Below are positions 1 to 53,980 of a stretch of 53,980 bases of DNA, one piece after another; the stretch's first letter is position 1, and every line of letters starts with the position of its first letter. The DNA comes from a bacterium. GTDB taxonomy: Bacteria; UBA10199; 2-02-FULL-44-16; DYJF01. Made by a program: the position numbers and the translations under genes. The notes beneath the pieces were generated by a model. That model made no database searches. It saw only the letters and a list, made by a program, of their open reading frames with translations, and had not been told where the DNA came from. The stretch lies in the NCBI GenBank assembly GCA_041739675.1, contig JBGSNL010000057.1:1-53980 (forward strand), in the 5' to 3' direction.

Positions 1-111
1 TGGCTATGGTATCCAGCGTCCTCGACGCCGCTCGAAAACACCCCCGCACCGCGCCACTTCGCAGCATCTAGACTATAGCCGCCGGAGCTCGCATACCCTG
101 TCTTGTTTTTC

Positions 112-146
112 CTTTGACCTTTGACCTTTGAGCTTTCAGCTTCGAG
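112..146. repeat. Degenerate heptamer tandem repeat (CTTTGAC/CTTTGAG-type, 5 units)
   Basis: ctttgac-ctttgac-ctttgag-ctttcag-cttcgag read directly upstream of hsdR. Confidence 0.6.
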
Positions 147-163
147 CTGCTCTTCTGATTTGG

Positions 164-192
164 TTGCACTCTGGGGTGGAGGGGGGTATAAA
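164..192 (+). promoter_or_regulatory. Putative sigma70 promoter of the type I RM operon
   Basis: TTGCAC-N17-TATAAA, 25 nt upstream of the hsdR ATG. Confidence 0.45.
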
Positions 193-217
193 ATTGGCTT
201 AATTTAATCATAAAATT

Positions 218-2584
218 ATGGGTTATAATGAATCAGACACACGTGCAAAGCTTATAGATCCAGCGATCCATGCACGTGGTTGGACAGAAGACCTGATCAG
301 AAGAGAAGAAACATCGGGTGCTGTTGAAATAATCGACGGCAAACCCCGGAAGAGATCTAAAGGAAGGGTTGATTACACTCTCCGTATCAAGGTCAATCCA
401 GACGCCCAGCCAATAGCCATCGCTCTCATTGAAGCCAAAGCCGCGGACCTCACACCGGAACATGGTCTTGAGCAGGTGAAGCTCTATTCGGATTGTCACA
501 GACTCAACGTTCCATTCGTTTTCTCCACAAACGGGCACCTCTTCATAGAGTTCGACCATTTCAATGGTCGGACAAAGCTTGCTCAGCCAATGGAGAAGTT
601 TCCAACCCCTGCCGAATTACGCACCCGATATGAGCAAGGGATGGGGTTTAAATTAGATGATCCCGTCGCAAAACCCCTTCTGATGAAATATCAGGGGGGT
701 GAAGCAACCCGCCGCTATTATCAGGACGCCGCGATCAGAGCGACGCTTGAGAAGATCGCTCAGTGCGAAAAGAAAGGTAAGCCAAAGCGGGCTCTTCTTG
801 CTTTGGCCACAGGATCGGGCAAGACATTCATAGCAGTCAACCTTCTTAAAAAGATTGCTGATGCAGGGCAACTGAAACGGGCGCTTTTCTTGTGTGATCG
901 AGATGAACTCCGTAACCAGGGCCTTGGCGCCTTTCAAAACATTTTTGGCGCAGATGCAGCGGAAGTCTATCAAAAATCAGATGGCACGAACAATGCGAAG
1001 AATGCGCGAATCCACATCGCCACATATCAAACGCTGGACGTGGACACAGCGGATGGAACCGCCAACTTTCTCACAACGCACTATCCCGAAAATTACTTTA
1101 GCCATATTATCATCGATGAGTGTCATCGCTCTGCTTGGGGAAAATGGTCTCAAGTGCTCAAACGCAACCCGAATGCCGTTCAGATAGGTCTCACCGCAAC
1201 GCCAAGACAACTGGAGTTTACGGAAAAAACGAAGGAATCAATGGCCGATGCTCAACTTACGGCTGATAACATCAAACATTTCGGCGAGCCTGTTTATGTA
1301 TATGATATGGGCCAAGCCATCGAAGATGGCTATCTCGCCGCCTGCGAAATTCAGAAAGGCCGTGTAGATATAGATGATACTGGCCTTTCAATCGACGAAG
1401 TCCTTGCAAAGAACCCCAAGAATGCAGCTACAGGCCAGCCTGTAACGAGAGAAGAGCTGCAGGAGATATACTACAAGAAGGATTACGAGAATGTCATCAT
1501 GCTGCCTGATCGCGTGATGGCGATGTGTCAGGATTTTTTCAATTATCTTATCGAGACAGGCGATCCACTTCAAAAGACAATCATCTTCTGCGTGCGCGAT
1601 TATCATGCGGATCAAGTGGCAATTACCATGAACAACCTCTATGCTTCTTGGTGTGAGAAAAATGGTCTCAAACCCGTTTCGCCGTATGCTTTTAAATGTA
1701 CGGCTGCCTCTGGAGGAAGCCAATATCTAGCCGATCTCCGCGGTGCCTCGCGCTCACATTTCATTGCTACAACCGTCGATCTTCTAAGCACCGGTGTGGA
1801 TGTCCCTGTGGTTCGCAACATCGTTTTTTTCAAATATGTGCGCTCGCCTATTGCCTTCCACCAAATGGTCGGGCGAGGAACACGTCTGCATGCACCGAGT
1901 GGAAAGCTCATGTTTCATGTCTATGATTACACGAACGCCACACGCCTCTTCGGCAAAGAATTCATTACTAAAGCTCAAAAACCCCAAGGCCGAGGAGGTC
2001 CAACACCACCCGCGCCACCTATAATTACTGTTGAAGGGTTCGATGTTCATGTAACAGACGCCGGACGTTTCATTGTTACTAAGGTTAACGGAGAAACAAA
2101 ACCAGTTACAGTTGAGGAATACAAAGAACATCTTGCAGAACGCCTTGTGAAAGAGGTTAAGACACTTGAGCAGTTTCGATCAAAATGGGTGAATCCTTCA
2201 GAACGTGCTACGTTATTGGCCCAGCTGCCAGATGGGGGTCGATGCGTAGACCTAATCAGAGAGTTAGATGAGATGAAGGATTACGATGCCTACGATATCT
2301 TAGCTGAACTTGCTTATGGTATGGTCCCACGTACGAGAAGTGAGCGCGCCGAGTCCTTTAACTACAAGCACAGAAAATGGCTAGATAGCCTTACGCCCGA
2401 AGCTGCTGCTACGATTATCGCGCTTGCATCACAGTTTTCACGTGGAGGTACAGAGGGGCTTGAAAATCCTCAAATATTCATGACCCCCGAAGTTTTAAGG
2501 GCAGGCGGATTGGAAGCCCTAAAAACAATAGGAAAGCCAGCCGATATACTCCGTGAGACCAAAGAGAGGATGTTCGCGGCATGA
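218..2584 (+). CDS. hsdR: Type I restriction enzyme R subunit (nuclease + SF2 helicase, EcoEI-R-like C-terminus)
   Basis: N-terminal NESDTR and VDY...IEAK PD-(D/E)xK motif; Walker A ATGSGKT, DECH, GLTATP, TGVD, QMVGRGTR helicase motifs. Confidence 0.93.
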   Translation: MGYNESDTRAKLIDPAIHARGWTEDLIRREETSGAVEIIDGKPRKRSKGRVDYTLRIKVNPDAQPIAIALIEAKAADLTPEHGLEQVKLYSDCHRLNVPFVFSTNGHLFIEFDHFNGRTKLAQPMEKFPTPAELRTRYEQGMGFKLDDPVAKPLLMKYQGGEATRRYYQDAAIRATLEKIAQCEKKGKPKRALLALATGSGKTFIAVNLLKKIADAGQLKRALFLCDRDELRNQGLGAFQNIFGADAAEVYQKSDGTNNAKNARIHIATYQTLDVDTADGTANFLTTHYPENYFSHIIIDECHRSAWGKWSQVLKRNPNAVQIGLTATPRQLEFTEKTKESMADAQLTADNIKHFGEPVYVYDMGQAIEDGYLAACEIQKGRVDIDDTGLSIDEVLAKNPKNAATGQPVTREELQEIYYKKDYENVIMLPDRVMAMCQDFFNYLIETGDPLQKTIIFCVRDYHADQVAITMNNLYASWCEKNGLKPVSPYAFKCTAASGGSQYLADLRGASRSHFIATTVDLLSTGVDVPVVRNIVFFKYVRSPIAFHQMVGRGTRLHAPSGKLMFHVYDYTNATRLFGKEFITKAQKPQGRGGPTPPAPPIITVEGFDVHVTDAGRFIVTKVNGETKPVTVEEYKEHLAERLVKEVKTLEQFRSKWVNPSERATLLAQLPDGGRCVDLIRELDEMKDYDAYDILAELAYGMVPRTRSERAESFNYKHRKWLDSLTPEAAATIIALASQFSRGGTEGLENPQIFMTPEVLRAGGLEALKTIGKPADILRETKERMFAA

Positions 2585-3738
2585 GTGGGTGGTCAATATT
2601 ATTTTCAACTAAACGCCAGCTACCTACTGCCTGGAAATGGACAATGTTGGGGGGTGTATGTGACTTTCTGGATAGTCGAAGGATTCCAGTTAACAACGGG
2701 GAAAGAGAACGACGTATTGCTGGAAAAGATAAATCAGATTTATATCCATATTATGGTGCCAATGGCCAGGTCGGTTGGATTGACAATTACATATTCGACG
2801 AACCATTAATTTTACTGGCTGAAGATGGCGGTTTCTTTGGGTCAACAACGAAACCTATTGCTTATATTGTGAGTGGACGATGTTGGGTTAACAATCATGC
2901 TCATGTATTGAAACCTCATCCCGATGTCTGCTTTGAATATATCTTGCACGCTCTGAGAATTCGACCTGATGTTTTGGATATGGTTTCTGGTTCGACGAGA
3001 GCCAAACTCAATCAGCAAATTGCTTCACGTATTTCCATTCCACTCCCCCCCCTCCCCGAACAAAAGCGCATCGCGGCGATTTTGAATGAGCAAATGTCTC
3101 AAGTCGACAAAGCCCGCGCCGCCGCAGAAGCGCAACTTGAAGCCGCAAAGGCCCTCCCCGACGTTTATTTGCGGCAAGTATTCCCCAAACCCGACCAACC
3201 TTTGCCAGAGGGGTGGCAGTGGGTTCCATTTAAAGAAGCAACAGGAAGAGTTAACACTCAGACTCGAAAACTCAAAACATCAGAATATAAATGTTCAGGT
3301 CAGTATCCGATTGTTGATCAAGGTCAAAGAGAGATTGTAGGCTACACTGATGATAGAAGCTGCATCATCTATGAGCCTCTTCCTCTTGTGGTGTTCGGAG
3401 ATCATACTAAAGTTGCGAAGCACGTCGATTACCCTTTTGCAATCGGAGCGGATGGCGTGGTATTGCTTTCATCAAGAAATGGTGTTGATTCAAGGTTCTT
3501 ATTTTATTGGCTAAGACAGATTTACATTCGGCATTTGGGATATGCAAGACACTATAGTGTCTTGAAAAGCAAAACTATACCTCTCCCCCCTCTGCCCGAA
3601 CAAAAGCGGATTGCGGCGAGTTTGAATGAGAAGATGGCGGAAGTGGACAAGCTTCGTGTGGCGCTGGAAAAGCAACTTGCCGAGATCAGTGCCATGCCAG
3701 CGACCATATTGCGAAAAGCATTCAGTGGAGGTCTATAA
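2581..3738 (+). CDS. hsdS: Type I RM specificity subunit
   Basis: Two TRDs each followed by the conserved IPLPPLPEQKRIAA repeat; LPxxW motifs; C-terminal ILRKAFSG; ATGA overlap with hsdR. Confidence 0.93.
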   Translation: MSGWSILFSTKRQLPTAWKWTMLGGVCDFLDSRRIPVNNGERERRIAGKDKSDLYPYYGANGQVGWIDNYIFDEPLILLAEDGGFFGSTTKPIAYIVSGRCWVNNHAHVLKPHPDVCFEYILHALRIRPDVLDMVSGSTRAKLNQQIASRISIPLPPLPEQKRIAAILNEQMSQVDKARAAAEAQLEAAKALPDVYLRQVFPKPDQPLPEGWQWVPFKEATGRVNTQTRKLKTSEYKCSGQYPIVDQGQREIVGYTDDRSCIIYEPLPLVVFGDHTKVAKHVDYPFAIGADGVVLLSSRNGVDSRFLFYWLRQIYIRHLGYARHYSVLKSKTIPLPPLPEQKRIAASLNEKMAEVDKLRVALEKQLAEISAMPATILRKAFSGGL

Positions 3739-4686
3739 ATGAAGAAAGAGAATGTGGTGTCGCGGATAGAACTAGAGGATTTGAGAAAAGTCTTTTCAAA
3801 CGAAGCTACAAGCTTCACACCTTGGCTTGAATCGCACATTGATGCCTTAGCGGAACGTTTGGGAATGGATCTTTCTGTTGAACAAAGAGAAAAAGATGTC
3901 GGCGATTTCAGCGTGGATTTGTTGTGTGAAGACAGCGACGGCAGAAAAGTTATTATTGAGAATCAGCTTGAAAGAAGCGACCATGATCACCTTGGCAAGC
4001 TTCTCACCTACTTGGTCAACCTCGATGCAGCGACTGCAATTTGGATAACACCCGACCCTCGCCCTGAACATATGAAGGTTATTGATTGGCTTAATGAGTC
4101 AACCGCAGCAGATATCGCCTTTTATCTGGTCAAGGTTGAAGCTATACGAATTGGCGAATCTCCAATAGCGCCGCTTTTCACTGTATTTGCAAAACCAGAT
4201 GTCCAGACTAAAGAAATTGGCGATAAAAAGAAAGAGTGGGCTGAGCGTCACTATCAAAGGATGGAATTTTGGAAGGGTTTGCTCGAAAAAAGTAACCAGA
4301 AGACCAAGATATTCTCGAACATATCGCCAGGCAGGTATCACTGGATTGGGGCTGGCGCGGGGAAATCGGGACTGTCCTTCAACTTTGTTATTTGGAAGGA
4401 TATGGGCGCTTCTGAGCTCTACATTGATTACGATCGTGATACAGGAGAAATAAACAAACAGATATTTGACGCCTTGTATGCACAAAAAGACGAGATTGAG
4501 AAAGAAACTGGCAAGTTGGAATGGGACCGCCTCGACGCAAAACGCGCATCAAGAATTCGTAAAATATTTAAGGATGGTGGACTAACAGAACCCGACAAAT
4601 GGCCAGAATTGCAGGATAAAATGATTGGTACTATGATTGCATTACACAAGACTATTAAGCCACGTTTAGCAAAGATCGAGGTCTAG
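3739..4686 (+). CDS. DUF4268-type protein with N-terminal PD-(D/E)xK (NucS-like) nuclease domain
   Basis: EATSFTPWL, VGDFSVDLLC...VIIENQLERSDHDHLGKLLTY motif; C-terminal FW..LL and LEWDRL..KRASRI pattern. Confidence 0.75.
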   Translation: MKKENVVSRIELEDLRKVFSNEATSFTPWLESHIDALAERLGMDLSVEQREKDVGDFSVDLLCEDSDGRKVIIENQLERSDHDHLGKLLTYLVNLDAATAIWITPDPRPEHMKVIDWLNESTAADIAFYLVKVEAIRIGESPIAPLFTVFAKPDVQTKEIGDKKKEWAERHYQRMEFWKGLLEKSNQKTKIFSNISPGRYHWIGAGAGKSGLSFNFVIWKDMGASELYIDYDRDTGEINKQIFDALYAQKDEIEKETGKLEWDRLDAKRASRIRKIFKDGGLTEPDKWPELQDKMIGTMIALHKTIKPRLAKIEV

Positions 4687-4689
4687 CAT

Positions 4690-6213
4690 ATGCCGAGGCA
4701 ATCAAGAAAAAATAACGGGAAAACACTTATTACTCAGCAGTCAGTGAATTCGGTAATAAAGTCCATCTGCGACATCATGCGCAGGTCGAACTGCGCTGGT
4801 GCGCTGCAATATGTCCCCGAGCTTACATGGATACTTTTCCTTAGAATACTTGATGAACGTGAGATGTTGGAGGCTGAAAATGCAGAAGCTGTTGATGCTC
4901 ACTTCAAGTTTTCACTGGAGCACCCTTACCGCTGGCAGGATTGGGCAGCCCCAGATGGTAAGAAACGAAAAGACCTGTCTGATAAAGGAATGGGTTACTT
5001 CTTTGGCTTCGTAAACGAGGACTTACTGCCACATCTTAAGGAGTTGAGGGACAAACCAAACGCTACGCCACGTCAAAAAGTGATCAGCGAGATACTTGCA
5101 GGTGTGGATCGGGTGCGCATCGACACGGAACGCAATTTCTTGGACGTATTGGATAAGGTTAATGAGATAAGCGCTGACGGGATTGATCCAACCCATATCT
5201 TCTTATTGTCTCAGGTTTACGAAGGCCTTCTTCTAAAGATGGGTGAGAAAGGAAATGACGGAGGTCAGTTTTTTACGCCTCGTGAAGTGATACGAGCCAT
5301 GGTCAGAGTAATTGATCCGAAAGTAGGCGAAACGATCTATGACCCTGGTTGCGGAACTGGCGGTTTCTTAGCTCAAAGCTACGAATACATAGTTTCAAAG
5401 CTAGGTGATAAGGTAACCCCAAACCAGCTGGAGACGCTCAAACAGAGAACATTTTTTGGGAGGGAGAAGGAAAACCTCATCTATCCCATATCGCTGGCGA
5501 ATATGGTTTTGCACGGAATAGATAAGCCAAATATCTGGCATGGAAATACGCTTACGGGTGGGGAAACCTATGGCGGCCTATTTGAGGGCGCACCTGCTCT
5601 TTTTGACGTAATACTGATGAACCCACCGTTTGGCGGCAAAGAAGGCAAGGACGCACAGACCCGTTTTCCATATAAGACAGGTGCAACGCAGGTTCTGTTT
5701 CTTCAGCATGTGATCGAAAGCCTTGAACCCAAGGGAGGGCGCTGCGGAATCGTCCTCGACGAGGGAGTTCTGTTCCGCACAAATGAGACCGCATTCGTTC
5801 AGACAAAGCGACAATTACTGGATGATTGCGACCTCTGGTGTCTCGTTAGTCTTCCCGCTGGGGTGTTTACGGCGGCTGGGGCAGGAGTGAAGACAAACCT
5901 ATTGTTCTTCACGAAGGGGAAACCTACGGAGAAGATTTGGTATTATGATCTGTCGCATTTGAAAGTTAGAAAAAAATTGCCGCTAACGCTTGTCCACTTT
6001 GAAGAATTCTTCCGTTTGCTTCCTGACCGCGCTGACAGCGATCACAGCTGGACAGTCACCCGCGAGGAAATCGAAAAAAGGGGTTACGACCTCAAGGCAG
6101 TGAATCCCAACGCAAAGCAAGATGAAGATGCGCGGACACCAGAGGAACTGCTAGACCTCATTGAAGGGAAGGGGCGGGAGATAGCGGAGATAATAAAGCA
6201 GCTACGGGGCTGA
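4690..6213 (+). CDS. hsdM: Type I RM N6-adenine methyltransferase
   Basis: GQFFTPR, YDPGCGTGGFL (SAM binding), ILMNPPFGG (catalytic NPPF). Confidence 0.95.
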   Translation: MPRQSRKNNGKTLITQQSVNSVIKSICDIMRRSNCAGALQYVPELTWILFLRILDEREMLEAENAEAVDAHFKFSLEHPYRWQDWAAPDGKKRKDLSDKGMGYFFGFVNEDLLPHLKELRDKPNATPRQKVISEILAGVDRVRIDTERNFLDVLDKVNEISADGIDPTHIFLLSQVYEGLLLKMGEKGNDGGQFFTPREVIRAMVRVIDPKVGETIYDPGCGTGGFLAQSYEYIVSKLGDKVTPNQLETLKQRTFFGREKENLIYPISLANMVLHGIDKPNIWHGNTLTGGETYGGLFEGAPALFDVILMNPPFGGKEGKDAQTRFPYKTGATQVLFLQHVIESLEPKGGRCGIVLDEGVLFRTNETAFVQTKRQLLDDCDLWCLVSLPAGVFTAAGAGVKTNLLFFTKGKPTEKIWYYDLSHLKVRKKLPLTLVHFEEFFRLLPDRADSDHSWTVTREEIEKRGYDLKAVNPNAKQDEDARTPEELLDLIEGKGREIAEIIKQLRG

Positions 6214-6228
6214 GGAAATCATATTCTC

Positions 6229-6972
6229 ATGATGAATTATGACAAAATAATCTCAACCGATTTTGGGGCAGGTGATGAAATACCTAAACCAACCGATTGG
6301 CAAGAAATCAAGAAGGAATCTTTTGAGTTTTCAAGGCAACAAGAAGCACTTTATCAGGCTCTTGTAGAAAAGACTCCCGAATTAGCGAGAATGTATAAGG
6401 GTGCATTAATTGTTCTTATCAACAGAGATAATCCAGAGCATCTTTGTCACTCTGCGCATAGCATTCGGGAATTAATGGAGAAAGCACCAATACATTTCAA
6501 CTTACCCAGAATTCCCAAGGAACCACTTCCTGTCAAGGTGAACGCGCTCGAAGAAAAATGGCAGCCTCTGGAGGAACACGTTAACGATAATGGTTTATGC
6601 AACATTCCAGAGAATAATAAAACAGTCCTAGAGCGTTTTTTATCTGCATGTAAAACCTTCTTTACATGGCGAAAAACATTTCAGCCACGTAGATTAAATA
6701 AGGCCGCTGAAATGCTAAGAGGTTTCGACCCCCATGAAATTGCTTTGCCGGAACACTTGGAAAAACGAAGAATCAAACAGTGGGATAATATTAACGATTA
6801 CTTCATATACGTAGCACATCACAATAAACTCACTGATTATGATGAATTCATCAGTTGGTTAAATAAATTCGAAAACTTTTTTCTCGATCGCCTATGCCCA
6901 AGAGCATTTGAAGACCATCGCAATATAGATTCTATTATTGAGGAGGGAAATGATCAAGTCAGAGACAATTGA
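6229..6972 (+). CDS. Hypothetical protein, possibly HEPN-like nuclease
   Basis: 247-aa helical ORF 15 nt after hsdM; AHSIRELMEK and YFIYVAHH segments resemble HEPN-like folds (inference only). Confidence 0.5.
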   Translation: MMNYDKIISTDFGAGDEIPKPTDWQEIKKESFEFSRQQEALYQALVEKTPELARMYKGALIVLINRDNPEHLCHSAHSIRELMEKAPIHFNLPRIPKEPLPVKVNALEEKWQPLEEHVNDNGLCNIPENNKTVLERFLSACKTFFTWRKTFQPRRLNKAAEMLRGFDPHEIALPEHLEKRRIKQWDNINDYFIYVAHHNKLTDYDEFISWLNKFENFFLDRLCPRAFEDHRNIDSIIEEGNDQVRDN

Positions 6973-9835
6973 AAAGGCCATACAAGCCATTACGAAAAGG
7001 CGAGCTGATTATGAGTATTTTTATAATAAGCTCGATTCACCTGACTGGTTAAAACCACTTTGGAAGGAGGGCTTTTTCTGCAAACCAGAACCGATAATCG
7101 CCGAGGGTAAATATATAAGTTTTCCGCTTTGGCCAGAATCACAATATCTGGCTCGAATGGCTGCAAAAGACCCGGATACAGTATGTGAAATAATATTAAA
7201 GATTCCTAACACAGATAACGCGCGTGTTCATGATGACTTGGCAAGTGCAGCCTTAAATATGCCGCCCCAAGTATCTGCCCGTCTTGTCGATAAAGCGGCG
7301 GAATGGATTGAATCACCTTATCATCTTCTTTTACCCGATCATCTTGGTAAGCTGATTGAACATTTAGCAAAAGGTAATGAAGTCGATGCAGCTTTAGCAC
7401 TAGCGCGCTCTCTCTTGGATGTTGCGCCGCCACAAATACCAGAAAAGGAGGATGATAAAGAGGATTTGCATAAATACGAAGATGCAAAGCCGCTTTTTGA
7501 GGAATGGGCGTATGAGCATATTCTTAAGAAGAACATTCCAGCTCTTGTTAGTGCAGCAAAAATAAAGGTTTTTGAACTTCTTTGTGATCTCCTTGAAAAA
7601 AGCGTGATTGGCGGTATTTCCAAGCAGTCTAGGGAGGACAAAGAAGATTTCTCATATATTTGGAGACCTGCCATTGAGAACCATGAGCAGAACGTATCAC
7701 ATGGCTTAAAAAGTCTGTTAGTTACTGCTTTGAGAAGCGCCGCAGATTTACTCATGAAAGATGATTTAGTATCCATCAATGATATAGTGGCTTTCCTTGA
7801 GGCAAGGCCTTATTCAATTTTTAAACGACTCACACTATATATCTTACGACAGCACCCTGCAAAATCTGCCTACCTTGTGACCAAGTATGCTCTGGATTGC
7901 GCTGTATTTGACGATTACAGGTTCTTCCATGAATATTTTTTGCTGATACGTGTTGTTTTTGAATCTCTTGCCCCTAGCGATCAAAATACAATACTTGGCT
8001 GGATAAACAATGGGCCAAGTGACGTTGAAGATCATAAGCGCTCGTATAAGGAAATGTACGGGAAGGAATTGTCAGATAGCGAGGTGAAGGATTATATAAA
8101 TCACTGGATTATTAGAAGACTAGCTGTGATCAAGGAGGTATTGCCCGCTGAGACAAAAGCAAAATACGACGCTCTGGTTTCAAAGTACGGTGAGCCAAAG
8201 CATTCAGAGTTTCGAAATTATCACGAAAGCTGGGTTGGGCCAACTAGCCCAATTGGAAATAAAGAGCTTAGCGAGATGCCAGTCGATGACATTATTAACT
8301 ATCTATCAAATTGGAAACCCTCGACAGAAATGTTTGCACCGACTCCAGAGGGGCTCGGTCGCTTATTGACAGACATCGTTTCCGCAGAACCAGAAAGATT
8401 TGCAAAAGCCGCAAATAACTTTAGAGGCCTTGATCCAACGTATGTGAGGGCTTTACTTGGTGGCTTTTCCAATGCAGCAAGAAATAAGAAGGCATTTGAT
8501 TGGGGGCACGTTCTCGAATTGTGTCAGGGGATTGTATCGCAATCTATTGAAATATCAGGAAGAGATGTTGGCGAAATAGATGCCGATCCAAGCTGGGAAT
8601 GGACAAGGCAGAGAATAGCGCATCTGCTCGATGATGGTTTTCATGAATGCGAAGGGTGCATCCCTTTCCAGTACAGATCATTGGCTTGGAGTATTCTTGT
8701 CAAATTGACAAATGATCCAACCCCTACGCCTGAAGACGAAGAACGTTATGGCGGCTCAAACATGAGACCCGCCGAGCTATCCATAAATTCAACCCGTGGT
8801 GAAGCCTTACATGCTGTTATTCAGCATGCACTATGGATTCGTAGGCACAATGATAAGAAATCAAATGCTAAAGAGCTTGCAAGTCGGGGATTTGATGAAA
8901 TGCCTGAGGTTGAAGACGTTCTTAATAATCATCTCGATATATCTAAGGAATCTTCGTTAGCTGTTCGATCAGTGTATGGACAATGGTTCCCTTGGCTTGT
9001 ATTGCTTGATAAGAAATGGGCGCAGGAAAGCGCAGCAAAGATATTCCCCACAGATGATAGCCATATTGCACATCGAAATGCCGCATGGCATACATATCTA
9101 GCCTTCTGCGCACCATATACAGAAGTATATGATCTTCTAAAAGAACAATATCTGTTTGCCGCAAATAATTTAGTAAATGTGAGTGAAACAGAACGAGCCG
9201 TTCATGAAACTAATAAGCGGTTAGCAGAGCATTTGATCACATATTACTGGCGCGGCAAGCTAGAACTCGACGACTCTGAAAGTTCCTTGAGCGTCTTTTA
9301 TGAGAAGGCTTCTGATTCTTTGCGCGCCCACGTCATGGCATACATTGGGCGACCTCTTGAAAAAACAAAAGAAGCAATTGAAGACGAAGTTTTAGATCGA
9401 CTAAGATCATTATGGGAAAAGAGACTTGACATTGCATCCAAGTCAGCCAATCTCTCGTTGTTTAAATCAGAAATTGCGTCATTTGGTTGGTGGTATGTGA
9501 GCGGTAAGTTTGATTATGACTGGTCACTTGATCAGTTATCGAAAGCGCTCAAAATATCTAAATATATAGACCCAGCCTATAAGGTCATCAAAAAGCTTGC
9601 CGATAATGCAAATATAAACTCATTACAGGTCATTGATTGCATCGATATCATCATCAAGGAACAGGATGACCAGCGGATATATTACGGCTGGCAGGATGAT
9701 ACAAAGATGCTGTTATCGAAACTAATGAATAACTCGGATAGTGCTGTAGTAACGAAAGCTAAAAATCTCGCAAACTATCTCATTGCGAAAGGCTACGGCG
9801 AAATTCGTGAATTATTTTCGAATGGCACTAAATAA
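6950..9835 (+). CDS. Large alpha-helical hypothetical protein (candidate defence sensor/scaffold)
   Basis: SD GAGGAGGG before ATG 6950; overlaps the upstream ORF; ~960 aa, Trp-rich helical (WPESQYLARMA, SINSTRGEAL); no P-loop or other catalytic motif seen. Confidence 0.6.
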   Translation: MIKSETIEKAIQAITKRRADYEYFYNKLDSPDWLKPLWKEGFFCKPEPIIAEGKYISFPLWPESQYLARMAAKDPDTVCEIILKIPNTDNARVHDDLASAALNMPPQVSARLVDKAAEWIESPYHLLLPDHLGKLIEHLAKGNEVDAALALARSLLDVAPPQIPEKEDDKEDLHKYEDAKPLFEEWAYEHILKKNIPALVSAAKIKVFELLCDLLEKSVIGGISKQSREDKEDFSYIWRPAIENHEQNVSHGLKSLLVTALRSAADLLMKDDLVSINDIVAFLEARPYSIFKRLTLYILRQHPAKSAYLVTKYALDCAVFDDYRFFHEYFLLIRVVFESLAPSDQNTILGWINNGPSDVEDHKRSYKEMYGKELSDSEVKDYINHWIIRRLAVIKEVLPAETKAKYDALVSKYGEPKHSEFRNYHESWVGPTSPIGNKELSEMPVDDIINYLSNWKPSTEMFAPTPEGLGRLLTDIVSAEPERFAKAANNFRGLDPTYVRALLGGFSNAARNKKAFDWGHVLELCQGIVSQSIEISGRDVGEIDADPSWEWTRQRIAHLLDDGFHECEGCIPFQYRSLAWSILVKLTNDPTPTPEDEERYGGSNMRPAELSINSTRGEALHAVIQHALWIRRHNDKKSNAKELASRGFDEMPEVEDVLNNHLDISKESSLAVRSVYGQWFPWLVLLDKKWAQESAAKIFPTDDSHIAHRNAAWHTYLAFCAPYTEVYDLLKEQYLFAANNLVNVSETERAVHETNKRLAEHLITYYWRGKLELDDSESSLSVFYEKASDSLRAHVMAYIGRPLEKTKEAIEDEVLDRLRSLWEKRLDIASKSANLSLFKSEIASFGWWYVSGKFDYDWSLDQLSKALKISKYIDPAYKVIKKLADNANINSLQVIDCIDIIIKEQDDQRIYYGWQDDTKMLLSKLMNNSDSAVVTKAKNLANYLIAKGYGEIRELFSNGTK

Positions 9836-9858
9836 CTATTTCATGGTTAGGAGGATGT

Positions 9859-10026
9859 ATGAGCAAACATTGGCATTGGCCATTCACCTTCGTTTTAGTA
9901 ACCCTGCTCACGACTGTGAGTTCGGCGTCGGCTGTTGAGACAAAGGGCGCTGCAACAAAGGGGCCAAGTCTTGACTCTTCACATTGTATAGATAGAAGGT
10001 CAGTAACCAGGGTCAGGCTGAAATAA
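9859..10026 (+). CDS. Small ORF (55 aa) with signal-peptide-like N-terminus; possible gene remnant
   Basis: SD GGAGG then ATG; MSKHWHWPFTFVLVTLLTTVSSASA-VETK...; below the ORF-track cutoff. Confidence 0.3.
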   Translation: MSKHWHWPFTFVLVTLLTTVSSASAVETKGAATKGPSLDSSHCIDRRSVTRVRLK

Positions 10027-10042
10027 TTTACTATTTTTGATC

Positions 10043-10077
10043 GCTGCCCGTCGCTTTGCGCAAGGGGGCGCCGCAGC
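10043..10077. repeat. GC-rich imperfect hairpin repeat, copy 1 of 3
   Basis: GCTGCCCGTCGCTTTGCGCAAGGGGGCGCCGCAGC; similar sequence at 11490-11523 and 13410-13437. Confidence 0.75.
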
Positions 10078-10226
10078 AAAACAGGAAATCGATAAATGCG
10101 ATAAAAGCGATTATGATTACGATTATGATTAACGATTATCGATAATCGATTTTGTCGCCTTTATCTTAATCATAATCCTAATCGCCGTTATCATTAATCA
10201 GTTGTTTGCATCATTTTCGGTCGCCC

Positions 10227-10322
10227 TGCCCGGTTTTCATGCAGCGATAAATCTCTCCGCAATTAACAAAGCGCCAACTTTCAAGCACTTCCGCCATTTC
10301 ATATCCTGGCACAACCATTGCT
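10227..10322 (+). promoter_or_regulatory. Sigma54-type promoter module (UAS-like, IHF-like, -24/-12)
   Basis: TGGCAC-AACCA-TTGCT at 10307-10322; TTTCAA-GCAC-TTC at 10279; TGCCCGGTTTTCATGCA at 10227. Confidence 0.6.
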
Positions 10323-10430
10323 TATGTAAAAATGGTAATGAACACCCACATTCATAATCAGCATCACCTCCGCAAAATAACCCTTGATAATATACCCCTC
10401 CGGCATACAATCGTATGCTGGAGGAATACG

Positions 10431-10982
10431 ATGCTATTCACAGATAACCAACTGTCCATTTTAAGCGTTCTTATCAACGAGCCGGAGGGAGAGCTTCATT
10501 TCAGGGATCTGGCGAGACGTCTTCAGAAAGAGCCGGGAGTGATCCAAAAATCGCTCAACAACCTCGAAGTGGGCGGGTTTGTCAAAAGTCGCAGAAGAGG
10601 AAATCAGCGGCTCATAAGTTTCAACATTGATCACCCGTTGGCCGAAGAAGTGAAAAATATCGTGGAAAAAAGCGCCGGAGTGAGAGCGGCCCTGAAAAAA
10701 ATAATGGATGAGTTGGGCGAGATCAAAACGGCTCTCATATTTGGTTCCTATGCAAGGGGGAATTATACAAAGGCATCGGACATGGATCTTCTAATTGTAG
10801 GTAATCCCAATTGCGAAACCGAGCTGACAAACAAAATAGGAGATATAGAGAAGAAGATCGGACGGGAAATCAATTTCAAATTATACAGTCCCGACGAATT
10901 CAGACGCCGGATGAAGAACAAAGATCCCTTTCTTGAAGAGATCCTGGGCGATAAATGCATTCTTCTAAAAGGAAAATTATGA
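10431..10982 (+). CDS. Winged-HTH + minimal nucleotidyltransferase (MNT) antitoxin
   Basis: SD GGAGG; N-terminal HTH; IFGSYARG...SDMDLLIVG Pol-beta NTase motif. Confidence 0.88.
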   Translation: MLFTDNQLSILSVLINEPEGELHFRDLARRLQKEPGVIQKSLNNLEVGGFVKSRRRGNQRLISFNIDHPLAEEVKNIVEKSAGVRAALKKIMDELGEIKTALIFGSYARGNYTKASDMDLLIVGNPNCETELTNKIGDIEKKIGREINFKLYSPDEFRRRMKNKDPFLEEILGDKCILLKGKL

Positions 10983-11443
10983 AAGGCATATTTGACGCTC
11001 ATATGAATGGTGGATTTTTAAAGAAGCAACATCCAAATGAACGTCAAATATCGTATCAACTTCATCGTGCCGATCTTGATCTCAAAACTGCTCAAAAAAT
11101 AATCAACGCGGACCCGGAATGGGCGATAACTGTTGCATATCATGCGATGCTGCGTTCAGGCCGTGCTTTATTGTTTGCTCATGGTTATTTGCCCGCGGAC
11201 GGCGCCCAGCATAAGACGGTAGTCGAATTAACGGGCAAGATATTCGGAAGCAGCTATAAGGATCTCATAACGCAATTTGAGCGCTTGCGCAGGAAGAGAA
11301 ATATGTTTTTCTATGAATCATTCGAATCGGCATCTGCTACAGAGGCGCGAAACGCACTGAAGACAGCTGCAACAATTTTGGCAGAAGTTAGGAAAGCTGT
11401 TGAAATAATCTCGAAACAGCAGCATCTTGACTTCCAGAAATAG
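10979..11443 (+). CDS. HEPN domain protein (MNT-HEPN toxin partner)
   Basis: AYHAMLRSGRALL and RRKRNMFFYE HEPN-type motifs; ATGA overlap with the MNT gene. Confidence 0.85.
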   Translation: MKGIFDAHMNGGFLKKQHPNERQISYQLHRADLDLKTAQKIINADPEWAITVAYHAMLRSGRALLFAHGYLPADGAQHKTVVELTGKIFGSSYKDLITQFERLRRKRNMFFYESFESASATEARNALKTAATILAEVRKAVEIISKQQHLDFQK

Positions 11444-11489
11444 CGACAAATAGAGGATTCCTTCCCCTCTTGTAACTCGTTGAAGCGAT

Positions 11490-11523
11490 TGCCCGTCGGT
11501 TTGCGAGAAAGGGGCGCCGCGGC
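11490..11523. repeat. GC-rich imperfect hairpin repeat, copy 2 of 3
   Basis: TGCCCGTCGGTTTGCGAGAAAGGGGCGCCGCGGC. Confidence 0.7.
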
Positions 11524-11545
11524 GCGGGAACGATAATCGCTTATA

Positions 11546-11972
11546 TGGAGGGCATGCATATGCAATATTCAATCGCATTAGACCTTCAGCAGAGAATGTG
11601 TGAGATTGTGCGCAGGCTCGATTTTACACATATAGATTGCAATCGAGTTGTTTGTCTCAGAAGCATCGGGAGCAAAACCAAAAGAGTCATTGCCAGATGC
11701 CATGCTTTGCCCAAGATTATGCAGTTAGCAATGGAGGCGAAGGCTCATTATGCGATCGAGTTTCTGGAACGCTTTGAGAAACTCACAACGGCCGATCAGG
11801 ATATGACGATCATCCATGAATTGATGCATATTCCAAAAACCTTCGGCGGCGGTTTCAGGCATCACGATTTTGTTTGTCGTAAAAATGTGGAGAAGTTGTA
11901 CAAAATGTATTTGCAGTCCCAAGGATGAAGGGGGCGGGCGCTTTTATCATTGATCGTTTTGCATAAGTAAAA
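11546..11972 (+). repeat. ~430-bp direct repeat, copy 1 (copy 2 at 14361-14787)
   Basis: Near-identical DNA covering the SD, the whole metallopeptidase gene and ~45 nt of downstream sequence ending GCATAAGTAAAA. Confidence 0.92.
11560..11928 (+). CDS. Putative zinc metallopeptidase (COG4900 / phage-metallopeptidase-like), copy 1
   Basis: IIHELMHIP HExxH motif, GGFRHH, RSIGSK..VIAR pattern; SD GGAGGG. Confidence 0.8.
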   Translation: MQYSIALDLQQRMCEIVRRLDFTHIDCNRVVCLRSIGSKTKRVIARCHALPKIMQLAMEAKAHYAIEFLERFEKLTTADQDMTIIHELMHIPKTFGGGFRHHDFVCRKNVEKLYKMYLQSQG

Positions 11973-12016
11973 ACCACTGGTAACGGAGCAAAGGTTTAAA
12001 AACCGTTTAATTTGAT

Positions 12017-12583
12017 CTATTTAGCCTTAGTCAACATCCCATTAACAATGGCTCGATATTCGGTCTGACGATGCAAGGGGTCAGTTGAGAACGCCAGATA
12101 AGTAGGGGCTGGCGTTAGCAGATCGTCATCTTTTCCATGAGCATAATAATTGTATGAAGACCATATACTGTCCTTTGGAGTTTTGTCCCTTCCGGCACGC
12201 ACGCCATTCAGGTCGACATAGGCCATAACTGCAAGCAGATGAGTATCACCTTCGATCGGCAGCGACTTGATCCTTTCCATAACCACCTGACCACGCCTGC
12301 GCATCCTACGATTTGTCTGCCGTGCAAATAAGTTGTTAACGACTCTGAAGAAATTCGAGAAAGATTCTATTGATTCGGTTTTTCCTATCAAGTGAATGTG
12401 ATTTTCCATGAAGTGGTAGCCGTAAAAGACCATTTCATATTTATCGCGGTATTTAAGCAGCAGGTCATAGTAGAGCCGCTTGATGCGATCGTCTCGAAGC
12501 AGCCAACTCTTGTTGTGACATCGCCATGCTACGTGAAATAAGCAGCCATCATATAGTATCTGGTTGCGTGGTCGGCCGGGCAT
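12017..12583 (-). CDS. REP-associated tyrosine transposase (Y1_Tnp, HUH superfamily)
   Basis: MPGRPR start, FHVAWRCHN, MENHIHL (HUH), YVDLNGVRAG (catalytic Tyr), WSSY. Confidence 0.88.
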   Translation of the reverse strand: MPGRPRNQILYDGCLFHVAWRCHNKSWLLRDDRIKRLYYDLLLKYRDKYEMVFYGYHFMENHIHLIGKTESIESFSNFFRVVNNLFARQTNRRMRRRGQVVMERIKSLPIEGDTHLLAVMAYVDLNGVRAGRDKTPKDSIWSSYNYYAHGKDDDLLTPAPTYLAFSTDPLHRQTEYRAIVNGMLTKAK

Positions 12584-12598
12584 ATCCTTCTTGAACCT

Positions 12599-12614
12599 AG
12601 CAAGGAATATGCCA
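12599..12614 (-). promoter_or_regulatory. Sigma54 -24/-12 promoter of the transposase
   Basis: Minus strand TGGCAT-ATTCC-TTGCT, 15 nt upstream of the ATG. Confidence 0.6.
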
Positions 12615-12809
12615 TGAGAGGCTCGTACTGTAACAACTTGAAATGATTATAAAATCATCGCTGAAGAGTTGTTGCCAGGCAGCGCTAAGTGCTGTATTTT
12701 CATGCACATTGTAGCATTTTGCTCCGTTACCAGTGGCGCATTGAAAAGTGGTATAATTAAAACAAAGGAAAAAGGTTTCCGGGAATATTGTGGGAAGGAG
12801 ATGCGTTAC

Positions 12810-13211
12810 ATGAACATTCTGATCAAAATTGCGTTGGTGTTCGCGTTAGGCATGGCAGTTTCGGCAGCTGGCATTGCCAATGCGCAGAGTTGGAGGAATT
12901 ACGGAACTCGGAGCGGCCAATATACAGGCCCTGGTGGGGGTTTGTCCACGGGACCAGGCGGTGGTCAATCCACGGGACCTGGTGGCGGCTTGTCTACTGG
13001 ACCGGGTGGTGGTCAATCCACGGGACCTGGTGGCGGTTTGTCCACTGGGCCGGGTGGTGGCCTATCCACAGGACCTGGCGGTGGTTTGTCCACTGGGCCA
13101 GGTGGTGGTCAGTCCACGGGACCTGGCGGGGGTTTGTCCACTGGGCCAGGTGGTGGCCTGTCAACGGGTCCTTGCGGTGGGTTGTCAACGGGGCCATGTT
13201 ATTCTAAATAG
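12810..13211 (+). CDS. Secreted glycine-rich octapeptide-repeat protein (TGPGGG[L/Q]S)n
   Basis: SD AAGGAG; signal peptide ending ANA-Q; 11 full repeats with synonymous third-position variation, which favours this frame. Confidence 0.75.
   Translation: MNILIKIALVFALGMAVSAAGIANAQSWRNYGTRSGQYTGPGGGLSTGPGGGQSTGPGGGLSTGPGGGQSTGPGGGLSTGPGGGLSTGPGGGLSTGPGGGQSTGPGGGLSTGPGGGLSTGPCGGLSTGPCYSK
12924..13199 (+). repeat. 24-bp coding tandem repeat, 11.5 units
   Basis: ACNGGNCCNGGYGGNGGY(YTR/CAR)TCN units read directly. Confidence 0.9.
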
Positions 13212-13381
13212 GTTATCAGTGATTTGATTTCTTCCGTCTTCTTTTGATAAATGGTCAATTGGTGAATTCACAAGTCAAGTACAACGCTCGGCCCTGTAGG
13301 CCGCCCGAGGCGTTTTAAAACCAAAACATTTCAATCGATCCCAATTGACAAGTGAACGGCATCGGGGCGGCGCATGCTGAG

Positions 13382-13411
13382 GACCATTTTGTTGACGTCA
13401 ACAAAATGATC
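13382..13411. repeat. 30-bp palindrome with a perfect 24-bp core
   Basis: CATTTTGTTGAC|GTCAACAAAATG at 13385-13408. Confidence 0.85.
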
Positions 13412-13437
13412 GCTTTGCGCGAAGGGGGCGCCGCGGC
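13410..13437. repeat. GC-rich hairpin repeat, copy 3 of 3 (5'-truncated)
   Basis: TCGCTTTGCGCGAAGGGGGCGCCGCGGC. Confidence 0.7.
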
Positions 13438-13460
13438 CACTACTTCATTTCCGGTCACCC

Positions 13461-13556
13461 TGCATGATTTTCATGCAGCAATCATCATTTCTAAGAATCT
13501 AATTTCCTTTAAAATCAATCCATTATCACCACCTCGTTCCCGGTACAGATCTTGCT
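13461..13556 (+). promoter_or_regulatory. Second, partly degenerate copy of the sigma54-type promoter module
   Basis: Palindrome TGCATGA-TTT-TCATGCA (13461-13477), IHF consensus AATCAA-TCCA-TTA (13513-13525), CGGTAC-AGATC-TTGCT (13541-13556); same spacing as 10227-10322. Confidence 0.5.
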
Positions 13557-13605
13557 AATTACAGCAAATACAATGAGTTCCTTTTCAACAATGGTAAAAA
13601 ATCCC

Positions 13606-13651
13606 GATTCCCATTTATGGTAATATTCCCTTGATTCCCATATTTGGTAAT
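13606..13651. promoter_or_regulatory. Tandem 19-bp pseudo-palindromic operators upstream of the relE-higA pair
   Basis: GATTCCCATTTATGGTAAT (13606-13624) and GATTCCCATATTTGGTAAT (13633-13651). Confidence 0.55.
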
Positions 13652-13660
13652 GGTAAGATT

Positions 13661-13957
13661 ATGACTAGAGAGGAAACACAAAAACGCTGGCGGCTCTTAG
13701 AAAGCACTTCTGCGCAGAAGGTCATTTTGAGGGCGCCTCTTCAAGTGCGCCAGAAGTATGAGTTTTGGAAGGAGCAGATAGAAGACGGCGGGCCCATGGG
13801 AATTCGGAAATGGAAGGGATTTTATGATCATCTGCTCAAGGGGGAGTGGGAAGGCTACAGATCATCATATTTGAATAAGCAATACAGGGTCATCTATAGA
13901 ATAGAAGCGGAGTGTAGAACGGTATTTGTCGAGAGAATCGGTCCTCACAATTATTGA
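13661..13957 (+). CDS. RelE/HigB-family mRNA interferase toxin
   Basis: DHLLKGEWEGYRSSYLNKQYRVIYRI...IGPHNY RelE-superfamily pattern; precedes an HTH gene. Confidence 0.85.
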   Translation: MTREETQKRWRLLESTSAQKVILRAPLQVRQKYEFWKEQIEDGGPMGIRKWKGFYDHLLKGEWEGYRSSYLNKQYRVIYRIEAECRTVFVERIGPHNY

Positions 13958-13970
13958 TCACGAGGTTTGT

Positions 13971-14354
13971 GTGAAAAAAGAAAAATATAGTGAATCGAAG
14001 AAATATGCTGATCTGACGCCGGGGGATCGCATTAAGATCGCCTGCGAATTATCCGGCCTAACACAATTGGAGATAGCGCATCGCGCAGGACTTCGCCCTC
14101 CTCATCTGAACGAGATGATTCATGGTAAGAGGCCGATTGGGCTTGATGTCGCACAGCGCTTATCGAAAGTGCTCGGCCTTTCAGTGATCCGTCTCCTTGA
14201 TATAGCGGATGAAGCGAGTAGAAAAGAAGTCGAAGCGGCGCTGATGAAGCTCAAGAAACACGTCGAAGAATCGGAAACGATAGGAGAGATCACCGAAAAG
14301 ATTCTTTTGAAGGATATCGATGAAGCTATCGAAGCTAACCGCAAGGCAAGTTGA
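13971..14354 (+). CDS. XRE/HigA-like HTH antitoxin
   Basis: TPGDRIK...GLTQLEIAHRAGL...LNEMIHGKRPIG...LSKVL; GTG start after GAGGT. Confidence 0.85.
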   Translation: MKKEKYSESKKYADLTPGDRIKIACELSGLTQLEIAHRAGLRPPHLNEMIHGKRPIGLDVAQRLSKVLGLSVIRLLDIADEASRKEVEAALMKLKKHVEESETIGEITEKILLKDIDEAIEANRKAS

Positions 14355-14360
14355 GCGGCA

Positions 14361-14787
14361 TTGAGGGTGTGCATATGCAATATTCGATCGCGTTGGATCT
14401 TCAGCAGAGAATGTGTGAGATTGTGCGCAGGCTCGAGTTTGCCCATATAGACTGCAATCGGGTTGTTTGTCTCAGAAGCATAGGGAGCAAAACCAAAAGA
14501 GTCATTGCCAGATGCCATGCATTGCCCAAGGTTATGCAGTTGGCAATGGAGGCGAAGGCCCATTATGCAATCGAATTTCTTGAGCGCTTTGAGAAACTAA
14601 CAACTGCCGATCAGGATATGACGATCATCCATGAATTGATGCATATTCCAAAAACCTTCGGCGGAGGTTTCAGGCATCACGATTTTGTTTGTCATAAAAA
14701 TGTGGAGCAGTTGTACAAAAGATATTTGCAATCCCAAGTATGAAGGGGGCGGGCGCTTTTATCGTTGATCGTTTTGCATAAGTAAAA
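14361..14787 (+). repeat. ~430-bp direct repeat, copy 2
   Basis: Matches 11546-11972 at an offset of 2815 bp. Confidence 0.92.
14375..14743 (+). CDS. Putative zinc metallopeptidase, copy 2
   Basis: HELMH motif; 7 amino-acid differences from copy 1 over 122 aa. Confidence 0.8.
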   Translation: MQYSIALDLQQRMCEIVRRLEFAHIDCNRVVCLRSIGSKTKRVIARCHALPKVMQLAMEAKAHYAIEFLERFEKLTTADQDMTIIHELMHIPKTFGGGFRHHDFVCHKNVEQLYKRYLQSQV

Positions 14788-14824
14788 TATAGGGCCTATA
14801 GAACTCAAAAAAAAGGAGGTGGAG

Positions 14825-15256
14825 ATGAAGAAGATATTGTTTGTCCTTATTGCCGCAGTGCTGGCAGTGCCGGCCGTCGCAATGGCCGAGAAATGCGCGG
14901 AGCCCGCAAAGGCCGATCTGAAGGCCGGCACAAAGGTTGTGGCCCAATGGCAGGGCGACAGCTGGTGGCTGGCAAAAATCGATTCGGTCAACAAAGGCCG
15001 CTACAACGTGACCTACTCCGACCAGACGAAGGGGAGGAACAAGACTAAGGATCAGGTAGCCTATTATATCTATGCCGACTCGCAAACGCCGCCCCCTTGC
15101 TTCAAGACGGGCGACAAGGTGATCGCGCAGTGGAAGGGCGACAACTGGTGGAAGGCCGAGATTACGTCCATCAAGGGCGATAAGGCCGATATCACATACT
15201 CCGACGGAGAAAAGGGAACGCGCAAGCTGACCGATATGGTCCGCAATCCGTGGTGA
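14825..15256 (+). CDS. Secreted protein with two tandem Tudor/Agenet-like (SH3-fold) repeats
   Basis: Signal peptide (AMA-E); two units of GxKVxAQWxGDxWWxAxIxSxxxxxxxxTYSD. Confidence 0.7.
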   Translation: MKKILFVLIAAVLAVPAVAMAEKCAEPAKADLKAGTKVVAQWQGDSWWLAKIDSVNKGRYNVTYSDQTKGRNKTKDQVAYYIYADSQTPPPCFKTGDKVIAQWKGDNWWKAEITSIKGDKADITYSDGEKGTRKLTDMVRNPW

Positions 15257-15280
15257 CAGCGATTCATCTCGTGAAGAATC

Positions 15281-15311
15281 AAAAAGCCCCGCGCGAAGCG
15301 GGGCTTTTTTT
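15281..15311. terminator. Intrinsic terminator (bidirectional form)
   Basis: AAAAA-GCCCCGC-loop-GCGGGGC-TTTTTTT. Confidence 0.85.
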
Positions 15312-15365
15312 GAACGGTCAGGTTTTTTTATGGCAGCGCTCACGATTTTATGTTGAAATGCGTTC

Positions 15366-16670
15366 ATGCCTGATTTAAATCCAAAACGCGGGCAGATAGG
15401 CCTTTTCGCCGCAATATCGATAGGCATAGGCGGCATGGTGGGCGCCGGCATATTCTCGATATTGGGCGTCGTGGCCGAGGTTTCGGGAACAGCCATGTGG
15501 TTGTCGTTTGTCATCGGCGGCATCGTGGCGCTTTTTTCCGCTTACTCTTATGCAAAACTGGGAGCGCGTTTTCCTTCAGCAGGAGGGGCGGTCGAATTTC
15601 TCGTGCAGGGTTTCGGCGACGGGGTCTTGAGCGGCGGCATCAATATATATATGTGGATCGGATACATCATAGCCCTTGCGCTGTATGCGCACGGATTCGC
15701 CGGATATTTCGCAACATTTTTTCCGCAATACACGTCGCCCCTCTTTGGAAAGGCGGCGGCGGCGGGGATCGTCATTTTGTTTACGGCGATAAACTTCATC
15801 GGGGCCGGAATGGTGGGGCGCTCCGAAACTTTCATCGTGGCCGTAAAGCTCGTTATCCTTCTGCTTTTTTCGGTCGTCGGTATGTTTTTCATTCATCCGG
15901 CATATCTTTCTCCGTCAGACTGGCCTCATTTATCGGGAATAATGTTTGGCGCTGGAGTTTTGTTCATCGGCTATGAGGGGTTCGGCCTCATCACGAACGC
16001 GGCGGAAGACATGGCCGATCCTAAAAAACTTCTGCCGCGCGCGCTTTACATGAGCGTCTTCGGCGTCATCATCATTTATATCCTGGTTTCCGTGGCGGTG
16101 CTTGGAAACCTGCACATCAATGAGATCGTCGGCGCGAAGGACTACGCTTTGGCCCAGGCGGCAAAGCCGTTTCTGGGGATGCTGGGTTTCAAGTTCATCG
16201 CCATTGGGGCGCTTTTCTCCACGGCGTCGGCAATCAACGCCACACTTTTCGGTTCGGCAAACGTCAGCTATATGCTCGCAAAAGACGGGGAGCTGCCGGC
16301 GGTTTTTTCACGGAGGATATGGCAGGGGGGATCGGGCGGTCTTGTGATCACGGCAATAATGGTTTTGGTTTTTGTTGTCTTTTTCGATCTGTCGGGCGTG
16401 GCCATGATGGGCAGCGGTTCGTTTCTTATGATATATGCGGCAGTCGGAATTGCCCATCTGCGCGTTCTTTCGCAAACCGGCGCGAACAAAACGCTTGTCT
16501 ATCTGTCGGTTATCGCCTGCCTTGGCACGGCCGCGGTTTTGGGCTACTATATTTATCAAAATTCCAAGCCGGCATTCGTTACGATGTTTGCGCTCATACC
16601 GTTGTGCTTCGGTCTGGAATGGGCGTATCGGGCCACTTGCGGAAGGACGATTGTGCTTCGGTCAAAATGA
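15366..16670 (+). CDS. APC-family amino acid permease
   Basis: IGIGGMVGAGIF, YAKLGARFPSAGG, FIGYEGFGLITNAAEDMADP; many hydrophobic helices. Confidence 0.9.
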   Translation: MPDLNPKRGQIGLFAAISIGIGGMVGAGIFSILGVVAEVSGTAMWLSFVIGGIVALFSAYSYAKLGARFPSAGGAVEFLVQGFGDGVLSGGINIYMWIGYIIALALYAHGFAGYFATFFPQYTSPLFGKAAAAGIVILFTAINFIGAGMVGRSETFIVAVKLVILLLFSVVGMFFIHPAYLSPSDWPHLSGIMFGAGVLFIGYEGFGLITNAAEDMADPKKLLPRALYMSVFGVIIIYILVSVAVLGNLHINEIVGAKDYALAQAAKPFLGMLGFKFIAIGALFSTASAINATLFGSANVSYMLAKDGELPAVFSRRIWQGGSGGLVITAIMVLVFVVFFDLSGVAMMGSGSFLMIYAAVGIAHLRVLSQTGANKTLVYLSVIACLGTAAVLGYYIYQNSKPAFVTMFALIPLCFGLEWAYRATCGRTIVLRSK

Positions 16671-16753
16671 CAATGAAAAGACATCATAAAATAATGTTGG
16701 CCGTGGGGTTTCTGCTGGCGATGATCGCCATGGCGGTCCTCATGATCTGGCAA

Positions 16754-18454
16754 TCATAAGCCCCTTTTCATCTTTTTGTATTTGATGCGGTGGACGTCGC
16801 GGGCCGCGTCGCCAAGGCGGCGGATGCGGTCGGCCTCGTAGTCGGCAAAGTTGCCCTCGAACCAGACGACACGCGAATCTCCTTCAAATGCCAGGATATG
16901 TGTGGCCACGCGGTCCAGAAACCAGCGGTCATGGCTGATGATGACGGCACATCCCGCAAAATTTTCCAGCGCAACCTCAAGGGCGCGAAGCGTGTTCACG
17001 TCAAGATCGTTGGTCGGCTCGTCCAAAAGGAGAACGTTGCCCGCATCCTTTAGGGTCATGGCAAGATGGACGCGGTTCCTTTCGCCGCCGGATAGAATTT
17101 TGATCTGTTTTTGCTGGTCCGTTCCCGAGAAGTTGAATCTTGCAACGTAAGCGCGGGAATTCACCTCGCGGCTGCCCAGAGTTATCATATCCGAACCGTC
17201 CGATATGCATTCCCAAACGGTGCGCTCGTCGTCAGGGGCAAAGCGGTCCTGGCGGACATAGCCGAGCTTCACAGTATCCCCCATTTTGAACGTGCCGCTG
17301 TCCGGCTTTTCCAGCTCCATGATAATTTTGAAGAGGGTCGTTTTGCCCGCGCCGTTGGGGCCGATGACGCCGACAATTCCGCCCTGCGGCAGCGAGAAGT
17401 TCATCTCTTCAAAAAGAAGATTGTCGCCGTAGGCCTTTGAAACATTTTTAGCCTCTATGACGGATGCGCCCAGACGCGGACCCGGCGGAATATAAATTTC
17501 AACATCCTCTTCAAGTCTGTCGCGGTCCTGCTTCAAGAGATTTTCGTAATTCGTGATGCGGGCCTTGCTCTTGGCGCGGCGGGCGGAAGGGGACTGGCGG
17601 ATCCATTCCAGTTCGCGGTCGACGGTTCTCAGGCGCTTCTTGTCGGAGCGCTCTTCCAGCGCCAGACGCTGCTCTTTTTGCTCCAGCCACGACGAATAGT
17701 TTCCCTTCCACGGGATTCCGTAGCCGCGGTCGAGCTCCAATATCCAACCCGCAACGTTGTCCAGAAAATAGCGGTCGTGGGTAACCGCGATGACGGTTCC
17801 TTTATATTCCTGCAGATGGCGTTCCAGCCACCAGACAGATTCAGCGTCCAGATGGTTGGTCGGTTCGTCGAGAAGCAGGATGTCAGGCTCTTTCAAAAGC
17901 AAGCGGCACAATGCGACTCGGCGTTTTTCGCCGCCGGAGAGGATCTCTATCAACTGATCGTCCGACGGACAGCGCAGGGCGTCCATTGCCAGTGACAGAC
18001 GGTTGTCCAGGTTCCACGCGTCCGCATGGTCGAGCTTCTCCTGCACCTTGGCCTGCCGCTCGAGGAGTTTTGTCATTTCATCGTCCGACATAGGGTTTGC
18101 GAACGCATTGTTGATCGCTTCGAATTCCTTCAGAAGGTCGACGACTTCCTGCACGCCCTCTGAAACCGTTTCCTTGACCGTTTTCTTCGGATCCAGCACC
18201 GGTTCCTGCTCCAAAAAACCGACGCTGTAATCTTTTGAGAAATGGACCTCACCGTTGTAGCCGTCGTCGACGCCGGCGATAATCTTCAAAAGCGAGCTTT
18301 TGCCGGAGCCGTTCAGCCCCAGGACGCCTATCTTTGCGCCGTAGTAGAAGCCCAGAGAAATATCCTTGAGGACCTGCTTTTTGGGCGGATGCACTCTGCT
18401 CACCTGATGCATCGAAAAGATTACTTTGCGCGATTCATTTTCCTGGTTTGCCAT
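16754..18454 (-). CDS. ettA: Energy-dependent translational throttle protein EttA (ABC-F)
   Basis: PPKKQVLKDISLGFYYGAKIGVLGLNGSGKS; two ABC domains; GIPWKGNYSSWLEQK; IYIPPGPRLG; HRIKYKK end. Confidence 0.93.
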   Translation of the reverse strand: MANQENESRKVIFSMHQVSRVHPPKKQVLKDISLGFYYGAKIGVLGLNGSGKSSLLKIIAGVDDGYNGEVHFSKDYSVGFLEQEPVLDPKKTVKETVSEGVQEVVDLLKEFEAINNAFANPMSDDEMTKLLERQAKVQEKLDHADAWNLDNRLSLAMDALRCPSDDQLIEILSGGEKRRVALCRLLLKEPDILLLDEPTNHLDAESVWWLERHLQEYKGTVIAVTHDRYFLDNVAGWILELDRGYGIPWKGNYSSWLEQKEQRLALEERSDKKRLRTVDRELEWIRQSPSARRAKSKARITNYENLLKQDRDRLEEDVEIYIPPGPRLGASVIEAKNVSKAYGDNLLFEEMNFSLPQGGIVGVIGPNGAGKTTLFKIIMELEKPDSGTFKMGDTVKLGYVRQDRFAPDDERTVWECISDGSDMITLGSREVNSRAYVARFNFSGTDQQKQIKILSGGERNRVHLAMTLKDAGNVLLLDEPTNDLDVNTLRALEVALENFAGCAVIISHDRWFLDRVATHILAFEGDSRVVWFEGNFADYEADRIRRLGDAARDVHRIKYKKMKRGL

Positions 18455-18472
18455 GGCGATTATTTCCTTTTT

Positions 18473-20305
18473 TCATGGATGAATTTTTTCAAGTTCGGCC
18501 CAGCGTTTGTAAAGACGGTCAATCTCGGATTCAAGCCCCGCAATTTCGGGCATCAGTTCTGCAAGACGGACGGCGTTGCTGACAATTTCGGGAAGCTCGC
18601 TTTCGGCCCGAAGCGTTTTAAGTTTCGCTTCGGCCTCGTGAATTTTCTCTTCCATGTGATCGAATTCGTACTGTTCCTTGAAACTCCACTTGCGTTTTGC
18701 GGCCTGCGGCGGAGTCGGAGCGGTTTTTTTGCGCGCACCGCTTGCCTGTGCGCGTTTTGCGGCCTGCTCGCCGGCGTATGCGCCCTCCCATTGTGAAAGG
18801 CTCGCAAATGAAACGATTCTGCCGGCGTTCGGGCCGTCCGGTTCGCCGAAGGCCAAGAGCCTATTGGCCACCTGATCCAGAAAATAGCGGTCGTGTGTCA
18901 CAAGGATCACTGCGCCGGGAAATTCCATCAGACACTGTTCCAGAACCTCAAGGGTCGCCATATCAAGATCGTTTGTCGGCTCGTCCAAAATCAAGACGTT
19001 GGCCTCCTTGAGCATCAGCCTTGCGATGAGGAGCCGGCTCTGCTCGCCGCCGGAGAGTCTTCCCACTTCCATGTTCATCTGTAGCTGGCTGAAATTGAAA
19101 CGGTCAAGATAGCTGCGCAGATGGATGTAGTTGCCGCGATATTTCACGTGATCGCCCGCGGGAGAGATCGTCTGCGCAACTGTTTCAGCGGGATCAAGCG
19201 TCTCGCGGTTTTGTTCAAAATAGACCACCTGAAGTTGATCGGAACGGTTCACGTGGCCGGCGTCTGGTTTTTCCTGCCCGACCAGAACTCTTATCAGCGT
19301 CGTCTTGCCGCAACCGTTCGCGCCAAGAAGCCCAAGGCGGAGGCCCGGCGTTATCAACAGATCGATATTTTTGAAGAGGAAACGGCCGTCGTAGGATTTG
19401 GCGATCCCTTTCGCCTCGATCAATTTTTTGGGATTGCGTTCGCTGGAGTGAAAATCGATCTGCGCGCTCCACACAGTGTTGCGATATTCGAGCTCCTCCA
19501 CCTCCTGCTTCAACTCCCCCGCCTGCTTTATGCGCGCATATTGCTTGGTGCTACGGGCGCGGGCGCCCTGCCGCAGCCATTCGGTCTCGCGCCTGAGCGT
19601 GTTTTTCAGCGCGAGTTCACGGCTCTCCTGGCCCGCCATCAGCTGCTCCTTGGTTTCAAGATAATCCGCATAGTCGCCCTTGATGCTCAAGAGCCCGCCC
19701 TCATTTCTGCGGTCCAGCTCCATGATGCGGTTGGAAACACGCTGCAGAAAGAGGCGGTCGTGTGTGACGGTCACCGTGGCAAAGGGCGCGTTCGCAAGAA
19801 AATCCTCGAGCCACAAAATGCTCTCCACGTCCAGATGGTTGGTGGGTTCGTCCAAGAGAACGAGATCGTGATCGCCAACAAGCACTCTGGCGAGCGCCAC
19901 GCGCTTTTTCCAGCCTCCGGACAGTTGCGCGACAGGGCTGTCTCCGCCGACGCCGTTTCGTCCGTCAAGACAGAAGCGCGACATGTACTCATGCACGATC
20001 GAGATGTGCGCCCAGTCGTGCGCGCCCGTCACGCCCGCCATGATCGCGTTCTCAACGGTGGCATCGGGGGCAAATGCGGGGATCTGCTCCAGCATCCCCA
20101 CCTTTAAACCGCGCTGCTTTGATATCGTTCCGCCGTCGGAAGTGTCGAGGCCGGCTATGATTCGAAGCAGCGTGGATTTGCCCGCTCCGTTCGGGCCGAT
20201 GAGGCCGATCCTCTCGCCTTCCTCTATGGCAAAGCTGATGCCGTCAAACAGGGGTCTTGCGGCATATGCCTTCTTAAGTTGTGTGCAGCTCAAAATCGCG
20301 GCCAT
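18473..20305 (-). CDS. uup: ABC-F family ATPase, Uup-like
   Basis: Two ABC domains, EWLRQGARARSTKQYARI linker, C-terminal coiled coil ending LYKRWAELE. Confidence 0.82.
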   Translation of the reverse strand: MAAILSCTQLKKAYAARPLFDGISFAIEEGERIGLIGPNGAGKSTLLRIIAGLDTSDGGTISKQRGLKVGMLEQIPAFAPDATVENAIMAGVTGAHDWAHISIVHEYMSRFCLDGRNGVGGDSPVAQLSGGWKKRVALARVLVGDHDLVLLDEPTNHLDVESILWLEDFLANAPFATVTVTHDRLFLQRVSNRIMELDRRNEGGLLSIKGDYADYLETKEQLMAGQESRELALKNTLRRETEWLRQGARARSTKQYARIKQAGELKQEVEELEYRNTVWSAQIDFHSSERNPKKLIEAKGIAKSYDGRFLFKNIDLLITPGLRLGLLGANGCGKTTLIRVLVGQEKPDAGHVNRSDQLQVVYFEQNRETLDPAETVAQTISPAGDHVKYRGNYIHLRSYLDRFNFSQLQMNMEVGRLSGGEQSRLLIARLMLKEANVLILDEPTNDLDMATLEVLEQCLMEFPGAVILVTHDRYFLDQVANRLLAFGEPDGPNAGRIVSFASLSQWEGAYAGEQAAKRAQASGARKKTAPTPPQAAKRKWSFKEQYEFDHMEEKIHEAEAKLKTLRAESELPEIVSNAVRLAELMPEIAGLESEIDRLYKRWAELEKIHP

Positions 20306-20429
20306 GTTTTTTAATAACCCACCCGCGGCCTTTTTGACCAGCTAAAATTGGAGCAAGGTTAGAGATGACATTGTATCTTTTATAGGGTACGAACTGAACT
20401 CACGCATTAAACCGTCAAGAGGAGGAAAC

Positions 20430-21245
20430 ATGATCGACCTTGAAAAATTGCATCAGTCGCGAAAGTTTATCGTGATCGGCATCGCCGTTGTCATCGGGCT
20501 TATTTTATTGTCCAAGGCGGTTGTCGTCATTCCGGCGGGCCACGTTGGAGTGAAAGATCTCTTCGGCAACGTTTACGAAGATACCCTCGATGCGGGCATC
20601 CATGTCGTAAATCCGCTGCTTAAAATCAACAAGATGAGCGTACGCACGCAGCAGGTCACCGAAGAGGCGACCGTCCCATCGCGTGAGGGGCTGGCGGTCA
20701 ATATCGATCTTACCGTTCTCTTCGCCCTCAAACCGCGGGTAGCGGCGAATGTCTACAAGACGATCGGCATGGACTACGTCAACATTGTCATTGTCCCGCA
20801 ACTGCGCTCGGTGGTGCGCGGTGTGACCGCCGGCTACGATGCCAAGGCCCTCTATACAACGGAGCGCGAGGCCCTTGCCACGCAGATGAGCGATCAGCTG
20901 CGCCCCATGCTTGAGGCGCGCGGTGTGGAGCTGGAACGCGTGATGCTGCGGTCGGTCAAGCTCCCGGAAATTTTGTCGATGGCCATTGAAAAAAAGCTGG
21001 AAGCCGAGCAGCAGGCTGAACAGATGAAATTCGTGCTCGATCGCGAGCTGCAGGAAGCCGAACGAAAGAGAATCGAGGCGAAAGGTATCAGCGATTATAA
21101 CCTGGAAGTCACACGAGGGCTCAACGACGGGATTCTGACGCTTCGCGGAATTGAGGCAACACGTGAACTCGCCAAAAGCGAAAACACAAAGATCGTGGTC
21201 GTCGGCGGAAAAGACGGCTTGCCCCTTATACTGGGCGACAAATAG
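20430..21245 (+). CDS. Prohibitin/SPFH (band 7) membrane protein
   Basis: N-terminal TM helix, VIPAGHVGV, AIEKKLEAEQQAEQMKF...EAERKRIEAKGI, GLPLILG. Confidence 0.9.
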   Translation: MIDLEKLHQSRKFIVIGIAVVIGLILLSKAVVVIPAGHVGVKDLFGNVYEDTLDAGIHVVNPLLKINKMSVRTQQVTEEATVPSREGLAVNIDLTVLFALKPRVAANVYKTIGMDYVNIVIVPQLRSVVRGVTAGYDAKALYTTEREALATQMSDQLRPMLEARGVELERVMLRSVKLPEILSMAIEKKLEAEQQAEQMKFVLDRELQEAERKRIEAKGISDYNLEVTRGLNDGILTLRGIEATRELAKSENTKIVVVGGKDGLPLILGDK

Positions 21246-21336
21246 CGGGAAGAAAATATGAGATTGCAGATTTTCGTTGATAGATGACGAATAATCATTC
21301 ATCATATGGCGTCTTTACAAACATAAGGAGGGACAT

Positions 21337-21594
21337 ATGGCAGGAAAACCCAATTCGGCATTTATGAAACCGGTAACACCGGACTCGGTTCTGGCGGAAG
21401 TCGTGGGCAGCGAACCCATTCCGCGCACGGAAATCACAAAGAAGCTCTGGGTCTATATCAAGAAGAACGGTCTGCAGGATGCAAAAAACAAAAGGAACAT
21501 CAATGCGGACGCGAAGCTTCTGGCTGTCTTTGACGGCAAGAAAACGGTCAACATGTTTGAAATGACCAAGCTTGTCGCAAAGCACGTGAAGTAA
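21337..21594 (+). CDS. SWIB/MDM2 domain protein
   Basis: LAEVVG...RTEITKKLWVYIKKNGLQD..NKRNINAD..L...MFEMTKLVAKH. Confidence 0.92.
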   Translation: MAGKPNSAFMKPVTPDSVLAEVVGSEPIPRTEITKKLWVYIKKNGLQDAKNKRNINADAKLLAVFDGKKTVNMFEMTKLVAKHVK

Positions 21595-21627
21595 ATTCGA
21601 TATAAAGCAACATATGCCGCATAATCA

Positions 21628-21654
21628 AACGGCGCGAGTTTTACTCGCGCCGTT
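21628..21654. terminator. Hairpin between convergent genes, probable terminator
   Basis: AACGGCGCGAGT-TTT-ACTCGCGCCGTT perfect 12-bp stem. Confidence 0.7.
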
Positions 21655-21682
21655 CATTTATCAGCCGTGACCTCCGGCTATT

Positions 21683-23380
21683 CTATCTTACAATCAAACT
21701 GCAACCGCCGCCCGATGCCGCCACTGAAGTGTCCTCGCCTGTGGTATCATCGGCAGGTGCCTCCGTATCCGCCACGGCCACTTCATTTTTGCAGCTGCTG
21801 TCGCAGCCGTCGCCGTTAGCGGTGTTCGCGTCGTCGCACTCTTCGGTTCCGCCGTTGTTAATTGAACCGTCGCCGCAGAATTCCGTCTGGCATGTAGAGC
21901 TGCAGCCGTCGGCATTCAGGAAATTTCCGTCATCGCACAGCTCGCCGCAACGCGCGTTGAGTTTGGCGTTGCCGCAGGTGGAACCCTTGCCGGAGCAAAG
22001 GCCCGCGCCGTCGCATGTGTCGGTTGCCGAGCAGGTGTTGTTGTCATCGCAGGCGCTTCCGAGAGCTTCAAACTGGCAGGTTGCGCTGCAGCAATCGCCG
22101 CCAACCGCGTTGCCGTCATCGCACTGCTCCAGCCCCGCATTATTTATGATGCTGTCGCCGCAGATTTCGGAGACGCAGGTTGCGTTGCAACCGTCGCCGT
22201 CGACGATGTTTCCATCATCGCACTGTTCTGCGCCGGCGTTGTTGATAGTGCCGTCGCCGCATGTTTCAGTCCCGCAAGTTGCGTTGCAGCCGTCGCCGTC
22301 GACAAGGTTTCCGTCGTCGCAGACTTCGGTTCCGTTGTTGTTGACCACACCGTCTCCGCATACTTCAACCTGGCAGGTGAAATTGCAGCCGTCGCCGTTT
22401 TCAATGTTGCCGTCGTCGCACGCTTCGGTTCCGTTGTTGTTCACAAAACCGTCGCCGCAGATTTCGGTCTGGCAGGTGGCGTTGCAGCCGTCGCCGTCAA
22501 CTATATTTCCGTCGTCGCACTGCTCCAAGCCTGCGTTGTTCACGGAACCGTCGCCGCAGAATTCGGTCTGGCAGGTTGCGCTGCAACCGTCGGCGCTCTC
22601 AAGATTGCCGTCGTCGCACTGTTCGGCGCAGCCCGCTTCAAGACTGCCGTTGCCGCAGGTGGATCCGCCGCCCGTGCAGAGACCCGCACCGTCGCACTGA
22701 TCGATTGCGGAGCAGGTGTTGCTGTCGTCGCAGGCGCTTCCCAGAGCTTCAAGCTGGCAGGTTGCATCGCAGCAGTCTCCGCTGACGGCGTTGCCGTCGT
22801 CGCACTGCTCCAGTCCCGCATTATTTATGATGCTGTCGCCGCAGATTTCCAACTGGCAAGTTGCGTTGCAGCCGTCTAAGTCATCCGTATTTCCGTCGTC
22901 GCACTGTTCGCCGATTTCCACGAAGGAGTTACCGCACGCGGCGATGACATCATCCTCGATGATCGTGAGCACTGCCGCCGACGGATCGTCGAGCACTGCA
23001 TCGACCGGATTCGACAACGTGAGCAGCACCGTCTCGTCGCCCTCTGCATAGATATCGTCGATGATGGGAACAGTCACGCTTCTTGTGAGCCTGAAAGCGC
23101 CGAAAGTCACCGTCGCCGCTGTTTCTGTGTAATCGGTCCCGGCGGTGGCCGTGCCCGCGCCTGTCGTGAAGTCCACGCTCACGGTGCGAAAAATATCCAT
23201 GATGTCGCTGATACTTCTTGTTATCGTGATCGTGACCTCGGTGCCGTTTTCATTCTGGCTGAAATTCTCGGCGCCGAAATATATTTTGCTTTCCGCGTGG
23301 GCCGCGAAAAGCGGTGCTCCCGCGAAAACGATTGCCAGCACGCCCGCGATCAGCAACTTTCTCAAGTTCGACATACGCAT
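21683..23380 (-). CDS. Secreted Calx-beta + Myxococcus-type cysteine-rich repeat (DUF4215-like) surface protein
   Basis: Signal peptide (AHA-E); Calx-beta GTATAGTDY...IIDD..EGDET; many CGDG...EQCDDGN..DGDGC..TC repeats; C-terminal GGGCSLIVR. Confidence 0.85.
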   Translation of the reverse strand: MRMSNLRKLLIAGVLAIVFAGAPLFAAHAESKIYFGAENFSQNENGTEVTITITRSISDIMDIFRTVSVDFTTGAGTATAGTDYTETAATVTFGAFRLTRSVTVPIIDDIYAEGDETVLLTLSNPVDAVLDDPSAAVLTIIEDDVIAACGNSFVEIGEQCDDGNTDDLDGCNATCQLEICGDSIINNAGLEQCDDGNAVSGDCCDATCQLEALGSACDDSNTCSAIDQCDGAGLCTGGGSTCGNGSLEAGCAEQCDDGNLESADGCSATCQTEFCGDGSVNNAGLEQCDDGNIVDGDGCNATCQTEICGDGFVNNNGTEACDDGNIENGDGCNFTCQVEVCGDGVVNNNGTEVCDDGNLVDGDGCNATCGTETCGDGTINNAGAEQCDDGNIVDGDGCNATCVSEICGDSIINNAGLEQCDDGNAVGGDCCSATCQFEALGSACDDNNTCSATDTCDGAGLCSGKGSTCGNAKLNARCGELCDDGNFLNADGCSSTCQTEFCGDGSINNGGTEECDDANTANGDGCDSSCKNEVAVADTEAPADDTTGEDTSVAASGGGCSLIVR

Positions 23381-23540
23381 ACCTCCTTCAAGTACTTGTT
23401 ATAAGGCCGCTAAGTTTGCGGAGCATTAATGCGCCGGAGGGCACATTGTCAATAAATTACTTGTGATTTTAGGACTTTAGCCGCCTGTGAGGAGGGTCCC
23501 GGATCGTAAGGCTTCGAAATTACTTGGTATTGCGCGCTAA

Positions 23541-24314
23541 TCAGGGATGTTCGACGTCGGCCATCGTCGTGATGTCGGCGGCGATCGGCGTGGGCGCGTT
23601 GGCGGTGCCCACTATCCAGTCGTCGGGGTTTTGCCAGTCGGCGTCCTGCGTTTTTGCAAAGTAGACGACGACGGCGCCGGCGGCTTCCAGAATTCTTAAC
23701 TCCGGCAACTCATACACGTAAAATATGCGGTTGGCCCTGGCCCCCTCAACGAAGCACCATGCGTTGACGGGGATGCCAGTTGCGGCCAAAAACGTGGTTG
23801 CCATATCGGCGTAGCGCTGCGAGTAGCTTCCCCAGATTTGGTCGGCCACTTCGAAAGTGAGCGGAAAGGGATCCGTATAGGTGATGCCGTAGATCGTGAC
23901 CTGGCCGTCCGTTCCATTTCCGCGGTCGTACCAGTGCTCCTGCGTCATAAGGACGTAGGACGGATACTGCAACGAGGTTTGAGCCCCCTCGTCCCATATT
24001 CCGCAATTGATCGGCACCGCCTGCGCGTTGCAATGGACGTTGATCGAATCGAGGACCCTCACGAGGCTGCCGTGATTTCCCGGCCCCGACCAGTACCCCA
24101 TGTTGACAGTCGTGCCGGCCTCCACAAGAAGCGGTTCGTACGACGTCGCATCGTCCACAAGTTGTGCCGTGAAATCCGCGCTTGCGGTCTCGGCGAGCTT
24201 GACTGTGGGATCTGTGAATATCGGAACGTAAGGATCGAACGTGTTCGTGATGCCGCCGCACGCGGAGATGAGACAAGCCGCGGCCAGAAAGAAGAATAAT
24301 TTTTTGATTTTCAT
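23541..24314 (-). CDS. Lipoprotein with ADP-ribosyl cyclase/NAD glycohydrolase (CD38-like) motifs
   Basis: Lipobox ISA-C19; YWSG, IWGSYSQRYA and IFYVYELPEL motifs in the order found in ADP-ribosyl cyclases (function inferred). Confidence 0.55.
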   Translation of the reverse strand: MKIKKLFFFLAAACLISACGGITNTFDPYVPIFTDPTVKLAETASADFTAQLVDDATSYEPLLVEAGTTVNMGYWSGPGNHGSLVRVLDSINVHCNAQAVPINCGIWDEGAQTSLQYPSYVLMTQEHWYDRGNGTDGQVTIYGITYTDPFPLTFEVADQIWGSYSQRYADMATTFLAATGIPVNAWCFVEGARANRIFYVYELPELRILEAAGAVVVYFAKTQDADWQNPDDWIVGTANAPTPIAADITTMADVEHP

Positions 24315-24326
24315 ATCGCCCCCAAA

Positions 24327-25421
24327 CTATACGTTGAACCTGAAGTGGATGATGTCGCCGTCGGCGACGGTGTATTCGTGGCCCTCAATCTTCACGTGGC
24401 CGTCCTCTTTGACCTTATGCTCCGAGCCGGCGGCCATGAGTTGACCGTAGGTGTAGACCTCGGCGCGCACGAAACCTTTTTCGAAATCGGTATGGATCTT
24501 TCCGGCGGCCTGAGGCGCTTTGGTGCCGCGCTTGACCGTCCATGCGCGCACCTCAGGGCCGTCTTTCGTGAAAAATGTGATGAGATCCAAAAGTTTGTAG
24601 CCTGCGTGGATGAGCCGCGGAAGGCTTGGCTCTGTGAGCCCCAGATCGGTCAGAAAATCTTTTTTTTCTTCGTCTGAAAGATCGGCGAGTTCCGCTTCAA
24701 TTCCGCCGCAGATCGAAACCGCCTGAGCTTTTTCCTTGGCGGCAAGCACCTCCACTGTTCTCACGAGCTGCGAAGGATTTTTGATGTCGGTTTCGTTCGC
24801 GTTGCACACATATAAAACCGGCTTGTCGGTGAGCAGGGAGAGATCTTTTATATGCGCCTGCTCGCTCTCTTGCAGCCCCAGAAGCCTGATGGGGGTTCCC
24901 GTCTCAAGCGCCTTTTTCACCTTTTCATAAGTTGGAAAAATCGCCTTCGCGTCTTTTTCGCCTGAGTGGGCCGCGTGCGCAATCTTGTCATACCGTTTGC
25001 CGATGGTTTCAAGATCGGCAAGGAGAAGCTCCGTGTTCACAATTTCTATATCGTGCAGCGGATCGATTTTTTCATATGGATGCGTGACCTGCGGCGCATC
25101 GAAGCAGCGCACGACATGGGCAATAGCGTCCACCTCGCGGATGTGGCCCAGGAATTTGTTTCCCAACCCCTCGCCCTTGTGCGCGTTTTCGACCAGCCCT
25201 GCGATATCGACAAACTCCACCATTGTCGGCACGACGCGCTCCGGTTTGAAAATAGCGGCGATCTTGTCCAGTCTTTCATCTGGGACCGCGACCATTCCTT
25301 TGTGATGATCGGTCGTGCAGAAGGGATAATTTTCCGCGGGCACGTGCGCCGCGGTCATCGCGTTGAAGATTGTTGATTTTCCGACGTTGGGAAGGCCAAC
25401 TATGCCGCAATTGAAACCCAT
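24327..25421 (-). CDS. ychF: Redox-regulated ATPase YchF (Obg family)
   Basis: GIVGLPNVGKST, NYPFCT, DIAGLV..AHKGEGLGNKFL, APQAAGKIHTDFEKGF, HFRFNV end. Confidence 0.96.
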   Translation of the reverse strand: MGFNCGIVGLPNVGKSTIFNAMTAAHVPAENYPFCTTDHHKGMVAVPDERLDKIAAIFKPERVVPTMVEFVDIAGLVENAHKGEGLGNKFLGHIREVDAIAHVVRCFDAPQVTHPYEKIDPLHDIEIVNTELLLADLETIGKRYDKIAHAAHSGEKDAKAIFPTYEKVKKALETGTPIRLLGLQESEQAHIKDLSLLTDKPVLYVCNANETDIKNPSQLVRTVEVLAAKEKAQAVSICGGIEAELADLSDEEKKDFLTDLGLTEPSLPRLIHAGYKLLDLITFFTKDGPEVRAWTVKRGTKAPQAAGKIHTDFEKGFVRAEVYTYGQLMAAGSEHKVKEDGHVKIEGHEYTVADGDIIHFRFNV

Positions 25422-25460
25422 GCGGCCATATTGCCAGAGAAGCGGGAATAATTCAATATT

Positions 25461-27590
25461 TCATCTTGCGGCAAGCGCGGCCTGCGATTCGTCGCGGATT
25501 CTTACGGCCTCACCGTCGCCCGGATTTTTATCGATCAGAACCTGTGAGAAGCGCACTGCTTCCGCGAAATAGCCCGTCCTTTGCGATATCAGCGCGCAGG
25601 CCAGAAGCGCGGTCTTGTTGTCGGGATTCAGGACAAGCGCCTTGAAAGCGGCATCATGCCCTCTGCCGAGATCGCCGGTCGCCGGGTGCATAAAGTCGCC
25701 GTGCCTCGCTTCAAAAAGGCCAAGCTGTGCCAGCGCCTCGACGTTTTCAGGATCTGCCTCCAGCGCGGTTTCATAATATTTTCTGGCGCCGTCTATATCG
25801 CCCAGCTGTTCGGTTGCGTACCCCGCTATGATATAGGATTCGGCGGTCGAGGTGTAGCTTGAATCATATATGATGCCCTCGTAATAATTCTGCATATCGC
25901 CGACGGTTCGCCCGTCGCGGGCCATGTGATAGTGGGCCTCAGCGCGAACCTCGCGCGCCATGGCGCAGTCTTCGTCATTTGCTATCGCGCGTGAACTGTA
26001 ATTGGCGGCAAGTCCGTAACGATGAAGTTCCAGTTCCACCTTCGCCAGCCCCGATAAAATCTGTGGATCTTCGGGATTCACGGCGAGTCCCTGCAGAAAT
26101 ATGTTTTTGGCCTTTTCGTAATTGCCGAACATTATATATGCCATTCCCCTGTCGTAGAAACTCATCCGGTCCCAGTCGTCCATCTTGTCGATGGGCGTGG
26201 CTTCGGTTATGGGCAAGCCTTCACGCGGCGCTACGTCGTCGCCGGCAGCCGATCCGCTTCCAATGGAGACATTGGGCCTGTTTCTCGATGCGCTGACGAG
26301 CCTTCCCATGTCGATGCCGGCCGCCTCATAATAGCCGAGATTCATTAGAGCCGCCTGGCGCCGCGCGAAATATTCCGGAAGGGGCATCTCAGCTATCACG
26401 GAGTCCCAATCGTCAAGCGCCGCCTCGTAGTTTCCGGTCTCCTCGTAGAGTTGTGCTCGGTTCAGGCGCGTCGCAAGTGTGTTCACCGAGGGGTCGAGCT
26501 CGATCTGCCTCGATGCGTAGTCTATCGCCGTTTCATAATTTGCATTGTCTCCCGTGGCATATCCCTTTATCGTGTAGGCAATCTCAAGGAGCGCGTAGAC
26601 AGCGGGTGCCCTGCCGGCCGCGGGAAGAACGCCTCTCTCCATGAAGACTATGCTGTCGTTCACGGTTCCCAGATTTATCTGCGATCGGCCTATTTTTTCG
26701 ATATCGGCCAAACTCTGTCTTGTGAGATCTTCAATCTGCGTGGCGCTTCCGAGCCCGTCGATCGTGTTCGTATATTGCCCCAGTCTGCTGTATGCTATGT
26801 TGAAAAGATCCCACATCTCCCATTCTTCAGGCGTCATATTTGAAAGATATGAACCGTTGTCTATCGAGGTCCGATCCAGGTTTTTCCAGTTCTTATAGAA
26901 TGAGTTGCTAAGAAAATGAGTTCCGTATTGTTCCTCGGCACCCTGTTGCACTTCGAAATTGATGAATTGATTTTCATTGAGTTGCCATCTGGCGAAGATG
27001 TGTCCCGGCAATCCCACTGCGTGTATGGGCCAATTAAACTTGTCGGCGATCGCCGTGAGGATGCGGGTTGAGGTGTCGCAATCGTACATGTTTCTTGAAA
27101 GATCGTGTAGGAAGAGGGCGCTTCCGGTTGAGGCAAACTGGGCTCCGCTTTCGATCATCGCGTCGGTCAACCATTCCATTAGCTCGTTGGGGGCCGCGGA
27201 CAGAACGCCGTCTACGGCGTGGCTTTCGAGTATCGCCATGTAATTTGTGTAAATCGTGCGGAGATTTCCATATGCCTCAAGCAGGGTGTCGGAGGCGTGG
27301 CCGTTTCCCTCGATGCTGTATTCGCGGACCATCGTGTTGTGTATTGGATTAGTGAGCTCGAAGCCGCTGGAAATTGCGGCGCGAAGTATGGGGCTCAGAC
27401 TTGCAAGCTCACGCTGATGGCGGATGCAGTAATCTCTAGATTCCTCTTCTGTGATTCTTTTATCGCCGTTGGCGTCCGCGCTTTCATTCTGAGTGACAAC
27501 TCCGTCCTGATTCAGGTCGACGCCCAACTCTTCGCCCAGCCTCGAGTTAGTCTCTTTTAGTACCTTGTCCCAACCGAAAATAACCGACAT
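25461..27590 (-). CDS. TPR protein with EF-hand-like N-terminus and transglutaminase/SirB1-like domain
   Basis: DLNQDGVV and DANGDKRI loops; YDCDTS...LPGHIFARW...INFE (Cys-His-Glu); multiple TPRs. Confidence 0.7.
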   Translation of the reverse strand: MSVIFGWDKVLKETNSRLGEELGVDLNQDGVVTQNESADANGDKRITEEESRDYCIRHQRELASLSPILRAAISSGFELTNPIHNTMVREYSIEGNGHASDTLLEAYGNLRTIYTNYMAILESHAVDGVLSAAPNELMEWLTDAMIESGAQFASTGSALFLHDLSRNMYDCDTSTRILTAIADKFNWPIHAVGLPGHIFARWQLNENQFINFEVQQGAEEQYGTHFLSNSFYKNWKNLDRTSIDNGSYLSNMTPEEWEMWDLFNIAYSRLGQYTNTIDGLGSATQIEDLTRQSLADIEKIGRSQINLGTVNDSIVFMERGVLPAAGRAPAVYALLEIAYTIKGYATGDNANYETAIDYASRQIELDPSVNTLATRLNRAQLYEETGNYEAALDDWDSVIAEMPLPEYFARRQAALMNLGYYEAAGIDMGRLVSASRNRPNVSIGSGSAAGDDVAPREGLPITEATPIDKMDDWDRMSFYDRGMAYIMFGNYEKAKNIFLQGLAVNPEDPQILSGLAKVELELHRYGLAANYSSRAIANDEDCAMAREVRAEAHYHMARDGRTVGDMQNYYEGIIYDSSYTSTAESYIIAGYATEQLGDIDGARKYYETALEADPENVEALAQLGLFEARHGDFMHPATGDLGRGHDAAFKALVLNPDNKTALLACALISQRTGYFAEAVRFSQVLIDKNPGDGEAVRIRDESQAALAAR

Positions 27591-27645
27591 AAAACATCCC
27601 TTCCTGCTTGTTTTTTATAAATTTGAGGGATTTCCCCCCTCTTAA

Positions 27646-27674
27646 TTATCGGCTGGGAGTATGGGGAAAGTTGC
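27646..27674 (-). promoter_or_regulatory. Alternative-sigma (sigma28-like -10) promoter motif, copy 1
   Basis: Minus strand GCAACTTT-N13-GCCGATAA upstream of 27590. Confidence 0.55.
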
Positions 27675-27757
27675 TAGTTTGGGTGGTTAAAAAGATGAGT
27701 TATATCAATAAGATACTAAATAAAAGAAGCGTGCCAACAGGTTTTCGGGCGGTTTTT

Positions 27758-29125
27758 TTAGTGTCCGCCCAGGATGGATTGGACGACTTCGATGTTGAAT
27801 GTGGCGGCTTCGTTTCCCGGATCCATGCGGAGGGCGCGCCTGTAATTGCGCAGGGCATCCCGGAGAAGGTGGCGTTTGTCCGTTGCGTCTTCAGTGACAA
27901 GGGCCAGACGAAACTGTGCGACGCCGCAATTGATCCTCGCGCTCACGGTATCATCAAGCTCGATTGCAGTTTCAAGACTTGCCACTGCGGATCCGAAATC
28001 CCCTTTTTCGATATACACTTTTCCCAACCCCTCATATGAGGCGGCCAGATTCGGATCGAGGCGCGCGGCCTCCAGAAAGTCGGCCAGAGCATCGTCCCAC
28101 TGGTTCAGCTCAATTTCCGCAAGGCCGCGTGCGGCATGCGCCATGGCGTTCTGCGGATAGCGCATCAGCGATTCGTCGTATGCGTCGACGGCGTTGGCGA
28201 ATTGGTCGCCGAAAATGGAGGTCATGATCGATATCGCCTGGCCGATGTTGTAATAAAAAATTCCGTCCAGCTCGGTGGATGACAGGGTTTTCAAGTATGC
28301 GCCTTCGTCTATGGATATCTGTTCGATGCGCCTGCCGTTTCTTCGCGCGGTTGAATCGACCGCGCCTCTCTGGTTCAGGCCGTAGTGGATGTAAAAATCA
28401 TTGTCAAAATGCTCGCCGCTGGAGATTTCGAAATTGCCGGATTCGACGTTATCCCATCTTGCGCCGATATGGTAGGGGGCGAGGAACGCGTTGACGTCCC
28501 ACCCGAACTCGTGCGAGATCGCGATGAGAGCGAAGGCCGAAACGCAATCGAAAAGTTTTCTCTGGGTTGAAAAGTTTTCTATGAGGAGAATACTTCCGCC
28601 GAGTTCGAATAATATTCCGGTGTCTATCATCGACTGACGAACCCATAGCATTTTATCCCGCGGCTCCGGTTCCAGATGCATCCCGGTTGAATGTTCCATG
28701 CCCCAGGTCATCTCATAGCCCAACACCGCGTTTCTGATCAAAGCCAGATCCGCATAGGCCTTCATGACAAGCTCTCGTGCGTTGCCGTTATAGTAGGGAG
28801 CAAGAAGTTGATATTCGTACAGGATGAGTGAATTGATGGGGTTGTCCGCGGAAAAGAGATTGTCTCTGCCTAATTTGAGAAACTCTATTTTGTCGGCGAG
28901 GACGTCCCTGTTTCTGATGCAAAACTCTTTCGCCTCCGCTTCGTCGATATAATAGGGCTCGCGGTCCGCGCCGGTCGTCATATCGTCGATGATCTCGTTC
29001 GGTTCCGTCAGCCCGTTGCCGTTCAAGTCGATTTCCGGCACGTAGTCGAGGCTGTCTCCCAACCCGGGATCGATGTTGGGAAGGTTATCCTCCAAAAGTT
29101 TTCTCCAGCCTATCTCCAGTGACAT
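27758..29125 (-). CDS. TPR protein with transglutaminase/SirB1-like domain, paralogue of 25461-27590
   Basis: Shared MS...GW.K.L, DLNGNG, CIR, NPI, FDCVS...APYHIGARW...GNFE, SIDEGAYL; C-terminal TPRs. Confidence 0.7.
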   Translation of the reverse strand: MSLEIGWRKLLEDNLPNIDPGLGDSLDYVPEIDLNGNGLTEPNEIIDDMTTGADREPYYIDEAEAKEFCIRNRDVLADKIEFLKLGRDNLFSADNPINSLILYEYQLLAPYYNGNARELVMKAYADLALIRNAVLGYEMTWGMEHSTGMHLEPEPRDKMLWVRQSMIDTGILFELGGSILLIENFSTQRKLFDCVSAFALIAISHEFGWDVNAFLAPYHIGARWDNVESGNFEISSGEHFDNDFYIHYGLNQRGAVDSTARRNGRRIEQISIDEGAYLKTLSSTELDGIFYYNIGQAISIMTSIFGDQFANAVDAYDESLMRYPQNAMAHAARGLAEIELNQWDDALADFLEAARLDPNLAASYEGLGKVYIEKGDFGSAVASLETAIELDDTVSARINCGVAQFRLALVTEDATDKRHLLRDALRNYRRALRMDPGNEAATFNIEVVQSILGGH

Positions 29126-29143
29126 AAAGGGCTCTCTTTTTTA

Positions 29144-29170
29144 TTATCGGCAGAAAACAATAAAAGTTGC
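29144..29170 (-). promoter_or_regulatory. Alternative-sigma (sigma28-like -10) promoter motif, copy 2
   Basis: Minus strand GCAACTTT-N11-GCCGATAA upstream of 29125. Confidence 0.6.
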
Positions 29171-29204
29171 TTAATTATCACAATGTTAGTAAAAAGTCGG
29201 GGTC

Positions 29205-30551
29205 ATGGACGCAATTCATTTCATAAGCCTCGGCTGCCCTAAAAACCTTGTGGATTCGGAGGTTATGCTGGGTCTCTTGGCGAAGGATGGCTTCGCTTTC
29301 GTGGAGGAGCCTTCCGAGGCGGACATCATTATAATAAACACGTGCGCCTTCATAGAGGACGCCAAAAAAGAGGCGATAGATACGATCCTTGAGATGGGCG
29401 AATTCAAGAAAACGGGAAAGTGTCGCATGCTAGCGGTGGCGGGATGTCTTCCGCAGCGTTATCAAAAAGAGTTGTCGGAGGCGCTGCCCGAAGTGGATCT
29501 CTTTGTCGGCGCGGGCGAGTTTCACCGCATCGCGGAATTGATAAAAAATGCCGACGAGAAGAAGATGGCCGTAGGCAAGCCGGTCTTTCTCTACGACCAC
29601 AAAACTCCGCGCGTCACCGTGACGCCGCCTCACGCGGCATACATCAAGATAGCCGAGGGATGTTTTCATCCGTGTTCCTTCTGCGCGATACCGCAGATCC
29701 GCGGCGGCTACCGTTCAAGGGAGATGACTTCGATCGTCGAAGAGGCGCGCCAGATGATAGGCCGCGGCGTGAAGGAGTTGAACCTCATCGCGCAGGATTC
29801 GACCGCATACGGGCGCGATCTTAAAAACGGCGAGAACATAGGGATGCTGCTTGCAAAGCTTGCGGAGCTTGAAGGGGACAAGTGGATCAGGATCCTCTAC
29901 GCCTATCCGCACAATTTTCCCGTGGGGCTCATAAAAGTCATCAAGGATTATTCAGATATCTGTCCGTATCTCGACATTCCCGTCCAGCATGTTTCAAACC
30001 GCATCCTGAAATCGATGAAGCGTGAAGGGGACGCCTCCGAGATAATAGGACTCATAGATCAGTTGAGAGAGGATATCCCCGGCATTTTTTTGCGGACGTC
30101 GATAATTGTGGGATATCCCGGCGAGACAGAAGACGAGTTCGACGAGCTTACGGATTTTGTGGCGTCGGCCAAGTTCGATCATCTGGGTGCTTTTGCATAT
30201 TCGGTGGAGGAGGGGACCAAAGCGGCCCAGCTCCCCGACCATCTGCCGGAAAAAGTTGTGGCGGCGCGTCTTGATAAAATAATGCGTCTGCAGCAGGAAA
30301 TTTCGTTCGACAAGAACCGGCTGCACGTCGGCAAGACGATGCAGGTCTTGGTCGAGGGCAAAAGCATCGAGGGCGGCGGCCTCATGCAGGGGCGACATAT
30401 GGGGCAAGCACCGGACATCGACGGTGTAGTCTACATCCGCGAAGGCAAAGCGCGCGTCGGAGATTTTGCGCTCGTAAAAATAAAAGAATTCGACGCCTAC
30501 GATCTGACGGGCGATATTGTAACTACCGAAAGTGTGCTGAGGGAAAAATAA
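29205..30551 (+). CDS. rimO: Ribosomal protein S12 methylthiotransferase
   Basis: SLGCPKNLVDSE, NTCAFI, AYIKIAEGCFHPCSFCAIP (CxxxCxxC), APDIDG TRAM domain. Confidence 0.95.
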   Translation: MDAIHFISLGCPKNLVDSEVMLGLLAKDGFAFVEEPSEADIIIINTCAFIEDAKKEAIDTILEMGEFKKTGKCRMLAVAGCLPQRYQKELSEALPEVDLFVGAGEFHRIAELIKNADEKKMAVGKPVFLYDHKTPRVTVTPPHAAYIKIAEGCFHPCSFCAIPQIRGGYRSREMTSIVEEARQMIGRGVKELNLIAQDSTAYGRDLKNGENIGMLLAKLAELEGDKWIRILYAYPHNFPVGLIKVIKDYSDICPYLDIPVQHVSNRILKSMKREGDASEIIGLIDQLREDIPGIFLRTSIIVGYPGETEDEFDELTDFVASAKFDHLGAFAYSVEEGTKAAQLPDHLPEKVVAARLDKIMRLQQEISFDKNRLHVGKTMQVLVEGKSIEGGGLMQGRHMGQAPDIDGVVYIREGKARVGDFALVKIKEFDAYDLTGDIVTTESVLREK

Positions 30552-30552
30552 C

Positions 30553-31872
30553 ATGGTTCCCCTTTTGCGATCTCTCGTCTGGTTTTTTGGACTTTTCTTT
30601 CGGCCATTGAACAGAAGGTGGCGGGAGGGGGAATCTATCGAATGTCTCGTCGTCGGCTACGGCGGGGCGAACAATACCGGCGCGGAAGCAAGGACAGTCG
30701 AAGCGATCAAACAGATGCTTGAGGCTGACCAGCGCCTTCGCATCACGCTCACATCCCTCGACCGCGCGCAGACGTTGAGATACATCACGGAGCATGATCG
30801 CTTGCATGTCGCGCAGGTTTACCCCGTCTTCATTGGCTGTATTTTGCGACTTGTTTTGAAATCGGACATCGTTGTTCTGGTCGAAGGCAGTTGCTTCAAG
30901 GACAATTTTTCCTCTGCGCTTCTCTGGTTTTTCATGTACGCGGCAGGTCTCGCGCAGAAATTCAAAAAACCCACGGTGGCGTATGCGGTGGATGCAGGCA
31001 AAATGAAGAAGTCGGACGAGAAATGGGCGGTGCATGTTGCAAATAAAATAGATCTTCTGATGACGCGCACCGCTGCCGCCGCGAAACTTCTGGAAAGTAT
31101 CGGAGTCGAAACAGAAATAAAAATTACTACCGACACAGCGTTCACGCAGGAGCCGTTCGGAAACAAATGGGTGGACGAATGTCTGCACTCTAATGGTATC
31201 GATCCACGATGGCCGATAGTTGGCATCGCGTTTGAGGAACTTTTCTGGTGGCCGGTTATAGTGGATATCTGGAGGGCGGTGCGCGGCGTCAAAGAGGATC
31301 ACTACAAATCGATCTACTATCATTCGTGGCCGGATAACGGGCAAGAGAGATCGGCAAAGATGAAGCAGGCCGTCGCATCATATGCGGACTGGGTCGCGAA
31401 GGAGTTCGGCGCGCAGCTTGTTTTCTTTGCGATGGAGCGCCTCGACACGGCACCGTGCAAAGATGTCCAATCGATAATGAATGAAAAGTCGGTTCTCTTC
31501 GGTGCGGACAACTACAACTCTGCGCAGATGACGGCGCTGCTGCGCCGCCTCTCATGGCTCGTAACGTGCCGCTACCACGCGCTGGTGCTCTCGATGGGCG
31601 GGGCGGTTCCGTTAATCGGATTGGCGCATGACGAAAGAATAGAGTCGATCATGGATGAGCTGAGGCTCCGTGAAGATTATTTCATAAATTATCTTGAAGA
31701 TGACATTCCGGAAAAGCTCAAGGCGAAGACGCATAAGCTGGTGGGCGTCAAAGACGGACTGTCGGGCAGGATTGCGGACGCCGTTCCCGTCTATCTTTCC
31801 CGCATGGCCGAAAACGGCGAATATTTCAAAGAATTGCTTCTCGAAAAGTTCCCGGTCAACGCTGAGCGATAG
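30553..31872 (+). CDS. Polysaccharide pyruvyl transferase family protein
   Basis: VGYGGANNTGAEA, MTRT, TTDTAF, TCRYHALVLSMGGAVPLIGL motifs. Confidence 0.8.
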   Translation: MVPLLRSLVWFFGLFFRPLNRRWREGESIECLVVGYGGANNTGAEARTVEAIKQMLEADQRLRITLTSLDRAQTLRYITEHDRLHVAQVYPVFIGCILRLVLKSDIVVLVEGSCFKDNFSSALLWFFMYAAGLAQKFKKPTVAYAVDAGKMKKSDEKWAVHVANKIDLLMTRTAAAAKLLESIGVETEIKITTDTAFTQEPFGNKWVDECLHSNGIDPRWPIVGIAFEELFWWPVIVDIWRAVRGVKEDHYKSIYYHSWPDNGQERSAKMKQAVASYADWVAKEFGAQLVFFAMERLDTAPCKDVQSIMNEKSVLFGADNYNSAQMTALLRRLSWLVTCRYHALVLSMGGAVPLIGLAHDERIESIMDELRLREDYFINYLEDDIPEKLKAKTHKLVGVKDGLSGRIADAVPVYLSRMAENGEYFKELLLEKFPVNAER

Positions 31873-32455
31873 GTTGGCTGATGGAATTGAGCTTCTCGGC
31901 CATCTTCTGAAGAAAAGCTTCTCTGTCGTATTTTCGGAGCAGATAGTTGAAATGACCCCTGTAGTTTCTTGAAAGAAGGGCGCCTTCCACTTCATAATCA
32001 GCAATTTTCAATTTCTTCTGATCTTTGATCAAAAAAATCACTAGCTTGAAACTCCCTTTCGTAATTCCAAGAGTGTTCTCGACCACAATAAAACCGTCAC
32101 GCCTTGAAATCTTATCCGTCTTTAGCGTGAAATTGCGGTCATTCTCAGTGAACAGCATCTTGTTTTTGAGTTGTTGTCTTATGACTTGATCCAACAGGTA
32201 AACGTAGCGGTCGCGTTCCGACGTTGAAAATTCGCTCCAGTGATCCTCAAGGCACAACTTCCCGAATGCCGTCATATCAAAATGCTCGGCAAAGAGAAGG
32301 TTCGCCCCTTGGGCATTTCCGGAATTGAGTGCAGTCCTGATTTCGCCCACAAGGCGGTTCATGAACTGGCGCGCGGAGGGCGGGCCGGCTTCAGCCTGGA
32401 AAAAAAAGAGGGAAACAATCAAAAAAACAGCCGTGCGAAAAAAACGTCTTCTCAT
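31856..32455 (-). CDS. MlaC/Ttg2D-like periplasmic phospholipid-binding protein
   Basis: Signal peptide; HFDMTAFGKLCL..HW....ER; KIADYEVEGALLSRNYRGHF. Confidence 0.75.
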   Translation of the reverse strand: MRRRFFRTAVFLIVSLFFFQAEAGPPSARQFMNRLVGEIRTALNSGNAQGANLLFAEHFDMTAFGKLCLEDHWSEFSTSERDRYVYLLDQVIRQQLKNKMLFTENDRNFTLKTDKISRRDGFIVVENTLGITKGSFKLVIFLIKDQKKLKIADYEVEGALLSRNYRGHFNYLLRKYDREAFLQKMAEKLNSISQPIAQR

Positions 32456-33762
32456 GCGCCTCCGCCTGCCTGAAAATTGCCGAACTTGTGGCCCATGATC
32501 GCATTGAAGAGCTTATAGTACGGGCGGGCAATGGCGCGCGTCGCGTCGGAGAACATCTTGATATGAGTGCGAAGCGTGTAATTACAGGCTGTGGCGATCA
32601 TCTGCTGCCAGTAGGCCTCGACCGCCACTATGCGGCCGCCGCTATATACGAACGGATCGGATGCGATCGCGTCGCCGTTGGCCGGATTGTTGAAAAAATC
32701 GTTCAGATTGACTTCCACGATCGGCAGAACCTGTTCAAGCGCCGCACGACCGCTCATCGAATTGTTGACCGAGCTCACAAGGCTGTTCAAATCGTTGTAG
32801 ATGCTCTGGTTGTCGGTGCTCAAGTTCAGGACACCGCCGCTTGCCCCCGCAAGGACCTCCTGCAAAGAAGCGAGCGAATATGTTAACGCCGTCTGCAGAT
32901 TCGTCCGCGCGCTGCTCAAACGGTTGTCCGCCCTGAGCCCGAACTGCTGGTTCAAGAGAGTGACGACCTGAGCTTTACTCAGCAGCGAGTTTCCGTTCGA
33001 GTCGACCAAGCTTGAAAGATCTATGTTGAAGTTCCATGAATTTGCAAAATCGGACGCGGCCTTCAGCATGTACATCCCCGCCAGCATCTGGACCATGTCG
33101 GCATGGTTCAGCGGAATGTCCGCATCGCCCGTGTAAAGGGCCTTGGGGATATTGTACGCGGCACCGGCAGTTCCGATTGCGACCGAGAGATCGGCAATTA
33201 TTGAATCAACAGAGGTCATCAATTCATTGAGAGAGGCCGCAATATTTGGAATTATGTAGCCGCTTGTCATGTGCGTGATAAAACAACGATAAGAGTGATA
33301 ATGCCCGGTGGCCCCTTTCCAGCAATCTCTTGCATTGTAGAAGGGAAGCGCAGATTCGTCGGGGTTTGTCTCCGTCGTCGAAAGATATAAATAGCCTGTC
33401 GGTCCGAAAACAGATGAGGTCGCCCATGCCGGTTGGCCGAAACCCGCAAGAATCGCCGTGAAGGGCGCTTTTTCTATCAGAAGCATTATGTCGCAAAGAG
33501 CTCTGCCGACGCGTGCCTCCGCGTTTTCCGGCTCAGGCGTAGATTTGATCACTTTGGCCACAGTGGTGGCCGCGGCGTCGCCTATGATGGCGGAATAGGT
33601 CGCGCGGGCCGACGCTATGTCGCCGGTTTCAAGATAGGTCTTGGCGGTCTGGAGCTGTTCTGGAACCGTGGGTTCGGGGGTACTGCCTCCGCCGCCTCCT
33701 GAGCAGCCGCCAGCAAAGATGATCGAAACCAGCCCGACCAGTGCGAGAGTTCTTTTAAACAT
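32452..33762 (-). CDS. Hypothetical lipoprotein
   Basis: SD GGAGGGG; MFKRTLALVGLVSIIFAGG-C followed by a Gly/Ser linker; 4-nt overlap with the mlaC-like gene. Confidence 0.65.
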   Translation of the reverse strand: MFKRTLALVGLVSIIFAGGCSGGGGGSTPEPTVPEQLQTAKTYLETGDIASARATYSAIIGDAAATTVAKVIKSTPEPENAEARVGRALCDIMLLIEKAPFTAILAGFGQPAWATSSVFGPTGYLYLSTTETNPDESALPFYNARDCWKGATGHYHSYRCFITHMTSGYIIPNIAASLNELMTSVDSIIADLSVAIGTAGAAYNIPKALYTGDADIPLNHADMVQMLAGMYMLKAASDFANSWNFNIDLSSLVDSNGNSLLSKAQVVTLLNQQFGLRADNRLSSARTNLQTALTYSLASLQEVLAGASGGVLNLSTDNQSIYNDLNSLVSSVNNSMSGRAALEQVLPIVEVNLNDFFNNPANGDAIASDPFVYSGGRIVAVEAYWQQMIATACNYTLRTHIKMFSDATRAIARPYYKLFNAIMGHKFGNFQAGGGA

Positions 33763-33866
33763 ATCCCCTCCGTTCATTTGTATTTTTCAAACCATACAGA
33801 GAGGAGGCCGCGAAATCAATACATCAGTTGCTTTTGGAGCCCTTTTCGGATAGGGGTGGCGCCACA

Positions 33867-36377
33867 ATGCGGCCGGAAATCACGAAAATACTTGGGTCCG
33901 TGGAGAAGCCCTACCGTTACATCGGCGGAGAGGCTGGCTCACGAAAAAAGGCGTGGGACGACGCGGCGGTCAGAATATGTCTAGCTTTTCCCGATACTTA
34001 CGAGATGGGGATGAGTAATGTCGGGCTCTCCATACTATATAATGTAGTGAACGACAGGCCCGATATGTTGGCGGAGAGGGCATTCGCTCCTTGGACCGAT
34101 ATGGAGGCGGAGCTTGTCAAAAACGGGTTGCCTCTTTTTTCGCTCGAATCGCAACGCCCCGTGAAGGATTTTGACGTCCTTGGAGTCGGCCTGCCTTACG
34201 AACTTTCTTATACGAACATTCTGACGATTCTCACGCTTTCGCAAATTCCACTTCGCGCGAAGGATCGCGATGAATCGCATCCCTTGGTGATCGCAGGCGG
34301 GCCGTCCGCTTTCAATCCTGAACCTGTCGCCGATTTTTTCGACGCGATCGTTTTGGGCGACGGAGAGAAAACCCTTCTGCAAATTCTTGATCTCGTTAAA
34401 GAGAAAAGGCCGCGCGATGAACTTTTTAAACGCCTTTCGGAAATAGACGGCGTCTATGTACCCTCCATTGGAAACAAAGTGAAAAAGGCGATTGCCTGGG
34501 ATATCGAGAATTCGCCGTATCCGGAAAAACCCCTTGTCGCTTATGCCGCCGTCCATGATCGAATTGGCATCGAAGTCGCGCGCGGCTGCACAAGGGGATG
34601 CAGATTCTGTCAGGCGGGGTTCATATATCGTCCGACGCGCGTCCGAACGCCTGAGACGGCGACGAAACTTGCGCTCTCGCAGCTTCAAAATTGCGGACAT
34701 GAGGACCTTTCTTTCCTGTCTTTGTCGCTTGGCGATTATCCATGTCTCAACGAGCTTTTGAAAAGTGTGGGCGATTCGTGGAAAGGTTCGCCAATCAATC
34801 CGCAGTTTCCGTCGCTCAGGGTCGAATCGTTATCGGATGAAACCCTGAACCTTCTGGGAAGCGCCCGGCACGGAAGTTTCACGCTGGCGCCTGAGGCCGC
34901 AACGGAGAGGATGCGCGCCGCGATCAACAAGGGCAACACAGACGAAGATCTTTACGTATCCGTTGAAAAAGTCTTCGCAGCCGGCTGGCATCAGATAAAA
35001 CTCTATTTCATGATCGGTCTTCCCGGCGAAACGCTGGGCGAGATTGAGGGAATAGTCGAGATGGCCAACCGCTGTCTCGACATCGGAAAAAAATATCACG
35101 GCCGCGCGGAGGTGACCGTTTCAACTTCCACCTTCGTGCCGAAATCGCACACGCCGCTGCAATGGGCGGCGCAGATTTCGATGGATGAAACTATTTCGAA
35201 GCAAGACTATCTGAAACGGCAATTGAGGCGCCGCGGGCTTTTCTACCGATGGCACAATGCGAAGATGAGCTTTCTTGAAGGCGTCTTTTCACGCGGCGAT
35301 CGAAGGTTATCTCAAGTGATCGAACACGCGTACCAACTTGGTGCAAGATTCGACGCGTGGGACGACAAGTTCGATTTTTCCATCTGGGAAAAGGCGCTTG
35401 CCGAAGAGGGGATCGATCCCAGCCAATATTTGCGTGCGCGCAATCAAGACGAAAAATTCCCGTGGGATCATTTATATACCGAACTCAAGCGCGACTTTCT
35501 GTGGCGGGAATATGAGAAGTCAAAGAGAGGCGAGTTCACCGAGGATTGCTCATCCGGTAAATGTACCGGATGCGGTGTTTGCGACGCCGGCGACGTAGGG
35601 GCTGTGGGATCAGGGGGTATCTCGGAAGCGGGCGCAACCATGGATATGATGCCGCGCCCGCTGAGAGATAAGGTGCGATTGCAGGCCGTAACCTGCAATC
35701 GACGCCGTCCCTCTGATCCCACAGCCCCGAAAGTCGTCGGCGCCGAGACATATAAATACCGTCTCCAATTATCAAAAACCGGTTCCGCGGCGTTTCTGGG
35801 TCATCTGGAATTTGGAAATGTCATCCGCCGCGCGCTCAGGCGCGCCGGGTTGCCGCTTCGCTACTCCGAGGGTTTTCATCCGCACGCGCGCTTGAGTTTC
35901 GGCAAGGCGCTTGCAGTTGGAATCGAAAGCGAATGCGAATTCTGCGATGTCGAACTGACGTCGTGCATGGATTCGAATGAAATTACGAAGCGCCTTGCCT
36001 CTGTATTTCCCGAAGGTGTCAGCGTAGTTTCGGCCGGCGAAATGTCGGGACCTTCGATCGAACGATCGATTGCCTCGACAAGTTACAGGATTGGTGGAAT
36101 AGATAAAAAGTGCTCAACTGAAGCGATTGCACGTTTTGAAGCCGTAGACAATGTGCCCTTCGCGCGCTTAAGGGGTGAGAAAACGGCAAATGTCGATTTG
36201 AAGGACTTTATCGCGGAGCTTGTCGTGGACGGCAATGATATGGTAGGGCTAACCCTCACCGAGCGTGAACCCATGATCCGCGTTTCGGAGGCGCTTCAGG
36301 GAATTTTCGGATTGCCGGGCGATGAAATTATCAATTTAAGGATCAGAAAGACAAAATGCCAAATGAACTTATCGTAA
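33867..36377 (+). CDS. B12-binding radical SAM protein (TIGR03960-type) fused to a radical SAM-linked domain (TIGR03936-type)
   Basis: KPYRYIGGE, FPDTYEMGMSN, RGCTRGCRFCQAG; C-terminal FLGHLE...YSEGFHPH..LSFG.ALAVGIESECE. Confidence 0.9.
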   Translation: MRPEITKILGSVEKPYRYIGGEAGSRKKAWDDAAVRICLAFPDTYEMGMSNVGLSILYNVVNDRPDMLAERAFAPWTDMEAELVKNGLPLFSLESQRPVKDFDVLGVGLPYELSYTNILTILTLSQIPLRAKDRDESHPLVIAGGPSAFNPEPVADFFDAIVLGDGEKTLLQILDLVKEKRPRDELFKRLSEIDGVYVPSIGNKVKKAIAWDIENSPYPEKPLVAYAAVHDRIGIEVARGCTRGCRFCQAGFIYRPTRVRTPETATKLALSQLQNCGHEDLSFLSLSLGDYPCLNELLKSVGDSWKGSPINPQFPSLRVESLSDETLNLLGSARHGSFTLAPEAATERMRAAINKGNTDEDLYVSVEKVFAAGWHQIKLYFMIGLPGETLGEIEGIVEMANRCLDIGKKYHGRAEVTVSTSTFVPKSHTPLQWAAQISMDETISKQDYLKRQLRRRGLFYRWHNAKMSFLEGVFSRGDRRLSQVIEHAYQLGARFDAWDDKFDFSIWEKALAEEGIDPSQYLRARNQDEKFPWDHLYTELKRDFLWREYEKSKRGEFTEDCSSGKCTGCGVCDAGDVGAVGSGGISEAGATMDMMPRPLRDKVRLQAVTCNRRRPSDPTAPKVVGAETYKYRLQLSKTGSAAFLGHLEFGNVIRRALRRAGLPLRYSEGFHPHARLSFGKALAVGIESECEFCDVELTSCMDSNEITKRLASVFPEGVSVVSAGEMSGPSIERSIASTSYRIGGIDKKCSTEAIARFEAVDNVPFARLRGEKTANVDLKDFIAELVVDGNDMVGLTLTEREPMIRVSEALQGIFGLPGDEIINLRIRKTKCQMNLS
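35585..35742. repeat. Structured palindromic (MITE/REPIN-like) element in frame within the radical SAM gene
   Basis: Perfect 16-bp IR GGGGCTGTGGGATCAG (35598-35613) / CTGATCCCACAGCCCC (35713-35728); inner stems AGCGGGCGC/GCGCCCGCT and CGATTGCAGG/CCTGCAATCG. Confidence 0.75.
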
Positions 36378-37894
36378 ACGTGACTTTGGGCGAGACCCGC
36401 GTGGCGCGTCTTGAAAACGGCGTTGTGGCCGAACTTTTCATCGAGCGCGCGCGCGAGCAGGGGGTGGTGGGCAACATATATAAAGGAAGAGTGGTGCGCG
36501 TGCTTCCCGGCATGCAGGCCGCCTTTGTCGATATCGGCCTCGACCGCACCGCGTTTCTGCACGCATCAGACGTCGTGAAGGATCTGGCGCAGCTGGGCGA
36601 GGACGACTCGAAACCCAAGGGTGAAGAAGGGTCGGACGACGACAGCGAAGAGGCGGTGGCGCGCCGTCCGAAACGGGCAAGGCCTTCCAGAAGCGACCGC
36701 TTCATCGAGAACATGCTGCAGGAGGGAAAAGACATACTCGTGCAGGTTGAAAAAGAGCCGATGGGAACAAAAGGTGCGAGGGTCTCCTCAAATCTTTCAC
36801 TTCCCGGACGCTATCTTGTTTACATGCCAACGGTCGATCACATCGGAGTGTCCCGCCGCATAGCGGACGCCGCCGAACGTCAGCGCTTGAAGCAGATGAT
36901 AGGCGAGATGCGTCCCGGAAGCGGCGGTTTCATTGTGCGTACTGTTTCAGAGGGAATTTCGCAAAAAGAGCTCAAGGCGGACATCGATTATCTCACCGAT
37001 CTCTGGAAGATCGTCGAAAAAAAGGCCGTCTCCGCGAAGGCGCCCTCTCTCGTCCATTCGGAGCTCGATGTCCTCTCGCGCGTCGTGCGCGATCATTTCA
37101 CGCCGGATATCGACAGGCTCGTCATCGACTCGCCCGATTCGCAAAAACGCGTGAAGGATTTCGTGACCACGTTCATGCCCCACGCAAAAAGCAGGGTGGA
37201 GCTCTACGGCGGGGGCGAACCCATCTTCGACGCGTTTGGAATCGAAATCGAGATTACGCGCGCGCTGGGCCAGAAAGTCTGGCTCAAGAGCGGCGGTTAC
37301 ATTATCATAGAGCAGACGGAGGCGCTGACCGCCATCGACGTCAATACGGGGCGGTTCGTCGGGCGCCGAAACGTCGAAGACACAATTTTGAAAACCAACC
37401 TCGAAGCCGTGAAAGAAATCGTCTATCAGCTGAGGCTTAGAAACATCGGCGGAATCATCATTTTGGATTTCATCGATATGGAGCGCCCCGCCAACCGCCA
37501 GAAAGTTTTTGCGGCGCTGAAAGAAGCTTTGAAAGCGGACCGTGCGCGCACAACAATCACAAAAATTTCCGAGCTGGGTCTTGTTGAGATGACGCGCGCG
37601 CGCACAAGAGAAGACTTGCGCCATCAGCTCACCAATGCGTGCCAGTATTGCGAGGGAAAAGGATATTTGAAGAGCCCCACCACCGTCTGCTACGAGCTCT
37701 TCCGCGAAATTCAGCGCGAAGCGGCGATGATGAAAGGCCGCCAGATTTTCGTGAGTTGCCACTCTTCGGTCGCCGGCGTTCTCTACGACGAGGAGCGCGC
37801 GCAAGTGGAAGAACTCGAAAAGCGCTTCAAAAAACGAATCACCATCAAGAGTATTCCGGAATACCATCTGGAACAATTCGATGTAGCGGAATAA
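36356..37894 (+). CDS. rng: Ribonuclease G (Rne/Rng family)
   Basis: GNIYKGRVVRVLPGMQAAFVDIG, TEALTAIDVNTG, LRNIGGIIILDFIDM, CQYCEGKG. Confidence 0.92.
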   Translation: MPNELIVNVTLGETRVARLENGVVAELFIERAREQGVVGNIYKGRVVRVLPGMQAAFVDIGLDRTAFLHASDVVKDLAQLGEDDSKPKGEEGSDDDSEEAVARRPKRARPSRSDRFIENMLQEGKDILVQVEKEPMGTKGARVSSNLSLPGRYLVYMPTVDHIGVSRRIADAAERQRLKQMIGEMRPGSGGFIVRTVSEGISQKELKADIDYLTDLWKIVEKKAVSAKAPSLVHSELDVLSRVVRDHFTPDIDRLVIDSPDSQKRVKDFVTTFMPHAKSRVELYGGGEPIFDAFGIEIEITRALGQKVWLKSGGYIIIEQTEALTAIDVNTGRFVGRRNVEDTILKTNLEAVKEIVYQLRLRNIGGIIILDFIDMERPANRQKVFAALKEALKADRARTTITKISELGLVEMTRARTREDLRHQLTNACQYCEGKGYLKSPTTVCYELFREIQREAAMMKGRQIFVSCHSSVAGVLYDEERAQVEELEKRFKKRITIKSIPEYHLEQFDVAE

Positions 37895-37897
37895 AGT

Positions 37898-37952
37898 AGG
37901 GGACACTTCTCCTGTTCACGCGGATCCCATGTGAAAATGAGAAGTGTCCCCT
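37898..37952. repeat. 55-bp REP-like palindrome, copy 1
   Basis: AGGGGACACTTCTC-N27-GAGAAGTGTCCCCT just after the rng stop. Confidence 0.85.
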
Positions 37953-37961
37953 CTTGAGGTA

Positions 37962-38204
37962 TTAAAACTGTATCGTGATAAACGCGCGGGTGGGTTTGAG
38001 TGTGAAGCTGACGTTTTTGGCGTCCTGCGATTCGAAGCGCTTGCCCTGGGCAACCCTGTTGATGACCTGAATCATGTCGGGCTTATTGGGCTCTTTTTGG
38101 GTGATCTTGTGCACCTGTTTGGGCGGTTTCTTTGTCTGGGCCGGTGACGCCGAAGCCGCCAGAAGTGACGCAAGAATTAGGGCAAGAGAGACAAGGACCT
38201 TCAT
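37962..38204 (-). CDS. Small secreted hypothetical protein
   Basis: MKVLVSLALILASLLAASASPA-Q signal peptide; SD GGTGGAG; preceded by the GCAAC...GCCGATAA motif. Confidence 0.55.
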   Translation of the reverse strand: MKVLVSLALILASLLAASASPAQTKKPPKQVHKITQKEPNKPDMIQVINRVAQGKRFESQDAKNVSFTLKPTRAFITIQF

Positions 38205-38224
38205 ATATGTCATCTCCACCCTTG

Positions 38225-38251
38225 TTATCGGCAAATAGCCCTAAAAGTTGC
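38225..38251 (-). promoter_or_regulatory. Alternative-sigma (sigma28-like -10) promoter motif, copy 3
   Basis: Minus strand GCAACTTT-N11-GCCGATAA. Confidence 0.6.
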
Positions 38252-38333
38252 TTGATTTTAATCCCCTTGACTTTATAGGCTCTTTTGCGGTAGCAAAGTG
38301 CGCCTTTTAGCAAGGAAAAATAAGGAGTTAACG

Positions 38334-38645
38334 ATGTATGCCGTCATAGCAACAGGTGGGAAGCAGTACAAGGTCGAGGAAGGGAAAAGCGTCCGCGTGG
38401 AAAAACTTCCGGGTGATGTTGGAGCGGACGTAACCTTCGAAGAGGTGCTCCTTGTCGGAACTGAAGCCGAGCCGAAGATCGGCACGCCTCACGTTTCCGG
38501 AGCCACGGTCGCCGCAAAAATTCTGGCGCAGGACCGCGCGCGCAAAATAATCGTATATAAGAAGAAGCGCAGGAAAGGTTACGAAAAGCGCTACGGCCAC
38601 AGGCAGCCCTATACGGAAGTGAAAATAACGAAGATCAAAGCTTAA
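38334..38645 (+). CDS. rplU: 50S ribosomal protein L21
   Basis: MYAVIATGGKQYKV...GHRQPYT; SD TAAGGAG. Confidence 0.97.
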   Translation: MYAVIATGGKQYKVEEGKSVRVEKLPGDVGADVTFEEVLLVGTEAEPKIGTPHVSGATVAAKILAQDRARKIIVYKKKRRKGYEKRYGHRQPYTEVKITKIKA

Positions 38646-38658
38646 GGTGGAGTAGATT

Positions 38659-38922
38659 ATGGCAAGCAAGACACATGCGGTTAACGGAAGAAATTCTCAA
38701 GGGCAGAGGCTCGGCGTGAAGCGTTTTGCCGGCCAGGTCGTGAAGGCGGGAAACATCCTCGTGCGCCAGCGCGGCACGCAAGTGCACGCTGGAAAAAACG
38801 TCGGCACCGGCAAAGATTACACACTTTTTGCGATGGTGACTGGAACCGTTCAGTACACGCGCGGGGTGAAGAACCGCAAATTCGTCAGCATCATTCCGCA
38901 GGCAGAAATCACGGCGAAGTGA
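38659..38922 (+). CDS. rpmA: 50S ribosomal protein L27
   Basis: [34 protein letters not shown]; follows rplU. Confidence 0.96.
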
Positions 38923-38948
38923 ATGGGAAAATTTTGCATCGTATTTAA

Positions 38949-39985
<1,037 letters not shown>

Positions 39986-39986
<1 letters not shown>

Positions 39987-40040
39987 GGGGACACTTCTCC
40001 TGTTTACGCGAATCCCATGCGAAAATGAGAAGTGTCCCCT
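39986..40040. repeat. 55-bp REP-like palindrome, copy 2
   Basis: Same arms as 37898-37952, with 3 differences in the loop; abuts the obgE stop. Confidence 0.85.
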
Positions 40041-40094
40041 CCAGCGCACATCGCATCCCACAACACTATTGCCTTGAGGAGAGAACCGTCTATA

Positions 40095-40481
40095 ATGGTG
40101 AAAGTGAAAAAGAAGGTGACAAGGGGCAAAACGTCGCGCACGCTTGTGAGGCGCATAGCCGAGGCGGCCTCGGATCACAAGGCGGAAGACATCGTCGTTC
40201 TGGATCTGAGAAAGGTGCACGGCTTCACCGATTTTTTCGTAATCTGCACCGGCCGCTCCGACAGGCACGTTCTTTCGATAGCCGACGCAATCGAAGAGGA
40301 GATGACAAAGCACAGGGAGCGCCTCTTGAGCGAAGAGGGTTACCGCCTCGGGCATTGGGTGGTTTTAGATTACGGCAATGTCGTCGCCCATATTTTTTAT
40401 CCTGCAGAGCGCGAGCACTACAGGCTTGAAAAACTCTGGGGCGACGTTCCGCGCGTCGAAATGAAGGGAATAACCGTATGA
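40095..40481 (+). CDS. rsfS: Ribosome silencing factor
   Basis: KAEDIVVLDL...TDFFVICTG.SDRHV, WVVLDYGNVVAHIF...R..Y.LEKLW. Confidence 0.93.
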   Translation: MVKVKKKVTRGKTSRTLVRRIAEAASDHKAEDIVVLDLRKVHGFTDFFVICTGRSDRHVLSIADAIEEEMTKHRERLLSEEGYRLGHWVVLDYGNVVAHIFYPAEREHYRLEKLWGDVPRVEMKGITV

Positions 40482-42022
40482 CACAGGTGCCAAAACCTCT
40501 GATGCTTATGATCCTTGACGGATGGGGCTACCGCGAAGATAAAAAAGACAACGCGATCGAATCGGGAAAAACCCCCAACTGGCACAGGCTCTGGAACGAA
40601 TATCCCCATACGACACTTGTATGTTCCGGCGAGGCGGTGGGGCTGCCAGCGGGCACGATGGGAAATTCGGAAGTGGGCCACTTGAACATCGGCGCGGGCC
40701 GGGTCGTCTATCAGGATTTCACGCGCATCAACAAAGCGGTCAAGGACCGCTCATTTTTCAAGAACGAAGTCCTGAAAGATTGCTTCAAAAAAGTAATCAC
40801 AGCAAAGGGCGCGCTCCATCTCATGGGTCTTTGTTCCGATATCGGAGTGCACGCGCACATTAATCATCTCTTCGCGCTTCTGGATTTTGCCAAGAGCGCG
40901 GGCGTTCCAAAAGTGTTCATCCACTGTTTCACCGACGGCCGCGATTCGCCCCCCGATTCCGGGGCGGGATACATCAAAAAAATCGAAGAGAAGGCGCTGG
41001 ACGTGGGCAACGCAAAGATCGCAACGATCATGGGCCGCTACTATGCCATGGACCGCGACAAGAGGTGGGACCGCGTCGAAAAAGCCTACCGCGCTATCGT
41101 TGACGGAATCGGTGTCTCGGCGTCTTTCAGCGAAGAGGCGGTCTGCAGATCGTACGAAAAGGGGGAGACCGACGAGTTCATAGTTCCAACGGTGATCACC
41201 GACCACGGCCGCACGATCGCAACGATGAACGACGGAGACGCGGTCGTTTTCTTCAACTTCCGCTCCGATCGCGCGCGCGAAATTACAAGCGCGCTGGCGT
41301 TTGAAAAGTTCGACGGCTTCAAGAGGGAGAGGGTTCCGAAACTTTCGTCGTACGTCTGCATGACGGAATATAACGAGACGTTCGGTCTGCCCACGGCGTT
41401 TCCGCCCGAGAAACTCGCGAACATACTGGGCGAGGTGATAAGCAGGAACGGTTTGAAGCAGCTGCGCATCGCGGAGACCGAAAAATACGCGCACGTCACC
41501 TTCTTTTTCAACGGAGGCGAGGAAAAGAAATTCGAGGGCGAAGACAGGGTTTTAATCCCCTCTCCGCGCGACGTGCCGACCTACGACAAAAAACCTGAGA
41601 TGAGCGCCTATCTCGTCACCGACGAGGTGATCAAAAGGATAGAGAGCGGCGCATATGACGTCATCATCTTAAATTTCGCCAACGGGGACATGGTGGGCCA
41701 CACCGGCATCATGGATGCGGCGCTAAAGGCGGTAGAGACGGTTGATACCTGCATAGGGCGCATCGTCCCTGCGGTCCTGAAGAACGGCGGGGCACTTTTC
41801 ATCACCGCCGATCATGGCAACTGCGAAGAGATGAAAGACGACCACGGCGGCCCGATGACCGCACACACGACCGATCCGGTCCCCATCATATATATATCGA
41901 ACGATGCGGTGAAGTCGAAGCTCCGGACGGGAGGCGGTCTTTCAGATATTGCGCCCACGATGTTAAAACTCTTGCAGATTTCCAAGCCGGATGAGATGAC
42001 AGGCAAGTCATTAATCACGTAA
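40478..42022 (+). CDS. gpmI: 2,3-bisphosphoglycerate-independent phosphoglycerate mutase
   Basis: ILDGWG, MGNSEVGH, GRYYAMDRD, AETEKYAHVTFFFNGG, DMVGHTG, TADHGN. Confidence 0.97.
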   Translation: MTQVPKPLMLMILDGWGYREDKKDNAIESGKTPNWHRLWNEYPHTTLVCSGEAVGLPAGTMGNSEVGHLNIGAGRVVYQDFTRINKAVKDRSFFKNEVLKDCFKKVITAKGALHLMGLCSDIGVHAHINHLFALLDFAKSAGVPKVFIHCFTDGRDSPPDSGAGYIKKIEEKALDVGNAKIATIMGRYYAMDRDKRWDRVEKAYRAIVDGIGVSASFSEEAVCRSYEKGETDEFIVPTVITDHGRTIATMNDGDAVVFFNFRSDRAREITSALAFEKFDGFKRERVPKLSSYVCMTEYNETFGLPTAFPPEKLANILGEVISRNGLKQLRIAETEKYAHVTFFFNGGEEKKFEGEDRVLIPSPRDVPTYDKKPEMSAYLVTDEVIKRIESGAYDVIILNFANGDMVGHTGIMDAALKAVETVDTCIGRIVPAVLKNGGALFITADHGNCEEMKDDHGGPMTAHTTDPVPIIYISNDAVKSKLRTGGGLSDIAPTMLKLLQISKPDEMTGKSLIT

Positions 42023-42027
42023 AGCTG

Positions 42028-42675
42028 ATGCGCTCTCTTTTCGACCTCATCTTTCCCCCCAGGTGCCCGCTCTGTGACGATTTTTACCCGAAACGAACCG
42101 TTTGTGAAAACTGCTCCGAGTCGATTCATTTTCTTGAAGGGGATTTTGCCGCGCCTCATCTGGAGCGTATATGGTTTGGCCGGGCGCGTTCATGTTTTGC
42201 TTATGAGGGTAAAATCATGGATGCGATCCACGGTCTCAAATATTCGCGACGTTTTGATCTTGTTCCCGTTTTCACCGATTATCTGGCAGGTGAGGCGAAG
42301 GCAATGGGGCCATATGACGTCATCATGCCAGTGCCGCTCCACTGGTGGCGCCTCTGGCGGCGGGGATACAACCAGTCGGCCCTCCTCGCGCGCGCGATTG
42401 GGAAGAGACTCGGCGCCGAGGTCTGTTGCCATATTTTGAAAAAGAAAAGAAACGCGGCCCCTCAAGTTGGTCTTCATCGCGACGAGCGCCTCCATAATAT
42501 CAAGGATGCATTTTCAATCGATCGAAGAAAAGCTGCGCGTCTCGTCGAAGCCAAAGTGCTCCTTATAGACGACGTCCTCACCACCGGCGCCACGGCCAAC
42601 GAATGCGCCAAAACCCTCATCAAGAAAGCCCATTGCAAAAGTGTCGACATCCTCACGATTGCAAGGACGATGTGA
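42028..42675 (+). CDS. ComF family protein (Zn ribbon + PRTase)
   Basis: FPPRCPLC..CENC, PVPLH..R...RGYNQS, LIDDVLTTGAT. Confidence 0.9.
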   Translation: MRSLFDLIFPPRCPLCDDFYPKRTVCENCSESIHFLEGDFAAPHLERIWFGRARSCFAYEGKIMDAIHGLKYSRRFDLVPVFTDYLAGEAKAMGPYDVIMPVPLHWWRLWRRGYNQSALLARAIGKRLGAEVCCHILKKKRNAAPQVGLHRDERLHNIKDAFSIDRRKAARLVEAKVLLIDDVLTTGATANECAKTLIKKAHCKSVDILTIARTM

Positions 42676-42694
42676 TCTGTGGTAAGAAGTTTTA

Positions 42695-43477
42695 ATGGCT
42701 GACTATCTTTCAGTTGCAATCGATTTTGCGCGGCGGGCGGGTAAAACGCAGATGGATCATCTCGGGCGCGTGAAGCAAATCGAGCGCAAGGGGGCGATCA
42801 ATCTCGTCACGGAAGTAGACAAACTCTGCGAAAAACTCATCTTTGAAGGCATTCATAGTGCCTTTCCCGACCATGACGTTCTTGGCGAAGAGGGGATCGC
42901 CGAGCGCAGAAAATCCGAGTTTCGCTGGATCGTCGATCCTCTGGACGGCACCACGAACTACGCCCACAGTTTTCCTTTTTTCGGCGTGTCTATAGCGCTC
43001 GAACACAAAGAGGATATCGTCTGCGGAGTTGTCTATGACCCCGTTCGCGACGAGATTTTTGCGGCTGAAAAGGGCAAGGGCGCCACATTAAACGGTTCCC
43101 CCGTCCGTGTCTCGGTGGCTCCAAACCTCAAAGAATCGTTGCTTGCGACCGGTTTTGCGTATAGTGTGCAGGAGAAAGGGCGCCCGGACAATCTGGACAA
43201 TTTCGAGGCGTTCATCAAGACCGCGTTAGCGGTCAGGCGCCCGGGGGCGGCGGCAATAGATCTTGCGTATGTCGCCTGCGGAAGGCTTGACGGCTTCTGG
43301 GAGCTCTTTTTAAAACCGTGGGATATTGCGGCCGGTATCATTATTATAAGGGAGGCCGGGGGCAAGGTGACCGATTTTGACGGCGCCCCCATTGATGTTT
43401 ACGGCACGGAGATATTAGCTTCCAATGGCAAAATTCATAAAGAAATGATAGAAGTGTTGTCGGCGGGAAAAAAATGA
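42695..43477 (+). CDS. suhB: Inositol monophosphatase family protein
   Basis: LVTEVD, LGEE, WIVDPLDGTTNYAH, LKPWDIAAG. Confidence 0.88.
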   Translation: MADYLSVAIDFARRAGKTQMDHLGRVKQIERKGAINLVTEVDKLCEKLIFEGIHSAFPDHDVLGEEGIAERRKSEFRWIVDPLDGTTNYAHSFPFFGVSIALEHKEDIVCGVVYDPVRDEIFAAEKGKGATLNGSPVRVSVAPNLKESLLATGFAYSVQEKGRPDNLDNFEAFIKTALAVRRPGAAAIDLAYVACGRLDGFWELFLKPWDIAAGIIIIREAGGKVTDFDGAPIDVYGTEILASNGKIHKEMIEVLSAGKK

Positions 43478-44145
43478 TAGATCCGAACAAAAAAGAGCCC
43501 TCGCAAGTAAATCCCAGCGAAGTCTGCTACCGCGCCTTTGAGCTCATTTCGGCAAAACAGTTTGCCGATGCCGAAAAACTTCTTGCGGGCAACATGGCGC
43601 GCACCGACGATAACGTTGCGATCGCGCTTTATCATTCCGTTCTTGGCGTTCTCTTTAAACTTCAGGGGGAATATAAAACCGCGTGGCGCCACTACGAGCG
43701 AGCGGAAAAACTCATGCCGGATGATCCCGCCCTCAAGATAATATCGGCCAGGCTTCTCATAGACCAGTTTGCGGAGTACCATCAGGCGATTAAGCGCGCG
43801 AAAAAAGTTCTGGATCTCTCGAAAGGCAATCCCGTTTTTGCGCATCAGGCCTACACAACGATGGGACTTGCGTATTGCAAAAAGGGCGACAGGAAAAAAA
43901 CTCTGGAGATGCTGGATCAATCCATCATTGAGGATTTTGCGCCCTTCGTCACCGCGAAGAACATCGACTATGAACTCGTGGAAGCGGTCTTGAGAAGGGG
44001 CTGGGGGCAGGATCAGGCAAGAAAATTTTTGGAGAAGGCGCTGGCGTTTGCGGTGAAGACGAAAGAGGATCAGCATATAAATCTGCTCCAGAAGATGATC
44101 GCCGCGTTTGAAACAGAATATCCTTCAAAGGAAGTTCCCTCGTGA
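43474..44145 (+). CDS. TPR-like hypothetical protein
   Basis: Helical repeats (LGVLFKLQGEYKTAWRHYERA; AYTTMGLAYCKKGD); coupled to both neighbours. Confidence 0.7.
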   Translation: MIDPNKKEPSQVNPSEVCYRAFELISAKQFADAEKLLAGNMARTDDNVAIALYHSVLGVLFKLQGEYKTAWRHYERAEKLMPDDPALKIISARLLIDQFAEYHQAIKRAKKVLDLSKGNPVFAHQAYTTMGLAYCKKGDRKKTLEMLDQSIIEDFAPFVTAKNIDYELVEAVLRRGWGQDQARKFLEKALAFAVKTKEDQHINLLQKMIAAFETEYPSKEVPS

Positions 44146-45533
44146 ATAAGCCGTTTTTTATCGACACGCACGCGCATCTCACCTTTCCCGATTTCGACAA
44201 GGACAGGGCGGATGTCATCTCCCGTGCTCTGGAGGGAGGGCTGGAATACATAGTGACCATAGGCGCGGGCGAGGATCTGGAGGGGAATTCCAAGGCGGTG
44301 GCTCTTGCGGAGAAGGAAGCCAGAATCTACGCCGCGGTCGGTGTTCATCCCCATGACGTCTCGAAGATGGAAGACAAGTGGTTAGAGCAGATTGAAAAGT
44401 GGGCCAAACACGAGAAGGTCGTGGCGATAGGCGAGATCGGCCTCGATTTTTTCCGAAGCAAATCCCCGCACGATGTGCAGATAAAGCGCTTTCGCGAACA
44501 GCTTAAAATTGCGAAAGATTCCAATCTCCCGGTCATCATTCACGCAAGAGACGCCAACGAAGAGGCGTTGAAGATTCTTAAAGAGGACGGTCTTCCGGGT
44601 CGCGGGGGAATCTTCCACTGTTTTTCAGGGAATTCCCGGTTCGCGCAAGAGGTGGTGAGATTAGGATTTCTGATCTCTGTTCCGGGAGTCGTTACGTTCA
44701 AGAACGCGCTTGAACTTCAGGAGGTCGTTGCCGATATACCGCTCGAGAAGATTGTCATCGAGACCGACTGTCCTTTTCTCGCGCCGGAACCCCACCGCGG
44801 AAAGCGGAACGAGCCCGTGTTCGTAAAACACGTCGCTGAAAAGATCGCGGAGATAAAGGGGCTATCGGTTGAGGACGTTGCGCGCATCACGAGTCTTGCG
44901 GCGAAGCGCCTCTTCGCGCTTCCCGGCGCGGAACTTGTCCCCCAGATCGCATATCAGATCAGGAACTCGCTCTATCTCAACATCACGAACAAGTGCACGC
45001 TTTCGTGCACATTTTGCCCCAAGCATTCCGACTGGGAGGTGAAGGGCCATTACCTCAAGCTCACGCGCGAGCCGAACGTCGAGGAGATATTCCAGGCGAT
45101 CGGACAACCGGACAATTACGACGAAGTGGTTTTCTGCGGTTACGGCGAGCCCACCCACCGCCTTGAAGTGTTGAAGATCATAGCGGCCCGCATGAAGGAA
45201 AAGGGCGCCAAACGCGTGCGCCTCAACACCGACGGCCTCGCGAATCTTGTCTACGGTAGAAACGTCGCGGAGGAATTGAAAGGGATAATCGACTCCGTCT
45301 CGATATCGGTCAACGCGCCGAACGCGAAGTACTACGCAAAAATATGCCCCTCCGCCTACGGCGAGAAGGCTTACGCAGAGGTCATAAACTTTGTGCGCGA
45401 ATGCAAAAAGTTTGTTCCCGAAGTTGTCGTCACCGCTGTCGGTCTTCCCGGTTTTCCGCAAAAAGAGATGGAAGCGCTCGCTTCCGAGCTGGGCCTGGAG
45501 CTGCGCATGCGCGAGTATATGTGCCTTGGCTGA
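44142..45533 (+). CDS. TatD-family DNase fused to a TatD-associated radical SAM domain
   Basis: IDTHAH, GVHPH, AIGEIGLD, ETDCPFL; C-terminal SLYLNITNKCTLSCTFC, VFCGYGEP. Confidence 0.92.
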   Translation: MNKPFFIDTHAHLTFPDFDKDRADVISRALEGGLEYIVTIGAGEDLEGNSKAVALAEKEARIYAAVGVHPHDVSKMEDKWLEQIEKWAKHEKVVAIGEIGLDFFRSKSPHDVQIKRFREQLKIAKDSNLPVIIHARDANEEALKILKEDGLPGRGGIFHCFSGNSRFAQEVVRLGFLISVPGVVTFKNALELQEVVADIPLEKIVIETDCPFLAPEPHRGKRNEPVFVKHVAEKIAEIKGLSVEDVARITSLAAKRLFALPGAELVPQIAYQIRNSLYLNITNKCTLSCTFCPKHSDWEVKGHYLKLTREPNVEEIFQAIGQPDNYDEVVFCGYGEPTHRLEVLKIIAARMKEKGAKRVRLNTDGLANLVYGRNVAEELKGIIDSVSISVNAPNAKYYAKICPSAYGEKAYAEVINFVRECKKFVPEVVVTAVGLPGFPQKEMEALASELGLELRMREYMCLG

Positions 45534-45553
45534 TCAGTTGAAAAATCCACAAT

Positions 45554-45583
45554 AAAAAAGGCGCCCACGTGGAGCGCCTTTTT
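45554..45583. terminator. Bidirectional intrinsic terminator
   Basis: AAAAAGGCGC...GCGCCTTTTT between convergent genes. Confidence 0.8.
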
Positions 45584-45608
45584 CATAGTCAAAATTTTTG
45601 AGAGCTGA

Positions 45609-45881
45609 CTACTGCGTCCAGTCCTTCAGCTGCTTGCCCGGCTTAAAACGCGGGACGTTGCGAGCCTTAATCTGGATTTCGGCTCCGGTCTGCGGGTTGC
45701 GGCCGGTGCGGGCTTTCCTCTTCGAAACATAGAATGTTCCAAAGCCGGTCAGCGTGATCTTGTCCTTGCGGCGCAGGCACTTAGAAACGTTGTGCGTCAC
45801 CGAATTGAGGACGTTCTCCGCCATCGCCTTAGAAATTTTGCAATCCTTCGCGATGTAGCTTACCAATTCTGCTTTTGTCAT
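45609..45881 (-). CDS. hup: HU family DNA-binding protein
   Basis: MTKAELV, GFGTF...RKARTGRNPQTG..I.I......FKPGK.LK. Confidence 0.92.
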   Translation of the reverse strand: MTKAELVSYIAKDCKISKAMAENVLNSVTHNVSKCLRRKDKITLTGFGTFYVSKRKARTGRNPQTGAEIQIKARNVPRFKPGKQLKDWTQ

Positions 45882-45952
45882 GATGTCACCCCCTTTCCTC
45901 TTTTAGATTTCAAAACCAGCATCAATGCGTATTTGCTGTTTTTGATGACGCA

Positions 45953-45981
45953 AAATTACAGGAGAGGTGCTGATATGTCAA
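45953..45981 (-). promoter_or_regulatory. Putative sigma70 promoter of hup
   Basis: Minus strand TTGACA-N17-TAATTT. Confidence 0.5.
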
Positions 45982-46067
45982 ACAAAAATGTCGCGTGCGA
46001 TCATTATTTTTAAAGCTTTTGCGGGGAGGTGATATTTTGCATCTTGACTTTTTCCCCCTGTTTTCCA

Positions 46068-46083
46068 TGCAACGAGCATGCCA
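46068..46083 (-). promoter_or_regulatory. Putative sigma54 promoter oriented towards hup
   Basis: Minus strand TGGCAT-GCTCG-TTGCA. Confidence 0.5.
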
Positions 46084-46148
46084 TCAAAGCCTTATACGAC
46101 GCCAATTGGCGGGTGATAATCCGCGGCCGAAACCATCTCAAGTTTGAT

Positions 46149-46177
46149 TTGACATTTTTGTCCCTCATGCTCATAAT
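46149..46177 (+). promoter_or_regulatory. Putative sigma70 promoter of gyrA
   Basis: TTGACA-N17-CATAAT. Confidence 0.6.
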
Positions 46178-46209
46178 CGCGCAAATTTTCAATTTGCGGA
46201 TGGAGAATC

Positions 46210-48660
46210 ATGGATCATTCAGCCGAAGTACTGCCCATAAACATAGAAGACGAGATGAGGGCTTCCTACCTTGATTACGCCATGAGCGTGATCATAGGCA
46301 GGGCGCTTCCCGATATCAGAGACGGCTTGAAACCCGCCCACAGACGTATACTGTATGCAATGTACAGGGAAGGGCTCCTCTCCAATAAGCGATATTCAAA
46401 GTGCGCAGGCGTGGTCGGCGAAGTGCTGAAGAAATACCATCCGCACGGCGACGCGGCGGTTTACGATACGTTGGTGAGGATGGCCCAGGAGTGGAACCTC
46501 CGCTATCCTTTGATAGACGGACAGGGAAACTTCGGCTCAATCGACGGCGACTCCGCCGCCGCATATCGTTACACAGAGGCCAAGCTCAAGGCCATAGCAG
46601 AAGAGCTCCTGGCCGATATCGACGAATCCACCGTGGACTTCACGCCCAATTTCGACGGCTCCACGGTCGAGCCCGTGGTTTTGCCGTCCAGGATACCCAA
46701 CCTTCTGGTCAACGGCTCTGACGGCATCGCAGTGGGCATGGCCACAAAGATACCGCCCCACAACTTGAACGAAGTGGTGGATGGCCTCATAGCGCTGATT
46801 GCCAAGCCCGACATGACGGTCAAGGATCTCCGGGCCCACATCAAGGGGCCGGATTTTCCGACGGGCGGTTTCATCCACGGCACGGAAGGGATCAAGAACG
46901 CGTACGAGACGGGGCGCGGTTCCATGCAGATGCGCGGACGCGCGATGATCGAGCCCATGGCCAAGGGCGACAAAGAGTCCATTGTCATCACCGAAATTCC
47001 CTATCAGATAAACAAGACAAAACTCATCGAGCGCATCGCGGATCTGATCGAAGAGGACAAGATTTCAGGCGTGGCCGATCTTCGAGACGAATCCGACCGC
47101 GACGGCATGCGCGTCGTGGTGGAGCTCAAACGCGGAACGGTTGCGGGCGTTGTGATGAACCAACTCTACGCCCAGACGCCGCTGCAGACATCGTTCGGCG
47201 CAATCCTTCTTGCCATAGTCAACGGCCAGCCAAAGATCGTGAATCTCAAGGAGGCGCTCCAGCTCTTCGTCGATCACAGGAAAGAAGTTGTCATAAGAAG
47301 GACGACCCACCGCCTCAAAGAGACGGAAAAAAGACTTCACATATTGGAAGGCTTGAAGATCGCGCTCGACAATATCGACGCGGTTATCGCCCTCATCAAG
47401 AAATCAAAAGAGCCGTCCGTAGCCAGGGTCGGCCTGATGAAGGAGTTCAAGCTCTCCGAGGTCCAGGCGCAGGCGATCCTTGAGATGAGATTGCAGCGTT
47501 TGACCGGCCTCGAGCGCCAGAAGCTGGCGGACGAATATGAAGCGGTAAAAAAACTCATGAAGGAGCTCAAGACGATTTTGGAAGACGAGCGTCTCGTGAT
47601 GAAAATCATCGTGGATGAGTTGACAGAGGTGAAGGAAAAATACGGCGATGCGCGCCGCACGGTGATTCAGGCCAAGACCGAGGAGCTCTCCGTCGAGGAC
47701 CTGATCCAGGAAGAGGAGATGGTCGTCACGGTCTCCCATCGCGGCTATATCAAGAGGAACCCCATCAGCATCTACCGCGCGCAGCGCAGGGGCGGCAAGG
47801 GCAAGACCGGAATGTCCACGCGCGAAGAGGATTTTGTCGAGGATCTGTTCATCGCCTCCACGCACAGCTATATAATGATATTCTCTTCATCGGGCAAAGT
47901 GTTCTGGCTCAAGGTGCATGAGCTGCCGCAGGTTGGCAGGGTGGCGCGCGGCCAGCCCATTACTTCACTCATACGCATGCCATCGGACGATCACGTGGCG
48001 GCCATCTTACCAGTGATGGATTTCAAAGAGGGCCACTTCATAGTGATGGCCACAAAAAAGGGCGTGATCAAAAAAACGGAGCTCATGGCGTTTTCAAATC
48101 CGCGTCCGGGCGGGATCATAGCCACGACGGTTGACGAGGGCGACGAGCTCATCTCCGCCCATTTATCTTCCGGCCATCAGGAAATTCTCATCTCCACGAA
48201 AGAAGGGCAGGCGATCCGCTTCCCCGAGGGCGACGTGCGCGACATGGGAAGATCGGCGCGCGGCGTGCGCGGCATTTCGCTTGGGGGTAAGGACGAAGTT
48301 GTCAGCATGGAAGTCTTGTCATCCGATGCGAGCGTTCTCACCGTCACCGAGAACGGCTACGGCAAGAGATCGGAGCTTTCCGAATATCGCGTCCAGTCGC
48401 GCGGAGGCTCGGGAATAATCACGATCAAGGTCTCGGAGAGAAACGGGCCGGTCGTGAGCGCGCGCCAGGTCACCGACGCGGACGACATCATGCTCGTCAC
48501 CGACGGCGGAAAAGTCATAAGAAGCCGCGCGAAGGAAATACCCACCATAGGCCGCAACACTCAAGGGGTGCGCCTCATATCCATAGACGAGGGCGAGAAG
48601 GTCGTCTCTGTCGCCAGACTCGCCGAGGATAATGAGGATGAAGGGGAAGTCTCTGCGTAG
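46210..48660 (+). CDS. gyrA: DNA gyrase subunit A
   Basis: SYLDYAMSVI.GRALPD.RDGLKP, YHPHGD, AAAYRYTE, GyrA box QRRGGKG, beta-pinwheel repeats. Confidence 0.97.
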   Translation: MDHSAEVLPINIEDEMRASYLDYAMSVIIGRALPDIRDGLKPAHRRILYAMYREGLLSNKRYSKCAGVVGEVLKKYHPHGDAAVYDTLVRMAQEWNLRYPLIDGQGNFGSIDGDSAAAYRYTEAKLKAIAEELLADIDESTVDFTPNFDGSTVEPVVLPSRIPNLLVNGSDGIAVGMATKIPPHNLNEVVDGLIALIAKPDMTVKDLRAHIKGPDFPTGGFIHGTEGIKNAYETGRGSMQMRGRAMIEPMAKGDKESIVITEIPYQINKTKLIERIADLIEEDKISGVADLRDESDRDGMRVVVELKRGTVAGVVMNQLYAQTPLQTSFGAILLAIVNGQPKIVNLKEALQLFVDHRKEVVIRRTTHRLKETEKRLHILEGLKIALDNIDAVIALIKKSKEPSVARVGLMKEFKLSEVQAQAILEMRLQRLTGLERQKLADEYEAVKKLMKELKTILEDERLVMKIIVDELTEVKEKYGDARRTVIQAKTEELSVEDLIQEEEMVVTVSHRGYIKRNPISIYRAQRRGGKGKTGMSTREEDFVEDLFIASTHSYIMIFSSSGKVFWLKVHELPQVGRVARGQPITSLIRMPSDDHVAAILPVMDFKEGHFIVMATKKGVIKKTELMAFSNPRPGGIIATTVDEGDELISAHLSSGHQEILISTKEGQAIRFPEGDVRDMGRSARGVRGISLGGKDEVVSMEVLSSDASVLTVTENGYGKRSELSEYRVQSRGGSGIITIKVSERNGPVVSARQVTDADDIMLVTDGGKVIRSRAKEIPTIGRNTQGVRLISIDEGEKVVSVARLAEDNEDEGEVSA

Positions 48661-49507
48661 ATATCTTTTCATAGGCCTTGTCCTCATTTTTCTGGTCTCC
48701 TGCACGAAACTCACGTTCGACGAATCGTACAGGCGCGCGGAAGGCGAGATCGGTCTCGGCAATTATACGAAGGCCGTGAAGATCTACGACCGTCTCGTCA
48801 AAAATAATCCCAATGATGCGCGCACTGCCGTGATCTGGCTCAGGTTGGGCGATCTTTATGCGAACCCCCTGGGAGATGTGAAGAGGGGACTCGCTGCATA
48901 TCAGCAGGCGATCGAAGCCGCGCCTACTTCCGAAGCGGCGCGTCTTGCGCACGAGCGCCGCGCTGTCCTTTTCGAAAAGGAGAACCACCCTTTGGGCAGC
49001 GTGGAGGAATACACCGCGCTTCTCAAATATTTCCCCGGCCACGACGATGCCCAGATGTATAAGATGAAACTGGGCGAGGCCTACATAATGGGAAACGAGT
49101 TCCAGCAGGCGCGCACCGAGCTCAGGGGTTTTGTCGAGAAAACCGGTGTCGCGCCGGAATTTCGCTATCGTGCCCTCTTCAATATTGGGGAGACATATTT
49201 TCTGGAGGGAAAGCCCGGGAAGGCGGTGAGGTTTTACTATGCGATGCTCAAAGAGGCACCTAAATCTGCTCTTGCCGGAGAGGCGGAGTTGCGCGTCGCT
49301 ACCTGTCTGGAAGAGATGGGGTACCTTGGCACGGCACACAAATTCGCCCAGGACGCAAAGAAACGATATCCAAATGAAGCGGTCGTCGAAGGGCGCCTGA
49401 AGGGGATTGAAAACAGGGGAAAGAGCTCGAACAAGGTCAAAAACACCGACAATGCGGAAACCGGCAAAACCGCGTCGGAAGTGGAAGAGAAGCCGCCAAT
49501 ACAGTAA
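48638..49507 (+). CDS. TPR-repeat lipoprotein (BamD/CpoB-like)
   Basis: Hydrophobic N-terminus with LVS-C lipobox; multiple TPRs; overlaps the gyrA end (alternative start 48632). Confidence 0.75.
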   Translation: MKGKSLRRYLFIGLVLIFLVSCTKLTFDESYRRAEGEIGLGNYTKAVKIYDRLVKNNPNDARTAVIWLRLGDLYANPLGDVKRGLAAYQQAIEAAPTSEAARLAHERRAVLFEKENHPLGSVEEYTALLKYFPGHDDAQMYKMKLGEAYIMGNEFQQARTELRGFVEKTGVAPEFRYRALFNIGETYFLEGKPGKAVRFYYAMLKEAPKSALAGEAELRVATCLEEMGYLGTAHKFAQDAKKRYPNEAVVEGRLKGIENRGKSSNKVKNTDNAETGKTASEVEEKPPIQ

Positions 49508-49567
49508 AAATCGCCAAAAATGGTTTACAATCAGGCATTTTTTATATACGAACACTAAGGAGATTTT

Positions 49568-49595
49568 ACTGATCACTGATCACCAATCACTGGTT
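49568..49595. repeat. Short heptamer tandem repeat in the ndk leader
   Basis: ACTGATC-ACTGATC-ACCAATC-ACTGGTT. Confidence 0.5.
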
Positions 49596-49611
49596 TTCTA
49601 AGGAGGAACAC

Positions 49612-50046
49612 ATGGCAGTGGAAAGGACGTTGGGAGTGGTTAAACCGGACGCGCTGGAAAAGGGCGTTATCGGCGAAATTCTGAAGCGGGCCGAGGATGC
49701 AAACCTCAAGATGGTCGCCTGCAAGATGATGAAATTAGACAAGAAAAGGGCCGAGGGTTTCTACGCCGTGCACAAGGGCAAGCCCTTTTTTGATAGCTTG
49801 GTGACATTCATGACATCAGGCCCGGTGCTCATCTTCACTTTGGAAGGTGACAATGCAATCAAGACGTGGCGCAAGGTGATGGGGGCCACAAATCCCGAAG
49901 AGGCGGCGGACGGCACGATCAGAAAAGATTTCGGATCGTCAATCGAGAAGAACGCGGTTCACGGTTCCGACGCGCCTGACACGGCAAAGTTTGAAGTCTC
50001 CTATTTCTTTGAGACCCACGATATCGTAAGTTACGAATGGCTTTAA
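49612..50046 (+). CDS. ndk: Nucleoside diphosphate kinase
   Basis: [37 protein letters not shown]. Confidence 0.97.
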
Positions 50047-50462
50047 AATCTTATGAGGTGATCGATCACACCGCAGATATAGGCATCCGCGTCGCGGGCG
50101 AAAACAGGGAAGAACTCTTCATCCGCGCCGCGGAGGCCATGTTCGATGTGATGGTCGCTTCCAAACCCAATCTCACCGCATCAATCAATGTCCCCATAGA
50201 TGTAGAGGCCCAAAAGCCCGACGAGCTCCTTGTCAAATGGCTGCAGGAACTTTTGTACGTCTTCGACACGCGCCATCTGGTCCTTTCCCATTTTTACATC
50301 GATAAACTCACGGATACGTCTCTTTCAGGAAGCGCCAAGGGGATGAAGTTCGACAAGCTCCGCCACGAAATGCTCCGCCAGATCAAGGCGGTCACCTACC
50401 ACAAGCTCTCCCTTGAGAAGGCCGGCGACTGCTGGCACGCGCAGATAATCTTCGATATTTGA
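50037..50462 (+). CDS. Archease
   Basis: [12 protein letters not shown] and IKAVTYH...IIFDI signature; directly upstream of rtcB. Confidence 0.93.
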
Positions 50463-50472
50463 AAGGCGATTT

Positions 50473-51909
50473 ATGGACATCGAGCGCATCAACGATTTTT
50501 GCTGGCGCATACCGAAGCACGGCGCCATGCGCGTCGACGGGATCATCTATGCATCAAAACGCATGCTAGATGACATTTTGAAGGATGAATCCTGCCAGCA
50601 GGTCATGAACGTCGCGTGCCTTCCCGGAATAGTGAGGGCGTCTTTGGCGATGCCGGACATCCACTGGGGTTACGGTTTTCCCATCGGGGGTGTCGCTGCC
50701 TTCGACATGGAAGAGGGCATCATCTCGCCGGGAGGGGTGGGCTACGATATCAACTGCGGAGTGCGTCTTCTGCGCACAGATCTTCCCGCAAAAGATATTC
50801 TCGAAAAAAAGCGGGAGATAGTGAATCACCTCTTCCGCGAAATCCCCACCGGAGTCGGCGCGCATCATCGTGATTTCACATTGAGCCACGATGATTTGAG
50901 AGACGTGCTGAAAGAAGGCGCAAAGTGGGCGGTGAGGCGGGGCTTCGGAGATGAAAACGATCTGGCCCACATTGAAGCGGGCGGATGCATTCACGGTGCC
51001 GATCCGCAAGCGGTGAGCGAGCGCGCAAAAGAGCGTGGAAAAGATCAGCTTGGAACTTTGGGGAGCGGCAACCATTTTGTCGAGATTCAGGAGGTGGAAG
51101 AGATCTACGACGAGGTGGCCGCAAGTGTGATGGGACTTTTCAAGGGGCAGATGACGATAACCGTTCACACCGGTTCGCGCGGGCTTGGCCACCAGATATG
51201 CGACGACCACATTGAAATAATGCTCGCGGCGTCGCGAAAATACAAAATAGAACTTCCCGATAAACAACTTTGCTGCGCGCCTATAAATTCGCCGGAAGGA
51301 AAACGTTATTTTGCGGCGATGGCTGCGGGCGCCAACTTCGCGTTTGCAAACAGGCAGATGATAACGCACTGGGTCCGCGAAACGCTTGAAAAGGTTCTTC
51401 ACATGGGGCCGGCCGATCTGGGAATCGCGCCCGTTTATGACGTCTGCCACAACATCGCAAAATTTGAAGAGCACATCGTCGGCAATTCTTCGCGGAAAGT
51501 CTGCGTCCACAGAAAAGGCGCCACGCGCGCATATCCCGCAAAGCATCCCGAAGTTCCGGCGGTTTATCGGGAAATCGGCCAGCCGGTTTTGATCCCCGGC
51601 GACATGGGCCGCTATTCCTTCGTTCTTGTCGGAACTCAAAAGGCGATGGAAGAAACGTTCGGCTCCACGTGCCACGGCGCGGGGCGCCTCATGAGCAGGC
51701 ACGCGGCGAAGAAGTTGTGCCGCGGCCGCGACATCGAAGCGGAACTGGCAGAAAAGGGAATCATCGTGCGCGGGGCTTCGCGCGAAACCGTAGTCGAAGA
51801 GGTGCCGGAGGCCTACAAAGACGTCGCGGATGTCGTCGACGCCGTCGCCGGCGCAGGCATCTCCAAAAAAGTTGCGAAATTGAAACCGCTGGGTGTGATA
51901 AAAGGTTAA
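50473..51909 (+). CDS. rtcB: RNA-splicing/repair ligase RtcB
   Basis: MPDIHWGYGFPIGG, GYDINCG, LGSGNHF, HTGSRG, HRKGATRA, CHGAGR, EAYKDV. Confidence 0.95.
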   Translation: MDIERINDFCWRIPKHGAMRVDGIIYASKRMLDDILKDESCQQVMNVACLPGIVRASLAMPDIHWGYGFPIGGVAAFDMEEGIISPGGVGYDINCGVRLLRTDLPAKDILEKKREIVNHLFREIPTGVGAHHRDFTLSHDDLRDVLKEGAKWAVRRGFGDENDLAHIEAGGCIHGADPQAVSERAKERGKDQLGTLGSGNHFVEIQEVEEIYDEVAASVMGLFKGQMTITVHTGSRGLGHQICDDHIEIMLAASRKYKIELPDKQLCCAPINSPEGKRYFAAMAAGANFAFANRQMITHWVRETLEKVLHMGPADLGIAPVYDVCHNIAKFEEHIVGNSSRKVCVHRKGATRAYPAKHPEVPAVYREIGQPVLIPGDMGRYSFVLVGTQKAMEETFGSTCHGAGRLMSRHAAKKLCRGRDIEAELAEKGIIVRGASRETVVEEVPEAYKDVADVVDAVAGAGISKKVAKLKPLGVIKG

Positions 51910-52907
51910 CGGGTTGCAGCTTTAGGATTTGCTTCGAGGAACTTCAGGAATTTTTCAATTAGCTTCGGATCCCAGAGCCCCTTCTGGGTTTCTTCCGTCA
52001 GCATCGCGATCGTCTCTTCAAGCGTGAATGCGCGCTTGTAGGGGCGGATTCTCATCATGGCGTCGTACGCATCGACCAACTGAAAGACACGCGCAAGATA
52101 TGGAATCGATTCCCCCACGAGACCGTCGGGATAGCCGGTGCCGTTCCACCTTTCATGGTGATGGCGGATCACGGGGCAGACGTCCTTGAGCGACCTTAGC
52201 GGATGGCAGATCTCCTCGCCCACAACGGGGTGCGTGCGCATGACTTCCCATTCCCCCTCTGTGAGCTTTCCCGGTTTCATGAGAATGAGATCGGGAATTG
52301 CGATCTTTCCCACATCGTGAAGGATTGAGGCGCGCATCAGAATGCGGCGTTCCTTTTCGCTGAGCCCCAGAAATTTGCCGAAATCGTCGGTCAGGCGGAT
52401 CAAGCTGTCGCAATGATCGGCCGTCGTCTGATCTTTTGCCTCGACGGCGCGGGCGAGGCTCAAGACGATCGCCTCGGCATGTTCCAGCTCGTCATTCAAC
52501 CTCTTGACCTTGGCCAGCGCCTTGACCCGCGCGATGAGTTCAAGACGGTCGATGGGTTTGCTGATAAATTCGTCGCACCCGGACTCAAAGCCCTTGATCT
52601 TATCCTCGCGCTCCCTCAGGGCAGTGACTATAATGATGGGGATGAGGCGTGTTTCTTCGCTGCTCTTCAGCCTTTTGCAAACTTCAAATCCGTCCATTCC
52701 CGGCATCATCACATCTAGCAGTATGACGTCGGGCAAATGATCTTTAACGCTGTCCAGTGCCTCTTTGCCCGACGCCACAAGTTTCACCTTGAATCCCTGC
52801 GACACGAGCATCTTCTCGATGACGGCGAGGTTCGTCCTGTCGTCGTCAACAACAAGGACGTTTACGGCATCTTCCGTTTCAGGCTGTTTTAGGTTGATAG
52901 GTGCCAT
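51906..52907 (-). CDS. Response regulator receiver + HD-GYP c-di-GMP phosphodiesterase
   Basis: VLVVDD..LDVMMPGMDG..KP receiver; LHDVGK, HHERWNGTGYP. Confidence 0.92.
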   Translation of the reverse strand: MAPINLKQPETEDAVNVLVVDDDRTNLAVIEKMLVSQGFKVKLVASGKEALDSVKDHLPDVILLDVMMPGMDGFEVCKRLKSSEETRLIPIIIVTALREREDKIKGFESGCDEFISKPIDRLELIARVKALAKVKRLNDELEHAEAIVLSLARAVEAKDQTTADHCDSLIRLTDDFGKFLGLSEKERRILMRASILHDVGKIAIPDLILMKPGKLTEGEWEVMRTHPVVGEEICHPLRSLKDVCPVIRHHHERWNGTGYPDGLVGESIPYLARVFQLVDAYDAMMRIRPYKRAFTLEETIAMLTEETQKGLWDPKLIEKFLKFLEANPKAATR

Positions 52908-52966
52908 ATCTCAAATGAAAAGGTACTGCCGGTTTTGACTGAAGTCAATGTCTCCGTGCATGTCGA

Positions 52967-53272
52967 TCATTCAACCGGTTCTTCTTCAGGTTTTTTCTTC
53001 TTATCCGCTTTTTTTATCGTTGTTGTCGATTCGTAGTACTGCGCGTTCGGATCATAGTCACGTTTATAACCCTCTTTGTCCGTTCCCTCGTACTTTTTAT
53101 TTTCCTGGCGGTAATATGGATCCGATCCCACGTGGATGTCAGAGGGATGCTCCTTCACCTGATCTTTCGGGAAGACAAGCTCCTGACCCGGTCTTTGATC
53201 TTGCGCCGGCGAAATCGACACGAATCCAAGCATCAAAAATACGGCCGCTATTGATATGATGATCTTTCCCAT
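52967..53272 (-). CDS. Secreted hypothetical protein
   Basis: Signal peptide MGKIIISIAAVFLMLGFVSISPA-Q; hydrophilic remainder; SD GGAG. Confidence 0.6.
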   Translation of the reverse strand: MGKIIISIAAVFLMLGFVSISPAQDQRPGQELVFPKDQVKEHPSDIHVGSDPYYRQENKKYEGTDKEGYKRDYDPNAQYYESTTTIKKADKKKKPEEEPVE

Positions 53273-53296
53273 TTTAGACTCCGGAGCTGGAAATTG

Positions 53297-53731
53297 TTAC
53301 TTAGGCTTTCTCACGATTTCGTTTCCTTTGAGTGTTTTTTTGCTCTTATCCATGAACTGCACTTCGATCTTGTCGTTGTCGATCTTTTTCACAGTGGCCG
53401 TCCGCCATATGTCACCCTGCGCCTTGGCTACTACCTGATCGCCCGTCTTGAAGCAGGGATAGCTGTCTTTTTTGTAGAGCACGTCCGGATGCGGCACCAC
53501 TTCACTTGACTTCATGCTGCCAAGGCCGCCCTCTGCGTCTTTCACCGTGACGTTGCCCTTGGAAATTTTGTCCACCTTTGAAACCTGCCAGTTCGGTCCC
53601 GCAAGCGGGGCGATTACCTTCATGCCCGCCCTGAGCTCGACTATTTCAGGCTCCTGGCATATCGCCCACGCCTTGCCCGCAAATACCGCGAAACACACTA
53701 AAGAGACGAGACCGATTCTTGTCCATTTCAT
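53297..53731 (-). CDS. Secreted tandem Tudor/Agenet-like protein, paralogue of 14825-15256
   Basis: Signal peptide (AWA-I); shared CxEP...L.AG.KV.A and PCFKTGD.V.A...GD.W..A motifs. Confidence 0.65.
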   Translation of the reverse strand: MKWTRIGLVSLVCFAVFAGKAWAICQEPEIVELRAGMKVIAPLAGPNWQVSKVDKISKGNVTVKDAEGGLGSMKSSEVVPHPDVLYKKDSYPCFKTGDQVVAKAQGDIWRTATVKKIDNDKIEVQFMDKSKKTLKGNEIVRKPK

Positions 53732-53744
53732 AGCCCCTCCTTGT

Positions 53745-53980
53745 TTATCTTCCCGAAAACATCATGAATATGCCAATGGCGGTCAACGCCGCGCCGAAAA
53801 TTCTTTTCATAAGTGTGGGTGAAATATTAACGGCATAAGACGCGCCGATGTAGCCGCCGATTATGAAGGTGGCAGCGATGATGAGCGCCGCCTTCAGATG
53901 AACGTTGCCCGCCTGCCAGTAGCGGTAAGCCGCAAGAATTCCGATGGGGGGGAGCAAGACCGCAAGAGAGGTCCCCTGCG
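53745..53980 (-). CDS. Sulfite exporter TauE/SafE family membrane protein (3' part; start lies outside the window)
   Basis: (A)QGTSLAVLLPPIGILAAYRYWQAGNV...GGYIGA...LMKRIFG. Confidence 0.8.
   Translation of the reverse strand, partial: QGTSLAVLLPPIGILAAYRYWQAGNVHLKAALIIAATFIIGGYIGASYAVNISPTLMKRIFGAALTAIGIFMMFSGR

Follow-up and report, generated by a model that had tools for sequence, protein, structure and literature searches.

Directly behind a type I restriction-modification (RM) operon, on a 53,980-nt bacterial contig (JBGSNL010000057.1, the whole of which is referred to below as the window), two overlapping genes encode a protein of 247 aa and a protein of 961 aa. The question raised by this locus is whether the two proteins constitute an anti-phage system in their own right and, if so, which part of such a system each of them represents.

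Gene organisation and genomic context

The features of the window relevant to this question, with the methods by which they were assigned, are the following:

218-2584, plus strand: hsdR, type I RM operon (Pfam, PADLOC)
2581-3738, plus strand: hsdS, type I RM operon (Pfam, PADLOC)
3739-4686, plus strand: DUF4268/PDC-S11 gene (Pfam, PADLOC)
4690-6213, plus strand: hsdM, end of the RM operon (218-6213), directly upstream of the pair (Pfam, PADLOC)
6229-6972, plus strand: small partner gene, ORF of 247 aa, ATG start at 6229, stop codon TGA at 6970-6972
6940-6947, plus strand: Shine-Dalgarno-like GAGGAGGG within the 3' end of the small gene, serving the sensor gene (direct sequence reading)
6950-9835, plus strand: sensor gene, ORF of 961 aa from the ATG at 6950
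10332-10982, plus strand: wHTH-nucleotidyltransferase (MNT) gene downstream of the sensor gene, candidate PDC-M05A/B pair (PADLOC)
10955-11443, plus strand: HEPN gene, partner of the MNT gene in the candidate PDC-M05A/B pair, same low-GC island (PADLOC)

The small gene starts after a gap of 15 nt from the hsdM stop codon (TGA, 6211-6213) and overlaps the sensor gene, which is read in a different frame, by 23 nt. These two distances had been given in a first-pass annotation of the DNA and were confirmed, as was the Shine-Dalgarno sequence belonging to the sensor gene itself. The sensor ORF has an alternative start further upstream (TTG 6938, giving 965 aa), but the profile of sensor relatives begins at the ATG in position 6950 and not at the TTG. 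We infer that the small gene and the sensor gene are translationally coupled. Both ORFs are real genes, the sensor having 203 homologues (E≤1e-3) and the family of the small protein comprising 818 representative clusters (50% identity) from bacteria and archaea. Promoter-like sites around the pair (15 versus 11.2 expected from shuffles) and terminator-like sites (5 versus 3.9 expected) were no better than chance.

The pair is AT-rich, as noted before, with a GC content of 0.39-0.45 over 6-10 kb versus 0.52-0.58 beyond 16 kb, and sits in a low-GC island together with the type I RM, PDC-S11 and MNT-HEPN genes. Neighbouring genes match defence models in 10 of the 18 relatives' loci scanned (a raw count, taken without a background control), and in two more of these loci they match TniQ only. 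The distribution of the pair is patchy; it is present in 4 out of 93 genomes of the phylum and absent from a genome of the same genus that is 83% complete. In the phylum of the genome carrying locus L063 the small family was detected in only 2 of 401 sampled genomes, a number too small for counting contexts.

The location of the small gene 15 nt behind hsdM and on the same strand could be taken to mean that the pair does not act independently but serves the type I RM system as an accessory, for instance by modulating methylation or restriction; in Thermosulfurimonas dismutans (locus L002), too, a type I RM operon lies immediately before the pair. However, homologues of the window's Hsd proteins are found nearby in only 1 of 80 loci of relatives (phmmer, E≤1e-5), L002 is the only one of the 18 loci scanned with PADLOC to have a type I RM system, and the pair turns up in many different surroundings, some of them with TniQ genes next to it. 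An accessory role in RM is extremely unlikely.

The large protein is related to the Dsr1 sensor

The 961-aa protein matches the PADLOC Dsr1 model PDLC04166 with an E value of 9e-67. Residues 3-957 align to profile positions 305-1222 of 1227, so that only the N-terminal ~300 profile positions are missing. On sequence grounds we show here that the protein is homologous to the sensor part of Dsr1, minus the N-terminal SIR2 domain. The NCBIfam Dsr1 model NF041818 gave a partial match (51.4 bits versus a cut-off of 1400). PDB sequence searches with both proteins of the pair and with the profiles of the small family (A1, an alignment of 69 sequences) and of the sensor (A2) returned nothing meaningful. 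No SIR2 Pfam match was found in either protein, and the single SIR2_2 match of the source genome lies on another contig.

The AF2 model of the 961-aa protein (mean pLDDT 86.8) is an all-helical solenoid of ~58 helices; the protein has no Walker A motif and no Pfam family, NTPase families included. It had been described as all-helical, lacking an NTPase motif and recalling the helical sensor regions of large defence proteins, which is in agreement with these data. The accompanying statement that no named system could be matched does not hold, the PADLOC check having placed the large protein in Dsr1.

Foldseek searches with the sensor model retrieved alpha-solenoids, importin-beta and CAND1 heading the list, with Avs4 bound to portal among the matches (TMq 0.42). 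Such a generic alpha-solenoid fold, with these two proteins on top, would also suit a helical scaffold pair having a housekeeping role unrelated to phage defence. This is very unlikely, however, since the Dsr1 match is specific and extends over the full sensor length, a SIR2 gene takes the partner slot in some relatives (see below), the distribution is patchy and the low-GC island carries other defence genes.

Pairing, fusion and exchange of the partner gene

Loci of relatives were searched with the sensor alignment A2 and later with a 12-sequence alignment (A3). The sensor led to 80 genome loci. In 61 of them a member of the small family is encoded directly upstream and on the same strand (57 within -100 to +300 nt and 4 with longer overlaps, according to our own ORF calls), and 4 others have the two fused into one protein. 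Searching metagenomes with the small protein yielded 80 loci; the sensor follows directly downstream in 73, is fused in 3, and 4 contain too little DNA, i.e. the sensor is downstream or fused in 76 of 76 informative loci and another gene occupies this place in none. Pairing or fusion is near-universal whether seen from the small protein or from the sensor. The fused homologues in both sets answer a search proposed in the first-pass annotation, and in the full-length natural fusions (P0145, P0197, P0211 and P0266; 1159-1184 aa) the two parts are joined exactly at the gene junction of the window.

Given that fused homologues exist and that the source is a metagenome-assembled genome in 88 contigs (94.6% complete), the two ORFs could be a single fused gene broken by a sequencing or assembly frameshift. 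Two genes with short overlaps are nevertheless the rule, being seen in 61 of the 80 loci from genomes and in 73 of the 76 informative ones from metagenomes; the sensor gene is preceded by a Shine-Dalgarno sequence of its own and has its ATG where the family profile begins. Because the two-gene layout is the commonest among relatives it is no frameshift artefact, in line with the coupled pair suggested in the first-pass annotation, and a broken fusion is hardly conceivable.

A shorter form of the small domain makes up the N-terminal ~185 aa of 40 out of 120 sensor homologues. Comparison with hhalign of A1 with the short forms (30 of the 40, with lengths of 150-260 aa) gave 84.6% probability with an E value of 6.8e-6 over 164 columns, the motifs being aligned, and loci L044 and L065 bridge the stand-alone and short-form groups. 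No significant match emerged when the small protein was compared by pairwise BLASTP with the N-terminal regions of the longer sensors (E 0.18-0.31), the link being visible by profile comparison only. In the Streptomyces loci L069, L075 and L077 the N-terminal domain belongs to the short form (99.8%).

Four loci without the small family (L009, L020, L066 and L079) carry in the upstream slot a ~300-aa SIR2_2 gene (Pfam E values of 1e-12 to 7e-15). In a tree of 72 sensors the window belongs to a clade of seven rows (support 99) which includes the SIR2 loci L009 and L020, and the SIR2 label needs at least two changes on this tree. As judged from these matches and this tree, SIR2 and the small protein are shown here to replace each other at one and the same position beside closely related sensors. 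Since SIR2 occupies this upstream slot in these four loci, the place of the small protein is that of an effector. The proposal of a split module, composed of a partner in the effector slot and a sensor, is borne out by the upstream position in 61 of 80 loci, by the fused homologues and by SIR2 in the same slot. The suggested prediction of the pair as a complex was carried out with the small protein and sensor residues 1-480 and scored 0.61, a value matched by one unrelated control, also at 0.61, so that it speaks neither for binding nor against it.

Among 149 representative relatives there are 9 in which a further N-terminal domain precedes the small domain, and the same is true of four loci. 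The additional domains are DUF4062 (TIR-like NADase; L004, L010, L011, L017 and P0200), DUF4365 (P0252), Schlafen AlbA_2 (P0235) and, weakly, Mrr (P0162).

The small protein: fold, conservation and distant relatives

The AF2 model of the 247-aa protein (pLDDT 89.3) has eight helices, with the helical pP_pnuc_1-like domain (see below) covering residues ~32-245. The pattern pointed out in the first-pass annotation, AHSIRE (residues 76-81) followed by VAHH (residues 195-198), is well founded, H77, R80, E81, H197 and H198 being either invariant among 69 relatives or conserved in at least 90% of them. The protein has no match in PADLOC or NCBIfam and no Pfam family above cut-off. Foldseek of its model against the PDB returned nothing at E≤1e-3, and the wide fold search VIA returned generic helical bundles with Z scores up to 7.6, the best being a protein of unknown function.

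The suggestion that the small protein is HEPN-like is tentative at best. With HEPN RNases (RnlA/LsoA, MNT-HEPN toxins) it has in common an all-helical bundle and conserved Arg, Glu and His. The motif that is canonical for these enzymes, Rx4-6H, is not conserved; no conserved His lies 5-7 residues after the conserved R80 in the 69 sequences, and the R..H strings of the window's protein itself (P0001; residues 66, 164 and 225) sit on non-conserved columns. A Pfam scan of the 69 members at E≤0.1 matched 42 families, of which 25, ordered by member count, were listed; there are no HEPN families among these 25, and each of the 17 others should have been matched by at most one member. Ten of the best 50 VIA rows are HEPN domains (Z 5.4-6.9; RnlA Z 6.9 with 125 residues aligned and an rmsd of 4.4), and hemerythrin, cytochrome c' and designed bundles lie in the same range. 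The fold check proposed for the HEPN call does not discriminate, because HEPN chains score no higher than unrelated four-helix bundles.

The consistent sequence signal is to pP_pnuc_1 (PF18165) and not to HEPN. PF18165 is named "predicted pPIWI-associating nuclease", the function being predicted by name only. P0001 scores 16.5 bits, below the cut-off of 26.3, and weak matches were found in 62 of the 69 members of the small family (best member E 4.6e-6). Three bona fide pP_pnuc_1 proteins (72-160 bits to PF18165) aligned to A1 by hhalign with 91.9% probability and an E value of 7e-7 over 47 columns including A-H-S-x-R-E-L, and in the ESM Atlas a cluster with PF18165 ranks fifth at 0.89. Going by these profile matches, the small protein is distantly related to pP_pnuc_1. 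The two have in common an N-terminal helical segment, G-A-L...N-P-D...A-H-S-x-R-E-L, and a later A-H; they differ in that the small protein remains below the family cut-off and only 47 columns can be aligned. No PIWI/Argonaute family was found among the window ORFs scanned with Pfam. A literature search with the names pP_pnuc_1 and PF18165 found no paper, and the passages found of the 2013 pPIWI paper do not describe the small-protein domain.

The H-S-x-R-E motif and the later A-H are also present in bona fide pP_pnuc_1 proteins from other contexts. Conservation outside the sensor context argues for catalysis and not for contact with the sensor, and points to the His/Arg/Glu/His set as a putative catalytic one.

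It is also conceivable, if unlikely, that the small protein has no catalytic activity and docks on the N-terminus of the sensor as an adaptor or regulator, tethering the real effector in some relatives (DUF4062 NADase, DUF4365 or Mrr nuclease, Schlafen); the stand-alone complex would then sequester a phage protein or recruit a host factor. Short Argonaute systems attach this same set of effectors to a non-catalytic adaptor, and an adaptor would fit the location of the small domain between an effector-type domain and the sensor in the eight proteins and loci named above, as well as the lack of a specific enzyme fold match in Foldseek and VIA. On the other hand, 133 of the 149 representative relatives are stand-alone without an extra domain, the slot of the small protein is filled in other loci by SIR2, whose role as an effector is proven, and the His/Arg/Glu/His set persists in pP_pnuc_1 proteins away from the sensor.

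Proposed function

We favour as the best explanation that the locus encodes a SIR2-less Dsr1-type sensor with a near-constant upstream partner of 247 aa, which probably acts as the effector in the place of SIR2. As far as can be told from sequence, the two together are likely to be an anti-phage system whose killing activity is a predicted nuclease. Coupled translation would use the transcript of the type I RM operon or one that starts at a promoter of the pair itself, and the two proteins would form a complex. E. coli Dsr1 and Avs7 (PMC13581612) serve as the analogy for the trigger; as in these, the solenoid would bind a structural protein conserved among phages during infection. Binding would release or assemble the small domain, a predicted metal-independent nuclease, RNase-like and possibly with a divergent HEPN-like fold; the activity of this domain would halt phage replication, probably through abortive infection.

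More tentatively, the small protein may be the founder of a superfamily, widespread but so far overlooked, of helical effectors in immunity that share the motif H-x-x-R-E ... H-H; this superfamily would comprise the stand-alone forms, the short fused forms and pP_pnuc_1. Its members might be non-canonical metal-independent nucleases with a new catalytic mechanism, interchangeable with SIR2 in capsid-sensing Dsr1/Avs7-type receptors of bacteria and archaea, and possibly also used in Argonaute systems; we consider this wider proposal possible and still rather doubtful.

The interest of the locus is that the same sensor as in the capsid-sensing Dsr1 and Avs7 is here found with a common partner, a putative nuclease. 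The exchange of SIR2 and the small protein beside near-identical sensor types is a clean natural experiment on the role of the small domain. As an enzyme, the small protein would represent a new effector class in the modular immune toolkit and would provide a function for pP_pnuc_1. As an adaptor, it would be an example of how sensors recruit effectors in trans.

Comparison with known defence systems

According to Garb et al., Dsr proteins carry a SIR2 domain at the N-terminus. The large protein of the window shares with Dsr1 the C-terminal helical sensor, homologous over its whole length and without NTPase, a defence-type context and a partner at the N-terminal side of the sensor. It differs in that Dsr1 has SIR2 in one polypeptide, whereas the pair consists of two genes without SIR2; NAD+ depletion is not expected, because the effector slot holds a helical domain and not SIR2. 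The split Dsr1 loci (L009, L020, L066 and L079), composed of a SIR2 gene and a sensor gene, are likewise laid out as two genes with the partner immediately upstream, and differ in the partner, which is SIR2_2 there and the small helical protein in the window.

A 2026 paper in Nature (PMC13581612) states that the sensors of Dsr1 and Avs7 are homologous and that those of EcDsr1 and SeAvs7 are triggered by the phage major capsid protein. Avs7 carries a STAND NTPase and the sensor of the window has none, the link to Avs7 being made through this statement of sensor homology. The same paper reports that sensors of the Dsr1/Avs7 type occur with exchanged effectors, a HEPN-like RNase among them, and also mentions split proteins; this is a second point against the earlier view that the locus could not be matched to a named system. 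Names such as Thermosulfurimonas, NBC_00271 and 'HEPN' were not found in the part of its supplementary tables that was available. Its 'HEPN-like RNase-containing' protein with a Dsr1/Avs7-type sensor, which was modelled and not assayed in that paper, is from Streptomyces NBC_00271; the Streptomyces loci found here are from NBC_00212, and the two may belong to one family. The published proteins and the present pair have in common that a single sensor family is used with many effectors, partly in the form of split proteins. In the light of this paper the pair is a variant of the Dsr1/Avs7-type swapped-effector design, already published in kind (PMC13581612).

Gene layout

The small gene and the sensor gene lie in the same orientation, downstream of a type I restriction-modification (RM) operon, in the following order (PDC, PADLOC candidate system).

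Upstream of the pair: hsdR, hsdS, DUF4268/PDC-S11 gene, hsdM (Pfam, PADLOC)
3739-4686, +: DUF4268 gene, PDC-S11 (PADLOC, E 1.5e-119; faint NucS-like match)
6211-6213, +: hsdM stop codon (sequence read directly)
6229-6972, +: small gene, 247-aa ORF (ORF call)
6938-9835, +: large gene, long ORF (ORF call); ATG at 6950 gives a 961-aa protein
6940-6947, +: GAGGAGGG (sequence read directly)
10332-11443, +: downstream, overlapping wHTH-nucleotidyltransferase (MNT) and HEPN genes, PDC-M05A/B (Pfam, PADLOC)
11545-11928, +: downstream, phage-type metallopeptidase gene (PF18894)
12017-12583, -: downstream, IS200-like Y1 transposase gene
50037-51909, +: archease-RtcB RNA ligase pair, among the housekeeping genes

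As read from the sequence, the small-gene ATG at 6229 lies 15 nt past the hsdM stop, and the small-gene stop (6970-6972) creates a 23-nt overlap with the large gene in a different frame. The profile of the relatives starts at the ATG of the large gene and not at the upstream TTG. All details checked in the first-pass annotation (ORFs, gap, overlap and GAGGAGGG) were correct, as was the AT-richness, with a GC content of 0.39-0.45 at the pair versus 0.52-0.58 beyond 16 kb. Along the window GC is 0.49 in the first 2 kb and about 0.41-0.47 at 2-14 kb, then climbs near 15 kb to 0.52-0.58; the low-GC island reaches the left end of the contig. The DUF4268 gene sits within the RM operon, between hsdS and hsdM; the PDC-M05A/B genes adjoining the pair are a classical MNT-HEPN toxin-antitoxin-like module, and the metallopeptidase and transposase genes fall within the low-GC stretch. 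Bacterial housekeeping genes, gyrA, obg and rplU among them, make up the remainder of the window. RtcB repairs RNA ends like those left by metal-independent RNases.

The large protein as a Dsr1-type sensor

The first-pass annotation could not match the pair to a named system, but the PADLOC Dsr1 model PDLC04166 aligns residues 3-957 of the large protein to profile positions 305-1222 of 1227 (E 9e-67). The NCBIfam Dsr1 model gives a partial match of 51 bits, below its cut-off of 1400, and no Pfam family matches. Since the PADLOC match begins only at position 305 and Dsr proteins carry their SIR2 domain at the N-terminus, as stated by Garb et al., the large protein is a Dsr1 sensor without its enzyme. 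The AF2 model (pLDDT 86.8, built on 27 relatives) forms a solenoid with about 58 helices, and a motif search found no Walker A, in agreement with the all-helical protein without NTPase motif described initially. Foldseek with this model retrieved solenoids such as importin-beta and CAND1; by query TM-score the top match was Avs4 bound to phage portal, at 0.42. At E<=1e-3 the scored candidates include 203 members of the sensor family; among the 120 homologues listed, the highest non-self identity is 48%, none carries a SIR2 Pfam domain and 40 are extended at the N-terminus by more than 100 aa.

Pairing and exchange with SIR2

The sensor alignment was searched against one bacterial or archaeal genome per species, and the best 80 of 103 confirmed places were classified.

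Upstream partner of the sensor at 80 genome loci
61: small-family gene immediately before the sensor gene, on its strand (57 within -100 to +300 nt; 4 with longer overlaps, crude ORF calls)
7: sensor carrying a shorter fused domain at its N-terminus
4: small-family domain and sensor fused in one protein
4: SIR2_2 gene (about 300 aa; E 1e-12 to 7e-15) occupying the upstream slot
3: N-terminal sensor extension of about 660 aa
1: upstream DNA too short

The extended sensor frames belong to Actinomycetota MAG loci (L031, L032, L039), running about 660 aa further upstream, with a DUF255/thioredoxin domain in L031 (E 5e-68); they are either real fusions or ORF over-calls in high-GC DNA. From the side of the small family, the best 80 of 195 confirmed metagenome loci, which stand nearest to the window's small protein and so describe its subfamily, had the sensor directly downstream in 73 and fused in 3, 4 being too short to tell; a neighbour other than the sensor was found in none.

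A FastTree phylogeny of 72 full-length sensors (SH-like supports only, several long branches flagged) places the window's sensor in a clade of seven (local support 99), with four other small-partner loci and the SIR2-partner loci L009 and L020. Because both partner types occur in this clade and the SIR2 label requires at least two changes on the tree, SIR2 and the small protein are exchanged beside closely related sensors. SIR2 is a proven NADase effector. The small protein is therefore probably an effector too, this exchange being the main reason. The split effector and sensor proposed at first pass stands as to sensor homology, pairing and slot equivalence, while its effector would be a nuclease by prediction.

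The sole SIR2_2 match in the window's genome (30.5 bits, 390-aa open frame; contig C69:15261-15692) lies on a different contig, unlinked to the pair, and may belong to another defence system.

The small protein and the kind of effector

An exhaustive HMMER search gave 818 representative clusters of the small family at E<=1e-3, of which 468 also pass E<=1e-10. Among the 149 best representatives, 133 are stand-alone (about 180-300 aa), 9 have an extra N-terminal domain and 7 are fused to the sensor, providing the fused homologues to be looked for; four of these are full-length (1159-1184 aa), and the fusion junction coincides exactly with the meeting point of the window's two genes. A profile of the shorter fused form, built from 30 of the 40 extended sensor homologues, matches the small family across 164 columns (probability 84.6%, E 6.8e-6), with H-x-x-R-E and the later His in register. 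By profile comparison the two are tied together by intermediates, L044 (95% to one group, 98.9% to the other) and L065 (98.7% and 95.5%).

Across an alignment of 69 relatives, G58, R80 and P224 do not vary, and H77, E81, H197 and H198 are at least 90% conserved. The AF2 model (pLDDT 89.3) has eight helices behind a disordered N-terminus of about 30 residues. Pfam pP_pnuc_1, labelled 'predicted pPIWI-associating nuclease', is matched weakly by 62 of the 69 (best E 4.6e-6) and by the window's protein with 16.5 bits, below the cut-off of 26.3; a pP_pnuc_1 cluster in the ESM Atlas (rank 5, score 0.89) is a lead only. Three bona fide pP_pnuc_1 proteins from the window's phylum match the small-family profile (91.9%, E 7e-7) over just 47 columns, including A-H-S-x-R-E-L, and have the later A-H as well. 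A HEPN-like fold is possible at most, because the 69 relatives do not conserve the canonical Rx4-6H motif, no HEPN family is among their listed Pfam families, and the ten HEPN domains in the top 50 rows of the wide structure search (VIA; Z 5.4-6.9) share their range with unrelated bundles.

Some relatives carry a further N-terminal domain on the small domain: DUF4062 (L004, L010, L011, L017, P0200), DUF4365 (P0252), Schlafen AlbA_2 (P0235) or a weak Mrr (P0162). These keep alive the reading of the small protein as a non-catalytic adaptor between sensor and effector; the exchange with SIR2 speaks for an effector. The published Vulcan system reportedly consists of DUF4062 plus HEAT repeats. Where DUF4062 is present, in several Acidobacteriota relatives (L004, L010, L011 and L017, at about 5800-7014 in locus coordinates; P0200), the two-gene layout is a NADase-helical domain followed by a Dsr1-type sensor. 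DUF4062 is reported, in two sources (10.64898/2026.05.01.722283; 10.64898/2026.09.04.749371), as a TIR-like NADase used in defence.

Genomic neighbours and distribution

The sensor is present in 4 of 93 genomes of the window's phylum and absent from the same-genus genome (83% complete). Of the 80 loci, L002 (Thermosulfurimonas dismutans) is the only one in which the pair likewise follows directly on a type I RM operon. A scan of 147 neighbouring genes at 18 loci (the first 18 of 42 with full flanks; PADLOC E<=1e-8) found defence-type matches at 10, TniQ only at 2 and none at 6, as raw counts without a background rate. The matches at the ten loci were RM, Shedu, CapP/CapH, DISARM-like, HNH effector and PDC candidates. 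TniQ-family genes just upstream of the pair (L011, 3176-5572; L026, 1195-5169) suggest cargo of Tn7-like transposons, and homologues of the regulators CapP at two loci and CapH at one (L010, 1219-2085; L017, 12955-13686; L013, 3774-4322), close to the pair, may mean that the island responds to DNA damage.

Comparison with known systems

According to a preprint (PMC12803255) and the Nature article that followed it (PMC13581612, 29 July 2026), Avs7 and Dsr1 have a common sensor, both are triggered by the phage major capsid protein, and the proteins assayed are SeAvs7 and EcDsr1 only. They also label one Streptomyces protein 'HEPN-like RNase-containing', and the preprint further describes NADase, nuclease or kinase effectors on sensor proteins without STAND NTPase. 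The short form is present at Streptomyces loci L069, L075 and L077 (99.8%). A Dsr1-type arrangement like that of the window has already been glimpsed in print, and interest centres on the chemistry of the small protein, which is very common. For the pair itself we infer a role in defence, the trigger and the predicted nuclease activity. Judged by homology, it is a split relative of Dsr1: whereas Dsr carries an N-terminal SIR2, the window's pair is divided over two genes and has none.

Follow-up and report, generated by a model that had tools for sequence, protein, structure and literature searches.

A toxin-antitoxin and defence patchwork punctuated by a TIRtron, probably rebuilt by duplication and homologous recombination

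The window analysed here, a stretch of bacterial DNA 53,980 nucleotides long, carries a row of small genes whose identities, as proposed in a first-pass annotation, were borne out by profile matches (MNT, HEPN, metallopeptidases, Y1_Tnp, RelE/YafQ-like, and HigA-like). On the forward strand, the row begins with a gene resembling a wHTH-nucleotidyltransferase (MNT) antitoxin (positions 10431 to 10982; PDC-M05A-like; PF01909), a HEPN toxin-like gene (10979 to 11443; PDC-M05B-like; PF05168), and the first of two copies of a metallopeptidase gene (PhageMetallopep, PF18894), which together with its tail spans 11545 to 11972 (ORF 11560 to 11928). These are followed by a Y1 HUH transposase-like gene (TIRYT) on the reverse strand (12017 to 12583; 188 aa; PF01797, Y1_Tnp, above cut-off) and, back on the forward strand, by a gene for a secreted-type Gly/Thr/Pro repeat protein (12810 to 13211; no match in Pfam or NCBIfam), a toxin-antitoxin (TA) pair recognised by profile matches (13661 to 14354; RelE/YafQ-like toxin, 13661 to 13957; HigA-like antitoxin, 13971 to 14354), and the second metallopeptidase copy with its tail (14360 to 14787; ORF 14375 to 14743). 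The two metallopeptidase copies are 92.8% identical over 428 nt, with 18 synonymous and 7 non-synonymous differences among 123 codons. Because the two shared pieces are covered ~16 deep in sequencing run X1, a run that may be the source of this DNA, compared with 9 to 11 for the unique flanks, the duplication looks real rather than an artefact of assembly. Upstream of the locus lie type I RM, PDC-S11, and a Dsr1-like gene, and the GC content is 0.41 to 0.50 over positions 1 to 15000 compared with 0.52 to 0.60 over positions 15001 to 24000. We read the locus as the variable end part of a defence island of low GC content.

A GC-rich motif occurs three times in this locus, in each case on the forward strand, as originally reported: copy 1 at 10043 to 10077 (the pattern match needing a 1-nt gap), copy 2 at 11490 to 11523, and copy 3 at 13410 to 13437, a short form with its first 6 to 8 bases missing, which is without the 5′ GCTGCCCG part and adjoins the remnant of a Bro-N gene. 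A 28-nt pattern recovers copies 2 and 3 and has no match in shuffled sequence (100 shuffles). The motif had been described as a hairpin; its folds match those of shuffled sequence. With flanks, the three copies gave z values of +0.54, +1.40, and −0.75 relative to shuffles (forward strand), so the fold of copy 1 is not significant, and for the bare copies 247 to 284 of 300 shuffles folded equally well or better with DNA parameters on either strand. RNA parameters agreed, leaving the hairpin unsupported, and the fold tests gave no palindrome, core, or spacer structure. We rejected the possibility that the motif is a dispersed genome-wide repeat, since a search of the genome returned this locus alone. 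The exact motif was absent from GTDB contigs, JGI metagenomes, and IMG/VR, collections that may omit near kin of this genome. When three mismatches were allowed, it was found in 1 of the 92 other genomes of the class (G007), where it apparently lies inside a coding sequence and is likely a chance match; a second pattern for the motif found none of the 92. A blastn comparison with plasmids returned short weak matches alone (best E 0.04), and none of six weak Rfam matches, all below the gathering score, falls on the motif. By eye, we likened the motif, which is too short to test, to what might be left of a coding 3′ end or of an SDR helix.

The motif was also said to divide the region into modules. 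Its copies do stand at module borders, but it is neither the sole nor the best divider; at least five other kinds of repeat occur at junctions within the locus. A long imperfect palindrome of GATTAC-like units at 10085 to 10200 (3 of 200 shuffles fold as well) belongs to a dispersed family, one member of which directly precedes a predicted enhancer at C25:57475, and motif copy 2 is followed by an apparent collapsed remnant of this palindrome. A second dispersed family (six copies by regex) is represented on the forward strand at 13246 to 13293, and its copy on contig C60 starts with a GGGGWSAS motif. The forward-strand interval from 13344 to 13411 comprises a promoter-like piece (13344 to 13362) that is also present in genome G016 and the palindromic remnant of the Bro-N gene (13382 to 13411), which we take to be DinD-like. 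Further, two same-facing forward-strand stubs found by regex (9960 to 9975 and 10009 to 10022) are GGGGWSAS-like and differ at 1 to 2 positions from the TIRtron end of Di Nocera et al. (2013), a likeness that we treat as resemblance only. Small islands elsewhere in the genome (C25, C34, and C69) contain identical kinds of repeat and are devoid of the GC motif. Within this one genome, we observed GATTAC- and CTGATCAC-type repeats linked to four-helix-bundle genes; four-helix-bundle terms were not found in the text of PMC4679880.

The HUH gene sits within its own 763-bp inverted-repeat unit (TIRtron). The terminal inverted repeats, which have an ACGGAG core, lie at 11974 to 11992 (forward) and 12718 to 12736 (reverse), are complementary at 19 of 19 positions, and show no target-site duplication in their flanks. 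The catalytic motifs of the encoded protein, H-I-H and Y-x3-N-G (Y-V-D-L-N-G), are intact. We examined the loci of the best 30 of ~140 matches to this transposase; L051 was left out of the counts of end orientation and motif presence because it is apparently the same DNA as L054, leaving 29 homologues. ACGGAG-type cores face inward around 26 of the 29 genes, the control orientation giving 3 of 29, and the GC motif is absent from all 29 loci, the nearest sequence having at least 9 mismatches in 28 positions (both for the best 30 of ~140 matches). In the genome studied here, six ACGGAG-type ends were found by regex.

The leaders of the two TA operons (~10211 and ~13445) are homologous, as noted previously (84% over 38 nt), and had been read as a conserved scaffold carrying swapped TA cargo. 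The homology stands, but it is largely explained by a sigma-54-type enhancer and promoter used genome-wide: the leader is a predicted paired activator box followed by a predicted sigma-54-type promoter. The first pair of 17-bp activator-type boxes (10207 to 10243; matrix score 34.6) and the second (13441 to 13477; score 40.5) are each followed on the forward strand, 100 nt past the start of the boxes, by a motif match to a sigma-54 site, of the −24/−12 type at 10307 to 10321 and of a CGGTAC variant at 13541 to 13555. On the reverse strand, a motif match at 12600 to 12614 lies 31 nt before the start of the transposase gene, and the paired boxes belonging to it (12690 to 12726; score 18.0, compared with −3.0 for the best of 10 shuffles) overlap the inverted repeat. 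The enhancer matrix, built from six copies lying outside the window, found 16 distinct sites in the genome (including the six used for training) and none in the shuffled genome. The sites include comM and ORF6N genes, and rpoN is present. A single design of paired boxes and sigma-54-type promoter is thus predicted before both TA operons, the transposase gene, comM, and ORF6N genes. A scan for sigma-70 promoters was uninformative (10 sites, 8.5 expected).

The comparison with relatives (~95% identical; partial contigs from one study, aligned at 80% likeness) revealed module orders that differ from that of the window; some of the junctions fall on or close to the motif and some on other repeats, and we therefore consider the locus variable. 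Run X4 contributed scattered short pieces only. In one contig, motif copy 1 is absent and 10022 to 10084 is replaced (the joint having 21 letters on its short side); two others exit the window sequence at 10049/10050, and a further junction enters it at 10045 after a HigA paralogue. Other junctions are found at other repeats, for example at 13246 and 13408. Runs X2 and X3 have the motif after a HigA paralogue (80% identical), an arrangement like that of copy 2 after the HEPN gene. This, together with several junctions in or beside the motif, implies that the motif tracks the borders of TA modules, a point against the reading preferred below. The offsets of the junctions around the motif differ, so exchange specific to the motif was not borne out, and we regard a motif-specific cassette mechanism as unsupported. 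With regard to a possible island anchor, the Tudor-like gene of genome G001 lies behind a tRNA-Ser gene among neighbours that differ from those of the locus, and the tRNA-Ser genes of the genome studied here are on contigs other than that of the locus. A search of metagenomes for orthologous loci by means of the Tudor-like protein gave one weak, irrelevant match among the matches listed.

Overall, we hold, with modest confidence, that the locus is a TIRtron-punctuated patchwork of TA and defence modules that has been reshaped through duplication, deletion, and homologous recombination, and that the GC motif is likely a copied or duplicated passenger rather than a recombination site. Duplication with homologous recombination, which the first-pass annotation had itself named as the alternative, fits better than its cassette model. 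A junction unit comprising motif, palindrome, enhancer, and promoter may have been copied locally and then have decayed: copy 1 would be the complete form, copy 3 would have shed the palindrome together with its 5′ end; and copy 2 would have kept the collapsed palindrome only, a collapse suggested by the alignment. Homologous stretches for gaining or losing the intervening 2.8 to 3.2 kb could then be provided by the metallopeptidase repeats of 428 bp (a 2815-bp unit) and by the repeated enhancers (a 3234-bp unit). The transposase would likely add some breakpoints at its own ends and not at the GC motif.

One boundary is not explained by simple homologous recombination: the likeness of the two metallopeptidase copies runs as far as the outer border of one TIRtron inverted repeat and no further, the DNA flanking the other inverted repeat is unrelated, and a target duplication is absent. 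A possible, although in our judgement unlikely, explanation is that a sigma-54-switched HUH enzyme, made together with ComM and further uptake proteins, cuts single-stranded DNA at the ends of TIRtrons and attaches foreign pieces to the outer edges of these ends, by which the patchwork would be built, the GC motif being incidental. Consistent with this, in relatives, DNA of varied kinds abuts the second repeat family on its outer side at 13246; the Bro-N gene of genome G018 breaks off at a GGGGWSAS-type repeat (L039); ends of the ACGGAG type are present in 16 of 93 genomes, as single copies and as inverted pairs ~85 to 150 nt long; and, among the best 30 of ~140 matches, a strict sigma-54 motif precedes the transposase at 23 of 30 loci including our own (0 of 30 on the reverse strand), with matching boxes before comM. 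Against it, the window protein is without the ~45-aa C-terminal part that 26 of 29 homologues keep, and paired boxes scoring at least 10 are present at 8 of 30 loci only (both among the best 30 of ~140 matches). Further, genome G001 (83% complete) has the ACGGAG end and the enhancer and gave no transposase homologue with this query, no activity of any TIRYT is shown in the parts of the TIRtron and RAYT literature compared, and the repeats may simply gather in dispensable DNA. In its fullest form, the proposal would be a regulated non-integron capture platform, that is, a programme of DNA acquisition under a sigma-54 switch, with ComM and uptake genes, in which a domesticated HUH transposase, once the switch is on, would cut incoming single-stranded DNA and join it at the ends of TIRtrons, the end would double as an activator site, and TA and defence modules would be stacked behind copies of one promoter; we offer this as speculation and consider it rather improbable.

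It is more doubtful still that another enzyme (the second TIRYT, encoded on contig C31, a tyrosine recombinase, or an unassembled one) adds TA modules at the GC motif, the motif then being a site of recombination or insertion restricted to the lineage. All three copies do lie between modules in one orientation, and relatives carry the motif after a different HigA gene, with one allele lacking it, but the junction offsets and the missing palindrome, core, or spacer speak against such a site, the C31 gene has ACGGAG-like ends of its own and no GC motif, and the two tyrosine recombinases of the genome score far below the IntI cut-off. The original proposal, that the motif is a single-stranded hairpin cut by the resident RAYT and delimiting mobile cassettes, accounts for three direct copies, for an HUH gene with intact catalytic motifs within the array, and for the variation among relatives, but is very improbable, as the motif has no significant fold and does not accompany the homologous genes, homologues of the transposase share a conserved inverted end of another kind, and the shared leader has a regulatory explanation.

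The hairpin cassette system thus does not hold up, and the locus is one more example, not a discovery. It is nonetheless a compact test case: 5 kb contain a perfect-ended TIRtron with intact catalytic motifs, two TA operons, and three predicted sigma-54-type enhancer/promoter copies of a design shared with comM. Were TIRYT and RAYT-like enzymes to be induced alongside DNA uptake and to link genes at their own ends, this would constitute a new route of defence-island turnover; a narrow search of open-access text found no paper linking TIRYT or RAYT-like enzymes to co-induction with DNA uptake.

Integron cassette arrays are mostly co-oriented, variable rows of small accessory and TA genes with repeats between them, and the locus is likewise a mostly co-oriented, variable row of such genes with intervening repeats. 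Unlike those arrays, it has neither IntI nor attC, its repeats are of several unrelated kinds, and its genes bring their own promoters. The best match to the IntI integrase in the genome (94.6% complete) scored 88 bits against a cut-off of 265, and no attC pair (RYYYAAC and GTTRRRY 30 to 140 nt apart) was found on either strand of 9800 to 14900. We therefore rejected an attC/integron reading, in agreement with the earlier view that this is not an integron. NtrC-type enhancers of sigma-54 promoters consist of 17-bp TGCA-N9-TGCA-like paired boxes ~100 nt upstream of a −24/−12 site; the locus appears to share this arrangement, with two TGCA-N9-TGCA-like boxes, an AT-rich spacer, and a −24/−12 site, but, unlike in the usual NtrC-type setting, boxes of this type precede TA operons, ORF6N genes, the transposase gene, and comM. 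The transposase scored 39.2 against a cut-off of 80 with the REP-associated model (NCBIfam REP_Tyr_transpos, NF047646) and 16.5 against 55 with the IS200/IS605 model (NF033573), and, as regards the GT[AG]G-footed hairpins of REPtrons, the flanks of its gene folded no better than shuffles (z −0.11 to −0.73). As far as the parts of the published accounts compared here go, the locus resembles the REPtron or RAYT-REPIN systems (Bertels et al. 2017, PMC5581495) in that an HUH gene of low copy number is accompanied by a cognate dispersed repeat, and differs from them in that its ends do not appear to be hairpins. It resembles TnpA-Y1 class 2, subclass 2.1 (Quentin et al. 2018, 10.1101/279083), in its HuH and class-2-like Y-x3-N motifs, low copy number, and apparent absence of REP hairpins; the protein has Y-x3-NG instead of Y-x3-NP and no C-terminal HTH match within its 188 aa, and we do not file it under that subclass. 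In TIRtrons, again according to the part of the source compared (Di Nocera et al. 2013, PMC3733652), a Y1 HUH gene of the TIRYT type is bounded by terminal inverted repeats and not by REP hairpins, single copies and dimers of these repeats are dispersed as a family of moderate abundance, and GGGGWSAS is a common but not universal part of the repeat, unrelated repeats being allowed. The 19-nt end of the locus differs in having the ACGGAG core and not GGGGWSAS, look-alikes of which occur elsewhere in the locus, and in its overlap with a predicted activator-type box before a sigma-54-type promoter, a feature not mentioned in that part of the account. It agrees with the TIRtron description in the Y1 gene with HUH and catalytic Tyr, in terminal inverted repeats unrelated to GTAG REPs, and in the dispersed family to which these repeats belong.

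The gene calls of the first-pass annotation held, and the region proved to be the tail of a low-GC island (GC 0.41-0.50 over 1-15000 vs. 0.52-0.60 over 15001-24000) that contains a type I RM system, PDC-S11, and a Dsr1-like gene and whose left end lies beyond the contig. The metallopeptidase gene is duplicated (11545-11972 and 14360-14787, 92.8% identity), with 18 synonymous and 7 non-synonymous differences over 123 codons. An assembly artefact had been considered; in sequencing run X1, possibly the source of the window and hence not independent, read depth was 9-11 on unique parts and about 16 on the two shared metallopeptidase pieces, consistent with two real copies. We note several further features of the contig. 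Two overlapping genes at 6229-9835 encode proteins of 247 and 965 aa: the shorter gives a weak pPIWI-associated-nuclease match, and the longer matches Dsr1 from model position 305 onward. The pair may represent a Dsr1-like system whose N-terminal effector has been split or exchanged. At 9859-9960, an ORF start that resembles a signal peptide and has a good ribosome site reads through 34 codons into a GGGGWSAS-like stub at 9960; it may mark a gene truncated at the edge of a TIR (terminal inverted repeat), and no homologue was found in the genome or the retrieved loci. A 64-nt imperfect palindrome (10988-11051) lies within the 5' end of the HEPN gene. The secreted-type protein encoded at 12810-13211, with about ten 8-residue Gly/Thr/Pro repeats and two cysteines at its end, matched no Pfam or NCBIfam family and has two homologues in class genome G007 (C1:722455 and 725937), and paralogous secreted-type tandem Agenet/Tudor-like proteins are encoded at 14825-15256 and 53297-53731.

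The locus varies between relatives. Relatives whose flanking genes are about 94-95% identical are represented in runs X2 and X3, both from one study; their contigs, each covering part of the locus and aligned to the window at 80% likeness, may derive from paralogous sites or from a mixture of species. In X3, only two letters separate 10022 from 10084, and the first copy of the GC-rich motif is gone; the short side of this joint spans only 21 letters, and X2 has a matching loose end. Both runs contain an 80%-identical HigA paralogue followed by 22 letters and then the motif from 10045. In these relatives we also found the 10085-10200 palindrome and the first leader fused to the second (10199 to 13446; 10217 to 13452); a second leader that runs to 13660 and gives way to other sequence ahead of HigA; a different order of leader, transposase-type enhancer, and metallopeptidase; and varied DNA attached at 13246 and beyond 13408. 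At 10049 and 10050, two X2 contigs switch from the window to a different repeat. Because junctions lie near the motif in these contigs, the motif tracks module borders; the expectation of variation exactly at the motif was borne out only in part, since junction offsets differ and other repeats are involved too. On balance, we favor a patchwork that duplication, deletion, and homologous recombination have probably rearranged, the recombination acting across the 428-bp metallopeptidase repeat and between enhancer repeats; one junction unit would have been copied locally with the motif carried along as a passenger.

The transposase possesses its own ends, distinct from the motif: a perfect 19-nt inverted repeat on either side of the gene (11974-11992 and 12718-12736). 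No target-site duplication was found at the flanks of this unit. Of 93 class genomes, 62 encode homologues (E 1e-15 or better), and we examined 30 loci, one per genome and including that of the window, the best 30 of about 140 matches. An ACGGAG-type core within 250 nt upstream and its inverted copy within 600 nt downstream were present at 26 of the 29 other loci (reverse arrangement, 3 of 29), near which the motif was never matched closer than 9 mismatches of 28. A longer end pattern, found in 16/93 genomes (reversed control, 4/93), also occurs as inverted pairs about 85-150 nt long. The main rival reading is end-directed joining at the TIRs. It is hinted at, against the patchwork, by metallopeptidase homology that stops at the TIR outer edge and by unrelated DNA on the far flank; we regard it as possible but doubtful. 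In favor of the patchwork, other islands of the genome, on contigs C25, C34, and C69, carry the same kinds of repeat as the locus, without the motif. Four-helix-bundle genes (23S rRNA IVP-type; PF05635 confirmed for one copy in class genome G001), often in divergent pairs, occur on C25, C34, C60, C85, and C11 of the window's own genome (G000) and at locus L083, where TIR ends and repeats of the GATTAC and CTGATCAC types surround them in several small islands.

The leaders ahead of the two toxin-antitoxin operons (~10211 and ~13445), aligned with four other copies, share two 17-bp boxes and a -24/-12 motif 100 nt after the box start. An enhancer matrix trained on six copies, all outside the window, scored them at 34.6 and 40.5 and found 16 distinct sites in the genome (6 being the training set) and none in a shuffled genome. 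ORF6N-type genes lie downstream of three sites (one confirmed by Pfam); another site (34.2) precedes comM, identified through Mg-chelatase-like domains, where the -12 element deviates. The genome contains rpoN. The transposase gene has a -24/-12 motif 31 nt ahead of its start, as do 23/30 transposase loci, the window's included (reverse strand, 0/30), and its paired boxes, scoring 18.0, extend into the inverted repeat; scores of at least 10 were reached at only 8/30 loci and in 0/300 shuffles. We conclude that the homologous leader is a predicted promoter module of sigma-54 type. As the same module stands before different genes, what had been read as a conserved scaffold with swapped cargo is probably mainly one regulatory module reused. 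End-directed joining combined with this shared module seems unlikely. A helix-hairpin-helix ComEA-like gene (L115, G001:C73) is likewise preceded by this enhancer and sigma-54 module, and a second TIRYT (Y1 HUH transposase-like gene of a TIRtron), adjoining a tRNA 3' fragment at G000 C31:329-1300, carries a sigma-54 motif, paired boxes (score 23), and ACGGAG-like ends of its own.

The three motif copies were confirmed at 10043-10077, 11490-11523, and 13410-13437, all on the + strand. A 28-nt pattern matched copies 2 and 3 (0 matches in 100 shuffles); copy 1 has a 1-nt gap relative to it and copy 3 lacks the 5' part, and alignment of the copies suggests graded decay. The left neighbor of copy 3, palindrome 13382-13411, lies inside a DinD-like Bro-N gene or its 5' part in G016, G004, and G018, and is thus a gene remnant in the window. 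Bro-N remnants recur around this palindrome at L039 (G018:C31, about 17000) and L038, and one in G018 is broken off at a GGGGWSAS-type repeat. The motif is local to the locus and not a dispersed repeat: the 1.9-Mb genome carries it nowhere else, 1 of 92 other class genomes matched (3 mismatches, apparently within coding sequence), and a second pattern including the 5' part matched none of the 92. The exact pattern was absent from GTDB contigs, JGI metagenomes, and IMG/VR, collections that may omit the window's nearest kin, and no Rfam family reached its gathering score. That the motif is a specific site for another enzyme appears distinctly improbable. Nor is it the hairpin once proposed, folding no better than shuffles (z-scores with flanks: + strand, +0.54, +1.40, and -0.75; - strand, +0.97, +1.59, and +1.13; 247-284 of 300 shuffles of the bare copies folded at least as well), and cassettes delimited by such hairpins cut by the resident RAYT are very hard to credit.

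As already observed, attC-type end pairs are absent, here from both strands of 9800-14900, and the genome, 94.6% complete, yielded no IntI (best, 88 bits vs. a 265 cut-off). TIRtrons are already in print. Within the narrow scope of open-access listings, neither TIRYT-built arrays nor sigma-54 control was found to be reported, and a similarly narrow search found no paper on sigma54-dependent promoters with toxin-antitoxin operons. Quentin et al. (2018, 10.1101/279083) assign to subclass 2.1, with a C-terminal HTH, the majority of TIRYTs, whereas the window's 188-aa protein, with H-I-H and Y-x3-N motifs intact, lacks an HTH and about 45 residues present in 26/29 homologues and is therefore not assigned to that subclass. 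The transposase unit does fit the TIRtron as defined by Di Nocera et al. (2013, PMC3733652), namely RAYT-like genes with flanking TIRs, of moderately abundant families, instead of REPs.
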